Positions 1 through 64,000 of a DNA stretch of 64,000 nt are shown piece after piece. The notes under the pieces were generated by a model that was not told the DNA's origin, ran no database searches, and saw nothing but the letters and a program-made list of their open reading frames with translations. How positions within the stretch are numbered: position 1 is the stretch's first letter; every line of letters starts with the position of its first letter. Origin of the DNA: a virus (taxonomy: Duplodnaviria > Caudoviricetes); IMG/VR virus record IMGVR_UViG_3300037484_000235, positions 96,001 to 160,000 of that record; one strand, 5' to 3'. The position numbers and the translations under genes were made by a program.

Positions 1-34
1 GGCAGAGCCCCTGGGAAAGACTGCGGCGAAGGAA

Positions 35-307
35 ATGGATGACGCGGAGTTCCAGAAGCTCATCAAGAAGATCGCGAAGTTGACAGACGAGAATGCCCAC
101 ATGGAAGCACTACAAATTCTCGCCGAGTCGTTCTTCTCGAAGAAGTTGGTGGGTGCCATGGATGCAATCAAGACCCTCCACGATTTCTTCGGGGACATTC
201 CCTCAGGACTTCGCAAGGTTATCAATGAGCTGACCGATGGTATGTGGAGTGATCTAAAGCTCCGGCTTCCACCGGAACAGTATGCAGCTCTCCACGGAGT
301 GTTCTGA
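35..307 (+). CDS. hypothetical protein
   Basis: 90-aa ORF with protein-like helical composition, abutting the next gene. Confidence 0.6.
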   Translation: MDDAEFQKLIKKIAKLTDENAHMEALQILAESFFSKKLVGAMDAIKTLHDFFGDIPSGLRKVINELTDGMWSDLKLRLPPEQYAALHGVF

Positions 308-308
308 G

Positions 309-1184
309 ATGAAAGTCGACCTGAGCAAGCTGGTCAGGGATTTTGTCCAAGACGGTATCTTCCCTGCGGACGTGAATCTACCGGCTTCCAGACAGAGATT
401 GGGACTCTCGGTTGACTTCGTCAATTCGGAGTCAGAGCTTCGAAAAGAGCTGTTCAACTCTGACGGATCAACCAATTTCGTTGGGATTTGGACGTTTCCA
501 GATCACATGGACAAGAACAGTGGTGGAGGGATAACTACTGATGATTGGTCCAGATCCCTCATCAACAAGTTCCTGAGGAGATTCCCTGGAACAGAAACGC
601 TATTGGCTAAGGAGTTCACTGAGAAAGTGCGCCAACAGTGGGGCTTTCACATTCAGCACGAGGTTGAGGATTGGTTCAGGACTCAAACAGAGAAGCCGTT
701 CAGTCAACTGGTGGGTTATCGGGAGTCCCAGGAATGGATCCCTACCACTCTCGTTAGAGTCTTGTCCTCAATCGTCGGTGACAACCCCTCATGGACCAGG
801 AACAACGGCCTGGTGATGCCTTTCCGTGTGAAGGCCATAATCCAGGCCACCAAGAAGAAGCCAGTGGGCCACTCTGTCGGGCCATTTTCCAACATGTCTG
901 ATCAGGAGTTGAATGTGTGGATCCTCGTGTGGAAAGAGGATGCTCCAGAGAACTTCTGGATGGACGGAGAGCTTCGTTTGACACTGAACCATGCCATTGC
1001 ATTCTACCGGAAACAGTGGCGTGCGAAGACTCCCAGAGAGCAGACAAACCTTCTAGAGTCACTCATGTCGTCGGGTCACCGTGTGGCGTCCCCCAAGAGA
1101 GTCGCCACACGGTTTGAGACAACGCGGGAGCCGGGGGTCAGTCGATCACATCTTCCTTACGAAGGAACTCTCGGATCTTCGTGA
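309..1184 (+). CDS. hypothetical protein, C-terminal RVATRF motif
   Basis: Long ORF; ATG at 309 directly after the upstream stop. Confidence 0.7.
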   Translation: MKVDLSKLVRDFVQDGIFPADVNLPASRQRLGLSVDFVNSESELRKELFNSDGSTNFVGIWTFPDHMDKNSGGGITTDDWSRSLINKFLRRFPGTETLLAKEFTEKVRQQWGFHIQHEVEDWFRTQTEKPFSQLVGYRESQEWIPTTLVRVLSSIVGDNPSWTRNNGLVMPFRVKAIIQATKKKPVGHSVGPFSNMSDQELNVWILVWKEDAPENFWMDGELRLTLNHAIAFYRKQWRAKTPREQTNLLESLMSSGHRVASPKRVATRFETTREPGVSRSHLPYEGTLGSS

Positions 1185-2418
1185 GCATCACGGCCATCTG
1201 ACTGCGGGATACCCCAGCCTGAGCCGCCAGACCAGTCCGCTTCTCCCCGTCAAGGGCAGCATCGAACAGGGCCATATATTTGGCCCCATTTCCCATCTTG
1301 CGGAGAATCAGACTGCGAGCATTCTCGATGGTTTCGGCGGAGATGATCTTGTCTTCCGCACTCTGGAGATTGGGATTGTAGAGTTCACCCACGAATTCGC
1401 CATCCTCGATCTCGTACCGACGCTCGATGACGCTGTCCACCGAGTGAATGACCACCGTGGGGAGCTTCCCTGCGTCAGCCATACGATCGCGATTGGTCTT
1501 GGCACCTCGTGAGGTTCGCAGACTAGCGTCCACACCCCAGCTACGCATCTCAGTGCAGGCAGAGTGATATGCCCAAACACGGAGCACGCCAATCTGGACC
1601 TTCTTGCCAGCCATCAGGTAGGGGGCGAGAGTGTCCCGCTCGATGAGCCGAAGGAGAAACACCTGAACGTGGTCCTTGATCACTCCCATTCGACGTGACA
1701 TTTCAAGCTTGCAGATCAGGTGCTGGACCAGGATGGGACCCAGATCATGGTGTTCGGCGATCCACCTGGAGGTAAGGTTTCTACGGTCGATTGCCTTGAA
1801 GACTGCCTTCCCCAAGTCACTCTGCACGTACTTGCTCAGGCCGTAGCCCTCGTCAGAAAATCCAGCGAGAAACTCTTGATCCTCCCGGAGGAAATCCGTA
1901 AGAGCCGATCGAACTGTGACCTCAGGATCCTTTGGATCCACCACGATTGCAGTGGTGGGAAGGGACATCTCAGGAACGACAGGTGCCGTTTCAGCCTGAA
2001 TGGGGGTGGGGGCGGTGACAGTCTTGGTGACCTTGGGCTCCCGAGGTGCCTTGGGGGCAGCCTTCCGTGTTCCCTTCAGGGCTGGGAACTTCGTCTCCCA
2101 ATCTGTCAGGGTGTCCCACCCAAGAGCCGTCAGCTTCGTTGCTGGGCTACCGACGAGAATCCCCATCTTTCGGAGATCTTGGGCGGCATTGCTCACCGCG
2201 TGAAGCACAGAGGGACGCCCGTTTCGGGTGCCCATGCAATCGATCGAGAGACCCTCAGCGGCTAGCACGCGCGCTGAGTACACTGCGTAGAGATGAACAG
2301 CCTCCTTGTCTCCCTTGCTGAGTTCCGCCAGAGCGGTACAGATTGGCCTGAGCAGGTCTGCGCTCAGGACTGTCTTCGTTACGACCCCCGAAAATGAGGA
2401 ATTCCCACGCTGTGACAT
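1138..2418 (-). CDS. sigma-70-like/HTH transcription factor with extra N-terminal domain
   Basis: C-terminal region-4-like HTH (YMALFDAALDGEKRTGLAAQAGVSRSQMAVMLTKIREFL); region-2-like LRVWAYHSACTEMR. Confidence 0.55.
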   Translation of the reverse strand: MSQRGNSSFSGVVTKTVLSADLLRPICTALAELSKGDKEAVHLYAVYSARVLAAEGLSIDCMGTRNGRPSVLHAVSNAAQDLRKMGILVGSPATKLTALGWDTLTDWETKFPALKGTRKAAPKAPREPKVTKTVTAPTPIQAETAPVVPEMSLPTTAIVVDPKDPEVTVRSALTDFLREDQEFLAGFSDEGYGLSKYVQSDLGKAVFKAIDRRNLTSRWIAEHHDLGPILVQHLICKLEMSRRMGVIKDHVQVFLLRLIERDTLAPYLMAGKKVQIGVLRVWAYHSACTEMRSWGVDASLRTSRGAKTNRDRMADAGKLPTVVIHSVDSVIERRYEIEDGEFVGELYNPNLQSAEDKIISAETIENARSLILRKMGNGAKYMALFDAALDGEKRTGLAAQAGVSRSQMAVMLTKIREFLRKEDVID

Positions 2419-2587
2419 TTTGAATCTCCGGTTTGGACCCTGAAGTCGAAGACTTACGGGTTAGGTTGGTGACCCACTCGCGTGGGCTGCCGGATGTATA
2501 CACGAGCCCCCAGGGGGAAGTAAAGGAGAAAGTTCGCCCCCCATGTCGATTTTTTTCACCCTATGAACCCAACACTTTCGGAACCCC

Positions 2588-4228
2588 ATGATGCACAATC
2601 TGAAAATCGCCGGTACCTGGGACGAGATGGACGTTGTGGCTCGGGCACAATTCTTCGAAGGCTACCTGCATGTACGCCCATTTGGCCTGATTCGAGGCGC
2701 CAAGGGCAAGACCCAGCTCCTGAGGATGATTGAGAAGTCGCTTCAAGAGGTGGGTGGGACCCCCAATCCGGAGTGGACCTCCAAGCTCGACACCAAGTTG
2801 TACAGGGCCGTGTTCAACTCCGTCAATAAGGTCATCCGGTCTCAGGGCGGAGAACGCTCAATGGAGTCGACGGACGTCCTTCAGAACATGATGGGCCTGA
2901 GCGGTTGGGAGGACGAAGAAGGTGAGACGATTGAGATGGGTGGCAAGTCTCCCTTCTGGCTGGCTGGGAAGTACATCTCGGAGCACAGCCCTGAGAATCT
3001 CTTGTCCGGGAAGATGACACCTAATGATGCGGCTGGTCTTGCGATCAAGATTGCATACCGTCGGGCATTGGATGTGGTCCGTCAAGAATCGGACCGCACT
3101 AAGAAGCGTCAGGAGAATGAGGAGACGATCCTCGATGAGACTACTGGCCTTTCGGATTCGGATGATGATGACTGGAGTCAGGTCGTCAATGCCATCTTTG
3201 CAAATCCGGACAATCAGATTTCCAAGCGCTTCTTCACTTGGCTCACGAACAAAATTTCAGTGATCATGCGTCGGGGTGAAGGTGCACGACTCATCACTCA
3301 GTACCTTGAGCTATTGAAGGCTGGGGTCGTGAAGACGGATACCGAAGCCGCAGAGGCCCTGGGGACATCTTCGTCTGGGATTTCCAACACCAAGAAGGTG
3401 TTCACCGAATCCATGATGGTGTACCTCAAGAACAATCCACAGGCTCGGGAAGAGCTAGAAGATATGTTCTCGGATGCGCAGTTCTTCAGTAAGCTCTTCC
3501 GTGGAGATGTTGGGTACAATCCAGCCAACTCCGCTCGAAGGTTCGAGCATCGGATGGCCAAGAAGATTGCAGCCAGGTATATGGCGCAGCTTGCTGAAAA
3601 GACCGCAGCGGACAGCTTCGAGCTGGTGTACTCAACCGGCGGCCATGGGGGTCCCTACCACAGTGAGAAGGAAGCCAAGGACCGAGCCGAGAAACTCCTT
3701 AAGGGTGGCCAGGACCGATGGATTGCGGTAGTCCCAGCAGCGCAAGTCACGAACTTGACCAAGGCCAAGGCGGCGTGGATTCTCTATCGTGACAAGGGAT
3801 GGAAGAAGGGCCCAGATCAACTTCCAAATGTGTCCTCACGGGACCACAACCGAGAGCAGGATTTGAAGTCGGCTTCCCAGAATTTCACACAGCACACAGG
3901 GAAGGTCTACAAGTTCAATAGGGATGTCAGACTCAAGGATACATCTACCATCCCCAAGGGCTGGGAAGTCACTGTCGAGTATGATGGTCGTTCGACAGAC
4001 ATTGCTTTGGTCTCAACTGTGGTCCCTTTCCTGGCGTCTCCCGTGAGGATGAAGATCACCACGCTCTCTAAGGTGCTCGATGGGTATCCAAAGATGCCAA
4101 GCGTATCTGCGTTGGAGAAGATGTCCATGAAGGGAACGGCAACGACCCCCTCAGGAAAGCGCACGGATCCGGATGGATTTGCGGACGACGGCTCGCCCAG
4201 CTGGCTTCTCGTTGCTGGCGTAATCTGA
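2588..4228 (+). CDS. multidomain protein with sigma-like core and appended small domains
   Basis: AIKIAYRRALDVVRQE and TDTEAAEALGTSSSGISNTKK resemble sigma regions 2/4; KKIAARY..EKTAA linker; C-terminal PDG..SPSWLL domain. Confidence 0.5.
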   Translation: MMHNLKIAGTWDEMDVVARAQFFEGYLHVRPFGLIRGAKGKTQLLRMIEKSLQEVGGTPNPEWTSKLDTKLYRAVFNSVNKVIRSQGGERSMESTDVLQNMMGLSGWEDEEGETIEMGGKSPFWLAGKYISEHSPENLLSGKMTPNDAAGLAIKIAYRRALDVVRQESDRTKKRQENEETILDETTGLSDSDDDDWSQVVNAIFANPDNQISKRFFTWLTNKISVIMRRGEGARLITQYLELLKAGVVKTDTEAAEALGTSSSGISNTKKVFTESMMVYLKNNPQAREELEDMFSDAQFFSKLFRGDVGYNPANSARRFEHRMAKKIAARYMAQLAEKTAADSFELVYSTGGHGGPYHSEKEAKDRAEKLLKGGQDRWIAVVPAAQVTNLTKAKAAWILYRDKGWKKGPDQLPNVSSRDHNREQDLKSASQNFTQHTGKVYKFNRDVRLKDTSTIPKGWEVTVEYDGRSTDIALVSTVVPFLASPVRMKITTLSKVLDGYPKMPSVSALEKMSMKGTATTPSGKRTDPDGFADDGSPSWLLVAGVI

Positions 4229-4233
4229 TCCGT

Positions 4234-4704
4234 ATGCAGCCAAGTGCACGGCGCGTAGCAGCCCGTCACCTGGCTGCTGAGGCAGAGGATGCGGAGCAGT
4301 TCCTGGAGGGATTTCTCCGTAGGCACCCTGTGATGCGCACCCTTGTGCCAAAGAGGGTACGGAACAAGATGCCAACATCGAGCCATCATCACCCAGAAGC
4401 GTCTCAGGAGGGTTTGGAGATCTGGCTCTTCCCGAAGTTCTGGGCCCTGGACAAATCCACCAGAGACTTCGTGATGGCCCATGAAATAGGCCACTTTGTC
4501 CTTTCTGAAAGAGGCGGCCTCATCAAGTTGGTCCCAACAGGGGCCGACCTCGGTCTAGATCTGTGGGACACGTCATCCCTTCCATTTGGTCAGGAAAACA
4601 TGGAAGAGGCATTTGCAGACTCTTTCGCGACGTACTACCTAGCTCGACAGGAACTCGCGCGGCGGTACCCTTTGTGGGTGAAACTCATTGAGGCCACGGT
4701 CTGA
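4234..4704 (+). CDS. zincin-like metallopeptidase (HExxH)
   Basis: MAHEIGH plus downstream EEAFADSFATYY. Confidence 0.7.
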   Translation: MQPSARRVAARHLAAEAEDAEQFLEGFLRRHPVMRTLVPKRVRNKMPTSSHHHPEASQEGLEIWLFPKFWALDKSTRDFVMAHEIGHFVLSERGGLIKLVPTGADLGLDLWDTSSLPFGQENMEEAFADSFATYYLARQELARRYPLWVKLIEATV

Positions 4705-5459
4705 GGATGCCCCCGGCTGCTCGTAAGGCACCCAGATAGGCGGTCAGACGAGCTTGGACCACCAAGCAGTACCCATACGGATCGTCTACGGTTCTGGAGG
4801 CCCCTAGGGGCTCAGACGAATTTCGCACAAATTTCTGGACAGGTGCCGAAAGCTCCCGTATACAGGCATCGGTTCTCTCACCTGACTTCGCCCAACAGGG
4901 GGTTGCCAGGTAGCGAAATTCCCTCCCGGCTGGATCTTCCCCTTGATTTATCAAGGAAACGAATAGCCCGGGGTCAGATGAGCACCCTTCCAACAGGGAC
5001 TCTATGGGGTTCGGACCCGAAAGGGTTGCAGAGGTCAGTACCAATCCTGACCAGGGCGCTGCCGATAGAGCTTCCCGTCTGAGAAATCGTTCTCCAGGGG
5101 ATCACCACAAAGGACCCGTGACGAGATGGCCTACGTAAGAGGCCCTCAGAGGTAGTCCCTCTGGTTCTTCGGGACAGACCTGTCGCAGCTGTCAACCTCC
5201 CACTCCTGTTGGTGGTCCAACTCCCCTGAAAAGGAGAACAGACCAGAAGGAAAAGGGTCTTACCGTAAGGAAGACCCAGAAGGGAAGAAAGGTAGATAGT
5301 TGATCGTGTTAAGCCACTATGTGAATCCTGATTCGAATCCACATACCTACTCATATACCTCTTCCTCTTGTAGTAGCCACACACGCAACACGCCTTCAAC
5401 AAGCTGCATTCATCACACGTGGGATTCGAATAGCCTGTTAGTAGAGTCCTGTTAGCAGA

Positions 5460-5786
5460 ATGAGCCCTTACCGGTCGAACATCTCGTTTCTCAGACTGGC
5501 TACAGACTGCTGGGAGATCCTGCAAGAGAACAGGGAAGCCTCATTTCCTCATGGGAGTCGAGCAGCACCCTCACGAGTGGTCTTCGTGTTTCCCAGATTT
5601 GACATGGGGTACCCATGGGATTTCTGGGATCAAGTGATCGTACCAGTCCTCACGGCGCTGAAAGCGGATACACCTCCCTACTTGGGTGGGTGGGGTAACC
5701 CAGACAGTAAGACCCTCGTGGAAGCCGCACTCCTGTCAGCGATCGATTCTTCGACCTGGTCTGCCAAGGTAGACCGCACTTCTTGA
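5460..5786 (+). CDS. hypothetical protein
   Basis: 108-aa ORF, plausible composition. Confidence 0.5.
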   Translation: MSPYRSNISFLRLATDCWEILQENREASFPHGSRAAPSRVVFVFPRFDMGYPWDFWDQVIVPVLTALKADTPPYLGGWGNPDSKTLVEAALLSAIDSSTWSAKVDRTS

Positions 5787-5975
5787 GGTTTTTCAGAAAT
5801 CGTAGAGCAGATCGTGAAAGGGTACGGACCTCGTCCGTTAGCTAAATGAAGGAGAGAAGTAGCCCACTTTTACGAGGGGTGCACTTTTTCTCGAATAGTT
5901 CGGACAGAAGAGTGTAAGGTAGATGCGGGTCGAATCCCCCGCGAGAATCCACGGGCCGAAAAAAGATCGCACCTC

Positions 5976-6188
5976 ATGTCGATTTTTCTGGACAGCCCTC
6001 AAGAAGTCATCCAAGCTCCCATCCAGGTCAGAACAGCTACCGCAGCAGACGCCATGAAACCATCGTTCCAAATAAAGCCCACGCATTCGTATCCAGCGAC
6101 CTCGCTGAATACAATGGTGTGGTGCGCCTTGTCCGCAGAAGGATTCTCAGATAGCATTGAGAACCTCCGTCAGGGTACCACCGGGTGA
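5976..6188 (+). CDS. small hypothetical protein
   Basis: 70-aa ORF followed by a terminator; could be spurious. Confidence 0.3.
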   Translation: MSIFLDSPQEVIQAPIQVRTATAADAMKPSFQIKPTHSYPATSLNTMVWCALSAEGFSDSIENLRQGTTG

Positions 6189-6220
6189 ACTAGAACTACA
6201 TCTACCATAGATGAGAACTA

Positions 6221-6251
6221 GGCCACCCAGCGGAAGCAGGGTGGCCTTTTT
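6221..6251 (+). terminator. rho-independent terminator
   Basis: GGCCACCC-loop-GGGTGGCC followed by TTTTT. Confidence 0.75.
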
Positions 6252-6335
6252 CGTTCCATGGGTCGAAAATCAAATCTCTCCGAATCGTGTAAAGGGTCTA
6301 CAGCCAATCGTTACCAAGCAGAAGTTCAACTCCAT

Positions 6336-6420
6336 GGATCAGACGTAGCACTGGGAGCTACACCGGCCTGTAACACCGGCGCCTTCGGGCAAGTAGGTTC
6401 GATTCCTACCTGATCCACCA
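6336..6420 (+). tRNA. tRNA-Tyr(GTA)
   Basis: ggatcag/ctgatcc acceptor, ccggc-ctGTAac-accgg, long variable arm, CCA. Confidence 0.9.
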
Positions 6421-6506
6421 ACCACTACAACCCACGTTCCCTACAGAAATACGAGGCATCGATGATCAGCGACATTCCAAAAACCAGCGGTTCCGTGTTT
6501 CTATAC

Positions 6507-6581
6507 GGGATCGTAGCTCAGCGGTAGAGCAGACGGCTTTTAACCGTACGGTCGAGGGTTCAATCCCCTCCGATCCCACCA
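6507..6581 (+). tRNA. tRNA-Lys(TTT)
   Basis: cloverleaf, ctTTTaa loop, CCA. Confidence 0.9.
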
Positions 6582-6604
6582 GGAGATGTCAGGTTCACGT
6601 TCAT

Positions 6605-6680
6605 GCTGCGGTAGCTCAGCTGGAAGAGCATTCGGCCCTTACCCGAAACGTCATGGGTTCGACCCCCATCCGCAGCACCA
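6605..6680 (+). tRNA. tRNA-Lys(CTT), C33
   Basis: ttcgg-ccCTTac-ccgaa, CCA. Confidence 0.8.
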
Positions 6681-6706
6681 AGCTCTAGTTCGGTTCGTGT
6701 TTCGAT

Positions 6707-6777
6707 TCGGGAATCGTCCAATGGCAGGACAGCGGCCTCTGACGCCGTGAATAGGAGTTCGACTCTCTTTTCCCGAA
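6707..6777 (+). tRNA. tRNA-Gln(CTG)
   Basis: gcggc-ctCTGac-gccgt; no encoded CCA. Confidence 0.85.
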
Positions 6778-6904
6778 CTGCTGACTGGGTCTCTGACAAC
6801 TGAATAGGATTCCTTCAGGCGGTCCACCGAGGCCGCAGGATCAGGACTCGTCCGAGCGTTCAAGCCATCTTCATGGCGCGCTCGGACGAGGGCCTGTCCA
6901 CTTT

Positions 6905-6980
6905 TCCAGGGTAGCTCAGTGGAAGTAGCGTCCGGCTGTTAACCGGATGGTCGCAGGTTCGATCCCTGCCCCTGGAGCCA
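6905..6980 (+). tRNA. tRNA-Asn(GTT)
   Basis: tccgg-ctGTTaa-ccgga, CCA. Confidence 0.9.
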
Positions 6981-7053
6981 AGACGAATGCTCGGTCGGGA
7001 GTACATCAATCTTCGATACCCCCTCTCGGCCACTAAAATTGTCGTCTGTCTTT

Positions 7054-7122
7054 AGGTCGGATGCCGTGGCGGCAAACGAGATTCCAACACTCGTGGACAG
7101 GGTTCGATTCCTTGCCGACCTG
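7054..7122 (+). tRNA. tRNA-Trp(CCA), atypical
   Basis: aggtcgg/ccgacct acceptor, short D arm, loop ttCCAac. Confidence 0.7.
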
Positions 7123-7286
7123 CCGCGTGGTGACCGAAAGGGACTCTTACCGGGGTCTCGGCTTTGGTTGCTCGTAGGGCGAATGCCGCTGAGAACTACA
7201 TTCTCCAAATCAGAAGGGCTTGCCGGAAGGCTGGCTCGGGTCGTCGCAAGACGGCCACTGTTTTCAGCACTCTTGTCGCTCGAAAT

Positions 7287-7360
7287 GCCTCATGATGCGC
7301 TTGGAGCGCAGCCTCTCTGTCTAAGAGGTGAAGCCGGTTCGATTCCGACATGGGGCGCCA
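7287..7360 (+). tRNA. tRNA-Asp(GTC)
   Basis: cctct-ctGTCta-agagg, CCA. Confidence 0.85.
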
Positions 7361-7516
7361 AGATTTCGTCGGACGCCAATCCGATTGGGCCTTAGACCAC
7401 GACCCTTGGCGGGGTGAAACAGCACGCAGGGCTCACTGCCCTGTTGTCCGAGATGGTCGCTCGGTGGTTGGGTGTAACAGCCCGCGCCATGATGTAAAGG
7501 GCCCGAGATCTTGACT

Positions 7517-7592
7517 GCCATCCAAGCTAATCTGGTGAAAGCGCCGGTCTGAAGAATCGGAGAGCCTGGATCAAAACCAGGGGATGGCACCA
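7517..7592 (+). tRNA. tRNA-Phe(GAA)
   Basis: ccggt-ctGAAga-atcgg; T loop ATCAAAA atypical; CCA. Confidence 0.8.
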
Positions 7593-7679
7593 TGCGTTGG
7601 TCGTCTAAATGCCGTAAAGACGCTAGGCACTGATCCGGATCGGTGCCTGGAAATGCAGTCTCGCAAACTGCACGACGCA
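7593..7679 (+). ncRNA. tRNA-like RNA with closed, extended anticodon arm
   Basis: tgcgttg/cgacgca acceptor; D-like and T-like arms; middle arm ctaggcactgatc/gatcggtgcctgg. Confidence 0.6.
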
Positions 7680-7685
7680 GAAAAT

Positions 7686-7760
7686 GTCCTGTTCGGCTAA
7701 CGGAAGGCCCTCTGACCCTCAATCAGATGACGGTGGGTTCAACTCCCCCATGGGACGCCA
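7686..7760 (+). tRNA. tRNA-Glu(CTC), C33
   Basis: tctga-ccCTCaa-tcaga, CCA. Confidence 0.85.
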
Positions 7761-7762
7761 AT

Positions 7763-7837
7763 GCACTCGTAGCTCAGTGGAAGAGCTTCCGGCTTCGAAC
7801 CGGATGGCCGGGGGTTCAAATCCCTCCGGGTGCGCCA
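7763..7837 (+). tRNA. tRNA-Arg(TCG)
   Basis: tccgg-ctTCGaa-ccgga, CCA. Confidence 0.9.
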
Positions 7838-7849
7838 GTAGTGATCGAT

Positions 7850-7922
7850 GTCTTTGTAGCTCAGTGGATAGAGCAGGCGTTTCCTAAACGCAAGATCGGA
7901 GGTTCGATCCCTCCCAAAGACG
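7850..7922 (+). tRNA. tRNA-Arg(CCT)
   Basis: gcgt-ttCCTaa-acgc. Confidence 0.85.
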
Positions 7923-7925
7923 CTA

Positions 7926-8057
7926 GGGCAGATGCGGTGAGGACTACATAACAGGAACTCGGGGTCGCTGGTTCAAGTCCAGCCTGCCATCCTGGATGGC
8001 AGTAGCTCAGTCTGGTAGAGCACGAGTAAAAACCAATCTTCGCTAACCTTGCTGCCC
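7926..8057 (+). ncRNA. YrlA-type Y RNA (circularly permuted tRNA mimic)
   Basis: order: T arm (gctgg-TTCAAGT-ccagc), hairpin-closed acceptor (ctgccat/atggcag), D arm (gctc-agtctggta-gagc); actcg/cgagt stem leads to outer gggcag/ctgccc stem. Confidence 0.85.
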
Positions 8058-8066
8058 GAACTTTAT

Positions 8067-8142
8067 GGTGGCTGTAGCACAACGGTAGTGCGCCCGGCTG
8101 TGAACCGGGTTACGGAGGGTTCAACTCCCCCCAGTCACCCCA
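8067..8142 (+). tRNA. tRNA-His(GTG)
   Basis: cccgg-ctGTGaa-ccggg, G-1, CCA. Confidence 0.9.
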
Positions 8143-8149
8143 GATGTAT

Positions 8150-8224
8150 TGGCTCGTAGCTCAACGGGAGAGCACCCGGCTGATAACCGGGAGGTCGTGG
8201 GTTCGACTCCCACTGGGCCAACCA
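8150..8224 (+). tRNA. tRNA-Ile(GAT)
   Basis: cccgg-ctGATaa-ccggg, CCA. Confidence 0.9.
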
Positions 8225-8233
8225 GTTCGTTTG

Positions 8234-8306
8234 TGCGATGCGGCGGGGACGCCGTCCAGGCCTCATAAGCCAGGAATGCCAGGTTCAACTCCTGGGATCG
8301 CAACCA
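8234..8306 (+). tRNA. tRNA(CAT), atypical D arm
   Basis: ggc-ctCATaa-gcc, T arm, CCA. Confidence 0.7.
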
Positions 8307-8312
8307 AGTGAT

Positions 8313-8387
8313 TGCCCTGTAGCTCAACGGAAGAGCGCTGTCTCGACAAGGCAGAGGCCGTGGGTTCAACTCCCACTAGGGCAACCA
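8313..8387 (+). tRNA. tRNA-Val(GAC), C33
   Basis: ctgtc-tcGACaa-ggcag, CCA. Confidence 0.85.
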
Positions 8388-8391
8388 ACGA

Positions 8392-8462
8392 TGTTCTGTC
8401 TAGTTGGAAGGGGGCCCTAATCGCGAGGGGCCGCGCAGGTTCAAGTCCTGCCAGAGCAGCCA
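8392..8462 (+). ncRNA. degenerate tRNA-like RNA
   Basis: tgttctg/cagagca acceptor, intact T arm and CCA; no D stem, non-canonical anticodon loop. Confidence 0.5.
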
Positions 8463-8528
8463 AGCTCGCCTACCATGTGTGGGTGGAGTAACGGGGTCGT
8501 GTCCTCACGGGGACGGCCCCAGCTTTAT

Positions 8529-8603
8529 CGCGGGATGGAGAAGTGGTATCTCGTCGGGCTCATAACCCGGAGAACGCCGGTTCAAATCCGGCTCCCGCAA
8601 CCA
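8529..8603 (+). tRNA. initiator tRNA-fMet(CAT)
   Basis: C1:A72 mismatch, GGG/CCC anticodon stem, CCA. Confidence 0.9.
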
Positions 8604-8606
8604 AAT

Positions 8607-8683
8607 GGGGTCGTAGCTCAGTTGGGAGAAGCGCCTGCATCGCAAGCAGGAGGTCGTGAGTTCAAATCTCACCGATTCCACCA
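8607..8683 (+). tRNA. tRNA-Ala(CGC)
   Basis: G3:U70, cctgc-atCGCaa-gcagg, CCA. Confidence 0.9.
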
Positions 8684-8740
8684 TGTTTTAATAGTGGTTG
8701 ACTTACCATACTGAATGGTTCAACCTTCACCGTATCCACC

Positions 8741-9322
8741 ATGCTAGACACAGATCACCCTGAGGAAATTGTTTCCTCATCTTGGGATGGCCGTCCTCGA
8801 AGACTTGTTGCCAATCTTTGTGGTCATTGTCATGGCAGGTTCTTTGCCCCGAGACACACAACTGCAAAGTTCTGTTCTAAGACATGCTCCGACGAGTCAC
8901 AGAAGAACAAGACCGTTCTTGTTTGTGCCCAATGTAAAAGGTCTTTTGAGCGTGTTCCCAGTACCTTGAAGAACTCCCGGAGTGGGGTGAGATTCTGTCA
9001 GAGATCCTGTAAGGATGAGGCTCAAAGACTTGAGGGTCTCAAGGCCATACACCCTTCTCACTACGGGAGTGACATCACCCACAAGAAAGCTCTGATTAGG
9101 GATAGGGGACACAAGTGCGAGGTGTGTGGTTTCTCTCGGTGGCAAGGCAAGCCAATATCTCTGCACGTCGATCATGTCGACGGAAACCCTTATGACCACT
9201 CCCTAAGCAACCTTCGATTGATCTGTCCAAACTGTCATACCCAGACGCCAACTTATGGCGGCAGGAATAGAGGAAGGGGGAGAAAGTCGCGAAAGCTTCC
9301 GGATTGGAGTGACGTGAGGTGA
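8741..9322 (+). CDS. HNH endonuclease with Zn-ribbon N-terminus
   Basis: CEVC..LHVDHVDGN..NLRLICPNCH. Confidence 0.9.
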   Translation: MLDTDHPEEIVSSSWDGRPRRLVANLCGHCHGRFFAPRHTTAKFCSKTCSDESQKNKTVLVCAQCKRSFERVPSTLKNSRSGVRFCQRSCKDEAQRLEGLKAIHPSHYGSDITHKKALIRDRGHKCEVCGFSRWQGKPISLHVDHVDGNPYDHSLSNLRLICPNCHTQTPTYGGRNRGRGRKSRKLPDWSDVR

Positions 9323-9334
9323 TGGGGTGTTTTT

Positions 9335-9407
9335 CGGGGTGTAGCTCAAATGGGAGAGCTTTGGCGAACAGCCAAAGATCAGGGTTCGAATCCCTGCTAC
9401 CCGGCCA
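9335..9407 (+). ncRNA. tRNA-like RNA with 5-nt anticodon loop
   Basis: D arm gctc/gagc, tttggc-gaaca-gccaaa, T arm cagggTTCGAATccctg, CCA. Confidence 0.6.
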
Positions 9408-9541
9408 GTGTTGTGGAAATACTCGATGGGGATTACATTACCTGCTAAGTAATCGATCTGGGTTCGACTCCCAGGCGCTCCCGTAAGGGGGCGAGCCAGG
9501 GGCTAGAAAAACATCTCTGTCATCACTTGTTTCACAGCACT
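9407..9541 (+). ncRNA. YrlA-like RNA 2
   Basis: outer stem agtgttgtgg/tcacagcact; T arm ctggg-TTCGACT-cccag; acceptor closed by GTAA tetraloop; minimal D-like hairpin. Confidence 0.65.
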
Positions 9542-9551
9542 ACTTCTTTTC

Positions 9552-9692
9552 GTGGTGAATACCGCAGTGACTACATGGAAAACGGTTGCCGAAAGGCGTG
9601 TGGGCTTCGATACCCACCTCAGCCTCGCAAGGGCTGAGTGGCGGAATGGCAGACGCGACTGCAAATGTCACTGTGACCCCTCTTGTCACCAC
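9552..9692 (+). ncRNA. YrlA-like RNA 3 (class II tRNA-derived)
   Basis: gtggtga/tcaccac and cgcagtgac/gtcactgtg stems; variable arm gccGAAAggc, T arm, closed acceptor ctcagcc/ggctgag, Leu-type D arm. Confidence 0.8.
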
Positions 9693-9833
9693 ACTAACTT
9701 CGCATGGGCCCTACGGGGTCCATGTGCAGACGGGTCTCGTAGGTCGCGCCAGGCCCTACGAGCTGGAAGATAGGGGACGCCACCCGCGAAAGCGATCAGC
9801 GGCCCCGAGTCCTGTCCGTGTTCCTGGTATTCT

Positions 9834-9908
9834 GGGGCTGTAGCTCAGTTGGGAGAGCGTCTCCATGGCATGGAGAAGGTCAAGGGTTCGATTCCCTTCA
9901 GCTCCACC
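9834..9908 (+). tRNA. tRNA-Ala(GGC)
   Basis: G3:U70, tctcc-atGGCat-ggaga. Confidence 0.9.
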
Positions 9909-10067
9909 GTAAGGGTAGTTCAAGTTGCGGTCGCGTACCGCACGGGGACGTAGGACAACCACAAGTCTGTGCACAGGTCGGTGGGAAGATCACGCGACGT
10001 GAGAGCTGCCTTCCAATAGAAGGTGAACGCAGGCGGAAACCCTGCCCCTTACGACAATTTCAAACAT

Positions 10068-10143
10068 GGGGACGTAGCTCAGCTGGGAGAGCGCGGGCTT
10101 TGCAAGCCTGAGGTCGCAGGTTCAATCCCTGTCGTCTCCACCA
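10068..10143 (+). tRNA. tRNA-Ala(TGC)
   Basis: cgggc-ttTGCaa-gcctg, CCA. Confidence 0.9.
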
Positions 10144-10144
10144 A

Positions 10145-10238
10145 GGTGTAGGATTGCTAATCGGTAGGCAGGGAGGCTACAGGCTGACGAGCCTGGTACG
10201 GCCACCCGTATTGCAGGTTCAACTCCTGCCCAGCACCC
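10145..10238 (+). ncRNA. long-variable-arm tRNA-like RNA without canonical anticodon loop
   Basis: acceptor ggtgtagg/ccagcacc, caggct-gacg-agcctg, variable arm gtacgg/ccgtat, T arm. Confidence 0.55.
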
Positions 10239-10243
10239 CGTGT

Positions 10244-10318
10244 GCCCTCGTAGCTCAGTGGGAGAGCACCACATTGGTAATGTGGGGGTCGCCGGTTCAA
10301 TCCCGGCCGAGGGCTCCA
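10244..10318 (+). tRNA. tRNA-Thr(GGT)
   Basis: ccaca-ttGGTaa-tgtgg, CCA. Confidence 0.9.
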
Positions 10319-10328
10319 AGTTCGTTTT

Positions 10329-10399
10329 GCGGGCATGGTCAAGTGGCTTGGCCCTAGGCTTCCAACCTAGAGACGCGAGTTCGATTCTCGCTGCCCGCT
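10329..10399 (+). tRNA. tRNA-Gly(TCC)
   Basis: ctagg-ctTCCaa-cctag. Confidence 0.9.
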
Positions 10400-10514
10400 C
10401 AAATGTTCGTTCCGTTCGGAGGTGGTTTGATCAGGCCAAGTGACGCAAGACTAGCTCCGGGGCTATGATCTCGGTGCGTTACCGATTGAGCTACCTCCGA
10501 ACGGAACGACGAGT

Positions 10515-10589
10515 GCGGGTGTGGCGCAGTGGTAGCGCATCAGCTTCCCATGCTGAATGTCGCGGGTTCGACTCCCGCCACCCGCTCCA
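10515..10589 (+). tRNA. tRNA-Gly(CCC)
   Basis: tcagc-ttCCCat-gctga, CCA. Confidence 0.9.
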
Positions 10590-10680
10590 GGTTGAATGCC
10601 ACGTCGGGAGTACATCCCTATACGATAAACCCTCTCGACAACCGTGCAGACTAGTGCTGCACACCTTGTCAACCTTTCAC

Positions 10681-10755
10681 GACGCGGTCCTTCTGGCGGA
10701 AGGCAGCAGATTGCAACCCTGCTTGAGGTGAGTTCGATTCTCACCCGCGTCTCCA
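10681..10755 (+). tRNA. tRNA-Cys(GCA)
   Basis: loop ttGCAac, U73, CCA. Confidence 0.85.
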
Positions 10756-10760
10756 CCAAT

Positions 10761-10837
10761 GCGGCAATAGCTTAGTGGGAGAGCTACCCTGTCCTGAATA
10801 GGCGAGGGTGACATGGGTTCGATCCCCGTTTGCTGCA
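10761..10837 (+). ncRNA. tRNA-like RNA with extended anticodon arm
   Basis: gcggcaa/ttgctgc acceptor, D and T arms normal; accct/agggt encloses 14 nt. Confidence 0.6.
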
Positions 10838-11246
10838 TCGGTTTCAACTATGGGGGCAGGGAGACCTGCTACCCTAGACACCGCCCTTAACTGGGCCAGC
10901 CTAGTTAGCAACTAGGTGGTGGTGTATGCTGGACGGTTGTGGGAGTACTAGTCCAGGGGAGAGCATGAACCCAACGAAGAGGATCGGGTAGACTCTGGTC
11001 CGCACAAGTTTGTATGGCGTGCGTCTCGGGGAACACCCAGGCAGATGCCTCCTGGCACGGTGATACACACCCTAGACGTGCCATCTAACGCCGTTCCCCT
11101 TCGGGGGTTCATGGAACCGAGTCCGTCTTCGGGCGGCTTGGGTGCGAGCGGATTCGCATAGGAAAAGATTCGAAGCGCCGCTGCTGTCGAAGACACAGGT
11201 CGGGGTGTCGACCGAGCCCTGACACGTAGCTAAAGAGTCGGTCTAT

Positions 11247-11321
11247 GCACTCGTAGTTCAGGGGAAGAACTCCCGTCTTCTAAGCGGGTTGTCGGGGGTT
11301 CGAATCCTCCCGGGTGCGCCA
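11247..11321 (+). tRNA. tRNA-Arg(TCT)
   Basis: cccgt-ctTCTaa-gcggg, CCA. Confidence 0.9.
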
Positions 11322-11331
11322 CAAGGTCAAT

Positions 11332-11407
11332 GTCCGTATAGTGAAACTGGATATCACGCATCTCTACGAAAGATGTATTGCAGGTTCGAATCCTGCTATG
11401 GGCGCCA
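11332..11407 (+). tRNA. tRNA-Arg(ACG)
   Basis: catct-ctACGaa-agatg, CCA. Confidence 0.9.
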
Positions 11408-11409
11408 AT

Positions 11410-11485
11410 GTCTCTGTAGTGAAACGGATCATCACGCGGGCCTCCGAAGCCCTTATTGCTGGTTCGAATCCAGCCAGAGACGCCA
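11410..11485 (+). tRNA. tRNA-Arg(CCG)
   Basis: gggc-ctCCGaa-gccc, CCA. Confidence 0.9.
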
Positions 11486-11493
11486 AGTACAAT

Positions 11494-11568
11494 CCCTCCG
11501 TCCAGCGGGTCTGGGGACGCGCTTCATAAGCGTGCTTGCGAGCGGTTCGAGTCCGCCCGGTGGGACCA
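11494..11568 (+). tRNA. tRNA(CAT) Met/Ile2
   Basis: cgcgc-ttCATaa-gcgtg, CCA. Confidence 0.75.
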
Positions 11569-11903
11569 TTCTCTGTGCAGAGCCGCTGACGACACGTCAG
11601 CATGGCGCAGTACAAGTCTGCATAGACGGGTGTGGAACTCGGACTGGTCGGATGCTGGTGAGAAGACCAGCTAAGCGCAGAGGATGAACACGTTTGAGTG
11701 CGTCTTGACTGATTCAAGTTCAAGACAGCCTGCCAGCAATCAGTTGCTGACTGTCAACCTGCCGATCTCATACAAGGGACACCTAGTGTCGGCCTTCAGA
11801 TGCGTCGCTTTGCGGCTCCTCTGACTGGAAGCGTACTAGGGCGGTCACACAGTGACCGGGTGAGTGTTGTCTCAATCTATCCTAGATCATTCTCGGGATC
11901 TTT

Positions 11904-11978
11904 CGGGGTGTAGCGCAGTGGTAGCGCGTCTGTTTCGGGAACAGAAAGTCGTCGGTTCGATCCCGGCCACCCCGACCA
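11904..11978 (+). tRNA. tRNA-Pro(CGG)
   Basis: tctgt-ttCGGga-acaga, CCA. Confidence 0.9.
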
Positions 11979-12077
11979 CAACATCGTCAGCCACTTCAGC
12001 GCCCCTCGGGGAAGTCTGTTGCGTGTTGATGATGGGTCACCCCCTGGGCGCGTCCGGGCTAGGGTGACTGTGTTTCT

Positions 12078-12152
12078 CTGGGTGTAGCGAAGTGGTATCG
12101 CGCTCGGTTTGGGGCCGAGAAATCGCTGGTTCGATCCCAGCCACTCAGACCA
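12078..12152 (+). tRNA. tRNA-Pro(TGG)
   Basis: ctcgg-ttTGGgg-ccgag, CCA. Confidence 0.9.
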
Positions 12153-12180
12153 CAACATCGCTCTCACCTCGGTTTGGGCG

Positions 12181-12249
12181 GTGGGCTTCACCTCTGTGTC
12201 GGCCGCACGGGGTGGGCTTCACCTCTGTGTCGGCCGCACGGGGTGGGCT
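12181..12249. repeat. 31-bp tandem repeat (2 full copies + partial)
   Basis: gtgggcttcacctctgtgtcggccgcacggg x2 then gtgggct. Confidence 0.9.
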
Positions 12250-12259
12250 GTGATTTTCT

Positions 12260-12334
12260 CGGGGCGTGGCGAAGTGGTATCGCGCTCGGCTGGGGGTCGA
12301 GAGATCGCAGGTTCGATCCCTGTCGCCCCGACCA
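12260..12334 (+). tRNA. tRNA-Pro(GGG)
   Basis: ctcgg-ctGGGgg-tcgag, CCA. Confidence 0.9.
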
Positions 12335-12585
12335 CTCTGGTTCGATTGGATCCTCGACCAGAGCCCAACCCTGTCAGGAGTCTGCCGTTAGGAGACGGCA
12401 CAGAACAAGCCGGGACATAGTGTACGGCAACACAATCCGGCAAGTCCGGATAAAAGCGATTCAATTCCGCGCGTCTCGGGGAAGTCTGAGGTGTGTGCTA
12501 CACACCTGACGGGGAAGGGAACTTTTTGCTGGTGAATCATGTAATCTCCCGGGGGTCATCCGTTACACTGGTGAAGGAAGCAACC

Positions 12586-12747
12586 ATGAAGCCCTACGAC
12601 ATCGACCGAAAGCGCCACGAGACTTGCCGCTACGGGTGCTGCACGAACCCTCAGGGCAGCAAGAAGCACCTCGCGACACGTCGCCGTCAGAAGCGGTCTT
12701 CCAGGGCGCATGGGCGCCAGGAGATCCGGGAGACCACGGCGTCATGA
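12586..12747 (+). CDS. small basic protein
   Basis: SD GAAGGAAG, MKPYDIDRKRHETCRYGCC.., ATGA-coupled to next ORF. Confidence 0.6.
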   Translation: MKPYDIDRKRHETCRYGCCTNPQGSKKHLATRRRQKRSSRAHGRQEIRETTAS

Positions 12748-13073
12748 ACAACGACCGACCCACGACACTTGCAGAGTGGCTCGTTTCCGAAGAGAAGGCG
12801 CCTGACCAAAGTAAGCTGGCTGCGTGGCTCGTCTCTGACGAGGACGAGACGCCTGACCAAAGCAAGCACGCGTTCCACATGGGGTGGGTCCGGGCAGGTT
12901 GCTTGAAGAAGCATGGCATCACAGCAGCCACCCGGCGCCAGGCCCGTAAGGCTGCGGCCCGGTGCGAGGCAACGGACTTCATGGCCGGATGGTACGTCCG
13001 GCAGCTCGCTGACTTCCTGGGATGCTGGGGACCAATCTCCCAACTCGATGTACGGGGCGTGAACCGCTCCTGA
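12744..13073 (+). CDS. hypothetical protein with internal duplication
   Basis: LAEWLVSEEKAPDQSK / LAAWLVSDEDETPDQSK repeat. Confidence 0.6.
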   Translation: MNNDRPTTLAEWLVSEEKAPDQSKLAAWLVSDEDETPDQSKHAFHMGWVRAGCLKKHGITAATRRQARKAAARCEATDFMAGWYVRQLADFLGCWGPISQLDVRGVNRS

Positions 13074-13102
13074 ACCGCTCCTGACGTGTTCGGATGTTCC
13101 AT

Positions 13103-13323
13103 ACCTCTGTAGCGCAACGGAAGCGCGTCGGAAAAACGAAGCCGATATCGTAAAAGACGCCGTACCACCTGCTACCCTGAATCCAAATGGGATAGGGGGT
13201 GTGGGGAACCCCCAAAGGTTGCAGAAGCACCGAATGGCTTGGAGACAGGTCACTAGGGAAGCGCGGTTTCCTAAGAAGGGGGTTTGGGTGTGGATGAAGT
13301 GGGTTCGACTCCCACCAGGGGTG
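13103..13323 (+). ncRNA. tRNA frame with large insert replacing anticodon arm
   Basis: acctctg/caggggt acceptor, gcgc-aacggaa-gcgc D arm, gtggg-TTCGACT-cccac T arm separated by about 170 nt. Confidence 0.65.
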
Positions 13324-13330
13324 CTAAAAA

Positions 13331-13406
13331 CCGCTCTTAGTTCAATCGGACTCAGAACCCCCGTCTCATAAACGGGTATGTCTCGGTTCGAATCCGGGAG
13401 AGCGGA
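13331..13406 (+). tRNA. tRNA(CAT) Met/Ile2
   Basis: cccgt-ctCATaa-acggg. Confidence 0.85.
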
Positions 13407-13419
13407 CAAATAGGGTGCT

Positions 13420-13614
13420 GTGATGATCGACTTCAATGCAGAGTACAGGCATCGACGGAAGGGTTTCCGTGTGATCGTAGGGGAGCCCGCTTGGTGGGAC
13501 ACCATGGAAGCTAACCGGGTTGTGGTCTACAAGTTGGGGGCCATGTCTGGACCTCTGCACTGGGTGATGAAACGATCGTCGTTCGAGCGGTTGTACGAAG
13601 TCATGCGCGCGTAA
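13420..13614 (+). CDS. small hypothetical protein
   Basis: 64-aa ORF; stop codon lies inside tRNA-Val. Confidence 0.55.
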   Translation: MMIDFNAEYRHRRKGFRVIVGEPAWWDTMEANRVVVYKLGAMSGPLHWVMKRSSFERLYEVMRA

Positions 13615-13679
13615 CTCAGTGGAAGAGTGTCTCCTTTACACGGAGAATGTCGGGGGTTCGATCCCCTCCGCGCGTACCA
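13605..13679 (+). tRNA. tRNA-Val(TAC)
   Basis: tctcc-ttTACac-ggaga, CCA. Confidence 0.9.
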
Positions 13680-13764
13680 AAAGACCACCCTTTGGTGGCA
13701 AAGTACCGGACGGGAGGTAGGTCTCCGGGGAATACCTCGGGGACTCCTTCCGATCTTGGAACAT

Positions 13765-13849
13765 GTGAGAGTGGTGGAATGGCAGTCACGCTGGGCTAAG
13801 GACCCAGTGCCCCCAACGGGGCGTGCGGGTTCGACTCCCGCCTTTCACA
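13765..13849 (+). tRNA. tRNA-Leu(AAG)
   Basis: ctggg-ctAAGga-cccag, long variable arm. Confidence 0.85.
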
Positions 13850-13867
13850 CAAAGTGCAGTGCAACAT

Positions 13868-13955
13868 GCTGGGGTGGCGAAATGGCAGACGCACCAGGTT
13901 CAGAACCTGGCGGGGTTTAAACCTCATGGGGGTTCAAGTCCCCCCCTCAGCACCA
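13868..13955 (+). tRNA. tRNA-Leu(CAG)
   Basis: ccagg-ttCAGaa-cctgg, CCA. Confidence 0.9.
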
Positions 13956-13967
13956 AAGAGTACACAT

Positions 13968-14052
13968 GCAAGATTGGCGAAACTGGCAGACGCTACGGGC
14001 TGAGAGTCCGTCGGGTAATACCGTGAGGGTTCGACTCCCTCATCTTGCACCA
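13968..14052 (+). tRNA. tRNA-Leu(GAG)
   Basis: acggg-ctGAGag-tccgt, CCA. Confidence 0.9.
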
Positions 14053-14059
14053 GTAGTGA

Positions 14060-14135
14060 GGGAGCGTAGCCCAACGGCAGAGGCAGTGCATTTAGGGTGC
14101 ACTCAGTGTGGGTTCGAATCCCACCGTTCCTACCA
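14060..14135 (+). tRNA. tRNA-Leu(TAG), short variable loop
   Basis: gtgca-ttTAGgg-tgcac, 5-nt variable loop, CCA. Confidence 0.85.
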
Positions 14136-14138
14136 AAT

Positions 14139-14223
14139 GCCCCGGTGGCGAAACGGCAAACGCGGTGGATTTAAAATCCGCTGCCGAAAGGTGTTGCGGG
14201 TTCGACTCCCGCTCGGGGCACCA
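14139..14223 (+). tRNA. tRNA-Leu(TAA)
   Basis: gtgga-ttTAAaa-tccgc, CCA. Confidence 0.9.
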
Positions 14224-14231
14224 AGATGTAT

Positions 14232-14317
14232 GCGGGCGTGGCGGAATGGCAGACGCACTGGTTTCAAAAATCAGCGGGGGAAACCTCATGAGGGTCCGAC
14301 TCCCTCCGCCCGTACCA
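14232..14317 (+). tRNA. tRNA-Leu(CAA)
   Basis: ctggt-ttCAAaa-atcag, CCA. Confidence 0.9.
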
Positions 14318-14416
14318 ATCTTTCTCTGGGGTATCATGTAATGGGCCTATCCTCATCCGTTAGTTGAGTGAGGATTCAACAGTCAACGTTCGTCACAAAG
14401 GAAAGGCAGGTAGACA

Positions 14417-14947
14417 ATGCATAAGACGCTTGTTCTCGATCAGGGCTACCAGCCTCACCGCGTGGTGAGTTGGCAGCGAGCCGTCACGATGTGGTGGGAC
14501 GGCAAGTGTGAGATCGTCGAGGAGTATGACGAAGACATCCGGAGCGTGACCTTCACGATCAAGATGCCTGCTGTAGTCAGACTTCTTCAGCGGGTTCGGG
14601 GGAAGAAGCAGGCTGTCAAGTTCTCGCGGATCAACGTCGCGACACGGGACAACATGACTTGTCAGTACTGTTCTGACAAGCTTCCGCTCTCGAAGCTCAC
14701 CTACGATCACGTTGTCCCAAGATCTCAGGGTGGAAAGACTCTGTGGGAGAACATCGTGATGGCCTGTTACGGCTGCAACGAGAAGAAGGCCGACCGCACT
14801 CCTGCTCAGGCGAAGATGCCTTTGAAGAAGGTGCCGGTGAAGCCAGCCTTCCTTCCGGTGATCTCGATGCGTTTCGAGACGGGTTCCTGCCCGGATCTGT
14901 GGCGCTCTTGGATCTACTGGAACACCGCCCTCGAAGAGGGCAGCTAG
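14417..14947 (+). CDS. HNH endonuclease (McrA/HNH_5-like)
   Basis: TLVLDQGYQP..RDNMTCQYC..TYDHVVPRSQGG..WENIVMACYGCNEKK. Confidence 0.92.
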   Translation: MHKTLVLDQGYQPHRVVSWQRAVTMWWDGKCEIVEEYDEDIRSVTFTIKMPAVVRLLQRVRGKKQAVKFSRINVATRDNMTCQYCSDKLPLSKLTYDHVVPRSQGGKTLWENIVMACYGCNEKKADRTPAQAKMPLKKVPVKPAFLPVISMRFETGSCPDLWRSWIYWNTALEEGS

Positions 14948-15173
14948 GGAGTTTGGGCCTGACATGGTAGGCCCCAGGCAGGACGGTGTCTGCGCTCTGC
15001 AAAACCTGTGGGCCTCATGATCCCACGGGTCCGTCATACAACTTGGAGGTCCGGCTAGGTCCGGACAGCCTCTGCTGGATAAGGCATCGTGGGCGATGGT
15101 AGGAGCCACACGAAGACCCAGCCCCTTTTCAGATCTTCTGGCCCCCCGATGAATTCTGGGGTCCGTACAAAAT

Positions 15174-15250
15174 CGGAGTGTGGCGCAGCCTGGTAGCGCA
15201 TCTGCTTTGGGAGCAGAGGGTCGCAGGTTCAAATCCTGTCGCTCCGACCA
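15174..15250 (+). tRNA. tRNA-Pro(TGG), second copy
   Basis: tctgc-ttTGGga-gcaga, CCA. Confidence 0.92.
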
Positions 15251-15259
15251 ACGTTGAAT

Positions 15260-15347
15260 GGAAACTGAACTAGACTGGGTCTGGGCCCGCTTGGAAAGCG
15301 GTGAGATATCGCAAGGTGTTGAGGTTCAATTCCTCCGGTTTCCGCCA
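15260..15347 (+). tRNA. tRNA-Ser(GGA)
   Basis: ccgc-ttGGAaa-gcgg, long variable arm, GCCA. Confidence 0.85.
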
Positions 15348-15348
15348 T

Positions 15349-15468
15349 GAGTCGTGCTTGGTGCTTGGGAAGCTAGCTCCCACCTTCGGGTTCGATTCCC
15401 GACGGGTAAGGCAAATGGGGCCCTACTTAGAACTGGTAAGGAAGAGGGTTCGATCCCCTCGCGACTCA
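15349..15468 (+). ncRNA. tRNA-like RNA with two T arms
   Basis: gagtcgt/gcgactc closes tcggg-TTCGATT-cccga and gaggg-TTCGATC-ccctc. Confidence 0.55.
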
Positions 15469-15579
15469 CCCAACTAGAAAGGTTCCAGCATCCGTATTCC
15501 AAAATATTCGAGAATACGTTGGAAAGGGCTCATGAAAACACCTTGCCCCTGGATCAGATAGGGGTTAGCATGCGGAGGT

Positions 15580-15966
15580 ATGCCGTATGCTAACCCAACC
15601 CAACAGCGAGAGTACCAGGTAAGGTGGCTGAGAAAGCGACGCGAGGAATGGTTGAAGGCTCACGGACCCTGCGTGGCTTGTCGCTCTACGGTTGATTTAG
15701 AGGTCGATCATGTAGATCCAAACCTGAAGCTCGACCATAACGTGTGGTCGTGGTCAGAGTGCCGCAGGGCAGAGGAGTTGGCGAAGTGTCAAATCCTCTG
15801 CAAACGGTGCCACATGAAGAAGACACTTGAGCAAAGACCTAGTACTCAGCACGGATGTGCTCAGATGTATCAGAAGTACAAGTGTCGGTGTGATGTCTGC
15901 CGCTCATGGAAACAGGCTTCAGACGCAAGATACAGAAGTGTTCGAAAATCGAAGTTCGGAAGATAA
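15580..15966 (+). CDS. HNH endonuclease
   Basis: CVACRSTVDLEVDHVDP..CQILCKRCH plus C-terminal CRCDVC. Confidence 0.9.
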   Translation: MPYANPTQQREYQVRWLRKRREEWLKAHGPCVACRSTVDLEVDHVDPNLKLDHNVWSWSECRRAEELAKCQILCKRCHMKKTLEQRPSTQHGCAQMYQKYKCRCDVCRSWKQASDARYRSVRKSKFGR

Positions 15967-16047
15967 ATCAGCCAGGGGCTGAACCTGCTTTGAACACAGT
16001 GTGGGCCTGTCAAAGGGTCTGGGTTTCGAGTACTCTGTCTTCCGCCA
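15958..16047 (+). tRNA. tRNA-Ser(TGA)
   Basis: ggaagat/gtcttcc acceptor, loop ttTGAac, long variable arm; weak anticodon stem. Confidence 0.75.
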
Positions 16048-16049
16048 AC

Positions 16050-16229
16050 ATGCCAGTCGAATTCAAATGTGTGGGTGGGGCCCATCTCCCGGTGGGGTGC
16101 GGGGCTGTATTCACATGGCCTGAGCCACCGCCGCACAGCGATCGGTACTGCCACAAGTGCGGCAACCTCTACGTCCAGTGGGTGAACTACGAGAAGTGGA
16201 TTGCCTGGCTGGCCAAGTCCGGTGGTTGA
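16050..16229 (+). CDS. small Zn-finger protein
   Basis: CxxxxxxxxxC..YCHKCGNLY. Confidence 0.6.
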   Translation: MPVEFKCVGGAHLPVGCGAVFTWPEPPPHSDRYCHKCGNLYVQWVNYEKWIAWLAKSGG

Positions 16230-16286
16230 TCCGCCTTTGTTGTGGTCATACCTGTGCAGAGCCACAGGACTACCGAAACGCGTGAG

Positions 16287-16571
16287 TTACAGAATAGGTA
16301 GTTCCGTTACAGGATCTTGAAACTCTATCCTGAAGTCAGAGAGTTCCGATTCCGTGAGAACGGTGAGAAGCTGTGTTAGTGCACCCTGTTGGAGGGTAGA
16401 CATCTCACGTTTGTTCGGGAATTCCCGAGCTATGAAGATTCGGCTGCTAGATTCAGAGAAGGTTCTCTCAAACCTGGCAGTAATCAAAGCTTGTGATTCT
16501 CTGGATAGAGAGTAGGTGTCCCCGTCCCGATTGGAGGATGTGTAGATAACGAGGGTCTCTTTTGTCGCCAT
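16287..16571 (-). CDS. hypothetical protein
   Basis: MATKETLV.. start chosen outside the tRNA-Ser overlap. Confidence 0.55.
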   Translation of the reverse strand: MATKETLVIYTSSNRDGDTYSLSRESQALITARFERTFSESSSRIFIAREFPNKREMSTLQQGALTQLLTVLTESELSDFRIEFQDPVTELPIL

Positions 16572-16587
16572 GGGAGACCATACCTTT

Positions 16588-16676
16588 GGAAGGTGAATCG
16601 GCCAGGGGCCGAGCTGGTTTCGAAAGCCATGCGGGCCCATCAAGGGTCTGGGGATCAAGACCTCCGCCTTCCGCCA
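16588..16676 (+). tRNA. tRNA-Ser(CGA)
   Basis: tggt-ttCGAaa-gcca, long variable arm, GCCA. Confidence 0.85.
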
Positions 16677-16873
16677 ATGTAACACCTGCGCTTTTCCCTG
16701 AGTTGAAGCTCATCGCAAAGCACCATGTAGGCTCCGTGGTAAGCGGTGTCCGGGGTGGTGTTCTCGTCTTCAGGCAAGTCATCGTCATCCATTTCGGAAC
16801 GGGGCCTGCCCCCTTCGAGGTGTGAGACTAGGGCTTCGATTGTGGCCTTGAGTTGATTCTTGGTGAGTCGCAT
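16655..16873 (-). CDS. small acidic hypothetical protein
   Basis: 72-aa ORF with protein-like composition. Confidence 0.45.
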   Translation of the reverse strand: MRLTKNQLKATIEALVSHLEGGRPRSEMDDDDLPEDENTTPDTAYHGAYMVLCDELQLREKRRCYIGGRRRS

Positions 16874-16929
16874 ACTCTCTCATGCGCGTGAGCACGGCTC
16901 TGGTTGCAGGAGGGCGTAAGTAAAAGTTC

Positions 16930-16990
16930 GGGGAGGTGCTCGCGGGAGCTAGTGCACTAAAGCCAGATTCGACTTCTGGCCTCTCCACCG
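16930..16990 (+). ncRNA. mini tRNA-Ala-like RNA lacking anticodon
   Basis: ggggagg/cctctcc with G3:U70, A73; D and T arms; anticodon arm reduced to tagtgcacta. Confidence 0.65.
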
Positions 16991-16992
16991 TT

Positions 16993-17079
16993 GGAAGCTG
17001 AATTGGTGATGGCACCAAGCTTGATTGCTAATCAATGCGTGCCTACGGGCATGGGGTTCGAATCCTCCGGTTTCCGCCA
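16993..17079 (+). tRNA. tRNA-Ser(GCT)
   Basis: ttga-ttGCTaa-tcaa, long variable arm, GCCA. Confidence 0.85.
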
Positions 17080-17134
17080 AGCAATCGTGTAAGAAGTCCT
17101 CTCCCGGCCGTTAGTGGGGTGAGGAAAGAACATC

Positions 17135-17300
17135 GGGGATTTAGCACAATGGTAGTGCTCTCCAACCGGGTGATACCGGCAGGGGTGGTCTAGAGGCGAG
17201 GAGATCCGACGGAGGGGTAGCTGCCCGAGTCGACTCCAAGAATCTAGGGCGGTGGGGCGAAAGCTCCACGGAGTGGGTTCGAGTCCCACAATCTCCACCA
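17135..17300 (+). ncRNA. Ala-identity tRNA frame with ~105-nt insert
   Basis: ggggatt/aatctcc (G3:U70), ACCA end, D arm gcac/gtgc, ctcc/ggag stem enclosing the insert. Confidence 0.7.
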
Positions 17301-17459
17301 CGAGATCAGACGTGCATCACTCTTAATGGTGTACTGAGGAGTGGGGTGCCGCTAGCGTACTACGTTGGCTTGGAGGGAACTGATCATCCTTCTGGGCCAT
17401 CGCGGACAGGCCGATGGCTGACGTTTAGGGACATCTTGTTTGCGGTCTCGTGCTTTTCG

Positions 17460-17571
17460 CGTTCGGTTCGGGGAGAGCTTCGATTGAGCTGGTTTGTACA
17501 GACTAGGTGAAATAGTCCGACGCTCAGGGATACCAGGGCGTTGCTTGATCAGTCTCTCCCCCAACCGAACG
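17460..17571 (+). ncRNA. long-stem RNA, Y-RNA candidate upstream of rsr
   Basis: cgttcggtt/aaccgaacg, ggggagag/ctctcccc and gattgagc/gcttgatc stems with two apical hairpins. Confidence 0.5.
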
Positions 17572-17578
17572 ACAGTTT

Positions 17579-17653
17579 GCGGCTGAGGTGCCTACGGTAG
17601 CACGCGGCGTTGCCAATGCTGAGGCGCGGGTTCGACTCCCGCCAGCCGCTCCA
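17579..17653 (+). tRNA. tRNA-Gly(GCC)
   Basis: cggcg-ttGCCaa-tgctg, CCA. Confidence 0.9.
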
Positions 17654-17691
17654 CGAAGGAATCCTGTTCAGTTGTCAGTGGCACAGATCAG

Positions 17692-19359
17692 ATGAAAGAG
17701 GGGAATTACATCATGGCAAATCGAAAGCTTTTCGCGTCCGCTCCGGCTGGTCGGGTAGCACCGCCCACCGACACTGTGAACTCTGCTGGTGGTCGAGCCT
17801 ACAAGGCTGGTCCGAAGGAGGCGCTCGCCCAGTACGTGGCGACCGGCTGCCTTGGGGCAACCTTCTACGCTTCGGCTGAGGAGCAGCTCGATGAGATCCT
17901 CAAGCTCGCGTCCGACGTGAGCCCGGAGTTCGTCGCACAGGCGGCCGTCTACGGACGTCGGTCTGCGTTCATGAAGGACACTCCGGCGCTTCTGCTCGCG
18001 CACCTGGCGACCCGTGGTCCAGAGGGTCTTGCTGCGCTCAAGGCGGCATTCAACCAGGTCGTAGACAACCCGAAGATGCTCCGCACCTTCGTGCAGATCA
18101 TGCGCTCGGGCAAGGTCGGCCGGAAGTCACTCGGCACCGCACCCAAGACCCTGGTCAAGGCGTGGTTCGATGCACGTTCTGACGTGCAGCTCTTCCGTGC
18201 GACCGGTGACAAGCCGTCGCTTGCGGACGTGATCAAGATGGTCCACCCCAAGCCCCAGAACGCGGCTCGGAAGGCCCTCTACGCCCTCCTGGTGGGCAAG
18301 AGCTACGACCTCGATGCGTGCGATGCACTCGTCCAGGAGTTCGAGGCGTGGAAGAAGGATCCGTCGCGGCCAGTACCGGACGTTCCCTTCCTCATGCTCA
18401 CGAACGTCCAGCTCGACAAGAAGCAGTGGGTGGCTATCGCCCGGTCGGCTTCCTGGCAGACCGCACGCATGAACCTCAACACGTTCCTGCGTCACGGTGT
18501 GTTCGAGGACAAGGCAATGATCAAGGTCATTGCGGCCAAGCTGCGGGATGAGTCGGAGATTGCTCATGCACGGGTCTTCCCGTACCAGCTTCTCGTCGCG
18601 TACCGGAACGTCTCTGGCGTTCCGATGGAGATCCAGAGCGCCCTCCAGGACGCGATGGAGATCGCAACGAAGAACGTTCCTGTGATCGATGGGACCGTCG
18701 CTGTCTTCCCAGACGTGTCGGGTTCCATGTGCAGCCCGGTCACGGGTGCACGGGGTTCCGCAACCACCAAGGTCGAGTGCAAGGACGTAGCGGCGCTAGT
18801 GGCCGCTACGATTCTCCGGCGCAACCCTGGTGCGCGCGTGGTTCCCTTCAAGGAGGACGTGATCAACCTTCGGCTCAACCCGAAGGACAGCATCGTCACC
18901 ATCGCGGAGCAGATCGCGAAGTGTGGCTCGGGCGGCACCAACTGCTCGGCACCACTGCGCCTCCTGAACTCTGAGAAGGCCAAGGCGGACCTTATCGTCT
19001 ACGTCTCAGACAACGAGTCGTGGATGGATCCAAACGTCTCCCTCAACTCGTACTCCTCGGGGTACACCAGCTCGCCAACGAGCATGATGGCGGAGTGGGA
19101 GAAGTTCCGCGTCCGCAACCCGGCGGCAAAGCTCGCCTGCATCGACCTCGCGCCCAACGGTTCTCGTCAGGCACCAACTCGCAAGGACATCCTGAATGTC
19201 GGAGGCTTCTCTGACGAGGTCTTCACCCTGCTCTCCGAGTTCCACAAGGGCTCGGGAGGCGACCACTGGGCGAAGAAGATCGGGAGTGTTCAGCTCGGTC
19301 GTGAAGTCCCAGTCGCACCCGTGAAGCCCACGGGTGGAACTGATTGGGTGACCCTCTAA
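17692..19359 (+). CDS. rsr: Ro60/TROVE-VWA RNA-binding protein
   Basis: DTVNSAGGRAY..TGCLGATFYASAEEQL TROVE N-terminus; SWQTARMNLNTF; VWA MIDAS DVSGSM; GGTNCSAP; SDNESW. Confidence 0.95.
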   Translation: MKEGNYIMANRKLFASAPAGRVAPPTDTVNSAGGRAYKAGPKEALAQYVATGCLGATFYASAEEQLDEILKLASDVSPEFVAQAAVYGRRSAFMKDTPALLLAHLATRGPEGLAALKAAFNQVVDNPKMLRTFVQIMRSGKVGRKSLGTAPKTLVKAWFDARSDVQLFRATGDKPSLADVIKMVHPKPQNAARKALYALLVGKSYDLDACDALVQEFEAWKKDPSRPVPDVPFLMLTNVQLDKKQWVAIARSASWQTARMNLNTFLRHGVFEDKAMIKVIAAKLRDESEIAHARVFPYQLLVAYRNVSGVPMEIQSALQDAMEIATKNVPVIDGTVAVFPDVSGSMCSPVTGARGSATTKVECKDVAALVAATILRRNPGARVVPFKEDVINLRLNPKDSIVTIAEQIAKCGSGGTNCSAPLRLLNSEKAKADLIVYVSDNESWMDPNVSLNSYSSGYTSSPTSMMAEWEKFRVRNPAAKLACIDLAPNGSRQAPTRKDILNVGGFSDEVFTLLSEFHKGSGGDHWAKKIGSVQLGREVPVAPVKPTGGTDWVTL

Positions 19360-19367
19360 CCAAATGG

Positions 19368-19468
19368 TGGTCTTTTTCGTCCCCTACACAAGTCGAAGTC
19401 ACAACTCCAAGTGACGCCACGCCAGAAGTCGAGCCTGGGGCGGTTTGTGTGGGGGGCGAAGAAGGTCA
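19368..19468 (+). ncRNA. Y RNA candidate downstream of rsr (YrlB position)
   Basis: about 26-bp terminal stem followed by GTCGAAG (GNCGAAN0-1G motif) and two apical hairpins. Confidence 0.7.
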
Positions 19469-19473
19469 TCTAT

Positions 19474-19548
19474 GCCGGTGATGCTCCATGGCGGGGCACC
19501 CATTTCGTACGTGGGACTCAGAGGGTTCGATTCCCTCCATCGGCTCCA
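19474..19548 (+). tRNA. tRNA-Thr(CGT)
   Basis: cccat-ttCGTac-gtggg, CCA. Confidence 0.85.
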
Positions 19549-19694
19549 AAGCAAACAGAAGGGATCTACATGCAACGCCGCCTAAGGTTCGCGCTCCTCA
19601 CTACACCACTGCCACGTCTTCTCGTACTCGTCCTAGCGCCCCTTGCTGGACTTCGACTTGACTGGGCCATTGGTAAGTTCTAGACATTGCATAC

Positions 19695-19766
19695 GCCCTC
19701 TTAGCTCAGTGGTAGAGCACCGGTTTTGTAAACCGGGGGTCGTGGGTTCAATTCCCATCGAGGGCT
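19695..19766 (+). tRNA. tRNA-Thr(TGT)
   Basis: ccggt-ttTGTaa-accgg. Confidence 0.9.
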
Positions 19767-19778
19767 CCGAGTTAGTGT

Positions 19779-20552
19779 TCATGCTTCCGCAGGCTCGTAG
19801 GAGTGGGCCATCTGATTTTCACTCAGATTGTAGCGGGTTCGAATCCCGTCGGGAGTACCAAGATGAGGGACGGATCGCGGCTTTGAGGGCTTCGTCGTGA
19901 AGGTGGGTTCCGAAAAGTGTTCGGCGTCTCCTTTGAGAGCGAGTTGCATCCACACTTCGAGTTTCTGCCGTAGTTCGGTCCCCTTTCGTACACCTAGACT
20001 TCCAGTTCCTTTTGTTTGTGTTCTTCGTGTGGACTTAGAAACTGTAGCTTTGGTCATTTGAATTTGGTCCTCACTCAAGCCTAGAGTCTCGGACCACCAT
20101 TTTGGTATCTCAGGAGAAGGCTCGTGAACCTTGACTTTGAACACAATTCTGTCTTTGGGGATACCCACGATCTCCAAGAAGCGTATAAAGGCACGGTGGA
20201 CGAGAGGGTCACAATTTGAGATGCTTGCATCTGCTGGACTCATCTTGCTCCCTTCCCCAATATACAGACCAAGACCCAACATGAAATCACTTCTTAGAGA
20301 GAAACTGGACCAATCTTCTCTCGCCTTGGTGTAGTATGCCTCCCACCTTTGAACCCTGTTACTCTGTACGACTTCCAGTGCTCGTTCGAGGTTTCCAACA
20401 TTGCGCTCTTCCGGAGACCTGCTAGTCTCTACATCTCTTACCCAGACAGAAACCGAAGACTTGGATACCCCAAGCCGGGCTGCAATGTACCCCAGGCTGA
20501 AATCTTGGGCTCTTAGTTCTCTGGCACATTCTCTAGCAATGCCTTTTGTCAT
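19779..20552 (-). CDS. HTH plus LAGLIDADG-like endonuclease
   Basis: SLGYIAARLGVSKSSVSVWVR HTH; GLGLYIGEGSK..ISNCDP..VFKVKVHE. Confidence 0.7.
   Translation of the reverse strand: MTKGIARECARELRAQDFSLGYIAARLGVSKSSVSVWVRDVETSRSPEERNVGNLERALEVVQSNRVQRWEAYYTKAREDWSSFSLRSDFMLGLGLYIGEGSKMSPADASISNCDPLVHRAFIRFLEIVGIPKDRIVFKVKVHEPSPEIPKWWSETLGLSEDQIQMTKATVSKSTRRTQTKGTGSLGVRKGTELRQKLEVWMQLALKGDAEHFSEPTFTTKPSKPRSVPHLGTPDGIRTRYNLSENQMAHSYEPAEA
19783..19860 (+). tRNA. tRNA-Glu(TTC)
   Basis: tctga-ttTTCac-tcaga, CCA. Confidence 0.85.
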
Positions 20553-20627
20553 GTGGTGAACATAAGTCGAACCCTGGTTACTGTCAAGGACGCGTCGCAA
20601 ATAGAACCTCAAGGCCAAGGTAGTTGA

Positions 20628-20702
20628 TCGGGAGTAGAACAATGGCAGTTCAGCGGCCTTTGAAGCCGTCTGTTGGGGGTTCGAATCCCTCCTCCCGAAC
20701 CA
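20628..20702 (+). tRNA. tRNA-Gln(TTG)
   Basis: gcggc-ctTTGaa-gccgt, CCA. Confidence 0.9.
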
Positions 20703-20854
20703 AGATGGAAAAGGAACCACACGTGGAAGAAGCACACCCAATCCTAGTGGGGAAAGGGTTCGTCTACGTGCCATTCCCTTTCGTGGAATGGTTATGTGTT
20801 CCTGAGGAAGAGGTTTTTCAGAAGAGGTTTCCTCTTGTGGGCCCAAGTTTCCGA

Positions 20855-20928
20855 TCGGGGATAGATCAACGGTAGATCAGCGTCCTTTGAAGTCGCGTAT
20901 GAGGGTTCGATTCCCCCTCCCCGAACCA
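20855..20928 (+). tRNA. tRNA-Gln(TTG), second copy
   Basis: loop ctTTGaa, CCA. Confidence 0.85.
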
Positions 20929-20947
20929 AGCGGCGTAAGGTGTCGAA

Positions 20948-21640
20948 GTGAAACACTTCAAGAATGCCCACGCCATCCTGCCAGTTGTCCATGTGCAGGA
21001 CGAAGCCCAGGCCATCCGCATGTCCCTCATGGTGCAATCGGCTGGAGCCGATGGTGTCTTTCTGATTGGACATGGTATGGGGTCCAAAGAACTGGCAGGG
21101 ATCTTGTGTACCGTGCGTCAGCACCTTCCGGATTTCTGGTTGGGTGTCAATTTCCTCGATTTGGATCCCTTCGGTGCCTTTCGACAAATTGAGACCCTCC
21201 TTACGGGTGGCACTCAGATCGATGGGGTGTGGACGGACCAGAGCTTCACCCGTCCGGACTACATTGTAAGGCTGGACGCAGTCCGGGCCCGGCTTCCCCA
21301 TGTGTGCTACTTCGGAGGGACTGCATTCAAATACCAGCCACAGCCCAAGGACGTAGAGAGTGCGGCACGTACGGCGTCTGAGCGCATGGACTTCGTGACG
21401 ACGTCTGGGCCCGGTACGGGTCAGGCTGCGAACATCAGCAAGATGCAGGCGATGAAAAGTGGTGTTGGGACGGGCTCCCTTGCTCTCGCAAGTGGTATCA
21501 CACCGGAGAACGTTACTCAGTATCTGCCGTACGTGGATGCCCTCTTGGTTGCGACGGGCATCAGCCTCAACTTCCGAGAGTTTGACCGGGCAAAGCTCGA
21601 TCAGTTGGTGACAAACGTGCGTGGTTGGAAATTCGCATGA
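20948..21640 (+). CDS. BtpA/SgcQ-family TIM-barrel protein
   Basis: ILPVVHV..GADGVFLI..VTTSGPGTG..ASGITPENVTQYLPYVDALLVATG. Confidence 0.75.
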   Translation: MKHFKNAHAILPVVHVQDEAQAIRMSLMVQSAGADGVFLIGHGMGSKELAGILCTVRQHLPDFWLGVNFLDLDPFGAFRQIETLLTGGTQIDGVWTDQSFTRPDYIVRLDAVRARLPHVCYFGGTAFKYQPQPKDVESAARTASERMDFVTTSGPGTGQAANISKMQAMKSGVGTGSLALASGITPENVTQYLPYVDALLVATGISLNFREFDRAKLDQLVTNVRGWKFA

Positions 21641-21692
21641 AGCCCTGATTATTCCAGGTAGTTTAGACACCTAAGGTGTAAGGTGTCGGGCG

Positions 21693-22340
21693 ATGAATCA
21701 GCACGGGGGTTCTTCAGCCATCTTGTTTCACGGCCCTGGGGCCGAGAGCGCGGCTCACACCGCAGCTAAACTACATGGCCTCGTGGTGCCCTTTGGGGCC
21801 TCTGGAGAGGCTTTGAAGAAGGATGACGCCCGAGAGCTGGTTGCATTGCTTACGCAGACTCCAGTGGGGTCTAGGGCCTGGGCAGTGGCCGTTGGGCCCT
21901 TGGACGAGATTTCCCCGGCAGTAGCTGATGTGCTTCTCAAGACGCTTGAGGACTTCAACCCAGCTGGTATTCGTCCATTCCTGTGGGCTTGGGACTTGGG
22001 TGGGGTCATTCCCACGATTCGATCCAGGTGCTTGCAGGAGTTTGTGCCTGGTGAGGATGAACGCATTGTATCCAGTCGGACCCAAGCTGAAAAGCTCGTC
22101 TCGGCATACATCCAGAAAAACTGGACTGACCTGGTGACTGAGCTGAAGGAATCCAAGGGGGACGAGGAATTCGTGCTGCTGGCCACCGTGGAAGTCCTCC
22201 AATCCAGACTGGGGGAAGAGCCCATCAAGGAAGATCTCCTTCGTCTTTGGGGATCCCTCCGCAATGTCTTCATGACGCGGGAAGCCCCATTCACACCCGC
22301 TCGTGTGCTGTCTGCGTTCATGGTGGGACTCAAAACATGA
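21693..22340 (+). CDS. holB: DNA pol III delta-prime-like subunit
   Basis: ADVLLKTLED..IPTIRSRC (sensor/SRC motif). Confidence 0.75.
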   Translation: MNQHGGSSAILFHGPGAESAAHTAAKLHGLVVPFGASGEALKKDDARELVALLTQTPVGSRAWAVAVGPLDEISPAVADVLLKTLEDFNPAGIRPFLWAWDLGGVIPTIRSRCLQEFVPGEDERIVSSRTQAEKLVSAYIQKNWTDLVTELKESKGDEEFVLLATVEVLQSRLGEEPIKEDLLRLWGSLRNVFMTREAPFTPARVLSAFMVGLKT

Positions 22341-23299
22341 GCGAGGAGAACACCACACCCGTTCTTCTCGTGGGCGGTTCCGATGAGTATCAGCGTCGAA
22401 GGCTGGTCAACAAGGTCGTAAGCACTCGGCGTGGCGAGGGGTGGAGCGTCATGCCTGTCGACGGCAAGGAAGAGGGGGCGTTGAACCCCGTGTTCGCCAT
22501 GTCTTCGATGTTCGAGGGGTCGACCTTGTGTGTGGTGAGCAATCCAGAGAAGCTTCCGGTGGCCGTTGTAGCCGACCACATACAGTCCCCGGATCCTAAG
22601 GTGGTGTTGCTCCTGGTGGCTGAGGGCGACAAGCTTTCCGGACCCATCTTTGATCTGGTGCCCAAGGGGTGTGTGAAGACCTTTGCCCTTCCCCCGTTCT
22701 ACAAGCTCGACGAACATGCTGCGGCCTTCGTGCAGAACGAGGTAAAGGCCCGGGGGAGCAAGATCGAATCGGGGCTGGCTTCCTCCTGGGTTCGACGCGT
22801 CGGGAATGACCTTGGGGTGTTGTCGTTTGAGGTGCAGAAGGCCGTGCTGTTTGCGGGTGATGGGGTTGAACTAACTGCTTCCCACCTGAGAGAGACCCTC
22901 GCGGCTCTTTCAGAGACGGATGGATCTGCGGTCTTGGAAGCTCTTGGAAGGAAAGATTCTAAGCACCTATCCATGGAGATGCAGAAGTACCGTCAGTCCA
23001 GGGGCGGGGACCCTACGATCGAGCTGTGTGGACGTACTTTGACTCCGTCCCTTACTCGTTGGCTTCAAGCTGCACACCTTGCCCAAGCCGGAATGTCCTC
23101 GGCAGCAGCAGCTGGAAGTGTGGGGGCAAACCCTTGGTACTGGGAGCACAAGATTCTTCCTTACGCAATGCGTTCTGGGGTCGTTGGGTGTGCTCGCATG
23201 CTCGGTATCGTGGCAGACGCACAGACCCTGGTCTTCCGTGGCGGGATCAATCCGTTTGCCTATCTGGAAGCCTCTTTTCTGGCCTTTTTTCAGGGGTGA
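22337..23299 (+). CDS. holA: DNA pol III delta-like subunit
   Basis: LLVGGSDEYQRRR..RVGNDLGVLSFEVQKAVLF..AVLEALGRKD. Confidence 0.75.
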   Translation: MSEENTTPVLLVGGSDEYQRRRLVNKVVSTRRGEGWSVMPVDGKEEGALNPVFAMSSMFEGSTLCVVSNPEKLPVAVVADHIQSPDPKVVLLLVAEGDKLSGPIFDLVPKGCVKTFALPPFYKLDEHAAAFVQNEVKARGSKIESGLASSWVRRVGNDLGVLSFEVQKAVLFAGDGVELTASHLRETLAALSETDGSAVLEALGRKDSKHLSMEMQKYRQSRGGDPTIELCGRTLTPSLTRWLQAAHLAQAGMSSAAAAGSVGANPWYWEHKILPYAMRSGVVGCARMLGIVADAQTLVFRGGINPFAYLEASFLAFFQG

Positions 23300-23513
23300 C
23301 GGTTCTCCCTCTCATTTTCCTATAGACCTCCCTTCTTACGAACCCAGTGCCGAGTTCGGGGTGTCAGCCTGGTGCAGTTCTCTTGGAGTGGCGGAGAGAA
23401 CTGCGGCTGAGATTCAGATGACAACGCCACGATTCCGCATCCGCACAAATGGAGCCCCCATGAGCGACGCAGGTTCTCTTTTCCCTAATCTCCAAATCGC
23501 AAACGGGGTTCAC

Positions 23514-25445
23514 ATGAAGAGCGATGGTGCGTTTTCGTTTCCCAATCTCTTGAGTGAGTTTGTCTACACTCGAACGTATGCACGATGGATGGAGTCGGAA
23601 AAGAGGCGGGAGAATTGGCCCGAGACGGTGGACCGCTACGTCGATTGGATCTTCCGGGGAAAGAACGTTCCCAGCTACCTTCCAGAGCGGGTGCGTCACG
23701 CGATCTTGAACCTCGATGTGCTCCCCTCGATGAGAGCTTTGTGGTGTGCTGGAGAGGCGATGGAGCGAGACAACACCTGCGGGTACAACTGCTCATTCCT
23801 TCCAATCGACAATCTCAAGGCATTCAGTGAGGCACTCTACATTCTCATGCAGGGTACAGGGATTGGCTACTCTGTCGAGAGCACTTTCATCGACAATCTC
23901 CCAGTGATATCGGAGTCCACTGGGGAGTCCGTCGACTACATGATCGGGGACTCCACTGAGGGTTGGGCGGATTCAGTGTACTTCGGTATCACTGCTTTCC
24001 ATCGTGGTCAGGACGTCAAGTTCCATTACGACAAGATCCGACCCAAGGGCTCACGTCTCAAGATCAAGGGCGGCCGTGCATCGGGCCCTGAGCCCCTTAA
24101 GAGGGTTCTCGATTTCGCGAAGGCTACGATTCAGGGTGCTGCGGGCCGTCACCTCAAGCCAATCGAAGCACATGACATCATGTGCATGATTGCAGAGATC
24201 GTGATGGTTGGTGGATTCCGTCGTGCAAGTCTGATCTCGTTCTCGGATCCAGATGATACCGAGATGCGTCATGCGAAGGATTGGAGCCTTGGGCAGTTCC
24301 CAGAGATTCGCTACATGGCGAACAACTCCGCTCTCTACACGGAGAAGCCCACCCGAGAGCAGTACGACCGGGATTGGAAGGCTCTTGCAGAGAGTGGTAG
24401 TGGCGAGCGCGGGTTCTACATCGCTTCGGAGGAAAAACGCCAGAAGCGGGGTGGTGATTTCCGGAGCAATCCATGTGGTGAGATCCTTCTCCGCTTCAAG
24501 CGTGCCAATGACCCCTGGACCGGTGAGGGTGGTGGGGGCCAGTTCTGCAACCTGGCAGCTACGGTTATGCGTGCCCACGACACGTTGGAGACCATGGCCG
24601 AGAAGGTCAAGCTTGCGACTTGGATTGGCGCAGTCCAGTCGAGCTACACACACTTCCCGTACCTTCGCCCTGCTTGGGCGGATCTGTGCAACGAGGACCG
24701 CCTCCTTGGTGTAGATATCACGGGCCAGTGTGATAACCCGGCCCTCTCTGGCGACGAAGAGGCGATGAGCTACCTGAACGCCACGGCGCGTGCTACAGCG
24801 ATCATCGCTGCGGATGCCCTTGGCATCAATCGTCCTGCGGCAGTTTCGTGTGGTAAGCCCAGCGGCAACAGCTCCCAGTTCGTGGACTGTGCGAGTGGGT
24901 TCCACTCTCGCTACTCGAAGTTTTATCATCGGCACGTTCGGATCTCAGCAAAGGATCCTCTCTTCCATCTCATCCGTGACGCGGGTGTGCCCGTCTTCAA
25001 GGAAAACGGTCAGGCTCATTTGGAGGATCACGAGGTCGATGTCTGGGTGGCTAGATTCCCTGTGAAGGCCCCTGAATCGGCCATGACTCGGAATGACGAG
25101 AAGACCCTGGAACAGCTCGAACGCTACCTGAAGATCATGCGTTCGTGGTGTGGTGACAAAGGTCACAACCAGTCCGCTACAATCTACGTCCGTGAAGGCG
25201 AGTGGGAAGCGGTTGGGGAGTGGCTGTGGGAGCACTTCGATGAGGTGACGGGCCTGTCGTTCCTTCCGTATGATGGCGGAAATTACACTCTCGCTCCCTA
25301 CGAGGAACTCACAGAAGCTGAGTACCTCCAGTCGGTTTCGGAGATGCCCAATCTCAACTTCAAGAAGCTAGCTCGATACGAGGCAATGGACTTGGGCGAA
25401 GGTGCTCAGGAGCCCGCGTGCATGGGTGGAGCTTGTCTAATCTAG
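23514..25445 (+). CDS. nrdJ: class II (B12-dependent) ribonucleotide reductase
   Basis: VYTRTYAR, PSMRALW, YNCSF, SNPCGEI, FCNL, KPSGNSSQ, C-terminal ACMGGAC. Confidence 0.93.
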   Translation: MKSDGAFSFPNLLSEFVYTRTYARWMESEKRRENWPETVDRYVDWIFRGKNVPSYLPERVRHAILNLDVLPSMRALWCAGEAMERDNTCGYNCSFLPIDNLKAFSEALYILMQGTGIGYSVESTFIDNLPVISESTGESVDYMIGDSTEGWADSVYFGITAFHRGQDVKFHYDKIRPKGSRLKIKGGRASGPEPLKRVLDFAKATIQGAAGRHLKPIEAHDIMCMIAEIVMVGGFRRASLISFSDPDDTEMRHAKDWSLGQFPEIRYMANNSALYTEKPTREQYDRDWKALAESGSGERGFYIASEEKRQKRGGDFRSNPCGEILLRFKRANDPWTGEGGGGQFCNLAATVMRAHDTLETMAEKVKLATWIGAVQSSYTHFPYLRPAWADLCNEDRLLGVDITGQCDNPALSGDEEAMSYLNATARATAIIAADALGINRPAAVSCGKPSGNSSQFVDCASGFHSRYSKFYHRHVRISAKDPLFHLIRDAGVPVFKENGQAHLEDHEVDVWVARFPVKAPESAMTRNDEKTLEQLERYLKIMRSWCGDKGHNQSATIYVREGEWEAVGEWLWEHFDEVTGLSFLPYDGGNYTLAPYEELTEAEYLQSVSEMPNLNFKKLARYEAMDLGEGAQEPACMGGACLI

Positions 25446-25502
25446 TCACGTGACTGAGGAACGACCAAGAGGGTCCGGCTATCAGTCGGATCCCTCTTCT
25501 CG

Positions 25503-26846
25503 TCAGGACCACTTTGTCTCTGCAATCTCAAGAAGCATATTTTCCCTCTCCCCATATGGGTCCCCAACGCTTCTTATTTTGCTCTCCAGTTTTGCCAAAC
25601 TCTTGATTGGAATGGCGTCCTGGGTCAACCAGGCATAGTCATCCTTCTGTTCAACATGTGGGGTTCCCTCCAACTCCAATGTGTCACCGTAGCCAGAACC
25701 TACATACAGCTTTTCCCCTTCATCTTTGGCCATCTGCAAAGCAATCAGATTTACCTGCTGTTGGTAGGATCTCTCGTAGTCTATCCGGTAGAGGAATAGC
25801 CCCACGTGTGGGTTGTCCCGGAAGAATCCGTATCCAAGGATGTACTTCTCATCCGGATCGTTGAGGAACTCGGATTTGTAGACTACAAATACGGAATCCT
25901 TGGCATACAGAAGAGTCTTGTCCCCATTCATTGGCTTCGGAGTCTCCAATGGGGTCTCAACTGGTTTGGTTCCTCTCAATCCGGAGAGGATTTCTTTGAC
26001 TTGATTTGTGGTGAGTCTCTTTTGACGGATCAATTCGGAATACCATCCGCGTGATAGGAACTCCCGAACTCGGTCTTCCCATAGACGAATGGCGTTTCTC
26101 TCTCCACTTTGAGTGAATCCTCCAGAGGTGAAGGATGGGTTCAATTCGTACCAGGTTCGTCCAATCACTTGCCCGAGTCCGAGCTTCCGGTACTCCTGAG
26201 CTACAGTGAGAAGGGTGGCGCCCCACTCGTTGGTGGCTCTGGCTACGATCTCTCCAAGAGGGTTGAGTATCGCGATGGCCACGCCAGCATCCTGAGTGGG
26301 GGTACCTTCCGATCTGATTTGGAGTGGGCTCCCCTTGATCAGGATGTTTTGCAAAAGGTGGTTGTAGGTTTTTCTGTTGTAGTCAGCTATCTTGCTCACT
26401 AGCGGGACATACTCACCAATGTATTTGACCAGTTTCGATTTCTTGATCTCTTCGGGACTCTTTCCCTTTGTGTACTCCCAGATGATCCGGCTCTTGATTT
26501 GGTCCAGTCGTATCTTGCTGGTGTAGTAAATTACCCCGTTGGATATCACAGCTACTGGGGTATCCTCTTGTTCAATGACCTTCCCATCACTGGTCGGGGA
26601 GGCCAGGACCCGGTATTTGTACCCGTCTATGGTGAACGAGTTGGTGATAGGATACAGGCTCGGATTCAATCCAACCAATGTGTAGTCGTAGGACTCATTG
26701 GGGTGGTGCTTATCCTTTGGGTTCCTGAACTTGAGGAAGATCTCTTTGGTCATCAGCCCTGTTTCATTTGCAGGAAACGACTTGGGCAGAGGGGTTGTAA
26801 CAGCCTCTATAAATCTTTGGGACACTCTGATTGCACTTGGAACCAT
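25503..26846 (-). CDS. hypothetical protein with GNAT-like segment
   Basis: LTVAQEYRKLGLGQVI..TSGGFTQSG resembles an acetyl-CoA-binding motif; N-terminal RVSQRF. Confidence 0.6.
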   Translation of the reverse strand: MVPSAIRVSQRFIEAVTTPLPKSFPANETGLMTKEIFLKFRNPKDKHHPNESYDYTLVGLNPSLYPITNSFTIDGYKYRVLASPTSDGKVIEQEDTPVAVISNGVIYYTSKIRLDQIKSRIIWEYTKGKSPEEIKKSKLVKYIGEYVPLVSKIADYNRKTYNHLLQNILIKGSPLQIRSEGTPTQDAGVAIAILNPLGEIVARATNEWGATLLTVAQEYRKLGLGQVIGRTWYELNPSFTSGGFTQSGERNAIRLWEDRVREFLSRGWYSELIRQKRLTTNQVKEILSGLRGTKPVETPLETPKPMNGDKTLLYAKDSVFVVYKSEFLNDPDEKYILGYGFFRDNPHVGLFLYRIDYERSYQQQVNLIALQMAKDEGEKLYVGSGYGDTLELEGTPHVEQKDDYAWLTQDAIPIKSLAKLESKIRSVGDPYGERENMLLEIAETKWS

Positions 26847-26920
26847 ATCTGTGGTTCTCGATAGTCGGATTCTTGTGTTGTCTCATAAGGCGTAAGGTAC
26901 TTCTGGGCACCTGAATAGCT

Positions 26921-29305
26921 ATGATTCTAGACGACTCCAATTACTTCTCCGGTCGGGTTCACAGCATTGTTTTCGAGAACGAGTCCAAGGCATTCTACAT
27001 CCTAAGGCTCATTTTGGACGGCGGACTTGAGGCACCGGAACTCGATGGCATAGATAAGAATGGGGCCGTCACGGTCCGTGGAGATGTCCCTGGTCTCCCT
27101 ATTGATGTTGGGACATGGTTCGGGTTTGAGGGTAGCTGGGTTACCAATCCTAAGTATGGGAGACAGATTCAGATCACTCGTGCTCCCGTCATGAAGAAGG
27201 ATTGGGATGCTGATACCGCAGAGAAGATCCTTCTGTCCAATGGCATCGGGCTGACCATTGCAGCAAAGCTCAAGGCGCACTTTGGAGAAGACCTTACTGC
27301 TGCTCTTATGGATCCGGAGAAGATTCGTTCCGTTCCAGGAATGACTGAGTTCACTGCCCTTCACGTTCACAACAAATGGCAGGCAGCCAGAGCCCACTTC
27401 CTAGCCTTAGAATTTCTGAATGACCTTGGACTCCCACAGGGTCGTGTTCGTCAGATATGGTCTACGTTCGGAGACCAGGCCCAGGAGATCTTGTCAGTCA
27501 ATCCGTGGGCTCTAGTACGTATTGAAGGTGTGACGTTTCGCGATGCGGACGTGGTGGCCCAGAGGCTTCACCTAGACACGTCGGCTACAAACATGGCTCG
27601 TATCGAGGGGGCGGTACTTCACGCTTGTCGATCGGGTAGGGGCTTCGGGCATCTCTACTCTTCAAGTGGCGAGATGCTGGGGGCAGTTCGTGCAATCGAC
27701 TTTGACTTCTTGGACAAAGATGTGGCTACAGCGGTCAGGAATCTTGCGGACCAGGATTTACTCATTGTGGACCGTTCTGTCCAACATGGGACCACTGCGA
27801 TTTATGATCCTTGGTCATTCAAGATTGAGTCAGAGTCAGCGGAGATCTTGCTGGAACGGCAGACACAGGCTCGTATCACACCAGACAATTGGAAGATCTA
27901 CTCCCGTAATCTCTCCAGCGGTGAAGGCGAGGGGTCGCTTCTGAATGCTGTGAATCTTGCCCTTAGTCGTTTGAGTACGTCTGGGACAATAACGCTTTCT
28001 TCGGCGCAGTCCCAGGGTGTTCGTAATGCTCTGTGTGAGCCCATATCAATCATCTCTGGTCTACCTGGTACGGGAAAGACCAGGAGCCTTCGTGTGGCTG
28101 TAGATATGCTCAGAGACGCAGAGATCCCGTTTCTTCTTGTGGCACCGACCGGCATTGCGGCTAAACGGGCGTCTTCCGTAACTGGAGAACCAGCATTCAC
28201 GATCCACAGGGCATTCAAGGCCAAGGGCAGCTCCGACAACGATCGAGAGTCCACCTATGCTGGGATCGTCGGGGACAGTGATGGACTCTCTGGGTTGGAT
28301 GGGGCGTCAGAGATGTGGGGTTACTCAGAAGCGAATCCACATCCTGCTGAGGTCATCATTTGTGATGAGAGTTCGATGGTGGATCAGCACCTCCTCTACA
28401 GGATCCTGACCTGTACCCGGAAGGATGCCAGGCTCGTGTTTGTAGGGGACGCAGCCCAGCTCCCCTCTGTTGGCCCAGGCAATGTGCTCAGGGACCTGAT
28501 TGCCTCTAAGTTGTTTCCGACGGTGTCCCTGACAGAGATCTACCGTCAGGCAGACACGTCTCCCATTGTCCATGCGGCACACGCTATTCATCGGGGGGAT
28601 ACGCCCGACGCCCCAGCGGGAAGTGACTTCTCTCTTATCGAGGTTTCCGATGAGGAAAAGGTCGCTGCGGTAGTCATCTCAGCTGCGACCAAGCTATTCA
28701 AGTCACACGACAAAACCTTTCAGGTGTTGTCCCCACGTCATTCAGGGAATGTCGGTGTGACTGCACTCAACGCTAAACTCAGGGAGATCCTCAATCCGAA
28801 AAAGGCTTCTCTTCACGAGATGAGGATTGGGTCGGAGGTTCTTCGAGAGGACGACCGCATCATGGTTGTCCGCAATGACTACAAATTGGGCGTCTTCAAC
28901 GGAGACGTTGGTAAGGTAGCCACAATTGACAAGAGGAACAAAGAGGTGGAGATCAAAATTCACGGCCCCCCGGTCATGAACTTTAGGATCCCATTCGCCA
29001 AGGCCCCCGCACTTCTTCGGCTCGCATACGCAGTTACCGTGCACAAATCACAGGGGCAAGAATTCGATGTGATTGTGATGCCTATTGTCAACTCGTTCAG
29101 TCATCAGCTACAGAGAAACCTTCTCTACACAGCGATTACACGTGCTCGTAAGAAGGTGATTCTGATCGGTACCAGATCTGCTTTGGTTCGAGCTGTAGCC
29201 AATGAGAGGGAGAGTTCCAGAAACACGCTCCTCAAACAGAGGTTGCTTGAGGAGTCTGCATCGGAAGGCGTAGTACATACCGAGGCCGACCATGAGCAAC
29301 GATGA
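26921..29305 (+). CDS. recD2: RecD2-like SF1B helicase
   Basis: GLPGTGKT, APTGIAA, TIHR, DESSM, GDAAQLPSVGPG, YAVTVHKSQGQE, YTAITRA; HhH N-terminus. Confidence 0.93.
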   Translation: MILDDSNYFSGRVHSIVFENESKAFYILRLILDGGLEAPELDGIDKNGAVTVRGDVPGLPIDVGTWFGFEGSWVTNPKYGRQIQITRAPVMKKDWDADTAEKILLSNGIGLTIAAKLKAHFGEDLTAALMDPEKIRSVPGMTEFTALHVHNKWQAARAHFLALEFLNDLGLPQGRVRQIWSTFGDQAQEILSVNPWALVRIEGVTFRDADVVAQRLHLDTSATNMARIEGAVLHACRSGRGFGHLYSSSGEMLGAVRAIDFDFLDKDVATAVRNLADQDLLIVDRSVQHGTTAIYDPWSFKIESESAEILLERQTQARITPDNWKIYSRNLSSGEGEGSLLNAVNLALSRLSTSGTITLSSAQSQGVRNALCEPISIISGLPGTGKTRSLRVAVDMLRDAEIPFLLVAPTGIAAKRASSVTGEPAFTIHRAFKAKGSSDNDRESTYAGIVGDSDGLSGLDGASEMWGYSEANPHPAEVIICDESSMVDQHLLYRILTCTRKDARLVFVGDAAQLPSVGPGNVLRDLIASKLFPTVSLTEIYRQADTSPIVHAAHAIHRGDTPDAPAGSDFSLIEVSDEEKVAAVVISAATKLFKSHDKTFQVLSPRHSGNVGVTALNAKLREILNPKKASLHEMRIGSEVLREDDRIMVVRNDYKLGVFNGDVGKVATIDKRNKEVEIKIHGPPVMNFRIPFAKAPALLRLAYAVTVHKSQGQEFDVIVMPIVNSFSHQLQRNLLYTAITRARKKVILIGTRSALVRAVANERESSRNTLLKQRLLEESASEGVVHTEADHEQR

Positions 29306-29693
29306 GATCCGTGATTTGGTGAAACGGGTTAGGGCCGGTTTGAGAATCACAAAGGTGGTTGCAACCCGTTCTGTAAAGGGCAAGAATGGGGACACGTTCG
29401 TTGGGTTCTCCGCCGCCTGGGATACAGTGCAGGAAGACTCAGGGCATGACCTGCTGCCAACATCTGACGTGGATGACTCTCACAACATGGGAACCATGAC
29501 CATGAGGGAGGCCATTGTGGCTTCCTGCCTATTGGCGCGAGAAGCTGATTTGGCGGCCTATCGAAATGCTATGGCTGGTGGCAACATCAGTCCACAGCAC
29601 TGCGTAGACGCTACTGCGGCCATCAAATCTAACTACTCCAAGCTCATCGTAGAGGCCCTTTCTGAGGGTGGGCCTGACAAGGCTAGGGAATGA
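29292..29693 (+). CDS. hypothetical protein
   Basis: coupled ORF in the replication operon. Confidence 0.7.
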   Translation: MSNDEIRDLVKRVRAGLRITKVVATRSVKGKNGDTFVGFSAAWDTVQEDSGHDLLPTSDVDDSHNMGTMTMREAIVASCLLAREADLAAYRNAMAGGNISPQHCVDATAAIKSNYSKLIVEALSEGGPDKARE

Positions 29694-29706
29694 GGTATTG
29701 TAAACC

Positions 29707-30498
29707 ATGAGTGACGCCCCCTCAGTAGAACCATCTCGCATCGAGAGGTTCTATCAGGAACTCGCGGATATGCAGGTAGTGCTTGACGCAGACCCGCTTG
29801 CGCTTGGTCCAAAACGGATGAACGCAAAGACGGCGGAATGCCGGGCTCTGCTTTCGCGCACAGAGCGAATCTTTCTGGAGGTCTCCCAAGATCTGTACTG
29901 GTATAAACGGGAGCATCGCCGGGCTCTTGCTGACTTCGAGCTAGCGGTTAAGGACTTGCTGTCTAATGACCCCGTGGTTCGGTCCAACAGGAGCGCTACT
30001 GATCGAGAGGCCGTGTGCCATACAAAGCTTCGTACAGACAAGGAGAAGATCAGCACCCTCCAGTTTGCATGCGAGGATTTGGAAGCGGTTCTGTCGGTTG
30101 TGAAGACGAAACGAAACGACTTGAAAGACATTGCATCACGATTGCGAGACCAGCTCAAAATCTGTCAGGAGGAGATTGGACTCGGGGCCAGGTGGAGTCG
30201 TGGTAAGTCCAGAGATACAGAATCCCATGGTTCTGAATCCACACCCAACTCTTCTACAGATAGTGTGGTGGCTGCCATGGATGAGATTCTTGCTAGGATG
30301 GACACATCTGTGACTACGGAAGAACTTGAAGCCTCCGACGATGAGGGGTCAGATCCTATACCTCCTGTCACAACCCAGAGTGACCAGGAGATTGACTCTT
30401 TTCTGGGTAACATTACTGACAGCATTCAGGAGCCTGATATTGTGGTACCAAAAATCGACCTTCACCTAGACGAATTACTGGACCTTTTTGACTCTTGA
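29707..30498 (+). CDS. coiled-coil protein, possibly UvsY-like mediator
   Basis: helical coiled coil next to SSB/RecA; family call is a guess. Confidence 0.5.
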   Translation: MSDAPSVEPSRIERFYQELADMQVVLDADPLALGPKRMNAKTAECRALLSRTERIFLEVSQDLYWYKREHRRALADFELAVKDLLSNDPVVRSNRSATDREAVCHTKLRTDKEKISTLQFACEDLEAVLSVVKTKRNDLKDIASRLRDQLKICQEEIGLGARWSRGKSRDTESHGSESTPNSSTDSVVAAMDEILARMDTSVTTEELEASDDEGSDPIPPVTTQSDQEIDSFLGNITDSIQEPDIVVPKIDLHLDELLDLFDS

Positions 30499-30595
30499 AG
30501 GTGTAAGGAATACCATCCTCACTCACACGGGGATCCACACACTGTCTGTCACTCGTTAGAGACGACCATCACATCAACATTAGGAGACGGCGACC

Positions 30596-31333
30596 ATGAG
30601 CAATAACATGCAAGAGTTCGGGTTTGGAGACGGCGACGAGAAGGTTGGTGCCAAGAGCAAGCGCTTCAAGGCCAAGGAAGGCGAGAAGTATCGCGTCTCT
30701 TTCGTTTGGTGGCCGGAGGTTGATGGAAAACCCAACATGGACGCGCCTACTCCCAAGTTCATTGGTTGTAAGCGCCTGTACCTTCAGGGTGTGGGTTACT
30801 TCATCGACAAGGGCGCAGAGTTTACGAAGCTCGCTGGTGCACAATCAAAGATGTATGCCGCGACTCTGATTTGCCTGTGGCCTGTTGACCAGAATGGCGA
30901 GCTTGACAAGGGTCGTTTCCAGAGTGGTGAGTTCCACGTTGTTCCCTGGGTCATGTCCATCGACAAGTACAGGACTATCGAGCAAAACCACAATGAGTTT
31001 CCTCTTGGGACGCATGATCTCAAGCTCACTTGCACGGATACCACGTACCAGAAGCTCACCATGTCCCCAGCCCGTGAGAATCTTCTTCGGAGGCTTTACG
31101 AGAGTGAGAAGCCTGCGACGAAGGAGATCGTTGCCGCAATCCTTGCAGCAACCAAGGAAGGCATCTCTGAGATTGGTGGCGAGCTAGCTCAGGATCTGAC
31201 CATCGAGGAGATTCGAGAGCGCCTTGGTCGTCAGGCGGGCGGCGCAGGTGGACATGGACCCGGGCCTGGGAGTGCTGTCACCCAATCGGATAACAAGCAG
31301 TTCGACTCAATGCTGGACGATATTCTCGGATGA
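30596..31333 (+). CDS. putative ssDNA-binding protein (gp32-like)
   Basis: RFKAKEGEKYRVSF OB-like start, DLKLTC, acidic tail DSMLDDILG. Confidence 0.65.
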   Translation: MSNNMQEFGFGDGDEKVGAKSKRFKAKEGEKYRVSFVWWPEVDGKPNMDAPTPKFIGCKRLYLQGVGYFIDKGAEFTKLAGAQSKMYAATLICLWPVDQNGELDKGRFQSGEFHVVPWVMSIDKYRTIEQNHNEFPLGTHDLKLTCTDTTYQKLTMSPARENLLRRLYESEKPATKEIVAAILAATKEGISEIGGELAQDLTIEEIRERLGRQAGGAGGHGPGPGSAVTQSDNKQFDSMLDDILG

Positions 31334-31460
31334 TCCTCGTCTCCCGTTGCGGTCTGCAACGGACTCGGATACGAGTGAAGAGGGCGCCCCCTCAACAGAC
31401 CAATCTTGTGGTACCCAATTCTCTAGATCGGGTACCTCGCCCGCCATCTGAGGTGACCTC

Positions 31461-32111
31461 TTGCTTTGCCTCGGGCTGGATCCCTCACTTACGGCGTACG
31501 GTTGGGCTCTACACGACTCCGATGCCAAGGGGTCAGCTAGATGTACCCAACGAGGTCGGTTCGCTACCAAGGCGAGCATGACCTTCGTGGACCGTTACGC
31601 GTCCATGCGGGAGTCCCTTCGCCAATTGATTCAAAAAACCAAACCAGACAAGGTTGGCATTGAGTCACCGATCTTCAACGATCTGTTTTCGGAGGGAATG
31701 TACGGGTTGTTTCTGTACTCCAATGAAGCCCTTCGGATCGAACAGAAGGACGTGGTTTTCTTCTCACCTGGGCAGGGTAAAGCACATGCTCGGGAGTCCT
31801 TGAAACGACCCAAGGGTTGGAAGATGCTCAAGGCTGACATGGTTGCGGCTGCAAAACATGATGCTGGTCTAGGGAAGTGGAATCACAACGAGGCTGATGC
31901 CTACTTGATTGCTCGTCTGGCAGCTAGGTTCTGGGACTTCTATGCTGGCGCGATTCAAGAGGAAACACTCACTCCTGTAGAGCTTGCTCAGTTCACTCTG
32001 ATACACACATTTCAGCGTGGTAAACGTGCGGGTCAGGTAGTCAAGAAGGGGCTCCTTTACAGAGAGTCCGATCGGTTCTTCCGCTGGTCTCTAGTTCCAC
32101 CTGAGCTTTAA
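31461..32111 (+). CDS. ruvC: RuvC-like Holliday junction resolvase
   Basis: LGLDPSLTAYGW, VGIESP, HNEADA. Confidence 0.85.
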   Translation: MLCLGLDPSLTAYGWALHDSDAKGSARCTQRGRFATKASMTFVDRYASMRESLRQLIQKTKPDKVGIESPIFNDLFSEGMYGLFLYSNEALRIEQKDVVFFSPGQGKAHARESLKRPKGWKMLKADMVAAAKHDAGLGKWNHNEADAYLIARLAARFWDFYAGAIQEETLTPVELAQFTLIHTFQRGKRAGQVVKKGLLYRESDRFFRWSLVPPEL

Positions 32112-32135
32112 CACGTAACCCAATTCATAGGTCTA

Positions 32136-33461
32136 ATGATGTCTACAGAGAAAAAGCCGCCAGCATCTACCAAGAAGTCCAAGATCGTTCCCGCCAAGAA
32201 TCTCAGTGCCCTTACAAGGGCCCGAGCGGCTCTCAAGGTGGTGTTGAAGGAGGACCATGTCACTCCGCTGTCAGACAACATCTTCAAGACCTCGATGCCT
32301 CACATCCCTACGGGGTCACTTATCATTGACTATTTGATTGGTGGGCGCCCAAATCAGTTTGGGGTTGCACCGTGTCCTGGGACACCTAGAGGCCGTATCC
32401 TCAACCTCTATGGGAATCCGGGTGCTGGAAAGACAACTCTTGCACTCACGACCGCAGCTTCGATCTGCAACGTGGGGGGCACGTGCGTGTATATTGACTG
32501 GGAAAATGAGGTGGAGCCGAGATATGCTGCGGCCCTCGGAGTTCCGGTGCAGGACGAGTCGCGATTCCTCCTCATGCAGCCCAACACGATGGAAGAGGGC
32601 ATGAAGATCATGGTCCAGATGGCGAGTGAGGGTGTGGACCTCATTGTCGTAGACTCTGTCGGAGCAGGTGTACCCGAAGACCTTTACAACCGTGCCGTGG
32701 ATGATGAGGGCAAGGTTACCCGAATCGGTCTGGTGGCAGCGAAGTGGAGCCAGTTCCTCCCCAAGTTCAAGTCCCTAGCGGCTAAGTCCAATACAGCTGT
32801 CATTGGTATCTCCCAGCTTCGTAAGACCATCGACAAGTCTGGACACGGTCCGGACTCCGCTGCTCAGGGTGGGGAAGCGTGGAAGTACTACTCCGCCGTT
32901 CGAATGATGCTTCGCGTCTACTCGAAGGATAAGGTCAAGCAGTTCAATGCCATTACTGGCAAGCCGGAAGACATTGTGGTGGGCACAACTGTTGTCGCCA
33001 AGCTGGACAAGTGCAAGGTGAGTGACAGCGTTCACCACGAGCAGAAGTTCTACCTCAAGAGCGGTAAGGGGATTGACAACAACCGATCCGTCGTAGACCT
33101 GGCCGTGACCTACAAGATCATCACCAAGAGTGGGTCTTGGTATGAGTGGCCAGCAGCTCCGGGAGGTTCGATCCGTGGACAGGGTATGGACGGGGTGATC
33201 AAGTTGATTTCTGAGAGAAAGGGTGCACTACAGACTCTCTTCTCCCAGGTCATCCCCAAGCTTACGTCTACGCCTACGGCAGAACAGCTTGCCTCCCTCG
33301 AAGAGGAAGAGGTGTCTGATGACATCTTTGAGGGAATCGTGCCGGCTACAAAGGCCCAGACGGAAAAGACAGGCGATGCCTCTCTGGATGAAGCGGAAGA
33401 TGAAGATCTTCCGGCTGCGTTCCGAACGGAACTGGAGCCAGAGTCCGAAGAGAACGACTGA
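32136..33461 (+). CDS. recA: RecA recombinase
   Basis: GNPGAGKTT, YIDWENEVEPRYAAALGV, IVVDSV, ISQLR, GGEAWKYYSAVR. Confidence 0.95.
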   Translation: MMSTEKKPPASTKKSKIVPAKNLSALTRARAALKVVLKEDHVTPLSDNIFKTSMPHIPTGSLIIDYLIGGRPNQFGVAPCPGTPRGRILNLYGNPGAGKTTLALTTAASICNVGGTCVYIDWENEVEPRYAAALGVPVQDESRFLLMQPNTMEEGMKIMVQMASEGVDLIVVDSVGAGVPEDLYNRAVDDEGKVTRIGLVAAKWSQFLPKFKSLAAKSNTAVIGISQLRKTIDKSGHGPDSAAQGGEAWKYYSAVRMMLRVYSKDKVKQFNAITGKPEDIVVGTTVVAKLDKCKVSDSVHHEQKFYLKSGKGIDNNRSVVDLAVTYKIITKSGSWYEWPAAPGGSIRGQGMDGVIKLISERKGALQTLFSQVIPKLTSTPTAEQLASLEEEEVSDDIFEGIVPATKAQTEKTGDASLDEAEDEDLPAAFRTELEPESEEND

Positions 33462-33508
33462 AAGGGCTCCCGCACCCCCTGCAAAAGAGGGTGCGAATTG
33501 GAACAAAC

Positions 33509-34735
33509 ATGCCTTTCAGCATCCGGGTCCGTGATTTTCAGAGCATCGAGGACGCTACTATTGAAGTGGCTGGCCTCACCGTTGTCACTGGCCAGAACAA
33601 CGGAGGCAAGACGGCCCTAATCCGTTCTGTCTTCGGAGCCTTCACTAACGCTCGTGGAACCAAGTTCGTTCGTCACGGAAAGGACAGCACCCAAGTGGGG
33701 CTGTCCTTTTCGGACGGGCGGTCCCTCCTTTGGGAGAAGGGGGAGAAGGTCAACCGATATGAGCTTGACGGGAAGAAACTCAATCGAGTCGGACAGGGTG
33801 TGCCACCTGAGATTGAGACTCTGGGTGTAACCGCTGTTGAGGCGGCTGGAGTCGAACTGTGGCCGCAGTTTGCCCATCAGTTTGTTGGGCAGGTCTTTCT
33901 TCTCGACAAGCCCGGTTCCCTCCTTGCTGAGGCCGTGGCCAATGTGGACAAGGTGGGGGTGTTGAATGAAAGTCTTCGGCTTGCGACTTCTGATCGGAGA
34001 TCCGCAGCCTCCGAACTCAAGGTTAGACTTGAGGATGTAGGGAAGATCGAGGATTCACTTCTTCGGTTCGGGGGCCTGGATGAGGCGGTATCCCATGTCC
34101 GGAAGGTTGGCGTGATTCAAACGCAAACAGTTGAGGATCAAAAATCTCTAGACCTGGTCCTAGAGGTAAGAACTCGATGGGTTTCGCTCACGGGGGCGAG
34201 GAAGGCTCTCCTCCCGGTGCGCACGCTCCCCACAGTGGATGAAGCTCTTGTAGGACGGGTCGGAAAGATGCAGAAGGCCATTGAGTGGGCTGTTCCGATC
34301 TCGATTCGGGTAAAGAGAGTCCTGGTGGAGAGAGAGCGGGCTGCGCTTGCGGCCAAGGCAGCGAGGTCTGTGGTCCTTCCGGACCCACAGCCCATTGCAG
34401 AAGCCCACCAGTGCCTGGGGATGACCCAAGCACTCTCTTCTAGGGTCCAACGAGCCAAGAAGGAACGGGACCAGGCGTCTGGTGCGGCCACGGCTGCCAA
34501 GGGAATGGTCCTCCCTGACCCACAGCCGGTCCGGGACGCCCTCCAGAGATTGGAGGCAGCCAAGGCCATGTCTAGAAAGCTGGCAGCCCTACGAGGCACG
34601 GTGGACGACTTGCGGGCCACCCTTGCCAAGACCCAGGCCGCACACTCCGATTCCGCGGTATGGGTAGAGTCTCTCTTCAACGAGGCCGGTCAATGTCCCT
34701 TCTGTGGAGCTGCGCATGAAACAAGCTGTAGTTAG
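33509..34735 (+). CDS. SbcC/Rad50 N-terminal half (Walker A, coiled coil, zinc hook)
   Basis: VRDFQSI..TGQNNGGKTALIR, Q-loop, ends CPFCG. Confidence 0.85.
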   Translation: MPFSIRVRDFQSIEDATIEVAGLTVVTGQNNGGKTALIRSVFGAFTNARGTKFVRHGKDSTQVGLSFSDGRSLLWEKGEKVNRYELDGKKLNRVGQGVPPEIETLGVTAVEAAGVELWPQFAHQFVGQVFLLDKPGSLLAEAVANVDKVGVLNESLRLATSDRRSAASELKVRLEDVGKIEDSLLRFGGLDEAVSHVRKVGVIQTQTVEDQKSLDLVLEVRTRWVSLTGARKALLPVRTLPTVDEALVGRVGKMQKAIEWAVPISIRVKRVLVERERAALAAKAARSVVLPDPQPIAEAHQCLGMTQALSSRVQRAKKERDQASGAATAAKGMVLPDPQPVRDALQRLEAAKAMSRKLAALRGTVDDLRATLAKTQAAHSDSAVWVESLFNEAGQCPFCGAAHETSCS

Positions 34736-34961
34736 CCTGGCTGTAATCCTCACCCTTAGTGGCTGCCCACAACTGCCTCCGCCAAGCGGATGTGAACCCC
34801 GTGCGTCAACATGCCTAGAAGATAGACCATACATCTGTTCAGGTACGCAGAGGTGGACTCCTGTAGGAGATACAACCTGTGCCGCAGTGGGCGCGGTTTG
34901 CTGCATGACGGCAGAGGCGGTTCATGCGTGTGTTCCCCAGTCCATCTGTATTGGAGAGTGA
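34716..34961 (+). CDS. small Cys-rich lipoprotein-like protein
   Basis: signal peptide with lipobox LSGC; multiple Cys. Confidence 0.6.
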   Translation: MKQAVVSLAVILTLSGCPQLPPPSGCEPRASTCLEDRPYICSGTQRWTPVGDTTCAAVGAVCCMTAEAVHACVPQSICIGE

Positions 34962-34964
34962 CCC

Positions 34965-35567
34965 ATGACTGACCTCAACAAGATAGCTCAGACTTTCTCC
35001 GCTCACATGTGCTCGAAGTTTGGAGCCACGGTCCACCACAAGGAAGACGCCACCGAGATGAAAGCCATCGCTTGGGGGATGGACCTTGGACGTTGGGCGG
35101 GAATCGGCGGGCTCGCATCGAGTTCCGACTTCATGACCCACTACACGACGACGATCGGCACGGCGATCTACATGCCGGAGTCACATCGGAGTCGGCCCCT
35201 CACGTTCATTGAGGTCTTGACCCACGAGTGCCAGCACGTCTTGCAGTTCAAGGAGTCGGGGATCAAGTTCGCGTGGCTCTACCTTAAGGAGCCAGAGGCC
35301 CGGGTCAAGTACGAAGTGGATGCCTATGCAGCGGGGGCCGCGATTCAACAGTGGTTCACTGGAACTCTTGATGGGTCCGATCGAATCGTGTCTCTGCTGG
35401 TGGCTGGGTACCATCTTCGTCAAGAGGATGCGGACCTTGCAGCGGACATGCTCAAGTCACACTTGGTGTCCCTCAAGAATGGGATTGTGATGGCTGGGTC
35501 CGCCCGTGAGGCAATCGCCTTTTTCAAGGAAAACTATCCAGAGCTGTATGGGACTGTTCGCCAGTAA
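34965..35567 (+). CDS. HExxH metallopeptidase-like protein
   Basis: VLTHECQHVLQ..KYEVDAY. Confidence 0.7.
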   Translation: MTDLNKIAQTFSAHMCSKFGATVHHKEDATEMKAIAWGMDLGRWAGIGGLASSSDFMTHYTTTIGTAIYMPESHRSRPLTFIEVLTHECQHVLQFKESGIKFAWLYLKEPEARVKYEVDAYAAGAAIQQWFTGTLDGSDRIVSLLVAGYHLRQEDADLAADMLKSHLVSLKNGIVMAGSAREAIAFFKENYPELYGTVRQ

Positions 35568-35583
35568 GGCGTAACAACTCACC

Positions 35584-37683
35584 ATGACTGACTCTCCTTG
35601 GGTGCTGCATCACGAAGACTGTCTGGTAGCAATGGCATCTATGGAGTCTGATTCCATGGATGCCATCGTTTGTGATCCTCCGTATGAATTATCGAACGAC
35701 GGCAAGGCAAGCCCCTACAGGGTCTTTGCGGAATTCATGTTCCCACAGGATGCGAAGATCAATCCCATGCTTGGAAGCGAGGACGAGCTTCCTTTCCTCG
35801 TAAATGAGGTTCTTCAATTGCGTGGTATTGGCGTTGTCCCAACTCCAGCGACCCCCGTGCCAGTAAGTTCCGTGACACTCGATGACGAGGCGTCTCACGG
35901 GGACGAGGATATCAAAAACGCATGTGAATGTGCCATTCCCTCGACGAATACTGACTTGAGTGAGAAGGTCGAATCCGAGAGTGCGAAGTACTTGGGCTGC
36001 TTTGCTTTCGAACTTGCTGACTTTGGATCCCTCTGTCAAACGCTTGATTGCGTCGGCGCGGGCTTTATCTCTGGCGGTCTCGGGATAGGGTTTCGGATTA
36101 GCCCTGCGAGTGCACCAAGCCTTCTTGGATGCTGCGATGCGATCTACAATAGCGACCATGGCGTAGGGGGCCGAGACGATGCGCTTACGCAACTTGTAGG
36201 CATGCTCTCGCGAGCAGAACATGTCCCCGTGACGAGACTTCACTTGACACGGGGATCGTTGGAATGTTTTGCCACAGACAGCGCACTGGTATTCCTTGCT
36301 GTTTTCCTTCTCAGTGGCGCGAAGTTGGTACGAGCAGATGCGGCTGCAAGTCGTTTGCCTTCCATGCTTGAGACGCGTCGGATCCGCGTTGTAGATGCGA
36401 TGACAAACAGGGCACTCACGTTCGACTTGGTCCTTCATCCAACAACCATAACATCATTCGGATTTATGGGCAAGGAGTGGGATGGCCAGAAGGTGGCTTT
36501 CAATGTGGACCTGTGGAAAGAGGCTCTGCGTGTCGCAAAGCCTGGTGCCTATCTCCTCGCGTTTGGCGGGACACGAATGGTTCATCGTCTTGCATGTGCG
36601 ATTGAAGACGCAGGCTGGGAGATTCGTGACACAATCGCGTACATGTACGGTGTTGGATTTCCAAAGAGTCTTGACGTAAGCAAGGCGATCGATAGAGAAT
36701 TGGGGGTCCCCCAAGAAGTGTCCGGCAAGGGTCAAGCAGTTGACCGTATTGCGTTGGACTACGGTGGCGCAACAGGTAAAGCAAAGAATGGACTCAAGTC
36801 TGAGTTTTCCACGAGCAGCGAGTGCAATACGGATGCAGCCAGTCAATGGGTTGGTTGGGGCACTGCGCTCAAGCCAGCCCACGAGCCGATCATCTTGGCG
36901 CGTAAGCCTCTGATCGGCACGGTCGCCGCGAACGTGCTTGCACACGGCACAGGTGGGATCAACATCGACGGGTGTAGGATCGCTGGGTCTGTTCCAAGTG
37001 TGACTGGGCAGGGGTTTAAGACTGGCAAGTACGGTGGACAGATTGGACGTGGTGATCCTACACTTACTGGGCAAGCGTGGGAAGGTAATAAGGATGGGCG
37101 TTGGCCCGCGAATGTGGTTCTTGGCTGCGCGTGCGAAACGCCGCACGAGCCTGACTGCGCAGTGGCACTGCTAGACGCGCAGACTGGCACTCTTGGGAGT
37201 TCTTACCGACCAGATAGGGCCCCCCTAAAGTCCATGGGATTTTACGGTGGAAATGGGGAAGCTGTTAGGGATGGATTTGATGACGTAGGAGGAGCTTCCC
37301 GATTCTTCTACTGCGCCAAAGCCTCGCGCTCGGAGCGCACGCACGGCGGACAGGTAGTCAATCTACACCCCACCGTCAAACCCATCTCACTCATGAGGTG
37401 GCTCTGCCGATTGGTGACCCCTCCCGGAGGAACCGTCCTTGATCCCTTCACGGGCTCTGGCTCCACTGGAGTAGCTGCTATCCTCGAAGGATTCCTCTTC
37501 GTCGGCTGTGAGAAGGAATCGGAGTCCGTCGAGACATCCAGGTCACGACTTGAAATGGCTACCCTCGTCGCAACCGGTGGTGTCAAGAACCCCTGGGAGG
37601 ATGATCCACGGGAGCCTACTACCGTGAAAGATACTCTGCCCATTTCCTCGATTGAAGACCTGTTTGGCTTCGGGGATGCGTAA
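35584..37683 (+). CDS. beta-class N4/N6 DNA methyltransferase with ~256-aa insert
   Basis: DPPYEL..GFMGKEWD..KPGAYLLAFG..HPTVKP..VLDPFTGSGSTG. Confidence 0.9.
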   Translation: MTDSPWVLHHEDCLVAMASMESDSMDAIVCDPPYELSNDGKASPYRVFAEFMFPQDAKINPMLGSEDELPFLVNEVLQLRGIGVVPTPATPVPVSSVTLDDEASHGDEDIKNACECAIPSTNTDLSEKVESESAKYLGCFAFELADFGSLCQTLDCVGAGFISGGLGIGFRISPASAPSLLGCCDAIYNSDHGVGGRDDALTQLVGMLSRAEHVPVTRLHLTRGSLECFATDSALVFLAVFLLSGAKLVRADAAASRLPSMLETRRIRVVDAMTNRALTFDLVLHPTTITSFGFMGKEWDGQKVAFNVDLWKEALRVAKPGAYLLAFGGTRMVHRLACAIEDAGWEIRDTIAYMYGVGFPKSLDVSKAIDRELGVPQEVSGKGQAVDRIALDYGGATGKAKNGLKSEFSTSSECNTDAASQWVGWGTALKPAHEPIILARKPLIGTVAANVLAHGTGGINIDGCRIAGSVPSVTGQGFKTGKYGGQIGRGDPTLTGQAWEGNKDGRWPANVVLGCACETPHEPDCAVALLDAQTGTLGSSYRPDRAPLKSMGFYGGNGEAVRDGFDDVGGASRFFYCAKASRSERTHGGQVVNLHPTVKPISLMRWLCRLVTPPGGTVLDPFTGSGSTGVAAILEGFLFVGCEKESESVETSRSRLEMATLVATGGVKNPWEDDPREPTTVKDTLPISSIEDLFGFGDA
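35689..36438 (-). mobile_element. antisense Zn-finger plus Vsr/DUF559-like endonuclease nested in the MTase
   Basis: CPVC/CAVC fingers; SKFE..FDILVPVRRLVIECHGTYWH..LRILWEHE. Confidence 0.85.
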
Positions 37684-37691
37684 GGTACATC

Positions 37692-37964
37692 GTGTCAGAC
37701 ATGAAGACCCGAATCGAAGTTGCGATCAAGAAGCGCGATGAATTGAATGCTCAGAAAGAGCGCATGCTTGGCCGACTAGAAGAGGCCGAGAAGAATCTCG
37801 AAGCTCTTCGTACTGAGTGTCGCGCAAAGAATGTGGATCCAGACAGCCTGGATGACACTGTTTCCAAACTAGAGAAGGGTCTAGCAGATTCCCTCACCGC
37901 ATTGGAATCCCAAATTGTAGTGGCAGAGAATGCCATCAAACCGTACACACAACCGCAAGAGTGA
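37692..37964 (+). CDS. small coiled-coil protein
   Basis: heptad pattern, SD TAAGG. Confidence 0.7.
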   Translation: MSDMKTRIEVAIKKRDELNAQKERMLGRLEEAEKNLEALRTECRAKNVDPDSLDDTVSKLEKGLADSLTALESQIVVAENAIKPYTQPQE

Positions 37965-39115
37965 GTCCCAACATGATTTTCAGCGTATCCAAGCGTGATT
38001 TAGAAACCGCTCTTAAGGTGGTCAAGAGCACTGTCTCCATGGGTGGCAGTGACATCTCTTCCCATTACCTCTTTCGGCAAACGGAAGCTGGGTCTAAGTC
38101 TCTAGAAATTCTTTCCTATGATGGGAGGGTCTTCGCATCATGCCCCGTAGTGGCATCCTTTGAGGAAGAGGGCAAACCATTCACTGTAGAGGCGAAGCGC
38201 GTCCACGCCTTACTTGAGGCCGTGGCTGATGATGCAGTGTTGAAGGTTTCAAGTGTTGGGGTTGGTGAGGTCACCATTAGCGCTGGTCGCGGGAAGAACA
38301 CCTTCGCCAGCCTTGATCCGGATCTTTTCCCCTACTGGGATGAGGTTCTTGGTCTGTCCACAAGGACTGCGACCCTTCCCGCAGATCGCCTCAATGAGGC
38401 CCTCACACACGCCAAGGCATTCATCTACGACCAGGAGTCCAAGGCGCCGCAACTGTGCGTGGCAGAGTTCCGGAAGGGATGCCTATACTCGACTGACCAG
38501 ATGGCTATGAGTGTCGTCAAGGTTTCTGGCATGGAAGAGTCTGCAATCCGTATCTACGGCAAGGATTGTGGGTCTATCGTGAGCTTCTTGGCTACCTTCA
38601 AGGACTCTCCTGTTGAAATTTGGGAGGAAGATCGGGCCATGTTTCTCAAGCGTGCCGACGGGGCTGTTCTCGGCGAGAGCAGGAACGCCAATCGATTCCC
38701 GGACATCGCAGTAGACTGGACCATTGAGGATGATCATTGGATTGATCTCCCTAAGGTGGAGGTTGCGAATGCGGTGAAGTTCCTTGCCGCCGGAGCCAAG
38801 TGGGAGGAAACCAAAATCAAGATGATCGTGGGGGACGGAAACGTAACGCTACTCATGGACGCAGCGAACGGGAAGCCCATCTCCTTGGAGGTAAAGGCCA
38901 TTGGACAGGGGTTCAAGAGTGTAGATGCGCCTTCTCTTCCCAAGGATGGATTTCCGATTTCCAAGATCTATGTCTTGAATCTCTTGGAGCACCACTCGGG
39001 TGAGACCATTCGATTCGGTATCTCGAAGAAGGGCAAAGGGGGCTGGATTCGTGTGAAGGATGAAAGGGGTCCTGACACCTATCTCACCACTGTGGCCTGG
39101 TTGAAGGCATCCTAA
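37961..39115 (+). CDS. dnaN: DNA pol III beta sliding clamp
   Basis: 384 aa, three-domain clamp pattern (FSVSKRDLETALKVV..DPDLFP..YSTD..RFPD). Confidence 0.8.
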   Translation: MSPNMIFSVSKRDLETALKVVKSTVSMGGSDISSHYLFRQTEAGSKSLEILSYDGRVFASCPVVASFEEEGKPFTVEAKRVHALLEAVADDAVLKVSSVGVGEVTISAGRGKNTFASLDPDLFPYWDEVLGLSTRTATLPADRLNEALTHAKAFIYDQESKAPQLCVAEFRKGCLYSTDQMAMSVVKVSGMEESAIRIYGKDCGSIVSFLATFKDSPVEIWEEDRAMFLKRADGAVLGESRNANRFPDIAVDWTIEDDHWIDLPKVEVANAVKFLAAGAKWEETKIKMIVGDGNVTLLMDAANGKPISLEVKAIGQGFKSVDAPSLPKDGFPISKIYVLNLLEHHSGETIRFGISKKGKGGWIRVKDERGPDTYLTTVAWLKAS

Positions 39116-39140
39116 GGCAGCCACCCGAAAAGGTGCTGAA

Positions 39141-39773
39141 TTGATCGAAGATCGATTGAGACTTTTGACCGAGGAAACTTCACGGATCCTCGGTCGTAGG
39201 GATGCTGCACAAGATAGTCTGAAAGCTGCTCGTGTGGCTTCTCAGGCGTTGACAGATCGTGTGGAGCTTCTTGACCTCGTGGCGATCCTGATCCGATCCC
39301 TCATTGACATGGAGATTACCGAGGGGGTAAAAGCCATCGAGACTCTTCAGACTGAGGGATTGCGCGCTGTTTTTGACGACCAAGAGATCAGCGTCCGTGC
39401 TGAGGTAGAGATTCTTCGAGGGAAGGTGAGTGTCTCTCTAGTCACTCTTCAGAAGAAAGAGAATGGGGACATGATCGAGGGTGGGAGCCTTGAAGGATTC
39501 GGTGGGGCTGTCTCCACAGTTCAATCGGTTCTTCTTCGACTGGCTCTTATCATACGGCGTGGGTTACGCCCGGTACTGTTTCTAGACGAGAGTTTACCGG
39601 CCTTTGACGAGCGGTACGTTCTGAACATGGCTTCGTTCCTGAAGACCTTGTGTGCTCGGATGGGTGTGGATATCCTCCTCGTGACACATAACCCTGTTCT
39701 GGTGGAGGCAGCGGATCGTGCCTACCGAATTCGTCGAGAACACGGACATTCCTCTTTCCACAAGATCCGGTAA
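39141..39773 (+). CDS. SbcC/Rad50 C-terminal half (signature, Walker B, H-loop)
   Basis: GFGGAV signature-like, VLFLDESLPAFD, ILLVTHN. Confidence 0.85.
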   Translation: MIEDRLRLLTEETSRILGRRDAAQDSLKAARVASQALTDRVELLDLVAILIRSLIDMEITEGVKAIETLQTEGLRAVFDDQEISVRAEVEILRGKVSVSLVTLQKKENGDMIEGGSLEGFGGAVSTVQSVLLRLALIIRRGLRPVLFLDESLPAFDERYVLNMASFLKTLCARMGVDILLVTHNPVLVEAADRAYRIRREHGHSSFHKIR

Positions 39774-39779
39774 CCTCCA

Positions 39780-40616
39780 ATGAAGTCCGAAGGACAGATC
39801 AAGCACAAGCTCTCCCAGGTTCGCTTCAGACACCTGAAGCGAGAGCTGCGTACGGGCCTGTCTCGGAAGTCTTTGAACTGCCAGTTCAATGGGACGGTTG
39901 ATCTTCCTGGTAGGGCCTGCCTCGGGGTGTGTCTTTACAAGGCAGAAGATCCATCTGTCTGGAACGGGGGTGCCTGCGATGAGTCCATTAGCGACCGTGC
40001 TTCCAGGTGCCCACTCTTTGAGTGCCTAAACACGAAAGATCTCATCCGGGATGAGTTCGACTCTTTCTTGGAGAAGGCAGACCGGGCTCAAATCGCAGCC
40101 AGGTACCCAGACATGGCAGCTCTTCTGTGGGCCCTTGACCTTGAGAAGGCAGAGGACATTCCAGGGCTCGAAGAGGAAGATGACGAGCAGTATGGGGTGC
40201 CGCCACCGGAGCCTGAGGTGCCCCACAGTTTCGGGCTTGTGGGTGGCCGTGTCGTCGTGGTCAATGTCCCGGCCTCCCTGCTCTCCAAAGAGTCCCCTCT
40301 GCCCAACACCCCTCTGTCGGAGCACGAGAGGGCACTCTATGAGCATGAGATGGCACTCTCCCCGGAGTCTCGGGCCCTCCTCCAAGAGGGGATTGCCGAC
40401 GTTCGTAAGGGGCAAGTCCGCGTCATGTCCCCGGATGAACTTGAGGGAGACCTTGCGAGAGTCGAACCTTGGGTGGCGATTCCAACTCCGGTCCCACCCG
40501 TTATGACTAGTATTGGTACCTACACTGCCTCTATCAAAGACACCCCCAAGCGGAGTCTTTGGTCAAAGCTGATTCAGATTTGGTCTTATCTCGTGAGGGT
40601 CTTCCGACATGAGTGA
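39780..40616 (+). CDS. hypothetical protein
   Basis: Cys-containing N-terminus, long ORF. Confidence 0.7.
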   Translation: MKSEGQIKHKLSQVRFRHLKRELRTGLSRKSLNCQFNGTVDLPGRACLGVCLYKAEDPSVWNGGACDESISDRASRCPLFECLNTKDLIRDEFDSFLEKADRAQIAARYPDMAALLWALDLEKAEDIPGLEEEDDEQYGVPPPEPEVPHSFGLVGGRVVVVNVPASLLSKESPLPNTPLSEHERALYEHEMALSPESRALLQEGIADVRKGQVRVMSPDELEGDLARVEPWVAIPTPVPPVMTSIGTYTASIKDTPKRSLWSKLIQIWSYLVRVFRHE

Positions 40617-41139
40617 CCTTGTTCAAGTTCTTCTTCTGCCTCCGTCGGCCTCCAACAAGGCACCTATGATGATCGAGGTTCCGGTCAATGGGGGAGGGGG
40701 ACCTTTCCTTGTCAGTGGGATTCGACAGGAGTGGGTTTGGATATCGAATGCCAAGACTGGAATCCTAAGAGCCGCAGTTCGTCCGGGACCGGTTCCAGAT
40801 GACATTTTCGTTCGGATCGTAACTGAGATTGCAGCCCGTGGTACCAAGAATCTGTGGGAGAACTGCTACCCGTACACAGATGTTGGGCTCAGTGGAGCTG
40901 TTGAGTACGTCACATCGTTTGGGATCAAACAAGTCGAGGCGCTTGTCCCTAAAGATTCAACACTTTCGGTACCGGGGGGAGTAACTCTTTCCGAGTCCGA
41001 ATGGATACCACAGGGCAGAGCAGTAGTGATCCCATTGGACCGCACCTATCTCGGAATGATTGGGGTGTTGGGCGCGGAGTATCACATGGTAGTCATTCAC
41101 AACCCCAGTCGAGGGATGGCGGTTCTAGGAATCTGGTGA
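40609..41139 (+). CDS. hypothetical protein
   Basis: coupled ORF. Confidence 0.7.
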   Translation: MSDLVQVLLLPPSASNKAPMMIEVPVNGGGGPFLVSGIRQEWVWISNAKTGILRAAVRPGPVPDDIFVRIVTEIAARGTKNLWENCYPYTDVGLSGAVEYVTSFGIKQVEALVPKDSTLSVPGGVTLSESEWIPQGRAVVIPLDRTYLGMIGVLGAEYHMVVIHNPSRGMAVLGIW

Positions 41140-41864
41140 CACCCATCGCGTCGTGGTTGGTGAACCATTTCCAATCCCTGTCCCTCTCTGAAGAGGCTGA
41201 GGGATACTTGTTGGGTCGTGGGGCTACCCCAGAGGCGATTCAGAGGTTGGGATTTGTGGAATGGGCTCCTGCCGTTACAGAGTCACCAAGTACCATGTTC
41301 AAAAAACGGTACCGAGCACGGGGTGAGTCTCTGTCTGGTATGCTCGCGTACCCACTTCGTTCTCCAGCCGGAGACTTGATTGGATTTGAAGCCCGGTCCA
41401 TGGAAGTGAAGTTGATCAGTGAGTTTCGAACGCCAGAGGCTGAGTGGAATCCGGTCCTGGTCAATGCACCGGAGGCCGCCAGAAAGCTTTGGGCGGGAGG
41501 CTCAATCTGGATCACTGAGGGCGTGTTTGACGAGCTGGCATTGGAGCTGGTAGTGCCTGTAGAGGACGTGGTCATCTCTACGCTCCGGGCTGGGATCTCA
41601 AGAAGACACGTGGACTTCATCTCCAGATTTTGTCGGAATCGAGTCTACATGGTCTACGATAATGATGAGACAGGGCGTAAGGCTACTCTCGGTTGGAAAG
41701 ATGCAACGACCGGGAAGTACAGGATGGGGGCCCTAGATCTTTTTCGGAAGGCTGGTATCCCTGTCATTGACTTTCGGTACAGAGGCAAAGATCCCGGTGA
41801 GGTCTGGTCTTCAGGTGGGATTCGTAAACTGCGGAATGTGTTTCTGATAGGAGCTAACAAATGA
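41136..41864 (+). CDS. DnaG-like primase catalytic (TOPRIM) domain
   Basis: YLLGRG..YPLRS..LIGFEAR, ITEGVFD, YDNDETG, KDPGE. Confidence 0.85.
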   Translation: MTPIASWLVNHFQSLSLSEEAEGYLLGRGATPEAIQRLGFVEWAPAVTESPSTMFKKRYRARGESLSGMLAYPLRSPAGDLIGFEARSMEVKLISEFRTPEAEWNPVLVNAPEAARKLWAGGSIWITEGVFDELALELVVPVEDVVISTLRAGISRRHVDFISRFCRNRVYMVYDNDETGRKATLGWKDATTGKYRMGALDLFRKAGIPVIDFRYRGKDPGEVWSSGGIRKLRNVFLIGANK

Positions 41865-42379
41865 GCAACGATGTATGGGAAGCGGGCCAAGACGTACGTG
41901 ACATTATGAAGTACCATGTCGCCAACAATCACCCCAGTCTGGCGTCGGTGGACAAGGACATTGCGATCCTTTTCCGGAGCAAGGCAGCAAAGAGGGGCGG
42001 ACAGGTAATCCTTGGCACGAGTCGTAAGGCACCCCCGATCCTCGATGTGCTCGGGAAGGGTGACTACAAGTTCATCCTGGAGATTGGATCCGATGAATGG
42101 GCTCTTCTCTCGGAAGCTCAGAAGTCGGCACTCATCGATCATCTGCTCTGCGCATGCAAGGTTGAAGAGGACCCGAAGAGCGGGGAGCTGAAGTTCAGCA
42201 TCGCCCCCCCTGACGTCCAGTTCTACTGGGACGAGCTGTCCCGTCATGGTGACTGGCGTCCACGCCCTCAGCAGGAAGCGGGCGCTAGTATGGATCTCGA
42301 AGAGATGATCGGAAGCAAGGGCAAGAGCAAGCCCACCGATGCAGCCTCTGACATGGTTTCCGACGACCTAGACGCTTGA
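41861..42379 (+). CDS. putative phage metallopeptidase family protein
   Basis: FILEIGSDEW..QKSALIDHLLCAC (HExxH degenerate). Confidence 0.65.
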   Translation: MSNDVWEAGQDVRDIMKYHVANNHPSLASVDKDIAILFRSKAAKRGGQVILGTSRKAPPILDVLGKGDYKFILEIGSDEWALLSEAQKSALIDHLLCACKVEEDPKSGELKFSIAPPDVQFYWDELSRHGDWRPRPQQEAGASMDLEEMIGSKGKSKPTDAASDMVSDDLDA

Positions 42380-42423
42380 GTCTGGTCCAACTTTGCGTGG
42401 GACCTTCACGCGGATAGGAAATT

Positions 42424-43785
42424 GTGTCCTTAGATACGAAGTACAGGCCGCATACGTACGACGGGGTTCTGGGCCAGACCAGTACGGTTCAGATCCTTCG
42501 TCAGTATGTGAAGTCAGGGGCCGGATTCTCTCAGTCGTACCTCTTCGCGGGCCCGTGGGGCAGCGGTAAGACAACGATTGCGAGAGTCCTTGCCAGGTCG
42601 CTTCTTTGTGCGTCCCCTGTTGACGGGGCCGCCTGCGACCAGTGTGTTTCGTGTCAGTCGATCCTCATGGGGGGTTCCTCCGAGAACTTCTTTGAGATCG
42701 ACGCCGCTACGAACAGCGGGAAGGACTCAATCCGCAAGATCGTGGATGAAATCCAGTACTCCACCTTCTCTGGAAACCGCCGATTGTATCTTTTCGACGA
42801 GAGCCACCGTCTCTCGACTGACGCACTAGACGCGCTTTTAAAACCAATGGAAGACTGTGTCCCTGGTTCCCAGGACAAATCTCTAGTCTGTATCTTCTGT
42901 ACGACAGAGCCAGAAAAGATGCGGGCAACCGTTCTTTCTCGGTGCGCCCCAGCGTTCGTCATCAAGCCTGTCACCCCTGATCAGATCCGAGACCGGCTTG
43001 TGGTTGTATGCGACTCGGAGGGAATCCCCTACGAGATTGACGCCCTCAAGCTCATAGGTGAGTTGACGGAGTGTCACATCCGAGACGCCCTAAAAGCAGT
43101 AGAGGGCGTCTCGATGCTTGGGATGGTGGACAAGGTGAACGTAGCCAAGTACCTGCATTTGGACTCACACCTTCTTGTCCTTGACATCCTAAGTCTGATT
43201 CTCAATGATCTTCCAGGGGCCCTCCGTAAAACCTCTGAGCTTTTGGCGATGACGAGTCCAACGACTTGCTACGAGAGTCTTACTGACATGGCGATGCTGG
43301 CCTATCGTGTCGGTATAGGGGCAGCCACACCCCCAAGCTACCTGAGTGTTCAGACCGTTCAGGAAATCGGAACTGGGGTGGGAGCGCGGTTGCTTTCCTA
43401 CGCAAGCCGATTTTCATCACGTCCAGGAAGGCCCTCAGCTTCGATGCTTCTGTGTGATGTGGCTCAGCTCCATCAAGAGGCCGTGGCCCCGCTTCCATTC
43501 CATTCTGTTGCTCAAAATCCTGTGACACCTGAACGCGTGGGTAATGTAAAGCTGGACAAGCCACAGATGGTGGATGGCGTGTACGTTGATCCACGAGCCA
43601 TTAACCAACCAACTGAGACTGTCGTAGCCACTGCGCCCCCTTCCGAGCTTTCACCCTTGGTGTTCTTTGATCTTGTGCGGAAACGCGCAACCGAGCTGAA
43701 GGAATCGCAACAGGATGGACGTTCGGGACAAGATGACTTGGGTAGCTCTGGAGCTAACCAAAGCGGGGGAGCTGAAGGCGATTGA
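42424..43785 (+). CDS. dnaX: DNA pol III gamma/tau
   Basis: KYRP, GPWGSGKTT, CDQCVSC, EIDAA, DESH, ALLKPME, SRC. Confidence 0.93.
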   Translation: MSLDTKYRPHTYDGVLGQTSTVQILRQYVKSGAGFSQSYLFAGPWGSGKTTIARVLARSLLCASPVDGAACDQCVSCQSILMGGSSENFFEIDAATNSGKDSIRKIVDEIQYSTFSGNRRLYLFDESHRLSTDALDALLKPMEDCVPGSQDKSLVCIFCTTEPEKMRATVLSRCAPAFVIKPVTPDQIRDRLVVVCDSEGIPYEIDALKLIGELTECHIRDALKAVEGVSMLGMVDKVNVAKYLHLDSHLLVLDILSLILNDLPGALRKTSELLAMTSPTTCYESLTDMAMLAYRVGIGAATPPSYLSVQTVQEIGTGVGARLLSYASRFSSRPGRPSASMLLCDVAQLHQEAVAPLPFHSVAQNPVTPERVGNVKLDKPQMVDGVYVDPRAINQPTETVVATAPPSELSPLVFFDLVRKRATELKESQQDGRSGQDDLGSSGANQSGGAEGD

Positions 43786-44317
43786 AGGCACACTAGCCTC
43801 TACTCTTTGCGCCAGTTTGTGTGTTCCTGAGTCCTATCCTGTTTTTGTCCCTTACGCCTCTTACTCAAAGGGCGGCAGGAGTGTCTCAGTCCGACTCATA
43901 GAGGGCTACGCCTTCGTTGGTTCCGGGTTGGAGGAAACAAAGTATTTTGCATTGGAGCGCGGACCGTACGTGGGGCGCGTGATGTCTTCTAGGGGCGCCC
44001 ACAACATGCGCGTTCTTCAGACGGTTCCGGACCAGCGTATTCAGGCATTGATGACTCAGTTGCGGGAGCAAGTGGCTTCTGATCTGGAGATCGGAACGAA
44101 TGTTCGGATCACTGGCGGAAACTACTTGCACCTGGAAGGTGTCATTGTGGACTTGACCGATGACAGAGCTGCGGTCAGGATAAAACTTAGATCTCGTGAT
44201 GTGGTTGCTTTTCTACCGAAGGTTTTCATTGACGCGGTTACCGATGCGGCAGAAGATAGTGTTGAGATTGACGCCCTTGACGTAGCTATTGGTCCGGAGT
44301 TCATCCCGGAAGACTAG
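43715..44317 (+). CDS. nusG: NusG-family transcription factor
   Basis: NGN-like LIEGYAFV; KOW GTNVRITGGNYLHLEGVI. Confidence 0.75.
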   Translation: MDVRDKMTWVALELTKAGELKAIEGTLASTLCASLCVPESYPVFVPYASYSKGGRSVSVRLIEGYAFVGSGLEETKYFALERGPYVGRVMSSRGAHNMRVLQTVPDQRIQALMTQLREQVASDLEIGTNVRITGGNYLHLEGVIVDLTDDRAAVRIKLRSRDVVAFLPKVFIDAVTDAAEDSVEIDALDVAIGPEFIPED

Positions 44318-44332
44318 GATTACAGGCCCCTC

Positions 44333-44938
44333 ATGAATAGTCCATCCAGTGCATCATCTAATGGGTCTTTGAGCCCTACCTCCATTTTTTCAGAAGAGGA
44401 CTCACTTTCCTTTTTTGGGTCTGTTTTCACGGAACCCGATGAAGACGACCTCAAGATGATGGAGAAGGTCCGCCTAATGTTGGACCTGTTGCCCCCAGTT
44501 GAGGCCGATTTCGTTGAGATGTACTTCTTCAAGCACATCAAGCAAACTGACATAGCGTCAATCTTTAACGTCAGCCAACCAACAGTCTGCTATCGGTTGT
44601 ATCGAGCCATTGACCGCATCAAGTTCCTTCTGATCCTGCCCAAGGTCGATACAATCAAGATGAGATCTGATCTCTCCCAGTTCATGTCCGATCCAATGGA
44701 CATAGACATCATGATGCACATGTACGAGACTACATGCCAGAGTGAGAGCGCAAAGCGTCTCAATGTCTCTCAGGGATTGGTTCGACACCGATTCATCCGG
44801 TCGATCAAAAAGATGCAGAACTTTGAGTCAATGCAGCTCTATTTTGGCATTTTCTCGATGATTGCTAGCAATCTGAACATCATGCGTGAGGTTCGCCGTC
44901 GTAAGAGTTCGGACAGCATAGATTGCGTGATCGACTGA
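44333..44938 (+). CDS. tandem sigma-region-4/HTH protein
   Basis: QTDIASIFNVSQPTVCYRL and QSESAKRLNVSQGLVRHR. Confidence 0.7.
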   Translation: MNSPSSASSNGSLSPTSIFSEEDSLSFFGSVFTEPDEDDLKMMEKVRLMLDLLPPVEADFVEMYFFKHIKQTDIASIFNVSQPTVCYRLYRAIDRIKFLLILPKVDTIKMRSDLSQFMSDPMDIDIMMHMYETTCQSESAKRLNVSQGLVRHRFIRSIKKMQNFESMQLYFGIFSMIASNLNIMREVRRRKSSDSIDCVID

Positions 44939-45010
44939 CCCCCTGTGGATTGATCTGACGAGTCTCTCGGTTAAGTACCCTATCCGCCGCAATGGTGAAG
45001 GGTATAACCT

Positions 45011-45328
45011 GTGAAGTCAGAAGTCAGAATCGCCATGGCACATACGGTTGCAAACCGTTGGCTGGACGAGATATCCAAGAAAGAGTACCGCTTCTCCGTC
45101 TTCCCTGGTTCGGGAAAGACTGAGATGGATGTTCGTCTCTTGGCCGGTAGCCTTCGATCTTGGCGTGATGGGAATACCAAGATTGCTTCAGTGCCCCTTG
45201 CATCTGATTTGGGTGTGAGGGAATCCGTCAACAACTCGATTGAGGTCTGGTCTTCGGATTGCGACACGCTTCGAAAGCTGTCGTCTTGGATGGAGTCCAA
45301 GGGCTTCGAAACTAATTTCATCTGGTGA
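45011..45328 (+). CDS. hypothetical protein
   Basis: first ORF of virion module, TVANRW motif. Confidence 0.6.
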   Translation: MKSEVRIAMAHTVANRWLDEISKKEYRFSVFPGSGKTEMDVRLLAGSLRSWRDGNTKIASVPLASDLGVRESVNNSIEVWSSDCDTLRKLSSWMESKGFETNFIW

Positions 45329-45332
45329 ACTC

Positions 45333-45761
45333 ATGGCACTTACCAGGGAAATTTTCGACTTCACCTACCGATCCGGATCCGCCGGAACGTACTACTACTT
45401 CACGATCTCCCAGGACTCAACGGGTGGGATTTCGCTCAAGAACGTCCAGACTCCGAATGGTCGGATCATCGACTCTCAGACCGGGCTGCCACAATCGGTT
45501 GTGTCCGATATTGACGCTGCCATCATACAGGTGGAGAACTTCGTGGCTCAAACCAGCGCAGTAAATGGAACACTCAGCTTTGTGGCTCAGACGAGCCAAA
45601 GCGTGACTTTCGCTACCCCCTTTGCAGGGACGACCTACCGGGTGCAGTTGGCACTGGCCGACTATATCCCGGCTCGGGTAATCTCTAAGCTTACGACCGG
45701 ATTCACCGTAGAATTGGGCGTGAGCTACACAGGAGACGTCGGGTACGACGTTTTTGTCTGA
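45333..45761 (+). CDS. putative virion structural protein
   Basis: beta-rich, Thr/Gly-rich. Confidence 0.6.
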   Translation: MALTREIFDFTYRSGSAGTYYYFTISQDSTGGISLKNVQTPNGRIIDSQTGLPQSVVSDIDAAIIQVENFVAQTSAVNGTLSFVAQTSQSVTFATPFAGTTYRVQLALADYIPARVISKLTTGFTVELGVSYTGDVGYDVFV

Positions 45762-45779
45762 GATGGATAGGAGAATTCG

Positions 45780-46967
45780 ATGACTCAGGCTCCTTTCCAA
45801 TCGGATGGTCTGCGGATTGAACCCGGCTCCGGGCAGACCCTCACGATCCTCAGGGATGCTGCTACGGGCTCGCTGCGGTTCGTGGACACCCTCGTTCCGT
45901 CCGGGATCAACCTCCTGGACATCTCGGGCTTCAACGCGATCACAGGGGCTCTGGTGGTCGGTCGGGCCGGCACCGGCGCCAAGTACACGACGGTGCAGTC
46001 CGCTATCGATGCGGTTTCCGCTGCCGCTAGTGCGGCAAACCCCTACACAATCTTTGTTCTTCCCGGTGTTTACCTGGAAAATCTCATCATTGAGAAGGAC
46101 GGGATCGCGATCGTTGCGTTGGGACAGGTTTCCATCGTAGCTGTAACAGCAACTCCGACCATCACAATTCAGGCGGGTGTGTCGACGACTCCCCTGACGA
46201 CTCTTTTTCAGGGGATCAAGATCCAAACGTCCAACGCGGGCTTGGAGTGCGTGCTGATTTCTGGTGGTGCAGCGTCCACCGTCGGCAGCGGTGGGATCGT
46301 CTTCAAGGATTGCAACTTTGCGGCCCTCGGCGTCGGCTCGTACACCGTGCGGGCTGACACCGTGAACTCGGTAGCTCTCTACGGGTGTCGGTCGGACGAG
46401 AGTGCGGTTACCGCTGTGCAGAAGGCCGTGCAGTGCGCGTCCTACCTCATCTCGGGGGGAACGGCACCCGCCACGCAGTTGGATTACACTACTGCGCTAC
46501 CTCTTCCGGCAACGGCTGGTTCCGTCTACTCGATTGAGGACTGCCGAACCGTGGGGAACGTGCTCTCGACTCTCACGAGCGGGGGCTCCCTTGGAATCAA
46601 GGGGTGCCTCACGGTCGGAAACGTCACCCTCAACGGGAACCGCACAGGACTCATTCAGTCTTCCACGGTGGGCAACATCACTGTGGGCGGGACTTCCGCC
46701 ATGACCCTGGTTTCCTCGAAGAGGGGAACGGCTGCGGGGGCTGGTACCCTGGACGAGCCTCTTACGGGGTCTACAGGGTTCATTGGGAGCGCCAGCGAAG
46801 CGGTGCTGTTCTCTGTTCTCCGGCCAAATGCCACCTACGGGGTGGTGCTGGATACAGGGAGCTTGGACCCTGTTGCTGTCACCCCCAAGGCCAACTCCGG
46901 ATTCACGATTAGCTTTGGGATTATCGTGCAGACTACCACTGTTTACTGGTCCGTTTTTGGCACCTAA
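45780..46967 (+). CDS. putative tail fibre/spike, beta-helix-like
   Basis: AKYTTVQSAIDA..IFVLPGVYLEN pectin-lyase-like start. Confidence 0.6.
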   Translation: MTQAPFQSDGLRIEPGSGQTLTILRDAATGSLRFVDTLVPSGINLLDISGFNAITGALVVGRAGTGAKYTTVQSAIDAVSAAASAANPYTIFVLPGVYLENLIIEKDGIAIVALGQVSIVAVTATPTITIQAGVSTTPLTTLFQGIKIQTSNAGLECVLISGGAASTVGSGGIVFKDCNFAALGVGSYTVRADTVNSVALYGCRSDESAVTAVQKAVQCASYLISGGTAPATQLDYTTALPLPATAGSVYSIEDCRTVGNVLSTLTSGGSLGIKGCLTVGNVTLNGNRTGLIQSSTVGNITVGGTSAMTLVSSKRGTAAGAGTLDEPLTGSTGFIGSASEAVLFSVLRPNATYGVVLDTGSLDPVAVTPKANSGFTISFGIIVQTTTVYWSVFGT

Positions 46968-47014
46968 TCTGTCACCCGCTTTGATTCCACTATAGGACTC
47001 CGGTAGCAAAGAGA

Positions 47015-47560
47015 TTGAACATGAGCACTTTCTGGGATGAACTGACGCAAGGGATGCACAAGGAGGCGTCGTCTTTGGACGCTCATCTTGGCGGACGTGT
47101 GCGCTCTGAGGGCATCCGCAATCTAACGGATAAGTTCCGGGCTGCTAACGCCCTGGACCTGACTGCCGGTGCAGGAACTCGTGTGTCCTTCGCGGACAAC
47201 CTTGGTGCTCTCATCTCGTACCCAGATCCCCCACAGGGTGGGTCCGAGGGCACCGTGGTTACCGTGCGGTCGGCTTCTGGGGACGTGACTCACGTAGACA
47301 GTCTCATGTTCGTGAAGTGGGATAACGGTTCATTCATGCCCGTGCACGCCGAGCACCTACGTCGTGCGTCCGACACGCGGATTGCATCGTCCTACTCGAT
47401 CCGGGTCTCGTCTTTGGGGGACCTCACGGATTTCATGAAGACTTCGAGTGAAGACCTGGTTCACAAAGCCACCAAGGACTTGTGGGCCGTGAAAAATGTC
47501 GGCGGTGAGTATCTCATCGAGCGTCTCTTTGATGAGACAGGGGCTCCGCTAAAGGTATGA
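47015..47560 (+). CDS. putative head-associated protein
   Basis: KEA/KAT motifs, DLW..IERLFD. Confidence 0.6.
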   Translation: MNMSTFWDELTQGMHKEASSLDAHLGGRVRSEGIRNLTDKFRAANALDLTAGAGTRVSFADNLGALISYPDPPQGGSEGTVVTVRSASGDVTHVDSLMFVKWDNGSFMPVHAEHLRRASDTRIASSYSIRVSSLGDLTDFMKTSSEDLVHKATKDLWAVKNVGGEYLIERLFDETGAPLKV

Positions 47561-48144
47561 CCAACATGCGCAAAGCGAGTCCAGAGCGGGTAGCCAAGCG
47601 TGCGATGATTCGCACGGCGGGTGAAGTCCGTTTCATCAAGGACAAGAGCAATGACGCCAGCCAGTGGGCGTGGAATGACTCCGGTCCTCAAGAGCGGAAG
47701 ATCACTCCGGACTTCGCGTTCAATCCCAAGAACACCAAGCCCCTAGCGAAGGTGTTGCGCTCTACGAATGCCTCTCTGGGTCATGCGATGGCGGCCTATG
47801 CGCTCTTCACGAAGTTGAAGTCGGCGGACATCTCTCCGGATGGCGCACTCGGCGGCAAGGGTTACATCCAGAAGATCGCAGAGATGCGTCGGGCATACAT
47901 GAACTTGGTCGAGGCGCTCTCTGCGCTTTCTGACACGCTCTACGATGAGATCCGGGCCCCACACTGGGCTGCAATCTCTCGGCAGGAAGATCCTGAGGAC
48001 CGCGAAGAGGTAGAGCAGATCGTTGAAGATGCTGTCGATATCAAGGCGGACCCAGAGGGCTGGGCTGAGGATCAAGAAGAGCAGATGGACGAGGAGAACG
48101 CCAACATCACGAAGCGTGCCTCTTTTAAACCGAGGGTCCGCTGA
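47557..48144 (+). CDS. putative head-associated protein
   Basis: RVAKRAMIRTAGE motif. Confidence 0.65.
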   Translation: MTNMRKASPERVAKRAMIRTAGEVRFIKDKSNDASQWAWNDSGPQERKITPDFAFNPKNTKPLAKVLRSTNASLGHAMAAYALFTKLKSADISPDGALGGKGYIQKIAEMRRAYMNLVEALSALSDTLYDEIRAPHWAAISRQEDPEDREEVEQIVEDAVDIKADPEGWAEDQEEQMDEENANITKRASFKPRVR

Positions 48145-50303
48145 TGTCAAAATCTTCTCAACTACCGGATGGTGGACACATGCCAACCCTTGGCTCCAAC
48201 TACATGATGGACGGCTTCGACTTCGACTCAGAGTACGGGGACGGGCCGGATGCTGCCCGCAAGGATCCGGAGCTTCCTCGTTCGTCTCGGGGACTTGCGG
48301 GTCTTCCCGATGGATTCATGGGTAGAGACGAGCCGGAGGAAGAGTTTGACTTCCGGATGGTTGAGGGCGGCGACGAGCACGGTCTTGGCGATTTGAGCGA
48401 GATGTTCAAGGAGGCGACCCCTCTCATGGACTTGGCGTGGCTTGAGAGTGCAGAGCAAGATCCTGCCCGTCTTCCTGAGTCCATCAATCAGATCGAGCCC
48501 ACTCTCTCGGATCTCTACCAGACGGAGTTCGCGGATGTTCCTGGAACCGGGACCGTCAATGAGCTTGAGCAGGCGTGGGGCGTGAATCGTCGCACAGACG
48601 GACAGAATATTGTCCCCAACATCGTGTATCCGCGTCCGGTTACGGGACCGACCTCGGCGCTGCCACAGGACTTGCATCGAACCGTTGTGGCCCATGCCAT
48701 GCGGAAGTCTGCCTTTGGGGAGAGCTTCGAGAATATCACGCGTGATGTTCTGGCATTCTTCGGGGATGACATCTCGAAGGTTCAGGGGACACCGGCGTTC
48801 AAGAAGTTCTCTGCGGCTATCCGCTCAGTCCGTGCTGAGCACGGTCTGGTGGGCAACGTCTACGTGCGGGACTCCGCTTTCCCAGGACTTCACACAGGGA
48901 AGTGGGACGCCGCGATCAAGCGTAGGTGTGCATCCGCCAGGTACATCCTGACGAGTCCTGGGTCCAAGATCTCGGCCCTACAGAACTACATTGGCAAGCA
49001 GGTTGTGACCTCGATCCCTTGGGGCGAAGCCCTTGACCACTATCGCCCCATGATTGAGGCAAGCGGCAAGCGCATCGCCTCTGGGGACCCACGCAAGGCC
49101 CTCCAGGCGGCCTTCACGCAACAGGCTCCTCAGACACGTCGCGGGGCAACCACTTTCCCCACTCATGAGATGCCAACGGTTTCCAGCAAGGAGGCGCATG
49201 AAGCGTTCTCTAAGGCACCAACACAAGAGCGTGGCGTCATCTCGCGAGATGACGGGCATGCAGCCCAGGCCAAGAATGCCAGCGGGAGAATCGACCGCTG
49301 GGTGAAGGCGGGGCTGGTCACTGCAACAAGAGTGGCTCAGATTCGAGCACAGGTCTTGGATCCCTCGGACCTTCTTCGCACAGTGGCTTCTGAGATCTCG
49401 TCTACCAAGAAGGCTGCCTACACTGGCGTCGGGCTTGAGGCCAACAAGGCTCGTGAGTTCGTGACCACGAAAGACGCAGCTTGGACCTCCGATCAGAACA
49501 AAGAGATTGATCGGGTTGTCCTGGAGCGCGCACGCGCAGTAGTCGCCAACCTCGTGACCTCTGGGAAGATCTCGCAGCAGAATGCCAACACGGTCCTGAA
49601 GGTGTCCAGTGCGGAAGGGATGCTCCGTCTTGCGGCCAAGTACGTCGCAGGTCCGAAGTCCGCAGACTACAGTGGCACATCCTTTCAGGCAAACGTAGCA
49701 ACGAAGAAGGCTCAGGACATGAGCCCCATTCTCCCGATTGAAGTGCGGAAGCTTCTTCGTTGGGCTTCTGTCCAGATGAACGAGGGTGCTGCGGGCAAAG
49801 ATCTGGACTACTTGCTGTCTGCCAGGTTCTCGAATGAACTCCGCAAGACGGCTTCTGAACCCCTCACCCAGCTCCGCAAGAAGCACGAGGGCCTATCTGG
49901 TCACATGTATGTCGACGCGAGCGCTTATGCGTCCACGACAGGTACAGAGGGGTGTGATAAGGGTGCCCTTATCCACCGGGCAAACCAGCTCAAGATGGTC
50001 TTGGGGATGGATCGTTGTGCCTCGTGCGTTTCGAACGTCGAGTCACACTGCCAGAAGTACAGCAAGGTGATCGTTTCTGCAATCCCAGAGAAGCAGGCCA
50101 ATCGGTACCAGACGGAGATGATCCGCTTGGCAAATGCTAGTGACTCTGAGACCACAGCCTCCTTCTTCACCTCTCAGGGTGAGGGTGGATACGACCTACA
50201 GAATGAGGTGCTTGACAACATTGAGTATGACAGCACCCCACCTGTTGAAGAACTCGGCGGGATTCTCTTCGACGGTTTGACCCTAGACGCTGACGAGGAG
50301 TGA
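48144..50303 (+). CDS. large hypothetical virion protein
   Basis: 719 aa, Cys cluster near C-terminus. Confidence 0.7.
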   Translation: MSKSSQLPDGGHMPTLGSNYMMDGFDFDSEYGDGPDAARKDPELPRSSRGLAGLPDGFMGRDEPEEEFDFRMVEGGDEHGLGDLSEMFKEATPLMDLAWLESAEQDPARLPESINQIEPTLSDLYQTEFADVPGTGTVNELEQAWGVNRRTDGQNIVPNIVYPRPVTGPTSALPQDLHRTVVAHAMRKSAFGESFENITRDVLAFFGDDISKVQGTPAFKKFSAAIRSVRAEHGLVGNVYVRDSAFPGLHTGKWDAAIKRRCASARYILTSPGSKISALQNYIGKQVVTSIPWGEALDHYRPMIEASGKRIASGDPRKALQAAFTQQAPQTRRGATTFPTHEMPTVSSKEAHEAFSKAPTQERGVISRDDGHAAQAKNASGRIDRWVKAGLVTATRVAQIRAQVLDPSDLLRTVASEISSTKKAAYTGVGLEANKAREFVTTKDAAWTSDQNKEIDRVVLERARAVVANLVTSGKISQQNANTVLKVSSAEGMLRLAAKYVAGPKSADYSGTSFQANVATKKAQDMSPILPIEVRKLLRWASVQMNEGAAGKDLDYLLSARFSNELRKTASEPLTQLRKKHEGLSGHMYVDASAYASTTGTEGCDKGALIHRANQLKMVLGMDRCASCVSNVESHCQKYSKVIVSAIPEKQANRYQTEMIRLANASDSETTASFFTSQGEGGYDLQNEVLDNIEYDSTPPVEELGGILFDGLTLDADEE

Positions 50304-51301
50304 TCATGCAACCATGCGCGCCACGAAAGTTCAACATCCTCGTTGCGGCTCTCAAAACGCCGAGTGACCCGAGTCGCGGTACGATTGGAAATCCCACAGT
50401 TTCACGTACTGGATTCACCCTTCAACAGACAGTCCTGGAGAATGGGACCACCCGCATTGGTGGTCCCGTCACCAAGCCACCTGCGGTGGGTGCCGCAAAT
50501 CACACTGCGGCGATCAAGGTCGTGACCGCACTTTACTTTGACCCATTGGCCAAGACCGCATCCACCGGTACCCTGACTTTTGGTGGGGCACCTGTTGCTG
50601 CTGAGACCGTCACGATTGGTGGCAAGCCCTACACGTTCCGAGCGGTCATCGACGGCGCGTCAGTAGACGGAGACGTTTTGAATGAAGTGGCGGCGACAGA
50701 CGCTCTCGACAACCTGATTGCAGCCATCATGCTGGGTGCCGGTGGTGGGGTGAAGTATGCAGCAGCAATGACCCTATCACCTACCGTGACGGCTGCTGCC
50801 GGTGCTGGTGACACCATGGTGGCTACCGCCAAGGTATTGGGTGACGCCGGAGCTGTGGGTACAACTTCTACTGTGACTCTTGGGACTTGGGCTGCGATCA
50901 CTCTTACGGGGCAGACTGACGGGACACCACCGCCTTTCTACTTCAAGGATGAGATTGCGATCTTCGACCGATACGTTACAGCTGGCGAGGAGTTTGGTTC
51001 TGGATTGGGCACAGGGATTGGACCTGTTGCAACGATTGCGACTCAGCTGGCCACTGCGCTCAATGCCTTTTCGGATCTTGAGGCGACGGCTGTGGCGGAT
51101 ACCGTGTACATCACGTCGCTTCGGCCCGATGCAACCATGCCCATCAAAGTGACGAACGACGAGAGCACTGTTTTGGGTGGCTTGTTCTTCACGGTGTATG
51201 GTCCAGGAGCGGTTCTTCTGTCGGTTACCCCAAAGTACCGACAGACGTACTTCGTCCCGAAGACTGCAAAGACTCAATCGCCTCCAGTGTCCCTTCCATA
51301 A
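50300..51301 (+). CDS. structural protein (sheath/decoration-like domain)
   Basis: ASTGTLTFGGAPVAAETVTIGGKPYTF..DNLIAAI. Confidence 0.6.
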   Translation: MIMQPCAPRKFNILVAALKTPSDPSRGTIGNPTVSRTGFTLQQTVLENGTTRIGGPVTKPPAVGAANHTAAIKVVTALYFDPLAKTASTGTLTFGGAPVAAETVTIGGKPYTFRAVIDGASVDGDVLNEVAATDALDNLIAAIMLGAGGGVKYAAAMTLSPTVTAAAGAGDTMVATAKVLGDAGAVGTTSTVTLGTWAAITLTGQTDGTPPPFYFKDEIAIFDRYVTAGEEFGSGLGTGIGPVATIATQLATALNAFSDLEATAVADTVYITSLRPDATMPIKVTNDESTVLGGLFFTVYGPGAVLLSVTPKYRQTYFVPKTAKTQSPPVSLP

Positions 51302-51330
51302 GAGGGGAGGAGGCACCTAGGTGATGACCC

Positions 51331-52074
51331 ATGAGTGGTGGCCCAGAGATCGATGATGTAGATGATGCCATGAATGTGGCAAACGAGACGGCTGCAAACA
51401 GACCTGTGGTTGCCAGGATAGTCAAGGGATTCGTTGTCCCAGATGGGGCACGTCGAGTTCGGGTGACAGACGAGAAAAGCAAATGTTGTTGGCGTAGTCT
51501 GGATGAAGTTCTCAACTCTGACGTTCTTGATTTGACACCCCAGGGTCAACCTCAATGGATGTTTGGTGCGGTGGGTCGTCCTAAACAACACCGAACCATA
51601 AGCGAGGTTGCGGATCCAGTATCCGAGCTTGTTGGGAACCTGATGGTCATCAAACAGGCCAACCTCCGATCGGATTCTGTGACCCTCGCCGCCGAGTCCA
51701 CCCCTGAATCACCGGAGGTGCTCAATCAGGTGATCCTGGCCATTGCGGAAGAAGCAGCGAGTCTTCGATTTGAACGGCAAGAAGCTGAGCGCAAGGGGGT
51801 GGACACCTCCGTATTTTCCATGCGTAGAGTCCAAGCCCTTAAGGCCATTGGGGATACGTGGATAAAGCGCAAGGAGCAGATTCAACAACAATCTGTGGAC
51901 ATGGATAGCCCAGCATTCAGTGAACTGTTCAGGTTTATCAGTGAGACGTTCGCTAAAGCCATGGAAGCTGCGGGTGTTCGTCAAGAACTGTCGGACACTG
52001 TGTTTGCCCAGTTTTCAAAATTGCTCAATGAGGATGATTGGAAGACGGAAGCAAAATCCAGGATGACGAAGTAA
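51331..52074 (+). CDS. hypothetical protein, possible terminase small subunit
   Basis: immediately upstream of terL; helical C-terminus. Confidence 0.5.
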   Translation: MSGGPEIDDVDDAMNVANETAANRPVVARIVKGFVVPDGARRVRVTDEKSKCCWRSLDEVLNSDVLDLTPQGQPQWMFGAVGRPKQHRTISEVADPVSELVGNLMVIKQANLRSDSVTLAAESTPESPEVLNQVILAIAEEAASLRFERQEAERKGVDTSVFSMRRVQALKAIGDTWIKRKEQIQQQSVDMDSPAFSELFRFISETFAKAMEAAGVRQELSDTVFAQFSKLLNEDDWKTEAKSRMTK

Positions 52075-52080
52075 GTTCCA

Positions 52081-53922
52081 ATGAGTCTTGGAAACCTCGC
52101 TATGTCAGGTGCTCGGGCCGCCTCTACGGGGTTCAAGTCCAGACCCATTGCCACTATCACGGAGTTCATCGAGGAGTCGTGGGGACTCTCGATGCGGCTC
52201 TTCCCTGTGCAGAAGGTCATCCTCAAAGCCCATTATGGCATTGAGTTGGATGACAAGACTCCGTTTCAGATCTCCGATTGGCGTCGAGAGAAGTTCATGC
52301 AGGTGACTGAAAAGCAGTACCTGGAGTATCTTTTCAACGAGGGTCGGTCGAACATCAAAGAGGTCATCCCGGGGGACGACCGCCGAGAGATGATCCTTTC
52401 AGTGGGCAGACGCAGCGGGAAAACTACAATCAGTGCCTGTGTTGCTGCCTACGAGACGTACAAGCTGATCAGCAAGGGAGACCCACAGGGGTACTACGGT
52501 CTCCCAGCTTCCAACATGATCCAACTGATCTCTGTCGCTACAGACAAGGAACAGGCTGGATTGCTCTATCAAGAGGTGTCGGGACATTATCGAGGGTGCG
52601 CTTTCTTTGCGCCCTACACTGCCAACAACACACTGTCCTACGCTCGTTTCCAGACGCCAAAGGACGTGGAACGCTACGGGCCTTACGTTGAGAATCCAAA
52701 CGCTAAGGCGACCATCAAGATTACGTTCCGTTCCTGTATTGCAAAGGGGTTGCGTGGTGCCGGTAACATCGTCGTCATTCTAGACGAGGTGGCCCACTTT
52801 ACGGACAAGGGACAGTCATCTGCGGATGCTGTTTACAACGCGGTTGTCCCCTCTACGTCTGCGTACTCTCCGAAGGACATAAATGACACACGGGTCCCGA
52901 CGGGTCCAGTTGAAGCCCGCGTCATCCTGATCTCGTCCCCTCTTGGACGTCAGGGCCTCTTCTACAAGCTCTTCCAGATGGGGATGGGCGGCGGGAACGT
53001 CGGTAAGAACATGCTTTGTATCCAGGCGCCGTCCTGGGAAGTGAACCCGACAATCCCAGCCTCCGAGTTCGAGAAGAACTACCTCAAGGATCCCGCAGTC
53101 TTCTTCACAGAGTATGGCGGCGAGTTCACCGATCGTACTAGAGGTTGGCTTGAACGAGAAGAGGATCTGATCATTTGCATAGATCCCAATATGCGTCCTC
53201 AGTTGCGTGGGATTCCACGTAAACCGCATTTCCTTGGGTTGGACTTGGGTCTCAAGGGTGACGGTACAGCCATCGCAGTTGGACACGTTGACGACTCAGG
53301 GAAAATCAAGGTGGACTTGGTTGATCAAATCAAGGCGGGTGAGGGAAAATACGTTGATGTGGAGCGTCTGGATTTCGACACGGTGGCAGACTGGGTTAAG
53401 GAAATAGGGGACAGATTTTACCTCGTCGAAGGACTCTTCGACCAACACATAGGAATCCCCTTGGAACAGGCCCTCGCGAAGAGAGGGATGTCTCAAATGA
53501 AGTCCTATCTTCCTACGAAGGTACTGACATCCCAGATATTCCAGAACTTCAAAGATATGCTTTGGGATAAGAGGCTCCTTCTTTACGACTTCCCAATCAT
53601 ATCCCCAGAGAAACATTGCACTTACATTCTTGAGCTTCTGGAGCTTCAAGCACGTTATCATTCGAAGTACATTACGACCGTTGAGGCACCGGCTGTCGAT
53701 GGGAAACACGACGACTTGTCGGACGCCTTGGTACGAATGGTGTGGGTTGCTTCCAATCGGTTGAACAAGCAACCTCATATTGCACGATCTGGGATGCAAG
53801 GCCCCGCTAGCCCGTTTGGGTCTATGGCCTCCGCTCGTAAGAGGCTCCTTCGTAGCGGGAGTCACGAGTCAAGGATGGTTCCCAGAGGAAACTCCAGGGG
53901 ACCAAGAGGACGCACACGGTGA
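52081..53922 (+). CDS. terL: terminase large subunit
   Basis: GRRSGKT, VILDEVAH, ISSP, TEYGGEF, GLDLG, HDDLSDAL. Confidence 0.92.
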   Translation: MSLGNLAMSGARAASTGFKSRPIATITEFIEESWGLSMRLFPVQKVILKAHYGIELDDKTPFQISDWRREKFMQVTEKQYLEYLFNEGRSNIKEVIPGDDRREMILSVGRRSGKTTISACVAAYETYKLISKGDPQGYYGLPASNMIQLISVATDKEQAGLLYQEVSGHYRGCAFFAPYTANNTLSYARFQTPKDVERYGPYVENPNAKATIKITFRSCIAKGLRGAGNIVVILDEVAHFTDKGQSSADAVYNAVVPSTSAYSPKDINDTRVPTGPVEARVILISSPLGRQGLFYKLFQMGMGGGNVGKNMLCIQAPSWEVNPTIPASEFEKNYLKDPAVFFTEYGGEFTDRTRGWLEREEDLIICIDPNMRPQLRGIPRKPHFLGLDLGLKGDGTAIAVGHVDDSGKIKVDLVDQIKAGEGKYVDVERLDFDTVADWVKEIGDRFYLVEGLFDQHIGIPLEQALAKRGMSQMKSYLPTKVLTSQIFQNFKDMLWDKRLLLYDFPIISPEKHCTYILELLELQARYHSKYITTVEAPAVDGKHDDLSDALVRMVWVASNRLNKQPHIARSGMQGPASPFGSMASARKRLLRSGSHESRMVPRGNSRGPRGRTR

Positions 53923-54179
53923 CTAATCGGACAGCCAAGGATGATCCCATCAGGGCAGATTACAGGATCTTGAAGAAGATCCTGGAGTCCTCTTCGTTTA
54001 AGGTGGTTCACCTGCCGGAGGAGTACGACCTAATCCTTTCTGTGTTCAAGAGAGCCGGGGGGAGCTGGGAGAATCTCTTTGATGGATCTTCGGGTGACAT
54101 ACATCTGCTCAAGAAGATCGCCAAGATCGCTTTCAAGCACAAGTATCTGACTCCCGCTCCAGTGTGGGATCCCCGGTAA
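53919..54179 (+). CDS. hypothetical protein
   Basis: coupled ORF. Confidence 0.6.
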   Translation: MTNRTAKDDPIRADYRILKKILESSSFKVVHLPEEYDLILSVFKRAGGSWENLFDGSSGDIHLLKKIAKIAFKHKYLTPAPVWDPR

Positions 54180-54191
54180 GGTATCCAGACC

Positions 54192-54515
54192 ATGAGCCGT
54201 CTTCGCATTCAACTATCCAAGTCTGACATCGACAGGAAGGTAGCTACCGCTATGGAGTCGGCGGAGCGCCTCATCCTGTCAACTTTGCGGAGTTGTGAGG
54301 TTTACATGCGGACAACCGAAAATCCTCAGGAATCTCGACGGGCTCGGATTGTGGTTCGGGATTTGAAAAGAGCCCTGGGATCTGTCACTGGAGTTCGCAG
54401 AGTTAGCTCAATCTATGACGCTGGGGACCCTGACTTGGAAGTGGATCCAGCTCCGAAGCTGCGACCCGCCGCTTCTCCTATTGCAGCCCCAGTAAGAGCA
54501 CCTGAATCCACATGA
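54192..54515 (+). CDS. hypothetical protein
   Basis: SD TAAGG, coupled to portal. Confidence 0.6.
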   Translation: MSRLRIQLSKSDIDRKVATAMESAERLILSTLRSCEVYMRTTENPQESRRARIVVRDLKRALGSVTGVRRVSSIYDAGDPDLEVDPAPKLRPAASPIAAPVRAPEST

Positions 54516-56212
54516 GAACAAGCAAACAAGCACAGAACGCGGACGCGCGTGAGGTCCGGAAAGTTCCGAAGCGGGCGAACGTCGAAACGGGGCGCCCTCG
54601 GCGCATTATGACTAGCTCGCTTCGATCGAAGGTAGCATTTCCACAATCCGGTGGAACGATTGGGGCAAGTGGTGGAAACTTCTACTCTCCAGAGCTATCC
54701 ACTGACTTCCTAGAACTCCCGCAATCAGCGGACGAGAAGCGGAATTACTACCGATTCTTCTACACTTCGGATCCTTTCGTAGGGCAGGCAGTAGACCTCC
54801 ATACGGAGCTGCCCCTCTCGAAGATTCGGCTGGGGCACCCCAAGGCCAAGAACAGAGAGATTGCAGATGCCTCACTGGCTTTCTGCACGGCATGGTCCAA
54901 GAAGGTTGGCCTTTTGCACCGGATGATTGAAATCGTCCACGAATACAATCTCCTCGGGGAGGTCTTTGTCTTCTGTGAAGACAACTCCCCTGACATGCCT
55001 GATGAGATCGAGAATGAACTAATCCGTGAGATCGACGAGTCAGGGCACCCTGTAGAACGTCAGAAGCGTCGCACAGATTGGGCTGAGCGAACTTCCAAGT
55101 GGCTCAAAAAGAACTACCTCGGCTGGTCTGCTATCCGTGTTCTGCCACCCGAGCAGATTCACATGGAAGGCTTCCCATTCACGGATGAAAAGCTCATTGA
55201 GTTGATCCCAGACAGCAAGACCAAGGACGTGATTGCCCGTGGCGACTCGGGTGACATCTACGCCTCCAGAGTCGTTGAATCCATGCCCTCTGAGGTTGTC
55301 TCATCTATTCGCAGTGGCGGAAATATCCCCCTCAATACTGACCCAAATGCTGGTAGTTTCGTTTACTACATGGCCAGGAAGAAGTCACAGTACGAGCCCC
55401 GTGGACACTCGATTCTTGAGCGCTGCATGCGAGTTCTTGTCTACCGAGATAAGTTGAGACAGGCACAAACTTCGATTTCGTCTCGGCACATGACGCCCAT
55501 CCGGCTCATCTGGGCAGAGGATGCAGCGGCCACAGACGTGGATTTGATTCGAGAACAGGTTGAGCTAGCTCTTCAAGACCCAGACTACTCAATCATCACC
55601 AACTTTGAAGTTCACTGGGAAGAGATGGGAAGTCAGCAACGCCTTCTGGAGTTGACGGGCGAATACGAGATGACCGATCGGCAGTTGTATGCTGGATTGG
55701 GTGTCACGGAGTCCCTTCTGTCCGGGGAATCAAGTTACTCCGGTGACCGGATCAACCTGGAAGTGATCAACACTCGGTATATGCTTCTGAGGGAGGTTCT
55801 TCAAGACATGATTGAGAACAACTTCCTCCGTCCGATGTGCGCACGTATGGGGTTCATCGAAAAGGATGACGACGGCAACGAGACTGTGATTGTACCTACT
55901 CTGTCGTTCACTCGACTTGCTCTGCGGGATAACGCGGACACATTCGACGCCCTCTTCAACCTTTACCAGAAGGGCTCTCTGGATATCGATACCATCTTGG
56001 ATCTTCTGAACATCGATCCCCACACCACGGCTGAAAAGCTCAAGCGGGACATGTTCACGCCCAATGACAGCAAGTTCAATGACGTGCTCGGAGCGATCTA
56101 CACTGAAGTCGGACGCGCCCTGGCAGAGAACAGCGATGTAGCCGAGAAGGTCGCCAAGGCCCTCGGTTTGAAGTACGAGAAACCAGCTGAAAAGGAAGAG
56201 GGGAGATTCTAA
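54512..56212 (+). CDS. portal protein
   Basis: YRFFYTSDPFVGQAVDLHTELPLS..YEPRGHSILERC; position after terL. Confidence 0.8.
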   Translation: MRTSKQAQNADAREVRKVPKRANVETGRPRRIMTSSLRSKVAFPQSGGTIGASGGNFYSPELSTDFLELPQSADEKRNYYRFFYTSDPFVGQAVDLHTELPLSKIRLGHPKAKNREIADASLAFCTAWSKKVGLLHRMIEIVHEYNLLGEVFVFCEDNSPDMPDEIENELIREIDESGHPVERQKRRTDWAERTSKWLKKNYLGWSAIRVLPPEQIHMEGFPFTDEKLIELIPDSKTKDVIARGDSGDIYASRVVESMPSEVVSSIRSGGNIPLNTDPNAGSFVYYMARKKSQYEPRGHSILERCMRVLVYRDKLRQAQTSISSRHMTPIRLIWAEDAAATDVDLIREQVELALQDPDYSIITNFEVHWEEMGSQQRLLELTGEYEMTDRQLYAGLGVTESLLSGESSYSGDRINLEVINTRYMLLREVLQDMIENNFLRPMCARMGFIEKDDDGNETVIVPTLSFTRLALRDNADTFDALFNLYQKGSLDIDTILDLLNIDPHTTAEKLKRDMFTPNDSKFNDVLGAIYTEVGRALAENSDVAEKVAKALGLKYEKPAEKEEGRF

Positions 56213-56485
56213 ATGAAACTCAAGATTACACGTCCAGATGGAACGCTCATTGAGGCAGAGGGCACCGTTGAGGAGTGCGAGCGTTTGATGGGGGCACCGC
56301 TCCCGATCAAGTACGTCTTTACTCCTATTCAGATTACGGTGCCGGTGTACCCACAACCGATCCCGATTACGCCACAGTATCCGATGTATCCAATCAATCC
56401 TGTGTACCCCTGGAATCCGGAACCCTGGTATGTCCCAACGTGGACAGTGACTTCGTCGGCGGACATTACACTGACGGCAGACTGA
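56213..56485 (+). CDS. small Pro/Tyr-rich protein
   Basis: MKLKITRPDG.. then P/Y/W-rich tail. Confidence 0.6.
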   Translation: MKLKITRPDGTLIEAEGTVEECERLMGAPLPIKYVFTPIQITVPVYPQPIPITPQYPMYPINPVYPWNPEPWYVPTWTVTSSADITLTAD

Positions 56486-56514
56486 CCTTTTCTAGGCTAT
56501 AGTGGGCGGATGTC

Positions 56515-56814
56515 ATGACCACACTTCGAAATCGTGTAATCCGCCTCGCCCACAACAAGCCTGAACTCAGGGCTGCGCTGCTTCCGATTTTGAAGGAGGC
56601 AATCTCGAAGGAAGATGCTAAGAAGACGAGGGTGTCTGATACTGCAATCCGTACCGCCTACTATAAGGCGAGTGACGGTCTGGGTGCCCTGGTAGACGCA
56701 GTACGTGATGAGCCTGCCACCGGTAAGGACGCCAAGCTGAAGAAGGCTGTGGCGGATGCCAAGGCTGCTTTTGACAAGGTCGACGAGGCGCTGAAGCCGT
56801 ACGCTTGGGACTGA
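56515..56814 (+). CDS. small putative head-internal protein
   Basis: LRNRVIRLAHNKPELRAALLPILKEA leader. Confidence 0.65.
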   Translation: MTTLRNRVIRLAHNKPELRAALLPILKEAISKEDAKKTRVSDTAIRTAYYKASDGLGALVDAVRDEPATGKDAKLKKAVADAKAAFDKVDEALKPYAWD

Positions 56815-57584
56815 GTCGGGCGGCTGGCGGTTCTGTCACTATCGCAATCCCTCTGGTAAGACCCCAGATGCTTACTCGACGCATTGCAGCGGACCTCTTG
56901 CCCATCATGCATCCCCTCTACAATCTGAGGGAGATTTGCAAGCAGTCTGCTTTGCTAGAGGATCACCTCAACAACGAACAGAAGCGTTGTGAGGATTGCA
57001 TTCGGAAGCACTTCCTGACTATCGAGGCTCTGTTGGAGGAGGCCCTCTCGCTTGACACCAAGCAGAAGTGGTTTGACCTCATTGAAGGCAAGCCCGAGCT
57101 GGTGCGGGAACTTCAAGAGAAGTGGATTGACGGTGGGGACATGTCCGAGATTGCTCAGGGGTTACGCGAACTCCGCAAGGATTTTGCTCCCGTGTGCTTC
57201 GATCTCCGAGAGATGACCGAAGAGTCTAGACTGGCATCGGGTCGGATGACTCTTGCTTCGCACGTGGCTGACGTGCACTTCGAGCGTACAACGCACAACG
57301 CTATCGACTTTGGGCGAAAGATCTCTCCTGGTGGATTTGATTTCACCAAGAAGACGCCACCCAGGGATCTTCTCAATCTAGTTGGGGAGCTACAGGAAGT
57401 CGCCAAGCTCTTTGACAGGGGCCTACTTCAGGGAAAGCCGGGTTCAAGCCGGAAGGTACTGGAGTTGGCTGGTTTGATCTCCAATGGGGACATGGAGAAA
57501 GCCCTGAGGCTCGCGAAGAGTCTGACCGACCTCCCAGGTCTCCCACCGGATCTGTTTGCGACCCTGTATCGGTATGGGGACTGA
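56805..57584 (+). CDS. hypothetical protein
   Basis: LLEDHL..CEDCIRKH. Confidence 0.65.
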   Translation: MGLSRAAGGSVTIAIPLVRPQMLTRRIAADLLPIMHPLYNLREICKQSALLEDHLNNEQKRCEDCIRKHFLTIEALLEEALSLDTKQKWFDLIEGKPELVRELQEKWIDGGDMSEIAQGLRELRKDFAPVCFDLREMTEESRLASGRMTLASHVADVHFERTTHNAIDFGRKISPGGFDFTKKTPPRDLLNLVGELQEVAKLFDRGLLQGKPGSSRKVLELAGLISNGDMEKALRLAKSLTDLPGLPPDLFATLYRYGD

Positions 57585-57590
57585 CGCGTC

Positions 57591-60500
57591 ATGTTCTATA
57601 CTAAACTGGCAGTGTTCGATTTCGATAAGACGCTGTTTCTCAGCCCAGAGAAGCCGACGTGGTGGGAGGGTGGTTGGTGGGGGAACCTGAATTCCCTCCA
57701 CACGCCATGCGTTCCGGAACGTCCATCCTCGGACTGGTGGAACGAGTCTGTCGTCAATGCCGCAAAGCAGGCGATCAGCAACCCAGAAGTGCTGGCAGTG
57801 CTCCTCACGGGTCGTATTCCGAAGTTCTCTCTTCGGCTCAAAGAACTGTTGGGACAAGTAGGGTTGCACTTCGATCACCCTCCGTACATGGCGACCGGGG
57901 GTCCCACTGAGTCCTTCAAGATGAAGGTCATCAAAGATCTTCTCGATTCGAACCCCACCATTCGTGGCGTAGCCATCTGGGAAGACCGTGCCAATCACCT
58001 TCGGATGATGTCCGACTGGGTGGAGTCCAACGGGAGAGCCTGTACCCCCCACCTCATCACGGTCTCTTCTCACGAGTCGGATTGCAGGCCCACCAAGTCT
58101 GCGAAGTTCAAGTCCAAGAAGAAGATCAAGACCAAGGACGGCGATGATACCACGGTGTATGAGTACTCAGAGCGCCAGGTCTCAAATCGGAACAACCAGA
58201 AGGCAGAGCGTGTTGAGAAGCTCCGCAAGGACATTTCGAGTCTTAGGTCCAAGGTCAACAAGGACATCGCCTCAAAGGAGCCTGAGACTCGTCTATCGGC
58301 CCTAGCGGTCGCTCTGCTCGACGAGACGTGCGAACGGGTAGGGAACTCGGGTAGCGCAGCGGACGGCCATTTTGGAGTCACTGGGTGGCTCGTGAAGCAC
58401 CTCTCCTTCAAGGGTGGCGAGGCCACGTTCACCTACGTCGGGAAGTCCGGGGTCAAGCACGAGAAGGTCGTGTCCAAGGCGCCTGTCGTGAAGGCCCTCA
58501 AGCAGCTCGTTAAGGGCAAGGCCAAGGGCGACCTCATCCTGGAGCAGGACGGATTTTCGGTCAAATCTGAGGCTGTGAACGCCTACTTGAAGACTTTCGA
58601 GATCACTGCGAAAGACATCCGTGGGTTCCGAGCCAATCAGGAGATGTGCAAGGCTCTGCGAGAGGCCCGGAGAGAGGGCCCGGACCTTCCACACGCTCGG
58701 AAGAAGCGCGATGAGATTCTTAAGGGGGAGTTCAAGGACGCCCTCGAAGAGGTGGCGGAGATCGTGGGTCACACTACTTCGATCCTTCGAGAATCCTACC
58801 TAGTGCCCGGATTGGAGGATTCGTACGTAAAGGATGGGACCATTCTTGCGACATTCAAGGGTGCCTCGTTAGAGCATGAGGCAACGAAGACAGACTCGGA
58901 AAAAGAGGATGAAACTGTTTCGGATCTCATCAAGCCAAATCCCAAGAAGAAGCCACCACGTGAGGACTTGAAAAAGCATCGGGTAGACTTGGGCGACGAT
59001 GATTTGAACACGGAGGATGACGACCTCTCTCGCAACTACAAGAAGGTTGCGGTCCGTGTGGCTATGGCTGTCAGGGTCTCGACTCGGTATCTTCTGAGTG
59101 ACTTTGCAGAGGACTACGAGAAGTCGAAATCCGATGAGAACGAGACCTCCAAGAAGGAAGACGCCTCTTTTCTGGAAGCCGTTGAAGGGAAGACATTCAC
59201 GTCTTCTAAATCAAAACTGAAGGTTCAGTTTGGTAGCTTGCCGCCAGAAGACCAGGCTGAAATTCGTGCAGCTTGGAAAGAGCACCAGTCCAAGTCTGAC
59301 GATAAAGCGAAGACTGAGAAGGAAGACTCCGACGAAGAAGAGCAGGGACGCGTCAAGGAAGTGAAGGGCGGCCTTCGGGAGAAGGCAAAGGCCTTGGAGG
59401 ATTCCCCTGCTTTCGATGATGAGACAGGAGATCAGGTTGGGGAGGTTCTAGACTCTATCCTCAGCACGATGCCAGAGAGTGACGCTTCGGAGTTCGTGGA
59501 TTCGATCGTCTCGGCTCGTGATGCGGGCATTGATTCCCTGGCCAAGGGGAAGTCCACGGCCAAGAACCCACCGGACAAGGCGAGCCTTGATCGGGACGTC
59601 TCGAAGTACAATAAGCTGGACTCCAAGATTGAGAGTTACCAGCGGGACTTGGACTCTGGGCGCGTCTCGGAAGAGAAGGCCAAGTCAATCAAGTCCAAGA
59701 TTGAGTCTCTCTCCAAAGATCGTGATGAGGCCCGTGCCGAGCTTCAAAAGAGTTTCACCAAGTTCTACACCCATGCTGCGTTGCAATCTGCGATGCGGAA
59801 TCCGATGACCTACGTCAAGGATGCGAAGAAGCCTCTCGACAAGAGCAGCGTGGGAGATCGAGCCAGTGCTAGCATTGAGCGTTTCAGTGGTCTGACCTCG
59901 GAAGACCGGGTTGAGACTGCGAAGAATTTCAAGAAGGTCATGAAGAAGTCTCAGGACAGGGTCACTGAGCTAGAGCGGAAGCTCACCTCAGGTGAGGCTG
60001 GGGACGAAGATCAGCGCGCAAAGGACCAAGCGGAGCTGGAAGAGACGAAGAACAGAGTCGAGTATCTCGACGCTGATTGGAGATCTTTGGAAATCTCCTC
60101 CATCATCAATGGTGACGAGAAGTCGGAGTCCCGAATCCCCAAGGGTAGTGGAGTGCTCATTAAGGCCCTTCACGATAGCGGGCAGGACGTATCCGAAATC
60201 GTGGCGGCCGGGATAGGTATTCACGGGGTGCCTCCTGAAAAGGAAGTGATCTCCAATCTACTTCGTCGGATGAAGCCTGATCAGATGGAGACGGCCCTCA
60301 AGGAAGTGGACCCCTCTGGGAAACTGGCAGAGTCGTGGCGGAAAATCTACGATGCTGATGACAGCTCGGACTACGTTTGGCCTATCAGTGCCATCAAGGA
60401 CAAAGAGCAACGTGGTAAGATCGAGAACGCTCACGATGTGTTTGTTCAAATGCTCACGGGCGTTGTGATTGAGGATTCGAAGAACACGAGTCCCACGGAT

Positions 60501-60965
60501 CCAAGTGAGGGTCCACCTAAGAAGAACAAGTCTAAGGCGGAACCTAGTGAGGTTGAGGGGCCTGAGGAAGAAGAGACGCCTCAGTACGAGAGCCCTATGG
60601 CTGAGGCCATTGGAAAGATGGTAGATTTGGACATAGATACAGGCACTTCCGCCAAGAAGGTGGCTGCCAAATTCACAGCATTCCAATTGGAGAACAAGGC
60701 TAAGGAAGCCAGTCTAAAGGCTGAAAGGGCGCTTGCTTCTGTGGGTCTCACAAAGCAGGACATTGGTCCTTACATGCTCAGTGCCTCAGAGATTTACACA
60801 CGAGCTGCGGAGCTATCGGTCAAGTTTGGTTTCAAGCAAGAACGGTTAGTGCACGCAATCAAGTTCTATCAAGAGAACGCCACTAAAGGTGAGCGTTTGA
60901 TGGGCTTGGCTGTCAAGTCTAGATTTGGGGAATACGGGAGGGGTGAGTCAGAGATTCGCGTTTAG
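57591..60965 (+). CDS. HAD (RNA-repair-like) / DNA topoisomerase IB / acidic-domain fusion
   Basis: VFDFDKTLF, LLTGR, IWEDR; CERVGN, GKSG, KDIR, GHT, ESYL. Confidence 0.85.
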   Translation: MFYTKLAVFDFDKTLFLSPEKPTWWEGGWWGNLNSLHTPCVPERPSSDWWNESVVNAAKQAISNPEVLAVLLTGRIPKFSLRLKELLGQVGLHFDHPPYMATGGPTESFKMKVIKDLLDSNPTIRGVAIWEDRANHLRMMSDWVESNGRACTPHLITVSSHESDCRPTKSAKFKSKKKIKTKDGDDTTVYEYSERQVSNRNNQKAERVEKLRKDISSLRSKVNKDIASKEPETRLSALAVALLDETCERVGNSGSAADGHFGVTGWLVKHLSFKGGEATFTYVGKSGVKHEKVVSKAPVVKALKQLVKGKAKGDLILEQDGFSVKSEAVNAYLKTFEITAKDIRGFRANQEMCKALREARREGPDLPHARKKRDEILKGEFKDALEEVAEIVGHTTSILRESYLVPGLEDSYVKDGTILATFKGASLEHEATKTDSEKEDETVSDLIKPNPKKKPPREDLKKHRVDLGDDDLNTEDDDLSRNYKKVAVRVAMAVRVSTRYLLSDFAEDYEKSKSDENETSKKEDASFLEAVEGKTFTSSKSKLKVQFGSLPPEDQAEIRAAWKEHQSKSDDKAKTEKEDSDEEEQGRVKEVKGGLREKAKALEDSPAFDDETGDQVGEVLDSILSTMPESDASEFVDSIVSARDAGIDSLAKGKSTAKNPPDKASLDRDVSKYNKLDSKIESYQRDLDSGRVSEEKAKSIKSKIESLSKDRDEARAELQKSFTKFYTHAALQSAMRNPMTYVKDAKKPLDKSSVGDRASASIERFSGLTSEDRVETAKNFKKVMKKSQDRVTELERKLTSGEAGDEDQRAKDQAELEETKNRVEYLDADWRSLEISSIINGDEKSESRIPKGSGVLIKALHDSGQDVSEIVAAGIGIHGVPPEKEVISNLLRRMKPDQMETALKEVDPSGKLAESWRKIYDADDSSDYVWPISAIKDKEQRGKIENAHDVFVQMLTGVVIEDSKNTSPTDPSEGPPKKNKSKAEPSEVEGPEEEETPQYESPMAEAIGKMVDLDIDTGTSAKKVAAKFTAFQLENKAKEASLKAERALASVGLTKQDIGPYMLSASEIYTRAAELSVKFGFKQERLVHAIKFYQENATKGERLMGLAVKSRFGEYGRGESEIRV

Positions 60966-61068
60966 TTCCTTATGGGAGTCACTATCGGGTAGGGTGCATT
61001 GTACCCAACTAGGAATCATCGTCTGAGGCCCCGATATAGATTTCGAGGGTCTGCACCGGAGGAAATCC

Positions 61069-61665
61069 ATGACCGTTCGCAGCAAAAAGGCAACTGTACA
61101 GGGCGCTCGGCGGGTAACTGCCGGACTCGACAACTTCGCTTCGCTCTTTCAGAGCAATCACGAAGCTCTCGGGATTCCACAGAAGGTAGCGATGGATTTC
61201 GCACTTCGCTGTGACATGCTATCTGACGCTATCGAGCGTGGATTTAGCATTAGGAACGCGGCCTTCGATCCATCTTCGATCGGCAAGGAAGTTCCAGGTC
61301 CGCTGGTCTCTGACTCGAACAACCCATTCATGACTGGTGAGTTCACTCAGGAGCGTTTCAATGCTCTTGCTCAGAAGCAGATGAGCGGAGAACTTGCGTC
61401 GAACGCCGCCGGTCAGACAGCTGATCCCAAGCTCGCGGCATACGTTGCCAAGGAAGCTGCCAAGCTTGCCTTCACGATCCTCAAGGACCGTGCAGCAAAG
61501 CAGGCCGCTGAGAAGGCTGATGAGCCCAAGGAGGAAGAGGCTCCCAAGAAGGAAGCCAAGAAGTCCGAAGACGATGCAGAGACCAAGGACGATGAGTCCA
61601 AGGAAGACGAGTCCGAGGAAGCTGATAAGTCGGCTTCGTCTTTCGGTCTCTTCGATTCGAAGTAA
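61069..61665 (+). CDS. scaffold-like/head protein
   Basis: K/E/A-rich C-terminus with KxA sites. Confidence 0.55.
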   Translation: MTVRSKKATVQGARRVTAGLDNFASLFQSNHEALGIPQKVAMDFALRCDMLSDAIERGFSIRNAAFDPSSIGKEVPGPLVSDSNNPFMTGEFTQERFNALAQKQMSGELASNAAGQTADPKLAAYVAKEAAKLAFTILKDRAAKQAAEKADEPKEEEAPKKEAKKSEDDAETKDDESKEDESEEADKSASSFGLFDSK

Positions 61666-61735
61666 CCCCTTACGATCTTTCGTGCCCGACCCCCTCGCTA
61701 AAGGGGTGTGAATTGGAACGAAGGGAGCATTCGAA

Positions 61736-62323
61736 TTGAAGCGAAAGGGAAACTACGCTGACTTTCAGGCACGGGCTTCTGCCTTTTCGGTGGGAGACCG
61801 TGTATACGCTATGGCCGGAGGCAATCCGGCTTTAGGCGGAACTGTCGTTGCAGTGTTTCCTGCAATCGGAATGGTCGATGTGCAACTCCCTCACGGTGCC
61901 GTTCGGTATCCTGTGGAAGATCTTGCCATAGATACATCCGATAACTTCGAGAATCTCACGGACTACCAAGCCGATTCCGTTCCCGGTGGCACCCCCACCG
62001 TTTCGGTTCCTGGTGGTCCGGATACTCTTGCGAAGGACGTGCGAGACCCCCTTACTCAGGAGTTCCTTGACCGTGAGGCGAGTGCAAGCCGCGTCCTAGA
62101 GGCGTACGTCAAGACAGCACTCTATTGGAATGCTCCTGACCGCAAGTACCGCATGTGTAAGGTGGACTTGGCGGCTGGTGTTCCTTCGTGTCCCCGATGC
62201 GAAGGTACTCCCCTACGCAAGGTGATTTACAAGCGTGAGGATGGCCGCAACGAGAAACTCCATGCGTGTCCAGAGTGTCTTTTCATGATCAAGAGCAGTG
62301 ACATCATCGGAATGGAAGGGTGA
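61736..62323 (+). CDS. SH3-like plus Zn-ribbon hypothetical protein
   Basis: FSVGDRV..GTVVAVFP..VDVQ; CPRC..CPEC. Confidence 0.6.
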   Translation: MKRKGNYADFQARASAFSVGDRVYAMAGGNPALGGTVVAVFPAIGMVDVQLPHGAVRYPVEDLAIDTSDNFENLTDYQADSVPGGTPTVSVPGGPDTLAKDVRDPLTQEFLDREASASRVLEAYVKTALYWNAPDRKYRMCKVDLAAGVPSCPRCEGTPLRKVIYKREDGRNEKLHACPECLFMIKSSDIIGMEG

Positions 62324-62326
62324 GTC

Positions 62327-63844
62327 ATGCCTTTCATGCGATATGCTAATGCCCGTTCAATCAACCCTCGCGTACAGGGGACGGCTTGGGACAACATTCG
62401 TATTGCCTCTGGCAAGCCACGGATGGATCGAAGTCTTGTAGACCAAGCCAGTAAGATTCTCAAAGCAGAGTTTGACCCGTCCAAGTTCTTGCTCACGCAT
62501 GCCACAATCGTTGCAAGCGTGGATACGATCCCTGGACCTAGCACAAGGCTCGGGGCCGTCACTGAGGACGGTAAGAAGATCGTTCGCAAGACAGCTAACT
62601 ACCGCATCAAATCCGGTTGTGATCGGTATGCAAATAACAATCTTGATGCGTGGGCACGATCGGTTCTTCTCAAGTCCTACAAAACATTCATCGGAGCAAA
62701 CTCTTTCGTTGAACACGTTCAGATTCAAGAGATGTCCAAGGGGCGCATCATTGACGCTGTGGCACGGGACATCGGAGATTCGGTCTACGTAGACATTCTG
62801 ATTGCCAATGACCGGAAACACGCGAGTCTGATCAAGGACATCGAGAGTGGAAAACTTTCCACTCTGAGCATGGGATGCAGTATAGATGGCTCGACGTGCA
62901 CGAAGTGCGGTCATTGGGCTGCCGATGAGACAGAGTTCTGCGACCATGTCCGCCATGAGAAGGGCAACACCTTCTATGGTGAGGATGGGCAAAAGTATCG
63001 GGTAGCAGAGCTTTGCGGTGACGAGAGCCTTGACCCCACTGGCGGGGTAACATTCATCGAGGCCTCTTGGGTTGAGACACCTGCGTTCACAGGTGCCGTT
63101 GCCCGGAACGTTCTCACTGTAGATTCCAAGTCCGAGAAAAAGGCTGCCAAGAGGATCCAGACAGTGTTCGAATCACCATCCCCACAGGTCAATCCTGCGG
63201 CCATGAAAAAGGCTGCTTTCGATTTGTCGGCAGATATGTTTGATGAGGAGCCGGAGACTCCTAATGAACTCCCAGTAGAGAAGCCGGAAGCCCCGGCTGA
63301 GACCCCGTCTGATGAGACCCCTGCGGCACCGGCCACAAAGGAGCCATCGGCCCTATCTGGGATCCAGGATGACCTCAAAAAGTTCGTTCTGGATTCGGTT
63401 CAAGATCAGTTGAAGTCAGAATTGGAGAAGTCGAAGATCAGGGATCAGGCGGGCCTACCATCTTCCGATGCCCCCAATGACACTGTGGTCAAGCAAGCTC
63501 GGGTTCAACGTAGAGCGGGGATGAAGAGGGCGTACAGTGCTTCTCTTCGGGAAATCCTTGCTACGTCTGGAACGGATGCTGATTTGATGAATCGAGTAGC
63601 CACCCTTAATATGGAAATCGGGATCCAAGTTCCCGTTTCTGTCTATAGAGGAGCGCTAAAGGTTGGAGCCCGAAATTCTTATCGGGATGTCAATCTGTTT
63701 CTGAGAGCTGCTTCAAAAGCTCTTGGACATCAACCTACCCCCAACGAGGCGCGAACGATGATTCGTCTGGCGTCCCTGTTGGAGGCACATCGGTACACTC
63801 GGCGTCACGCCGACCAGAATCGTTCGAAGGAGAATCTCAAATGA
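62327..63844 (+). CDS. putative prohead (capsid maturation) protease
   Basis: FVEH, IESGKLSTLSMGC, CTKC..FCDH, FIEASWVETPAF. Confidence 0.7.
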   Translation: MPFMRYANARSINPRVQGTAWDNIRIASGKPRMDRSLVDQASKILKAEFDPSKFLLTHATIVASVDTIPGPSTRLGAVTEDGKKIVRKTANYRIKSGCDRYANNNLDAWARSVLLKSYKTFIGANSFVEHVQIQEMSKGRIIDAVARDIGDSVYVDILIANDRKHASLIKDIESGKLSTLSMGCSIDGSTCTKCGHWAADETEFCDHVRHEKGNTFYGEDGQKYRVAELCGDESLDPTGGVTFIEASWVETPAFTGAVARNVLTVDSKSEKKAAKRIQTVFESPSPQVNPAAMKKAAFDLSADMFDEEPETPNELPVEKPEAPAETPSDETPAAPATKEPSALSGIQDDLKKFVLDSVQDQLKSELEKSKIRDQAGLPSSDAPNDTVVKQARVQRRAGMKRAYSASLREILATSGTDADLMNRVATLNMEIGIQVPVSVYRGALKVGARNSYRDVNLFLRAASKALGHQPTPNEARTMIRLASLLEAHRYTRRHADQNRSKENLK

Positions 63845-64000
63845 CCCGACGCGTGCGCATGACATGGTCCGATAAGAAGGCTTCGGCCGCTCCGGCAACC
63901 CCTCAGGGAGAGTCTGATCATCCTGCTACGCAGCCTGATCCAGAGGCCGACGACTACATGAATGGTAGTCCCTCTTCGTGGGCAGAAGACCCAACGAAGG
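63841..64000 (+). CDS. partial ORF, probable scaffold/capsid precursor
   Basis: MTRRVRMTWSDKKASA.., runs off the window. Confidence 0.5.
   Translation, partial: MTRRVRMTWSDKKASAAPATPQGESDHPATQPDPEADDYMNGSPSSWAEDPTK

What the first reader, a model, noticed from the sequence alone, without database searches (positions are those of the whole stretch)
9552..9692. YrlA-like RNA built from a class II (Leu-type) tRNA
The permuted order is cggtt, variable arm gccGAAAggc, T arm, closed acceptor ctcagcc/ggctgag, D arm tggcggaatggcagacgc, gactg. This D arm is nearly identical to those of the tRNA-Leu genes at 13.9-14.3 kb. It is carried on two outer helices (cgcagtgac/gtcactgtg and gtggtga/tcaccac). 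Inference: this is an independent origin of a Y RNA from tRNA-Leu, which could engage LeuRS or Leu-specific enzymes.
Basis: partly seen in the sequence, partly recalled or inferred. Interest (0 to 1): 0.8.

Follow-up and report, generated by a model that had tools for sequence, protein, structure and literature searches.

The report
Leucine-tRNA-shaped phage Y RNA
This 141-base stretch in a giant phage's tRNA island is a real small "Y RNA" of the YrlA type, the partner class of the ring protein Ro60/Rsr. Its tRNA-shaped part copies the body of leucine tRNA, and it belongs to a conserved subgroup found in many large phages and bacteria rather than being a one-off invention of this phage.

Summary
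All seven helices exist at the stated coordinates, with 39 of 39 standard pairs. A covariance model built only from 21 relatives on other contigs finds 9552-9692 as the best hit in the window (91.9 bits, E 1.6e-21).

The element is a YrlA-family Y RNA. It has the conserved Y "handle" (GAAU.C ... GACUACAU ... CUUGUC) and lies on the same strand as a phage Ro60/Rsr gene (17692-19359). Its tRNA-like module is class II and Leu-type: U8-G9, a 3-bp D stem with the generic tRNA-Leu D arm, a GAAA-capped variable-arm hairpin, and an A15/U48 Levitt pair.

The same design recurs, with strong covariation, in other jumbo-phage contigs and next to rsr in Verrucomicrobiota, Acidobacteriota and a Gammaproteobacteria MAG. 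Rfam's YrlA model scores these 31-46 bits or not at all (threshold 69).

"Independent origin in this phage" is not supported. The handle is shared with ordinary YrlA, and the D arm matches tRNA-Leu genes of many genomes equally well. The element sits in a 1.2-kb insertion beside an HNH endonuclease gene that the closest relatives lack.

LeuRS engagement is untested. The capped acceptor, of variable length in the family and without CCA or A73, argues against charging. This scan has already noted Leu-like YrlAs on other DNA (Hymenobacter, another phage).

The parts
9552..9558 (+). 5' strand of the outer helix. It overlaps the Rsr-recognition motif region (GGUGAAUA at 9554-9561, a variant of GNCGAAN0-1G).
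   Evidence: Pairs 7/7 with 9686-9692. Six of the 7 pairs show double compensatory changes across 32 relatives, 98% paired. Motif definition is from Chen et al. 2014.
9563..9576 (+). 5' strand of the second helix (9563-9571), running into the conserved GACUACAU box (9569-9576), the YUAY element of YrlA.
   Evidence: 9/9 pairs with 9667-9675. The box is present in nearly all relatives. It is conserved in the Rfam YrlA consensus.
9583..9587 (+). 3' strand of the anticodon-stem equivalent (CGGUU).
   Evidence: 5/5 pairs with GACUG at 9657-9661, two of them G-U. Four of the 5 pairs covary.
9588..9599 (+). Long variable arm: a GCC-GAAA-GGC hairpin followed by G-U. U9599 is position 48, the Levitt partner of A15 at 9646.
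   Evidence: The helix is 95% paired with double changes in all 3 pairs. Most of the 21 other Leu-type members carry a GNRA-capped hairpin here, and all have U just before the T stem.
9600..9617 (+). T arm: GUGGG / CCCAC with an 8-nt loop CUUCGAUA (one C more than the canonical UUCGAUA).
   Evidence: The stem is 98% paired in relatives. The extra C occurs in 1 of 32 aligned sequences.
9618..9638 (+). Acceptor-stem equivalent, 7 bp (CUCAGCC/GGCUGAG), sealed by U + C(GCAA)G. There is no free 3' end, no CCA and no A73.
   Evidence: 7/7 pairs. All 7 pairs covary and are 99% paired. Caps are GNRA or UUCG in most relatives and stem length varies from 6 to about 11 bp.
9639..9656 (+). U8-G9 plus a tRNA-Leu-type D arm (3-bp stem GCG/CGC, loop GAAUGGCAGA).
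   Evidence: Identical to tRNA-Leu(CAA) of the window. The D stem is 100% paired and 2 of 3 pairs covary (GCG/CGC to GUG/CAC).
9657..9675 (+). 5' strand of the anticodon-stem equivalent (GACUG), a 5-nt joiner, and the 3' strand of the second helix (GUCACUGUG). The extra hairpin that most phage-type relatives carry here is absent.
9676..9692 (+). Internal-loop strand ending in the conserved CUUGUC, then the 3' strand of the outer helix (UCACCAC).
   Evidence: CUUGUC is near-invariant in relatives and in the Rfam YrlA consensus.
17692..19359 (+). Ro60/Rsr orthologue (555 aa), the presumed protein partner, 8.0 kb downstream on the same strand.
   Evidence: Pfam vWA_Ro60 7.7e-18 and TROVE 2.1e-07. 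Shares 45% identity with the Myxococcus phage Mx1 protein.
7925..8061 (+). Ordinary (class I) YrlA of the same phage, a paralogue with the same handle.
   Evidence: Rfam RF02553 59 bits, E 1.9e-11, full length, below the gathering score of 69. Syntenic copies occur in relatives.
9410..9538 (+). Neighbouring Y-handle RNA with a reduced tRNA-like module, ending 13 nt before the element.
   Evidence: R1 21.9 bits and R2 34.3 bits, full length.
8741..9322 (+). HNH endonuclease ORF inside the 1.2-kb block that holds the element and is missing from the closest relatives.
   Evidence: Pfam HNH 2.3e-05. Synteny comparison.

Best explanation
Window 9552-9692 encodes a YrlA-family Y RNA of a distinct Leu-type (class II) subfamily. 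Shown: (1) the fold; (2) its conservation and covariation in 21 relatives; (3) the shared Y handle; (4) the tRNA-Leu-like D arm and variable hairpin; (5) the genomic link of the subfamily with rsr. Inferred: (1) The RNA is transcribed as part of the long tRNA-island transcript and is cut out by the tRNA-processing nucleases that free its neighbours. (2) Its paired 5' and 3' ends bind the phage Ro60/Rsr ring through the GAAU.C/CUUGUC region. (3) The sealed, L-shaped tRNA-Leu look-alike is displayed as the effector module, which either gates Rsr or tethers it to a tRNA-binding or RNA-degrading host factor, as described for Rsr-Y RNA-PNPase complexes. The phage carries at least six RNAs with this handle and different displayed modules, so the Leu-type copy is one member of a repertoire. 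It reached this phage within an HNH-associated insertion rather than arising from its own tRNA-Leu genes.
For: Fold: 39/39 standard pairs. Membership: leave-one-out model R2 gives 91.9 bits, E 1.6e-21, against 51.4 bits for the class I YrlA of the same window. Covariation, model-fitted alignment of 32: 94.5% of cells paired, 33 of 39 pairs with double changes, covariation score 0.70 against 0.10-0.12 when partners are slid. Covariation, MAFFT alignment without the candidate: RNAalifold de novo recovers the outer helix, second helix, T arm, acceptor and D stem, with 21 of 27 pairs compensatory. Handle homology: R1 built from the element retrieves ordinary YrlAs next to rsr in L005, L009, L010, L015 and L017, and the motifs match the Rfam YrlA consensus. 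Leu type: the top 8 of 499 tRNAs are all Leu for the candidate and about 19 relatives. Link with Rsr: Rsr is encoded in the window. It lies within the fetched locus for 13 of the 28 related loci checked, 7 of them with the long-variable-arm Leu design (L194, L195, L216, L276, L286, L297, L343). It is also in 3 of 5 phage contigs, including the one complete 407-kb genome. Processing context: in phage loci the element starts 1-2 nt after the upstream tRNA, and no promoter or terminator lies around it here. Published function of the class: Y RNAs tether or gate Rsr with PNPase (PMC4201824), and a phage Ro60 with its Y-like RNAs binds host PNPase and damps it (PMC12135203).
Against: No expression data. 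No binding was tested. Rfam's YrlA model gives no hit at all on the element, even at E<=10. It lies 8.0 kb from rsr, beyond the 4 kb used to define YrlAs. It departs from the 31 aligned relatives at two conserved spots: it reads GAAUAC where every one of them has G at the fifth position (GAAUGC in most), which changes the last G of the proposed Rsr motif, and it has an extra C in the T loop, which could disturb the elbow. So this particular copy could bind Rsr poorly or be decaying. The five closest relatives lack it. The contig is only about 57% complete, and neither RtcB nor a LeuRS domain was found in it.
Confidence: 0.8

Rival explanations
1. A decaying or non-functional paralogue. The sequence descends from a Leu-type YrlA but no longer binds Rsr or folds into a proper elbow, and rides along in an HNH-associated insertion.
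For: It carries two changes found in none of the 31 aligned relatives: an A where all of them have the last G of the handle motif, and a 1-nt insertion next to U54. It is absent from the five closest relatives. It lies in a lineage-specific 1.2-kb block.
Against: All 39 pairs are intact, with no broken helix. The score under the leave-one-out model is the highest in the window. The neighbouring Y RNA 9410-9538 has the same A (AAAUAC), which suggests a tolerated local variant.
Confidence: 0.1
2. An isotype-specific decoy or tether. The Leu-type module is selected because it binds LeuRS or another factor that reads the body of tRNA-Leu (a modification enzyme or a tRNA-targeting host defence nuclease), either sequestering it or bringing it to Rsr.
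For: The Leu-type D arm, U8-G9, A15/U48 and the variable hairpin are kept across phages and several bacterial phyla, while Ser- and Tyr-type features are not seen. In 4 of about 12 phage loci the element directly follows a tRNA-Leu gene. From my own knowledge, E. coli LeuRS reads the tertiary core rather than the anticodon.
Against: There is no free acceptor end, no A73 and no CCA. Acceptor length varies from 6 to about 11 bp, and there is no anticodon loop, so charging and anticodon nucleases are excluded. No LeuRS domain is in the contig. The Leu-type D arm may simply be inherited together with the long variable arm it packs against.
Confidence: 0.12
3. A circularly permuted tRNA-Leu gene that is processed (ends joined, acceptor opened) into a decoding tRNA, as in some algae and archaea.
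For: The permuted order and a 7-bp acceptor resemble permuted pre-tRNAs. M. smegmatis YrlA with a 7-bp acceptor is opened by RNase P and receives CCA (PMC4201824).
Against: There is nothing that could become a 7-nt anticodon loop. The ends form a 16-bp Y-type stem with the Rsr motifs. The phage already has six tRNA-Leu isoacceptors. No RtcB ligase is in the contig. The relatives' acceptors are tetraloop-capped and of variable length.
Confidence: 0.02
4. A chance look-alike created by the junction of two neighbouring tRNA genes (the T arm of one, the D arm of the next), the known false positive of YrlA searches.
For: Real tRNA-Leu junctions in the window do score with the models (14169-14277 gets 45 bits with R2). 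Chen et al. 2014 had to discard such overlaps.
Against: No tRNA is called on either side of the element within it. The two acceptor strands pair with each other 7/7. The whole is framed by the Y handle, matches full length, and covaries.
Confidence: 0.01

Closest known systems
YrlA (Y RNA-like A; Rfam RF02553) of Salmonella Typhimurium, Mycobacterium smegmatis and mycobacteriophages, bound by Rsr/Ro60 (Chen et al. 2014, PMC4201824; Wang et al. 2018, bioRxiv 10.1101/312249)
   Same: The 5' and 3' ends pair into a long stem carrying GNCGAA-type, YUAY and CUUGUC motifs. The arm order is variable region, T arm, loop-closed acceptor, D arm. It lies on the same strand as rsr. Several paralogues occur per genome. 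Long variable loops 'characteristic of class II tRNAs' were already noted for many YrlAs, and the origin from a tRNA dimer was already proposed.
   Different: The D arm is not the near-invariant YrlA D arm (UA GCUC...GAGC, 4 bp) but the tRNA-Leu one (UG GCG...CGC, 3 bp). The variable region is a defined GNRA-capped hairpin. The Rfam model gives no hit here and only 31-46 bits on relatives. It lies 8 kb from rsr inside a 46-tRNA island.
Class II tRNA-Leu genes, including the six in this window (13765-14317)
   Same: U8-G9, an identical D arm, an A15/U48 pair, a variable hairpin like that of tRNA-Leu(UAA), a T arm, and a 7-bp acceptor. ARAGORN accepts the re-joined halves.
   Different: It is circularly permuted. 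The anticodon loop is replaced by a 16-bp Y stem. The acceptor is sealed by a tetraloop, and there is no CCA or A73. The T loop has 8 nt. It cannot decode or be charged as it stands.
Thermus phage phiLo Ro60 with Yrl1/Yrl2 (PMC12135203)
   Same: A phage-encoded Ro60 with Y-like RNAs encoded nearby. It offers a tested model in which the RNP binds host PNPase and lowers its activity.
   Different: The phiLo Yrls were found by a CGAA motif and stem shape, and no tRNA-like module is described. The proteins share only about 24% identity.
Circularly permuted tRNA genes of Cyanidioschyzon merolae and some archaea (as discussed in 10.1101/312249)
   Same: The 3' half is encoded before the 5' half, and the acceptor is initially a closed loop.
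   Different: Those genes carry a full anticodon arm formed after joining and are matured into decoding tRNAs. This element has no anticodon loop and has Ro60-type stem motifs.

Membership tests
YrlA (RF02553; Chen et al. 2014) | GNCGAAN0-1G motif near the 5' end (proposed Rsr contact) | tested here: inconclusive
   The element reads GGUGAAUA. The C is U, with a compensating A on the other strand, as in 10 of 32 relatives. The final G is A, however, and that is seen in none of the 31 aligned relatives. The neighbour 9410-9538 shares the A.
YrlA (RF02553; Chen et al. 2014) | 5' and 3' ends pair into a stem with an internal loop, the YUAY box and a CUUGUC-type 3' strand | tested here: met
   Helices of 7 bp and 9 bp, GACUACAU and CUUGUC are all present and covary.
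YrlA (RF02553; Chen et al. 2014) | Arm order V region, T stem-loop, closed acceptor stem-loop, D stem-loop | tested here: met
   The same order holds in all relatives.
YrlA (RF02553; Chen et al. 2014) | Near-invariant T and D stem-loop sequences of the family | tested here: not met
   The T stem fits, but the loop has 8 nt. The D arm is the tRNA-Leu type, not UA-GCUC...GAGC.
YrlA (RF02553; Chen et al. 2014) | Score at or above the Rfam gathering threshold (69 bits) | tested here: not met
   No hit at E<=10 on 9545-9700 or on 9400-9840. Relatives score 31-46 bits or nothing.
YrlA (RF02553; Chen et al. 2014) | Encoded within 4 kb of rsr on the same strand | tested here: inconclusive
   Same strand, but 8.0 kb away in the same tRNA island. 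Many subfamily members lie within a few kb of rsr.
YrlA (RF02553; Chen et al. 2014) | Bound by Rsr in vivo; modified by TruB and DusA | not testable with these tools
   No RNA data set holds the sequence.
Leu-type YrlA subfamily (defined here by model R2) | Full-length match to a model built from other members | tested here: met
   91.9 bits, E 1.6e-21, model positions 1-150.
Leu-type YrlA subfamily (defined here by model R2) | U8-G9, 3-bp D stem with a GGAAYGGYAGAC-type loop, hairpin variable arm, U48 | tested here: met
Leu-type YrlA subfamily (defined here by model R2) | Extra GNRA hairpin between the anticodon-stem equivalent and the second helix (phage-type members) | tested here: not met
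   Absent here, as in the bacterial members L216, L316, L286 and L297.
tRNA-Leu (functional class II tRNA) | Anticodon arm with a Leu anticodon, a free acceptor end with A73 and CCA | tested here: not met
   There is no anticodon loop. The acceptor is sealed by U + C(GCAA)G. ARAGORN calls nothing here in the native order.

The most novel reading that the evidence does not exclude
Ro60/Rsr systems, in jumbo phages above all, may keep a repertoire of Y RNAs that each imitate a particular tRNA class or isotype on one common handle. The Leu-type member would be read by a factor specific for the tRNA-Leu body (LeuRS, a Leu-specific modification enzyme or a tRNA-targeting defence nuclease). Rsr would then be aimed at, or would shield, one tRNA species during infection.
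Probability: 0.15. Interest if true: 0.8.

Novelty: new variant of a known kind. Interest (0 to 1): 0.5.

Why it matters
Y RNAs of the YrlA type were described as generic tRNA mimics with an "extremely conserved" D and T stem. From this it was predicted that one elbow-reading effector binds them all. A conserved, covarying subgroup with the D arm and variable arm of leucine tRNA shows three things. First, the displayed module can be exchanged on a constant Ro60-binding handle. Second, current annotation (the Rfam threshold) misses these RNAs. Third, giant phages carry several such RNAs with different modules inside their tRNA islands. That turns the question "what does the tRNA-like part bind?" into a comparative experiment: pull-downs with the class I module against the Leu-type module. 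It also supplies sequences relevant to the published idea that YrlAs arose from tRNA dimers. For this particular copy the value is more modest. It is one more member, with two odd changes, and it appears to have been acquired within an HNH-associated insertion.

Tried and rejected
1. Rfam at the gathering threshold and at E<=10 on the element gave no hit. The family was reached only through self-built models.

2. blastn of 9400-9840 against 50,697 phage records found no match. blastn against loci around related rsr genes found only tRNA-Leu D arms.

3. Orthologue in the five closest contigs (Rsr 71-83% identical): none, either with R1 over whole contigs or with R2 over rsr +/-10 kb.

4. Expression: no RNA holder is listed among public runs, and only DNA runs with small shares appear.

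5. Recent origin from the phage's own tRNA-Leu genes: own-genome versus other-genome D-arm similarity shows no excess. Rejected as unsupported.

6. RtcB and LeuRS-domain searches of the 252-kb contig found nothing. The contig is about 57% complete, so this is weak.

7. Protein-coding reading: ORFs 9552-9773, 9586-9843 and 9756-9974(-) have no PHROG match, and the base-pair covariation fits an RNA.

8. Own promoter or terminator: none found.

Members were kept only after scoring with the covariance model, so counts of members are lower bounds and not prevalences.

10. Sim & Wolin 2018 (PMC6047535) could not be read. I therefore cannot exclude that Leu-type YrlAs are mentioned there.

Full report
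**Where the window lies.** The window is bases 96001-160000 of a 252.5-kb IMG/VR viral contig, estimated to be about 57% complete. ARAGORN finds 46 tRNA genes between 6.3 and 21 kb, all on the + strand, including six tRNA-Leu isoacceptors at 13765-14317. ORF 17692-19359 (+) inside this island is a Ro60/Rsr orthologue (Pfam vWA_Ro60 7.7e-18, TROVE 2.1e-07). Its nearest named relative is a protein of Myxococcus phage Mx1, at 45% identity.

**The observation.**
- Written as one structure, they give 39 pairs in seven helices, and every pair is G-C, A-U or G-U.
- The structure costs -49.6 kcal/mol, against an unconstrained MFE of -52.8. The MFE contains the two outer helices and the variable, T and acceptor hairpins, but it pairs the D-arm region differently and lacks the anticodon-stem equivalent.
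- The MFE z-score is only -1.99, so the energy alone proves little.
- Re-joining the two halves through an artificial anticodon loop yields an 83-nt class II tRNA that ARAGORN accepts. The "Leu" label there follows from the loop I inserted and carries no weight.
- Against the window's own tRNAs, the six best matches are the six tRNA-Leu genes, and the D arm is identical to that of tRNA-Leu(CAA).

**It is a YrlA-type Y RNA.** Rfam finds an ordinary YrlA at 7925-8061 (RF02553, 59 bits, E 1.9e-11, full length, below the gathering score of 69). It finds nothing on 9552-9692, even at E<=10. Yet the stem of the element reads GUGGUGA-AUAC-CGCAGUGA-CUAC ... CUUG-UCACCAC. This lines up with the Rfam YrlA consensus cggCga-AUGC-uuggGgaa-CUAc ... 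cUuG-ucGccg.

A covariance model of the element alone (R1) retrieves full-length ordinary YrlAs beside rsr in other phage contigs (L005, L009, L010, L015, L017). In the window it also retrieves 9410-9538, 6980-7048 and 7925-8058. The handle is therefore homologous to that of YrlA.

**It belongs to a subfamily.** A pattern scan of viral contigs asked for the handle box, a T loop and a Leu-type D arm. It found the same design in other jumbo-phage contigs (sequences; scores). A second viral scan, plus scans of metagenome and genome collections, all filtered with R1, added many more.

The bacterial genomes include Haloferula sp. BvORR071, Akkermansiaceae and Verrucomicrobiaceae MAGs, three Pyrinomonadaceae MAGs and a Gammaproteobacteria MAG.

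The table shows the common plan:
- the handle;
- an anticodon-stem equivalent;
- a variable hairpin, GNRA-capped in most;
- U48;
- a T arm;
- an acceptor of 6 to about 11 bp capped by GNRA or UUCG;
- U8-G9;
- a 3-bp D stem GCG/CGC or GUG/CAC with a GGAAYGGYAGAC-type loop.

Most phage-type members add a small hairpin 3' of the anticodon-stem equivalent. The window's copy and the bacterial copies do not.

**Tests of the subfamily.**
- Covariation, model-fitted alignment of 32 sequences: 94.5% of cells are paired, 33 of 39 pairs have double changes, and the covariation score is 0.70, against 0.10-0.12 with slid partners. This alignment leans towards the model.
- Covariation, independent alignment: I aligned 21 Leu-type members, without the window's copy, using MAFFT. 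RNAalifold de novo recovered the outer helix, second helix, T arm, acceptor and D stem, with 21 of 27 pairs compensatory.
- Leave-one-out: model R2 built from that alignment scores 9552-9692 at 91.9 bits, E 1.6e-21. This is the best hit in the window, against 51.4 bits for the class I YrlA.
- Isotype: in a pool of 499 tRNAs from the fetched loci (51 Leu, 20 Ser, 8 Tyr), the 8 best matches are all tRNA-Leu for the candidate and about 19 relatives. Class I YrlAs match Thr, Phe, Arg and others.
- Link to Rsr: tblastn finds rsr inside the fetched locus for 13 of the 28 related loci checked. Seven of these (L194, L195, L216, L276, L286, L297, L343) carry the long-variable-arm Leu design. Rsr is also present in 3 of 5 phage contigs, including the only complete one at 407 kb; the two without it are 17-20% complete.
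- Rfam blind spot: on these relatives RF02553 scores 31-46 bits, or nothing for the phage type. Ordinary YrlAs in the same loci score 69-79 bits.

**Origin.** Three points argue against that for this phage.
- The shared handle points to a common YrlA scaffold.
- The candidate's D-arm 18-mer occurs unchanged in tRNA-Leu genes of 6 of 17 other loci. Across ten members, the own-genome tRNA-Leu is no closer than foreign ones. The identity with the window's tRNA-Leu(CAA) is therefore generic.
- The GAAA-capped variable hairpin is a subfamily trait rather than a recent copy of tRNA-Leu(UAA).

Synteny supports acquisition from outside. In the relatives L004-L008, tRNA-Met or tRNA-Val(GAC) is followed by tRNA-Ala(GGC) after 3-270 nt. 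The window has about 1.2 kb more at this point. The extra block holds tRNA-Ala(CGC), an HNH endonuclease ORF (8741-9322), tRNA-Val(AAC), the Y RNA 9410-9538, the Leu-type Y RNA and a 141-nt spacer. The class I YrlA, in contrast, keeps its place between tRNA-Arg(CCU) and tRNA-His in the relatives.

Whether the subfamily as a whole began from a tRNA-Leu pair is open. The published model is that the T arm came from the first tRNA and the D arm from the second (10.1101/312249). The alternative is module exchange on an existing YrlA. In 4 of about 12 phage loci the element directly follows a tRNA-Leu gene, which is suggestive only.

**What is already known.**
- Chen et al. 2014 defined YrlA and do not mention class II or Leu.
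- Wang et al. 2018 state that many YrlAs have long variable loops "characteristic of class II tRNAs". They stress the "extreme conservation" of the T and D stems and discuss the dimeric-tRNA origin.
- I found no paper describing YrlAs with a tRNA-Leu D arm. One review could not be read.
- Within this scan, earlier follow-ups reported a Leu-like YrlA next to rsr in a Hymenobacter genome and a YrlA-type RNA among the tRNA-Leu genes of another phage. My results agree with those.

**Mechanism.** Shown:
- the fold and its conservation;
- the handle;
- the Leu-type module;
- the association with rsr.

Inferred:
- co-transcription with the tRNA island. No promoter or terminator is nearby, and in other phages the element starts 1-2 nt after a tRNA;
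- release by tRNA-processing nucleases;
- binding of the stem by the phage Rsr;
- display of a sealed tRNA-Leu-shaped module that gates Rsr or tethers it to a host factor such as PNPase. This is described for bacterial Rsr-Y RNA-PNPase (PMC4201824) and for phage phiLo Ro60 (PMC12135203).

Charging by LeuRS is unlikely. The acceptor is capped, its length is not conserved, and there is no A73 or CCA. M. smegmatis YrlA, with a 7-bp acceptor, is opened by RNase P and gains CCA. The 7-bp acceptor here makes that a testable possibility, not a finding.

**Cautions for this copy.** It reads GAAUAC where all 31 aligned relatives have G at the fifth position (GAAUGC in most). It also carries an extra C before U54. 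The neighbouring Y RNA shares the first change. These may be tolerated local variants or signs of decay.

**Verdict.** The element is a member of a Leu-type variant of the known YrlA kind. The variant appears undescribed in the literature I could search, although this scan has seen it before on other DNA.

Noticed in passing
window 9410-9538 (+): Another RNA with the Y handle (AAAUAC...GAUUACAU...CUUGUU) lies 13 nt upstream of the element. It has an anticodon-arm-like hairpin, a canonical T arm, a GUAA-capped acceptor and only a stub of a D arm. R1 scores it 21.9 bits and R2 34.3 bits; the Rfam tRNA model gives 16.4 bits on part of it.
   Followed up: partly
window 6981-7047 and 10589-10675 (+): Two short Y-handle hairpins (GAAUGC-N-GGGAGUACAU ... 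UUGUC) without a tRNA-like module, each placed right after a tRNA. The first gets a weak Rfam YrlB hit (22.5 bits). R2 scores the second 19.8 bits.
   Followed up: partly
window 7176-7282 (+): A Y-handle RNA (GAAUGC...AACUACAU...CUUGUC) whose insert is not tRNA-like. R2 scores it 33.5 bits. With 7925-8061, 9410-9538, 9552-9692 and the two short ones, this makes six handle-bearing RNAs in one tRNA island.
   Followed up: partly
window 8741-9322 and 14417-14947 (+): Two HNH endonuclease ORFs lie inside the tRNA island. The first lies in the 1.2-kb block that the closest relatives (L004-L008) lack between tRNA-Met/Val and tRNA-Ala(GGC). This suggests that homing-type insertions reshuffle the island.
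   Followed up: partly
window 15260-15343, 16992-17076 and 10145-10237 (+): Class II tRNA-like sequences are hit only by the Rfam tRNA-Sec model (33.1, 33.8 and 24.5 bits, all below threshold) and are not called by ARAGORN. ARAGORN called no tRNA-Ser in the window, so these may be its tRNA-Ser genes or further mimics.
   Followed up: no
window 17200-17300 (+): A sub-threshold hit of the Rfam tmRNA model (26.8 bits, E 1.5e-07) lies just upstream of tRNA-Gly and rsr. The stretch 17135-17300 looks like a tRNA-Ala-type acceptor and T arm around a long structured insert.
   Followed up: no
window 9693-9833 (+): A 141-nt G+C-rich spacer between the element and tRNA-Ala(GGC), with at least two strong hairpins. 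It has no Rfam match and no match in relatives.
   Followed up: no
L183:1227-1571 (-), metagenome contig Ga0187817_10026546: A full bacterial-type RNase P RNA (Rfam 291.7 bits) is encoded in a 3.5-kb contig packed with tRNAs, YrlA-type RNAs (including a Leu-type one at 1770-1919) and tmRNA-like hits. This is possibly a phage tRNA island carrying its own RNase P RNA.
   Followed up: no
L297:935-2238 (+), Haloferula sp. BvORR071: Six YrlA-type RNAs in tandem lie directly downstream of rsr. Four score 70-79 bits with Rfam, one 49 and one 37. The last in the row is the Leu-type copy (31 bits with Rfam, 65.7 with R1).
   Followed up: partly
L027:2695-2829, L087:4341-4471, L334:3390-3519, L315:3689-3821, L009:9434-9573: A third YrlA module type has the D arm UG-GUGUAAYGGYAGCAC and a shorter variable region. 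It occurs in phages and in Polyangiales and Hyphomicrobiaceae MAGs. Its tRNA model is unclear.
   Followed up: no
G006:C1:39002-40648 and G009:C1:112785-114206: The rsr homologues of two other jumbo-phage contigs are read through one in-frame TAG and one in-frame TGA respectively. These may be a sequencing error, a broken gene or stop-codon recoding.
   Followed up: no

Follow-up and report, generated by a model that had tools for sequence, protein, structure and literature searches.

What kind of RNA is encoded by a 166-base gene (17135–17300, + strand) that sits within the tRNA cluster of a huge phage, has the two ends of an alanine-type tRNA and carries a long structured insert where the anticodon loop would be? 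The original prediction for this locus read it as an alanine-identity, non-decoding RNA with a tmRNA-like message. We weighed that reading against three others, namely a Y RNA-type partner of the Ro60/Rsr protein encoded downstream, a tRNA gene interrupted by an intron or in decay, and a separate small family derived from tRNA-Ala. Positions refer to the window, the whole stretch of 64,000 nucleotides that was analysed, which corresponds to positions 96001–160000 of a 252.5-kb IMG/VR phage record estimated to be about 57% complete; positions in the record itself are called genome positions.

An alanine-type tRNA frame in a huge-phage tRNA array

ARAGORN found 46 tRNA genes on a single strand between 6.3 and 21 kb of the window, 40 of them confirmed by Rfam, and 36 of the 46 (6336–20928, + strand) encode their 3' CCA. 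This phage contrasts sharply in CCA encoding with its close relatives: in the related contigs L170, L062, L179, L003 and L042 only 0–3 genes per contig have an encoded CCA. The array seems to lack serine tRNAs at the default setting of ARAGORN, and atypical tRNA-Ser genes with anticodons GGA, UGA, CGA and GCU (15260–17079, + strand) lie below that default threshold, while a fifth, weaker candidate (ACU, about 15394–15470) appeared only at the lowest setting tried. Three HNH endonuclease open reading frames (8741–9322, 14417–14947 and 15580–15966, + strand) are interspersed among the tRNA genes and are likely homing endonucleases that help to reshuffle the array. Neither a sigma-70-like promoter nor a terminator was detected in the flanks searched beside the Ala-type element.

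All the predicted parts of the tRNA frame, namely the D and T arms, G3:U70, A73 and a CCA that belongs to the gene, are present in the element at the positions given (Table 1). The acceptor stem of 7 bp is made up of G1:C72, G2:C71, G3:U70, G4:C69, A5:U68, U6:A67 and U7:A66, and the D arm has a 4-bp stem with a 7-nt loop. The claim that a structured insert replaces the anticodon loop also holds, as the ~113 nt between the D and T arms form three hairpins, here called arms A, B and C. The proposed ccgg/ccgg hairpin proved to be the tip of arm A, which in this copy has a 6-nt loop without a usable anticodon and exceeds an anticodon arm in length, and the proposed gtggggcGAAAgctccac hairpin corresponds to arm C. 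The tip of arm B can be drawn with an internal loop GGAG/GA, a helix GGGU/GCCC and a loop AGCU, or alternatively with GGG/CCC closing a 7-nt loop GUAGCUG. Readings of arm B as a K-turn or a bulge-helix-bulge were discarded after by-eye inspection.

Table 1. Features of the Ala-type element in window coordinates, with the basis of each assignment
Feature	Position	Strand	Basis and remarks
Acceptor stem, 5' strand GGGGAUU	17135–17141	+	Sequence, fold, pair counts; G1–A5 invariant in 4/4 members
U8, A9, D arm GCAC/AAUGGUA/GUGC, linker U	17142–17159	+	A14, G18, G19 and A21 present
Arm A, CUCC-AA-CCGG-GUGAUA-CCGG-CA-GGGG	17160–17185	+	Anticodon-arm position; folds
Arm B, irregular 66-nt hairpin	17186–17251	+	Variable-region position; folds
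Arm B tip, GGAGGGGUAGCUGCCCGAG, invariant	17211–17229	+	Identical in 4/4 members
Arm C, hairpin GUGGGGC-GAAA-GCUCCAC	17252–17269	+	Class II long-variable-arm position; folds
Linker GGA preceding T stem	17270–17272	+	GG kept in 4/4 members
T arm GUGGG/UUCGAGU/CCCAC	17273–17289	+	Sequence, fold
Acceptor 3' strand AAUCUCC, A73, encoded CCA	17290–17300	+	Sequence; U70 and A73 invariant

The minimum-energy fold of the whole element is this tRNA frame with its three inner hairpins (-75.9 kcal/mol, z = -3.66), none of 200 shuffled sequences folded as well, and the insert folded alone gave z = -3.63. It is unlikely that the frame arose by chance, because a scan of both strands of the 252-kb genome (505 kb) for long tRNA frames, defined by a 5-bp T arm, a 7/7 acceptor stem, a 4-bp D stem, correct spacing and a span of 95–420 nt, returned only 7 matches. 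The insert is single-copy, and no repeat of it was found elsewhere in the phage's own genome, which speaks against a mobile element. A contig from an unrelated metagenome run matches 17206–17378 with 0 differences and so corroborates this part of the DNA independently.

Other tRNA-like RNAs were noticed in the same array. A second conserved tRNA-frame family of 220–266 nt is represented at 13103–13322 (+ strand) of the window and at L046:13862–14081 (-) and L051:17917–18182 (-), in three phages whose Rsr proteins are only 42–50% identical to that of this phage. Its members have a D arm, then a hairpin with the loop AAAAACGRAG and then a structured insert of ~170 nt containing the shared blocks AAGGUUGCRGA and GGGAAGCGCG, and Rfam gave no match to them, group I introns included. 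A 119-nt RNA (15349–15467, + strand) is conserved in two relatives (L042:4238–4356, +, and L062 about 1930–2045, +, where it lies directly 3' of the Ala-type element) and places an acceptor-like stem GAGUCGU/GCGACUC around two T-arm-like hairpins. Finally, a 61-nt mini tRNA-like frame at 16930–16990 (+ strand) has the same alanine-type acceptor end (GGGGAGG/CCUCUCC, with G3:U70 and A73, followed by CCG), a short D hairpin and a T arm, lacks an anticodon arm and was not found in the relatives.

Homologues, covariation and descent

Homologues were sought with a covariance model built from the single window sequence (R1), against which ordinary tRNAs score no more than 33 bits, and with a later model built from four sequences (R2). 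Among 80 metagenome loci around homologues of Rsr, the sole strong match to R1 was L062:1787–1926, at 72.6 bits. In the window copy and the L062 copy, arm B ends in the same 19-mer, and a scan of IMG/VR for 15 bases of this 19-mer led to two further copies, both inside tRNA frames: L166:1668–1835 (-), on the 320-kb contig G016 (74.1 bits with R1), and L170:2079–2241, on the 222-kb contig G017 (56.1 bits with R1). The family thus consists of four members, the window copy and those of three other huge-phage contigs, with lengths of 140–168 nt. All four copies lie inside phage tRNA arrays and on the array strand. The order of neighbours in L062 matches that in the window (element, tRNA-Gly(GCC), rsr), and in G016 and G017 the element is immediately upstream of tRNA-Arg(UCU).

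Broader searches did not enlarge the family. R2 identified no further members over 247 loci and no second copy in the phage's own genome. BLAST of the region against phage GenBank records gave nothing near, the sole distant match being a trivial one of 30 nt. Exact-pattern IMG/VR scans for lower arm B and for the junction of arms C and T had 0 matches, and a gapped pattern from the D arm to the T loop returned adjacent tRNA pairs only. In prokaryote genomes, the arm B 19-mer had 4 matches, which is about the chance expectation, and 0 of these lay in a tRNA frame according to R2. A looser core pattern matched IMG/VR 97 times; among the 80 matches listed, 77 were new and 0 of these fit R2, while the other 3 were loci already known. 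A pattern for the 5' frame recovered two known members and contig L185, which fails R2. Close relatives with Rsr 82–83% identical (L002/L003 and the G002 array) were without the element, whether at the syntenic place or in the whole record, so the element is dispensable and its distribution patchy.

RNAs of 92–96 nt that scored 38–45 bits with R2 were rejected as members, being class II-like tRNA-Ile(UAU) genes. These genes, with a long variable arm in the style of class II tRNAs, lie at L127:1813–1904, L109:201–295, L126:1769–1864 and L136:1759–1854 (+). In L127, L126 and L136 they are 600–700 nt upstream of rsr, and in L109 the gene is near the start of the retrieved stretch, with rsr beginning at 885.

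The four sequences vary in a manner that preserves their helices. In the model-fitted alignment, which has only four members and therefore thin statistics, 95.4% of cells were paired and 22 of 52 pairs had changes on both sides; the observed covariation was reached by 0 of 500 shuffles, and slid controls gave 4–5 pairs. RNAalifold independently recovered the helices of the acceptor, of the D and T arms, of arms A and C and of the arm B tip, and 16 of its 39 pairs were compensatory; folding every member arm by arm produced the same hairpins. The four members do not differ in G1–A5 and U68–C72, which contain the G3:U70 wobble, in A73 or in the arm B tip, while pairs 6:67 and 7:66, the T stem, arm A, arm C and the helix beneath the arm B tip vary and yet stay paired. 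This last helix reads CGAC/GUCG, AGGC/GCUU, GAU/GUC and GGAC/GUUC in the four members; the lower helices of arm B differ in length between members. Compensatory changes occur in 5 of the 7 pairs of arm C and in 3 of the 5 pairs of the T stem, and a D-stem comparison across the four sequences gives GC, CG, AU and UG/CG. The loop sequence of arm C is not conserved; of the GAAA hairpin noted earlier, the hairpin form is therefore kept in the homologues and the sequence is not. Arm A exceeds an anticodon arm in length in every member, is a hairpin of 7–8 bp in the homologues, and has loops that are unrelated (GUGAUA, GCGA, an 11-nt loop and, in L170, UUUGCAC). The Levitt pair 15:48 is non-canonical in all four members. 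The family spans phage genomes whose Ro60 proteins, where both encode one, are only ~52% identical. The element is a real, conserved RNA family without an Rfam match.

The claim of alanine identity is borne out by the comparison, as G1–G4 with G3:U70 and A73 are invariant in the four divergent homologues, while pairs 6:67 and 7:66 next to them covary. For alanylation by AlaRS, G3:U70 in an acceptor helix is enough, as it is in minihelices and tmRNA. The exact keeping of a weak G3:U70 wobble while the other helices drift points to selection for charging, although constraints from RNase P or EF-Tu, rather than from AlaRS, could be part of the reason why the first five acceptor pairs do not vary. 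The CCA is encoded only in the window copy and is absent from the others, matching 0 of 26, 0 of 7 and 0 of 3 tRNA genes on their contigs; the 3' end of the element thus follows the local style of tRNA genes, as expected if it matures as a tRNA. By comparison of their sequences, the members descend from tRNA-Ala and have lost decoding, because the arm A loop of one of them (L170) is still UUUGCAC, as in the anticodon loop of tRNA-Ala(UGC), and is carried by a stem that is too long. A complete anticodon arm, with a 5-bp stem, a 7-nt loop, U33, NGC and R37, is present in no member, since only L170 has the loop and its stem has 7–8 bp. The second-best match of R2 in the phage's own genome is tRNA-Ala(GGC), and the acceptor sequence of the family is distinct from those of the resident tRNA-Ala genes and was not copied from them.

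Weighing tmRNA, intron and Y RNA explanations

As a minimal tmRNA-like rescue RNA, the element would be charged with alanine and move into ribosomes that have stalled, where it would add either this residue or a very short tag encoded in the insert, a role that we consider very improbable. The likeness to tmRNA is that of two non-decoding mimics or descendants of tRNA-Ala, with G3:U70, A73, a T arm and a CCA end as in the tRNA-like domain of tmRNA, which hold extra structured RNA between the two halves of a tRNA frame. The invariant UAGCU/GCC also resembles the bases that precede the resume codon in the phage's own tmRNA (AGCU/GCC). The Rfam tmRNA model (RF00023) assigns 26.8 bits to 17200–17300; however, its threshold is 47, and the alignment takes GGAGAUC (A3:U70) as the 5' strand. 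The predicted frame GCA GGG GUG GUC UAG does exist in the insert, but a tmRNA-like message finds no backing in the homologues: no frame is conserved in the four members, AGVV with its stop is private to the window copy, and a reading from GCC meets no stop in two members and stops after 3 and 13 codons in the other two. ARAGORN -m, the check proposed earlier, does not report the element. The only tmRNA that it reports is a standard one-piece tmRNA at genome position 168034–168418 (+), outside the window, with the tag ANDNSYALTAIAA followed by a stop, and it has no sequence relation to the element. A relaxed run (-ps70) on 15201–17700 gave low-scoring permuted-type candidates only, one of which, on the opposite strand, overlaps the last 32 bases of the element. 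In contrast to tmRNA, the family has neither a conserved frame nor a resume codon with a stop, measures ~140–168 nt rather than ~350 nt, coexists with a separate normal tmRNA in this genome and has a true 4-bp D stem and an arm at the anticodon position in all four members, and a D stem and anticodon-position arm occupy the place of SmpB on tmRNA. A gene for SmpB was not found in the 252 kb of this genome (~57% complete), and no pseudoknots were predicted, though by folding tools that cannot predict them. It is also improbable, if not to the same degree, that the locus is a tRNA gene bearing an intron or insertion, whose removal yields a working tRNA, or a decaying tRNA-Ala pseudogene. With introns allowed, ARAGORN proposes a tRNA-Pro(AGG) with an 80-nt intron, but this solution has a mismatched stem and puts a class II arm on a proline tRNA. 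The retention of an alanine anticodon loop in L170 and the HNH endonuclease genes in the array could be expected from such a history, yet removing one segment never restores a canonical cloverleaf: whichever single stretch is deleted, a 5-bp anticodon stem accompanied by U33 as well as R37 does not result, which agrees with the original view of the RNA as non-decoding. Rfam gave no intron or ribozyme matches in the element, and the insert is smaller than group I introns, which have ~200 nt or more. Genes for EndA and RtcB were not found in the 252 kb of the ~57% complete genome, the insert occurs once in it, and the covariation together with the invariant 19-nt hairpin in four genomes argues against decay. 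A candidate joint spanning the insert, a 161-nt contig of run X7 that matched both frame ends with 102 other letters between them, was set aside; as its outer three acceptor bases do not pair, the simplest explanation is a pair of neighbouring tRNAs from another organism.

The gene rsr (17692–19359, + strand), which encodes a Ro60/Rsr homologue (vWA_Ro60, 7.7e-18; TROVE, 2.1e-7), starts 390 nt downstream of the element on the same strand, between tRNA-Gly(GCC) and tRNA-Thr(CGU). The Y RNAs that are bound by the Rsr proteins of bacteria and phages have their genes close by. Many of these RNAs (YrlA) mimic tRNA, and the YrlA of M. smegmatis undergoes RNase P cleavage and acquires CCA (Chen et al. 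2014, PMC4201824); a phage Ro60 accompanied by Y-like RNAs of phage origin has been documented as well (PMC12135203). The element might accordingly be a YrlA-like tRNA mimic of permuted topology that serves as a Y RNA-type partner of the phage protein, which we regard as unlikely; equally unlikely is the corresponding arrangement, in which the acceptor end stays open and Rsr is bound, and thereby linked to an exonuclease, by a helix at the anticodon or variable position. The layout in L062 is the same as in the window, in G016 rsr is found 5.3 kb downstream on the same strand, and the invariant UGCCCGAG resembles, on a by-eye reading, the metazoan GGUCCGA and bacterial GNCGAA motifs. The genome, moreover, has a canonical, full-length YrlA at 7925–8061 (+ strand), at 59 bits against an RF02553 threshold of 69. 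The element is like YrlA in its D/T elbow and acceptor stem and in having rsr nearby in 3 of 4 genomes, and the YrlA of M. smegmatis, too, finally has CCA and an acceptor stem that is open. The order of parts nevertheless differs: YrlA runs from the Rsr site through V, the T arm and a loop-closed acceptor stem to the D arm, and its RNA ends lie in the Rsr-binding stem, whereas the RNA ends of the family are, by sequence and fold, the acceptor stem. RF02553 has no match at 17135–17300, and GGCGAAAG, found in the arm C loop of the window copy, is absent from the three homologues, so that a GNCGAAN0-1G motif is not conserved. Among the loci that surround Rsr homologues, just 1 of the 80 from metagenomes and 0 of the 15 from viruses have the element. 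It lies within ~4 kb of rsr on the same strand in the window and in L062 only; in G016 and G017 its neighbour is tRNA-Arg(UCU) and not rsr, and in the array of G017 tRNA-Gly(GCC) is directly followed by tRNA-Thr, with no Rsr found in its 222 kb. As rsr itself sits inside the tRNA array, location in the array alone explains the proximity. Since few Rsr-encoding phages have the family and the contig of one member is without rsr, the element is only weakly linked to Rsr.

Homologues of the phage Rsr with 42–84% identity are encoded in many huge-phage contigs. The canonical YrlA is placed between tRNA-Arg(CCU) and tRNA-His, and there may be further Y-like RNAs, to which the orphan T arms found at 8435 and 9458 would belong. 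A long bulged stem at 17460–17571 (+ strand), just upstream of tRNA-Gly and rsr, has strands that resemble metazoan Y RNA stems (GCUUCGAUUG / UUGAUCAGUC) and is absent from L002 and L003; what is conserved in both of these contigs is the segment 17340–17450 (+ strand).

A non-decoding relative of tRNA-Ala and its possible roles

On balance, we favour the explanation that the element belongs to a small tRNA-Ala-derived family that is processed as a tRNA, probably charged with alanine and non-decoding, and whose conserved hairpin docks a partner. The processing, charging and docking that we infer would proceed as follows. Transcription of the RNA would take place along with that of the tRNA array, and the transcript would mature in the manner of a tRNA, with RNase P cutting at G1 and a 3' CCA that comes from the gene or is added. 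The alanyl-tRNA synthetase of the host, which needs only the G3:U70 acceptor helix, would then charge it. With an over-long arm A and no conserved anticodon, the charged RNA would be unable to decode, and the invariant arm B hairpin might dock a protein or RNA partner on a body that has the shape of Ala-tRNA and is possibly alanylated. The family has retained the full alanine identity set of the acceptor stem as well as the elbow of the D and T arms, and these are the features seen by AlaRS, RNase P, CCA-adding and elbow-binding enzymes.

Three leads come from inspection of the arm B tip only: its loop UAGCUG comes close to self-complementarity, the internal loop leaves GGAG exposed, and UGCCCGA is similar to Ro-binding motifs. 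A search for a base-pairing target of the arm B hairpin yielded two 11-nt complements in unrelated coding regions, which we judged to be chance matches. Genes for FemAB, LPG_synthase_C and AlaRS, like those for SmpB, RtcB and EndA, were not found in the 252 kb of this ~57% complete genome.

The favoured family has likenesses to several other RNAs. Its acceptor end, and the UUUGCAC loop of one member, are those of tRNA-Ala(UGC), and arm C stands in the place of the long variable arm of class II tRNAs, where it aligns with the variable arm of a phage tRNA-Ser. In contrast to both tRNA-Ala and class II tRNAs, the variable region of the family holds two arms, of which one measures 46–68 nt, the stem at the anticodon position has 7–10 layers instead of 5 bp, and there is no conserved anticodon. 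The stable RNAs C and D of phage T4 (species 1 and 2) are likewise small RNAs within a phage tRNA cluster. They are processed along with the cluster tRNAs and their function is unknown; to our knowledge, neither an alanine identity set nor a conserved extra hairpin has been described for them.

Few classes of tRNA mimics that keep a chargeable acceptor are known to us, namely tmRNA, the tRNA-like ends of plant viruses and some Y RNAs, and each class of this kind has revealed a distinct mechanism. A far-reaching reading, to which we give a low probability, would be that huge phages carry a second tRNA-Ala-derived RNA lineage, independent of tmRNA, that is alanylated, never decodes and uses its hairpin to bring a partner to the translation machinery or to take alanine from it. 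If this were true, the RNA might act as an mRNA-free rescue or alanine-tailing adaptor, as a non-ribosomal donor of alanine or as a decoy for a host factor that targets tRNA-Ala. Several conserved RNA families, missed by the default tRNA search of ARAGORN and by the Rfam gathering thresholds, occupy the apparent gaps of phage tRNA arrays. The family described here is a compact one, in which the alanine identity set has been kept exactly, the anticodon discarded and an invariant hairpin added, and it makes a clear case, open to testing, that phage infection involves a use of alanyl-tRNA chemistry, or of the shape of tRNA-Ala, other than decoding.

Follow-up and report, generated by a model that had tools for sequence, protein, structure and literature searches.

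To our knowledge, homing endonuclease genes (HEGs) are thought to persist within essential or useful genes only by way of a self-splicing intron or an intein. Here we analyse a 64,000-nt stretch of a Caudoviricetes genome (positions 96,001 to 160,000 of IMG/VR record IMGVR_UViG_3300037484_000235; termed here the window), in which the reading frame of a DNA methyltransferase (MTase) passes without a stop codon through an insert that, on the opposite strand, encodes an endonuclease. The question raised by this locus is how two genes can occupy the same nucleotides directly beside a catalytic motif, and what becomes of the host enzyme when they do. Comparison with related loci suggests that the element is probably a mobile, codon-registered antisense 'stealth' HEG, the complement of which would be translated, without splicing, as a tolerated loop insertion of the MTase. 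More generally, comparison of the locus with its many relatives argues strongly that a HEG may be accommodated in a third way besides introns and inteins: antisense, in register, with its complement translated by the host.

Anatomy of the locus

The features of the locus, in window coordinates, are the following:

35584..37683, plus strand: MTase open reading frame (ORF), 699 aa, beta-class N6_N4 type, read straight across the insert
35584..35691, plus strand: N-terminal 36 aa of the MTase, up to and including catalytic motif IV, DPPYEL (delimited by the ORF and the insert-free alignment)
35692..36459, plus strand: insert of 768 nt (256 codons) without stops in the MTase frame, its sense translation lacking any family match
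36460..37683, plus strand: MTase C-terminal segment, from GFMGKEWD to motifs HPTVKP and FTGSGSTG
35689..35691, both strands: shared codon, TTA (the Leu of DPPYEL) on the plus strand and TAA (the HEG stop) on the minus strand
36438->35689, minus strand: HEG, 249 aa plus stop, with N-terminal CxxC zinc ribbons and a predicted C-terminal Vsr-like PD-(D/E)xK nuclease (VFD...ECHGxYWHGGRW)
36439..36459, minus strand: HEG leader, 21 nt, the sole part of the insert beyond the HEG ORF; its length (21 nt) is constant in the close family
36445..36453, minus strand: TGTTATGGT, an extended -10-like box whose end lies 6 nt upstream of the HEG ATG; putative promoter

The last host codons before the insert, GAT CCT CCG TAT GAA TTA (DPPYEL), end at 35691, and the host sequence resumes at 36460 with GGA TTT ATG GGC (GFMG). 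A first-pass annotation, made from the letters alone, had described a DPPYEL separated by 256 extra codons from GFMGKEWD, a motif that is typically uninterrupted, an endonuclease whose TAA stop is the complement of the Leu TTA, and frames open on both strands over the insert. All of this is borne out: by the ORF at 35584-37683, by the shared codon, by the 699-aa plus-strand and 249-aa minus-strand ORFs, and by an alignment of insert-free homologues from about 70 viral loci, which read DPPYELGFMGKSWD or DPPYGLSFMGKxWD. The HEG codons lie in register with those of the host, position 1 being opposite position 3 and position 2 opposite position 2. Insert boundaries are exact and conserved across loci; in 13 other close loci the insert is 765-768 nt long, a length divisible by three in every case. 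The shared Leu codon is TTA or CTA in 14/14 insert-bearing loci, versus 7/69 insert-free alleles.

Two further elements of the window were considered and rejected. The 8/9 inverted repeat said to flank the insert is present, at 35679-35687 (rather than from 35678) and 36454-36462, but as a junction-pairing element it fails, being specific to the window: in the 13 other loci only 5-7 of the 9 positions pair, at shifting places. Similarly, a 16-bp hairpin at 35632-35666, a candidate for a conserved terminator of the antisense transcript, has z = -3.7 in the window and is not significant elsewhere.

The endonuclease and its relatives

The minus-strand product had been described as a zinc finger joined to a Vsr-like nuclease, a description that holds. 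The HEG product matches the Pfam Vsr family weakly (E 0.002; 18.5 bits, under the gathering score of 27) and PHROG families with homing or HNH annotation at 3e-12, while profile comparison with the PDB is marginal (E about 0.5). A Foldseek search with its AF2 model (mean pLDDT 69) returned as top matches Vsr itself (1CW0, E 5e-4; 1VSR) and the catalytic domain of I-Bth0305I (3R3P; probability 1.0; TM-score relative to target, TMt, 0.69). Residues D176, E187 and H189 are invariant and align with the Vsr catalytic block, and the N-terminal part carries two or three CxxC zinc ribbons. The predicted structure thus assigns the nuclease domain to the Vsr-type fold. HEGs of 232-301 aa with only 32-41% identity to that of the window share both its site and its register and leave the host frame equally stop-free; other relatives are free-standing beside MTase genes (loci L103, L104 and similar). 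A scan of genome contigs with a profile of the HEG gave no confirmed match.

With regard to expression, a TAnnnT motif with a 6-nt spacer occurs in 11/33 distinct metagenome elements, and at 5-8 nt in 13/33, where about 2 would be expected by chance on a rough estimate. Because a strict sigma-70 scan of the window did not call the -10-like box of the HEG, it is from this cross-locus motif that we infer that the box may be the promoter of a leaderless antisense HEG transcript.

Selection on the open host frame

In this register, stops in the host frame would arise solely opposite three HEG codons, namely TTA and CTA (Leu) and TCA (Ser). The first-pass annotation cautioned that in-register antisense frames are often open in this genome, and correctly so: a frame of this kind is open in 3.7% of 256-codon windows, 13/76 long genes contain at least one such window, and 24051-24935 is such an ORF. 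The probability that the frame is open by chance at a single locus is 1.6-4.8%. Because antisense-open windows are common in the genome, the window alone proves little, and it is the comparative data that carry the case.

For 14 elements, local codon usage predicts 62.8 occurrences of the three forbidden codons (for example, 9.6 in locus L091, at a GC content of 0.40, and 11.1 in locus L097), and none is observed; the product of the individual probabilities of zero is 2e-31. Within the HEGs such codons encode 0/157 Leu and 0/161 Ser residues, versus 14/76 and 12/80 in the flanking MTase exons. A metagenome scan, which was queried with the HEG protein and hence was blind to the host frame, yielded 36 distinct HEGs embedded at the DPPY site, with GC contents of 0.38-0.65; not one of their 566 Leu residues is encoded by TTA or CTA, nor any of their 604 Ser residues by TCA. 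Among 18 distinct non-embedded relatives of equal mean GC, in contrast, TTA or CTA encodes 68/321 Leu and TCA 35/337 Ser residues (0/1170 versus 103/658; Fisher p = 8e-49). To guard against ascertainment bias from querying with the read-through protein, three HEG-driven samples were drawn, all of which are open at the DPPY site; among them are three loci where gene callers called the HEG and not the MTase. The remaining two antisense frames contain 5-28 stops across the loci checked (7-28 in embedded ones).

An open frame that arose by chance, plausible for one locus, is thus ruled out by the comparative codon counts, which indicate that the host frame is kept open by selection. The earlier suggestion of a selfish endonuclease element neutralised by read-through gains strong support from the same comparison: HEGs at the DPPY site avoid TTA, CTA and TCA, whereas their relatives elsewhere do not.

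Which of the two frames of the insert is selected for its protein product is indicated by variability at the DNA level, the entropy at HEG codon positions 1, 2 and 3 being 0.82, 0.53 and 1.15, and by mean pairwise identity, which is 59% for the HEG versus 41% for the sense translation. Both point to the HEG frame as the protein-selected one.

Spread and mobility

The sense-frame insert is found in 174 clusters at 50% identity, 100 of them at E<=1e-10, and most cluster matches begin at about residue 30-60 of a protein of 550-1200 aa. The HEG data reject a clade supported by the MTase (p-AU 0.008). Third-position GC (GC3) is 0.49-0.75 in the HEGs and 0.45-0.88 in the exons, and in a groundwater run the element occurs, at about 93% nucleotide identity, attached to a different upstream exon. 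The HEG and MTase phylogenies thus conflict, and these sequence comparisons indicate that the element is mobile.

A model for the locus

These observations can be brought together as follows. The element would comprise two parts, a leader of 21 nt that supplies a -10-like box and a 249-codon gene for a nuclease with zinc ribbons and a Vsr fold, placed on the opposite strand within the loop directly after motif IV (DPPYEL) of a jumbo-phage beta-class MTase. Because TTA, CTA and TCA all have synonyms, the HEG could retain any protein sequence that it needs and still leave the host frame open, its own stop being concealed as a host Leu codon. The MTase would then be translated as a single 699-aa chain in which a surface loop of naturally variable length carries a 'mirror' polypeptide of 256 aa, and neither RNA nor protein splicing would be required. 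Loop length in beta-class MTases varies naturally, as between CcrM and RsrI, and by analogy it is plausible that the enzyme tolerates 256 extra residues directly after its catalytic DPPY. The HEG, expressed from the antisense strand, presumably cuts insert-free alleles, with DPPYEL|GFMGK as the likely cleavage site, and is thereby copied into them (homing). On this model the insert-bearing MTase would be active; if the 699-aa enzyme is, then beta-class MTases can accommodate an insertion of 256 residues in the loop that follows motif IV.

Is the insert removed?

The first-pass annotation also allowed for neutralisation by unrecognised RNA or protein splicing, and this part of its proposal finds no support. 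For group I and II introns, no Rfam intron family matched window positions 35300-37900 (E<=10) or positions 1400-5000 of locus L002 (E<=1), and just 21 of the 768 nt lie outside the HEG ORF, compared with the approximately 200 nt or more of structured RNA that such an intron needs. For inteins, no intein or Hint Pfam family matched any of 29 sense-frame inserts (E<=0.1), and a profile search of the sense insert against PDB sequences found no related solved structure. The HEG ORF fills 249 of the 256 codons and hence leaves no room for Hint blocks. Moreover, the junction residues are wrong for an intein: the residue following the insert is the invariant Gly of GFMGK rather than Cys, Ser or Thr, and the final insert residue varies across loci (F, T, S, K, M, H or R), in agreement with the earlier remark that a His-Asn/Cys-Ser-Thr end is lacking. 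Both known classes are rejected on these grounds. Among sequencing runs, no RNA run contained the stretch, and contigs assembled from DNA runs are by nature silent on splicing.

More generally, the insert might still be excised, whether by a ribozyme of unrecognised type that overlaps the HEG or by non-canonical protein splicing or proteolysis, leaving a mature MTase with the loop DPPYELGFMGK. The catalytic loop is a typical homing place of introns and inteins, true inteins with antisense Vsr-like endonucleases are known (bioRxiv 10.1101/2025.01.02.630785), and exact, conserved insert boundaries are also what removal would predict. Protein-level excision, furthermore, would itself require an open frame, so that openness alone does not exclude it; RNA splicing, on the other hand, would not select for an insert that is stop-free and a multiple of three in length. 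The near-invariant Ser at insert position 1 would suit an intein, the first residue of which is Cys, Ser or Thr; the HEG's conserved C-terminal Arg, encoded opposite, would impose the same residue. Given as well that the predicted secondary structure of the insert is mixed alpha/beta rather than all-beta as in HINT, that the flanking inverted repeat is unconserved, and that the Rfam, Pfam, structure and junction results just described all count against it, removal of the insert is considered unlikely.

Does the mirror polypeptide have a function?

Under true dual coding, the sense 'mirror' polypeptide would fold or function in its own right as part of the MTase, and both strands would be under protein selection over about 750 nt. 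Parts of the insert are modelled by AF2 at a pLDDT of 70-85 with regular alpha/beta elements, which might be taken as a sign of a real fold; these elements, however, lie at the mirror positions (residue 267-i) of HEG helices and strands, as would follow from complementary hydropathy and inherited covariation, and AF2 confidence here is discounted for this reason. Synonymous conservation in the HEG (0.527 observed versus 0.415 expected) exceeds expectation by more than that in the exons (0.407 versus 0.396; p = 8e-9), and third-position entropy at invariant 4-fold codons is lower (1.14 for the HEG versus 1.55 for the exons, p = 0.056), but a younger, horizontally moving HEG explains the excess synonymous conservation equally well. 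The lower identity of the sense frame (41% versus 59%), the fact that variability peaks at position 1 of the sense codons, where position 3 of the HEG codons lies, and the want of a family or structure match for the sense insert all argue against a selected mirror protein, and dual coding is quite improbable. Were it true, the mirror polypeptide would be a folded, functional module that might, for instance, modulate DNA binding or the activity of the MTase, and the locus would represent a natural full-length sense/antisense gene pair kept in more than 100 phage lineages.

A point against the stealth-HEG model is that synonymous sites are more conserved in the HEG than in the exons (0.527 versus 0.407), which may mean an additional constraint that this model does not need.

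Is the host MTase retained?

The MTase matches Pfam PF01555 at 85.4 bits (cutoff 26.7), and its motif order, with DPPY at residues 31-34 near the N-terminus and FTGSGSTG near the C-terminus, is that of the beta class. Its modelled core matches CcrM (6PBD), M1.HpyAVI, M.BceJIV, MboIIA and RsrI, and the strand directly preceding DPPY is predicted at a pLDDT of 92, although the AF2 model of the whole 699-aa protein is poor (mean pLDDT 58.6, pTM 0.44). Among 29 insert-bearing MTases, which are about 45-50% identical overall, DPPY and more than 30 further MTase columns are invariant. That catalytic and SAM-binding motifs remain invariant or nearly so at this level of identity implies selection on the enzyme, and indicates that the host MTase gene is kept in insert-bearing phages.

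It is accordingly most unlikely that the MTase is functionally dead and its frame open by chance or merely to avoid transcriptional polarity on downstream genes: 3.7% of 256-codon in-register antisense windows are open by chance in this genome, phage orphan MTases are often dispensable (PMC11855218), and signs of decay are seen in a small number of alleles (stops in L184, DQPYEL in L122, truncation of P0006 and P0012), but chance is excluded by the Leu and Ser codon counts of the 36 embedded elements versus their non-embedded relatives, motif conservation would not be expected unless the enzyme were under selection, and polarity alone leaves the conservation of the C-terminal 400 aa unexplained.

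Relation to known systems

The principle of a hidden, non-spliced HEG has already been published. In the ShiLan system (Gosselin et al. 2023, PMC9957025; Arsenault, Gosselin and Gogarten 2025, PMC11855218), N6/N4 DNA methylases of actinophages contain an insert that is in frame and not spliced out, and in which an HNH endonuclease is 'hidden'. As here, the host is a PF01555 phage MTase, the insert is stop-free, lacks any intron or intein signature and hides a complete HEG in another frame, the distribution is patchy and horizontally transferred, and the insert is read as staying in the protein as a loop (by its authors for ShiLan, and in the present reading for the DPPY-site HEG). ShiLan differs in that its endonuclease is of the HNH type and lies on the same strand, in frame 3, at another insertion site, with its mode of translation unexplained, whereas the DPPY-site HEG has a predicted Vsr fold, is antisense to the host and codon-registered with it directly after DPPYEL, uses a host Leu codon to conceal its stop, and has putative transcription and translation signals of its own. 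The two systems share their way of working without being homologous. Antisense arrangement, Vsr and DPPY go unmentioned in PMC11855218, and among open-access papers and bioRxiv preprints no report was found of an MTase whose frame reads through an antisense HEG. What the present locus adds to the ShiLan finding is a position on the antisense strand, a nuclease from another superfamily, insertion in the catalytic DPPY loop, and occurrence in environmental and jumbo phages.

The other published precedent is a 2025 preprint describing inteins that contain antisense LAGLIDADG or Vsr-like (EDxHD-like) homing endonucleases (bioRxiv 10.1101/2025.01.02.630785), which cites Gorbalenya 1998 for antisense intein endonucleases. 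There too a Vsr-like gene lies antisense in a stop-free insert of the host frame, but it is bounded on both sides by Hint domains and is excised from the protein, and the hosts are polymerase, minor capsid, terminase and thymidylate synthase genes rather than an MTase; the HEG described here, by contrast, takes up 249 of 256 codons, without Hint blocks, a terminal Asn or a +1 nucleophile.

In its predicted nuclease fold and Vsr-like D...ExH...WH block, the DPPY-site HEG resembles the I-Bth0305I/EDxHD family and E. coli Vsr (3R3P, 1CW0, 1VSR). I-Bth0305I, however, is encoded by a group I intron and has homologues in inteins, its sequence similarity to the HEG is marginal, and the N-terminal CxxC zinc ribbons are an addition of the DPPY-site HEG relative to both. 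Free-standing HEGs (T4-type Mob/Seg; 'genes in pieces') likewise are selfish nucleases that act on a conserved coding motif without a ribozyme, but they split or flank their target gene, whereas the DPPY-site HEG leaves one continuous host ORF. Gene callers see in this ORF a single long MTase, and the endonuclease goes wholly unannotated; MTase 'insert domains' without homologues are worth inspecting on the opposite strand.

The insert and its antisense endonuclease

The DNA methyltransferase (MTase) considered here lies on a 252.5-kb IMG/VR viral contig that is about 57% complete and that probably represents a jumbo phage. Its sequence runs through ...VCDPPYEL into 256 codons without a family match, and then resumes with GFMGKEWDG... 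and the remainder of a normal beta-class enzyme. The bounds of the insert follow from about 70 insert-free viral homologues, which run uninterrupted through DPPYELGFMGKSWD or DPPYGLSFMGKxWD. The features concerned are:

35584-37683, plus strand: MTase ORF, 699 aa (Pfam N6_N4 DNA methyltransferase, 85.4 bits versus a cutoff of 26.7)
35692-36459, plus strand (MTase frame): insert, 768 nt, bounded by comparison with insert-free homologues
36438->35689, minus strand: homing endonuclease gene (HEG), an intact 249-codon ORF filling the minus strand of the insert
35689-35691, minus/plus strand: HEG stop codon TAA, lying opposite the host's TTA (Leu)

The HEG codons are in register with those of the MTase. 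The encoded protein has CxxC zinc ribbons at its N-terminus and a VFD...ECHGxYWHGGRW block at its C-terminus; it matches homing/HNH-annotated PHROG families at 3e-12 and, weakly, Pfam Vsr. An AF2 model built from 10 homologues (pLDDT 69) resembles Vsr (1CW0, 1VSR) as well as the homing endonuclease I-Bth0305I in its catalytic domain (3R3P; target-normalised TM-score 0.69). The first-pass annotation had described 256 extra codons between DPPYEL and GFMGKEWD, a complete minus-strand zinc-finger plus Vsr-like nuclease, and a TAA exactly opposite the TTA (Leu) of DPPYEL; all three descriptions are borne out, respectively by ORF reading together with the insert-free homologues, by the intact ORF, ribbons and fold matches, and by the sequence at the stop codon.

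The whole-protein AF2 model of the MTase is poor (pLDDT 58.6), with the N-terminal strand preceding DPPY placed confidently and a core resembling CcrM, M1.HpyAVI, M.BceJIV, MboIIA and RsrI. Among enzymes of these types the loop following DPPYxL differs in length.

Probable retention of the insert

Nothing was found to suggest that the insert is removed. Neither the window nor L002 (a related viral locus) yielded an intron in an Rfam search, and a mere 21 nt of the insert lie outside the HEG. That the insert is stop-free and of a length divisible by three speaks against RNA splicing, since splicing would need neither. Intein ends had been reported absent, and this holds: the Gly directly after the insert is invariant, the final insert residue is variable, and the sense-frame inserts of 29 members contain no Hint blocks. 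An 8/9 inverted repeat at the flanks is real (starting at 35679 rather than 35678), but its proposed role in juxtaposing the junctions is rejected, as it is not conserved in other loci. Of the earlier suggestion that a selfish element is neutralised by read-through or splicing, the splicing half finds no intron, Hint or junction signs, whereas read-through of the HEG insert by the MTase is supported by comparative codon counts.

Selection on the host frame

At the window locus alone, the open host frame is not clearly beyond chance. The three HEG codons that would create host-frame stops (TTA, CTA and TCA) account for 1.64% of this genome's codons, giving P = 1.6% for 249 codons; 3.7% of its 256-codon windows are open in the in-register antisense frame, and at least one such window of 256 codons or more occurs in 13 of 76 long genes. 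The first-pass caveat that such frames are frequent was thus well placed: its example, an in-register antisense ORF of 294 codons at 24051-24935 opposite a 788-aa gene (23079-25445), is real and belongs to one of these 13 genes.

A search with the read-through protein revealed 28 further MTases whose frame continues through a homologous insert (35-55% identity), one of them in a Massilia prophage. Because such a search can find open frames only, it was redone three times from the HEG side. Scanning viral contigs with the HEG, and then with an HEG profile, yielded L002, L094 and L096 (61-65% identity), L097 (37%), L098-100 (34%) and L101 (with a different nuclease tail), all of which are embedded--that is, placed between DPPYxL and GFMGKxWD--antisense, in register and with 0 host-frame stops. 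Three loci that gene callers had annotated with the HEG and not with the MTase likewise have an open host frame. A HEG-driven metagenome scan found 80 loci, which, after removal of near-duplicates, include 36 distinct embedded HEGs (GC 0.38-0.65) and 18 distinct relatives not embedded at the DPPY site.

The embedded HEGs use TTA/CTA for 0 of 566 Leu codons and TCA for 0 of 604 Ser codons, whereas the non-embedded relatives, with equal mean GC, use them for 68 of 321 and 35 of 337, respectively (Fisher 8e-49). Judged by each locus's own codon usage, 14 elements should contain 62.8 such codons but contain none; in these loci, the MTase exons on either side of the insert show normal use (14 of 76 Leu as TTA/CTA, 12 of 80 Ser as TCA). 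The remaining two antisense frames contain 5-28 stops across the loci checked (7-28 in embedded loci). A profile of the sense-frame insert matched 174 clusters (50% identity), 100 of them at E<=1e-10, with matches mostly beginning near residue 30-60 in proteins of 550-1200 aa. These comparative counts indicate that the antisense-insert design is widespread and under selection; the case for selection on host-frame openness is as strong as sequence alone can make it.

Coding strand and register

Judging from its pattern of conservation, the real gene within the insert is the HEG strand. Across the three HEG codon positions, column entropy runs 0.82/0.53/1.15, a normal coding pattern; read in the host frame, codon position 1 would be the most variable. 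Pairs of HEGs are on average 59% identical, as are pairs of MTase cores (59%), but the sense translation (the insert read in the MTase frame) averages only 41%. Among 29 members of the sense translation none hits a Pfam family, and there is no match to a solved structure. Parts of the insert reach pLDDT 70-85 in the whole-protein model, but the helices and strands predicted there mirror those of the HEG itself (residue 267-i); we take this predicted structure to reflect the opposite strand and not a fold that has evolved.

In a codon-registered antisense frame the host stops TAA, TAG and TGA lie opposite TTA, CTA and TCA--that is, two Leu codons and one Ser codon--each of which has synonyms; therefore the HEG can keep any amino-acid sequence at the cost of codon choice only. 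Conversely, the HEG stop is read in the host frame as Leu or Ser. In 14 of 14 loci it coincides with the DPPYxL Leu, encoded as TTA or CTA; of 69 insert-free alleles, just 7 have either codon there. A few divergent lineages have the stop opposite a Ser codon one or two positions further on.

Relation to known systems

The ShiLan domain (PMC11855218, published in 2025; PMC9957025) is an entire homing endonuclease concealed within a phage MTase insert that has no stops and apparently does not splice. It is, however, an HNH enzyme encoded on the same strand in frame 3 at another site, whereas the window HEG is antisense, has a Vsr fold and occupies the DPPY loop; antisense, Vsr and DPPY are nowhere mentioned in the ShiLan paper (PMC11855218). 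Antisense LAGLIDADG and Vsr-like endonucleases have been described within true inteins of other genes (2025 preprint, bioRxiv 10.1101/2025.01.02.630785); the window HEG, in contrast, has no intein and an MTase host. The window locus unites both published ideas, placing an antisense Vsr-fold HEG, without an intein, in the catalytic DPPY loop of an MTase, an arrangement of which no report was found in the open-access literature.

Putative expression signals and mobility

The HEG leader is 21 nt, a length fixed in the close family, with consensus GATGCTATAnTTTGnGG-ATG, corresponding to TGnTAnnnT ending 6 nt upstream of the start. TAnnnT occurs 5-8 nt before the start in 13 of 33 distinct metagenome elements (exactly 6 nt in 11), where about 2 would be expected by chance (an estimate); many of the remaining elements have a plain Shine-Dalgarno sequence. 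This pattern points to a putative promoter belonging to the HEG itself and to a leaderless mRNA in the close family. A strict sigma-70 scan makes no call at the candidate -10 site in the window. Within the MTase N-terminal coding region, 23 nt past the HEG stop on the minus strand, lies a 16-bp near-perfect hairpin (35632-35666; MFE z = -3.7) that is absent from other loci.

Ongoing homing from one MTase allele to another would fit several observations. The HEG and MTase trees conflict: L096+L084+L088, a clade of the MTase tree picked after the trees were seen, is rejected by the HEG data (p-AU 0.008). Loci L084 and L089 have MTase cores that are 80% identical, yet their HEGs are the least similar (51%). 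The third-position GC content of the HEG follows its host poorly, and in a groundwater run the element, at ~93% nucleotide identity, is joined to a different upstream exon.

Further inserts and apparent decay in related loci

The antisense-HEG-bearing MTase of L002 (IMGVR_UViG_3300044904_000300) is also interrupted before HPTVKP (L002:1616-2660), where the MTase frame stops, motif I falls in a separate 109-aa ORF, and no Rfam intron was found; either a split gene or an intron that escaped recognition may explain this. The interruption contains:

L002 1942-2643, same strand as the MTase: second zinc-ribbon/Vsr-like HEG, 233 aa

Two stealth endonucleases occur in one MTase in L110 (logan SRR28401846 contig, minus strand, ~1300-2400): an antisense Vsr-like gene after DPPYEL and a same-strand, out-of-frame HNH (ShiLan-like) gene between GFPKS and GTALKPA, with the MTase frame open across both. 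P0005 (L087 ~3850-4300) and P0008 (L088 ~4650-5150), both insert-bearing MTases, share a ~170-aa in-frame insert before HPTVKP, and a third, P0025 (L092), has a ~190-aa in-frame insert between LKPA and HEPI; no obvious antisense HEG was seen in these further inserts.

At L103:2300-2450 and L104:2330-2420, free-standing HEG relatives (35-38% identity) are found immediately upstream of the MTase and point away from it; metagenome loci L149, L150, L154, L155, L160 and L174 are similar. MTases of the L103/L104 type have a -1 frame break exactly after DPPYD/DPPYG (stop TAG/TGA), resuming as L..FMxKDWD, and also contain a canonical intein at YG|C...N|SGFPKS. Two metagenome contigs look like decaying hosts: L122, with DQPYEL in place of DPPYEL and an intact HEG, and L184, with a shortened, stop-containing MTase remnant adjoining an HEG N-terminal fragment.
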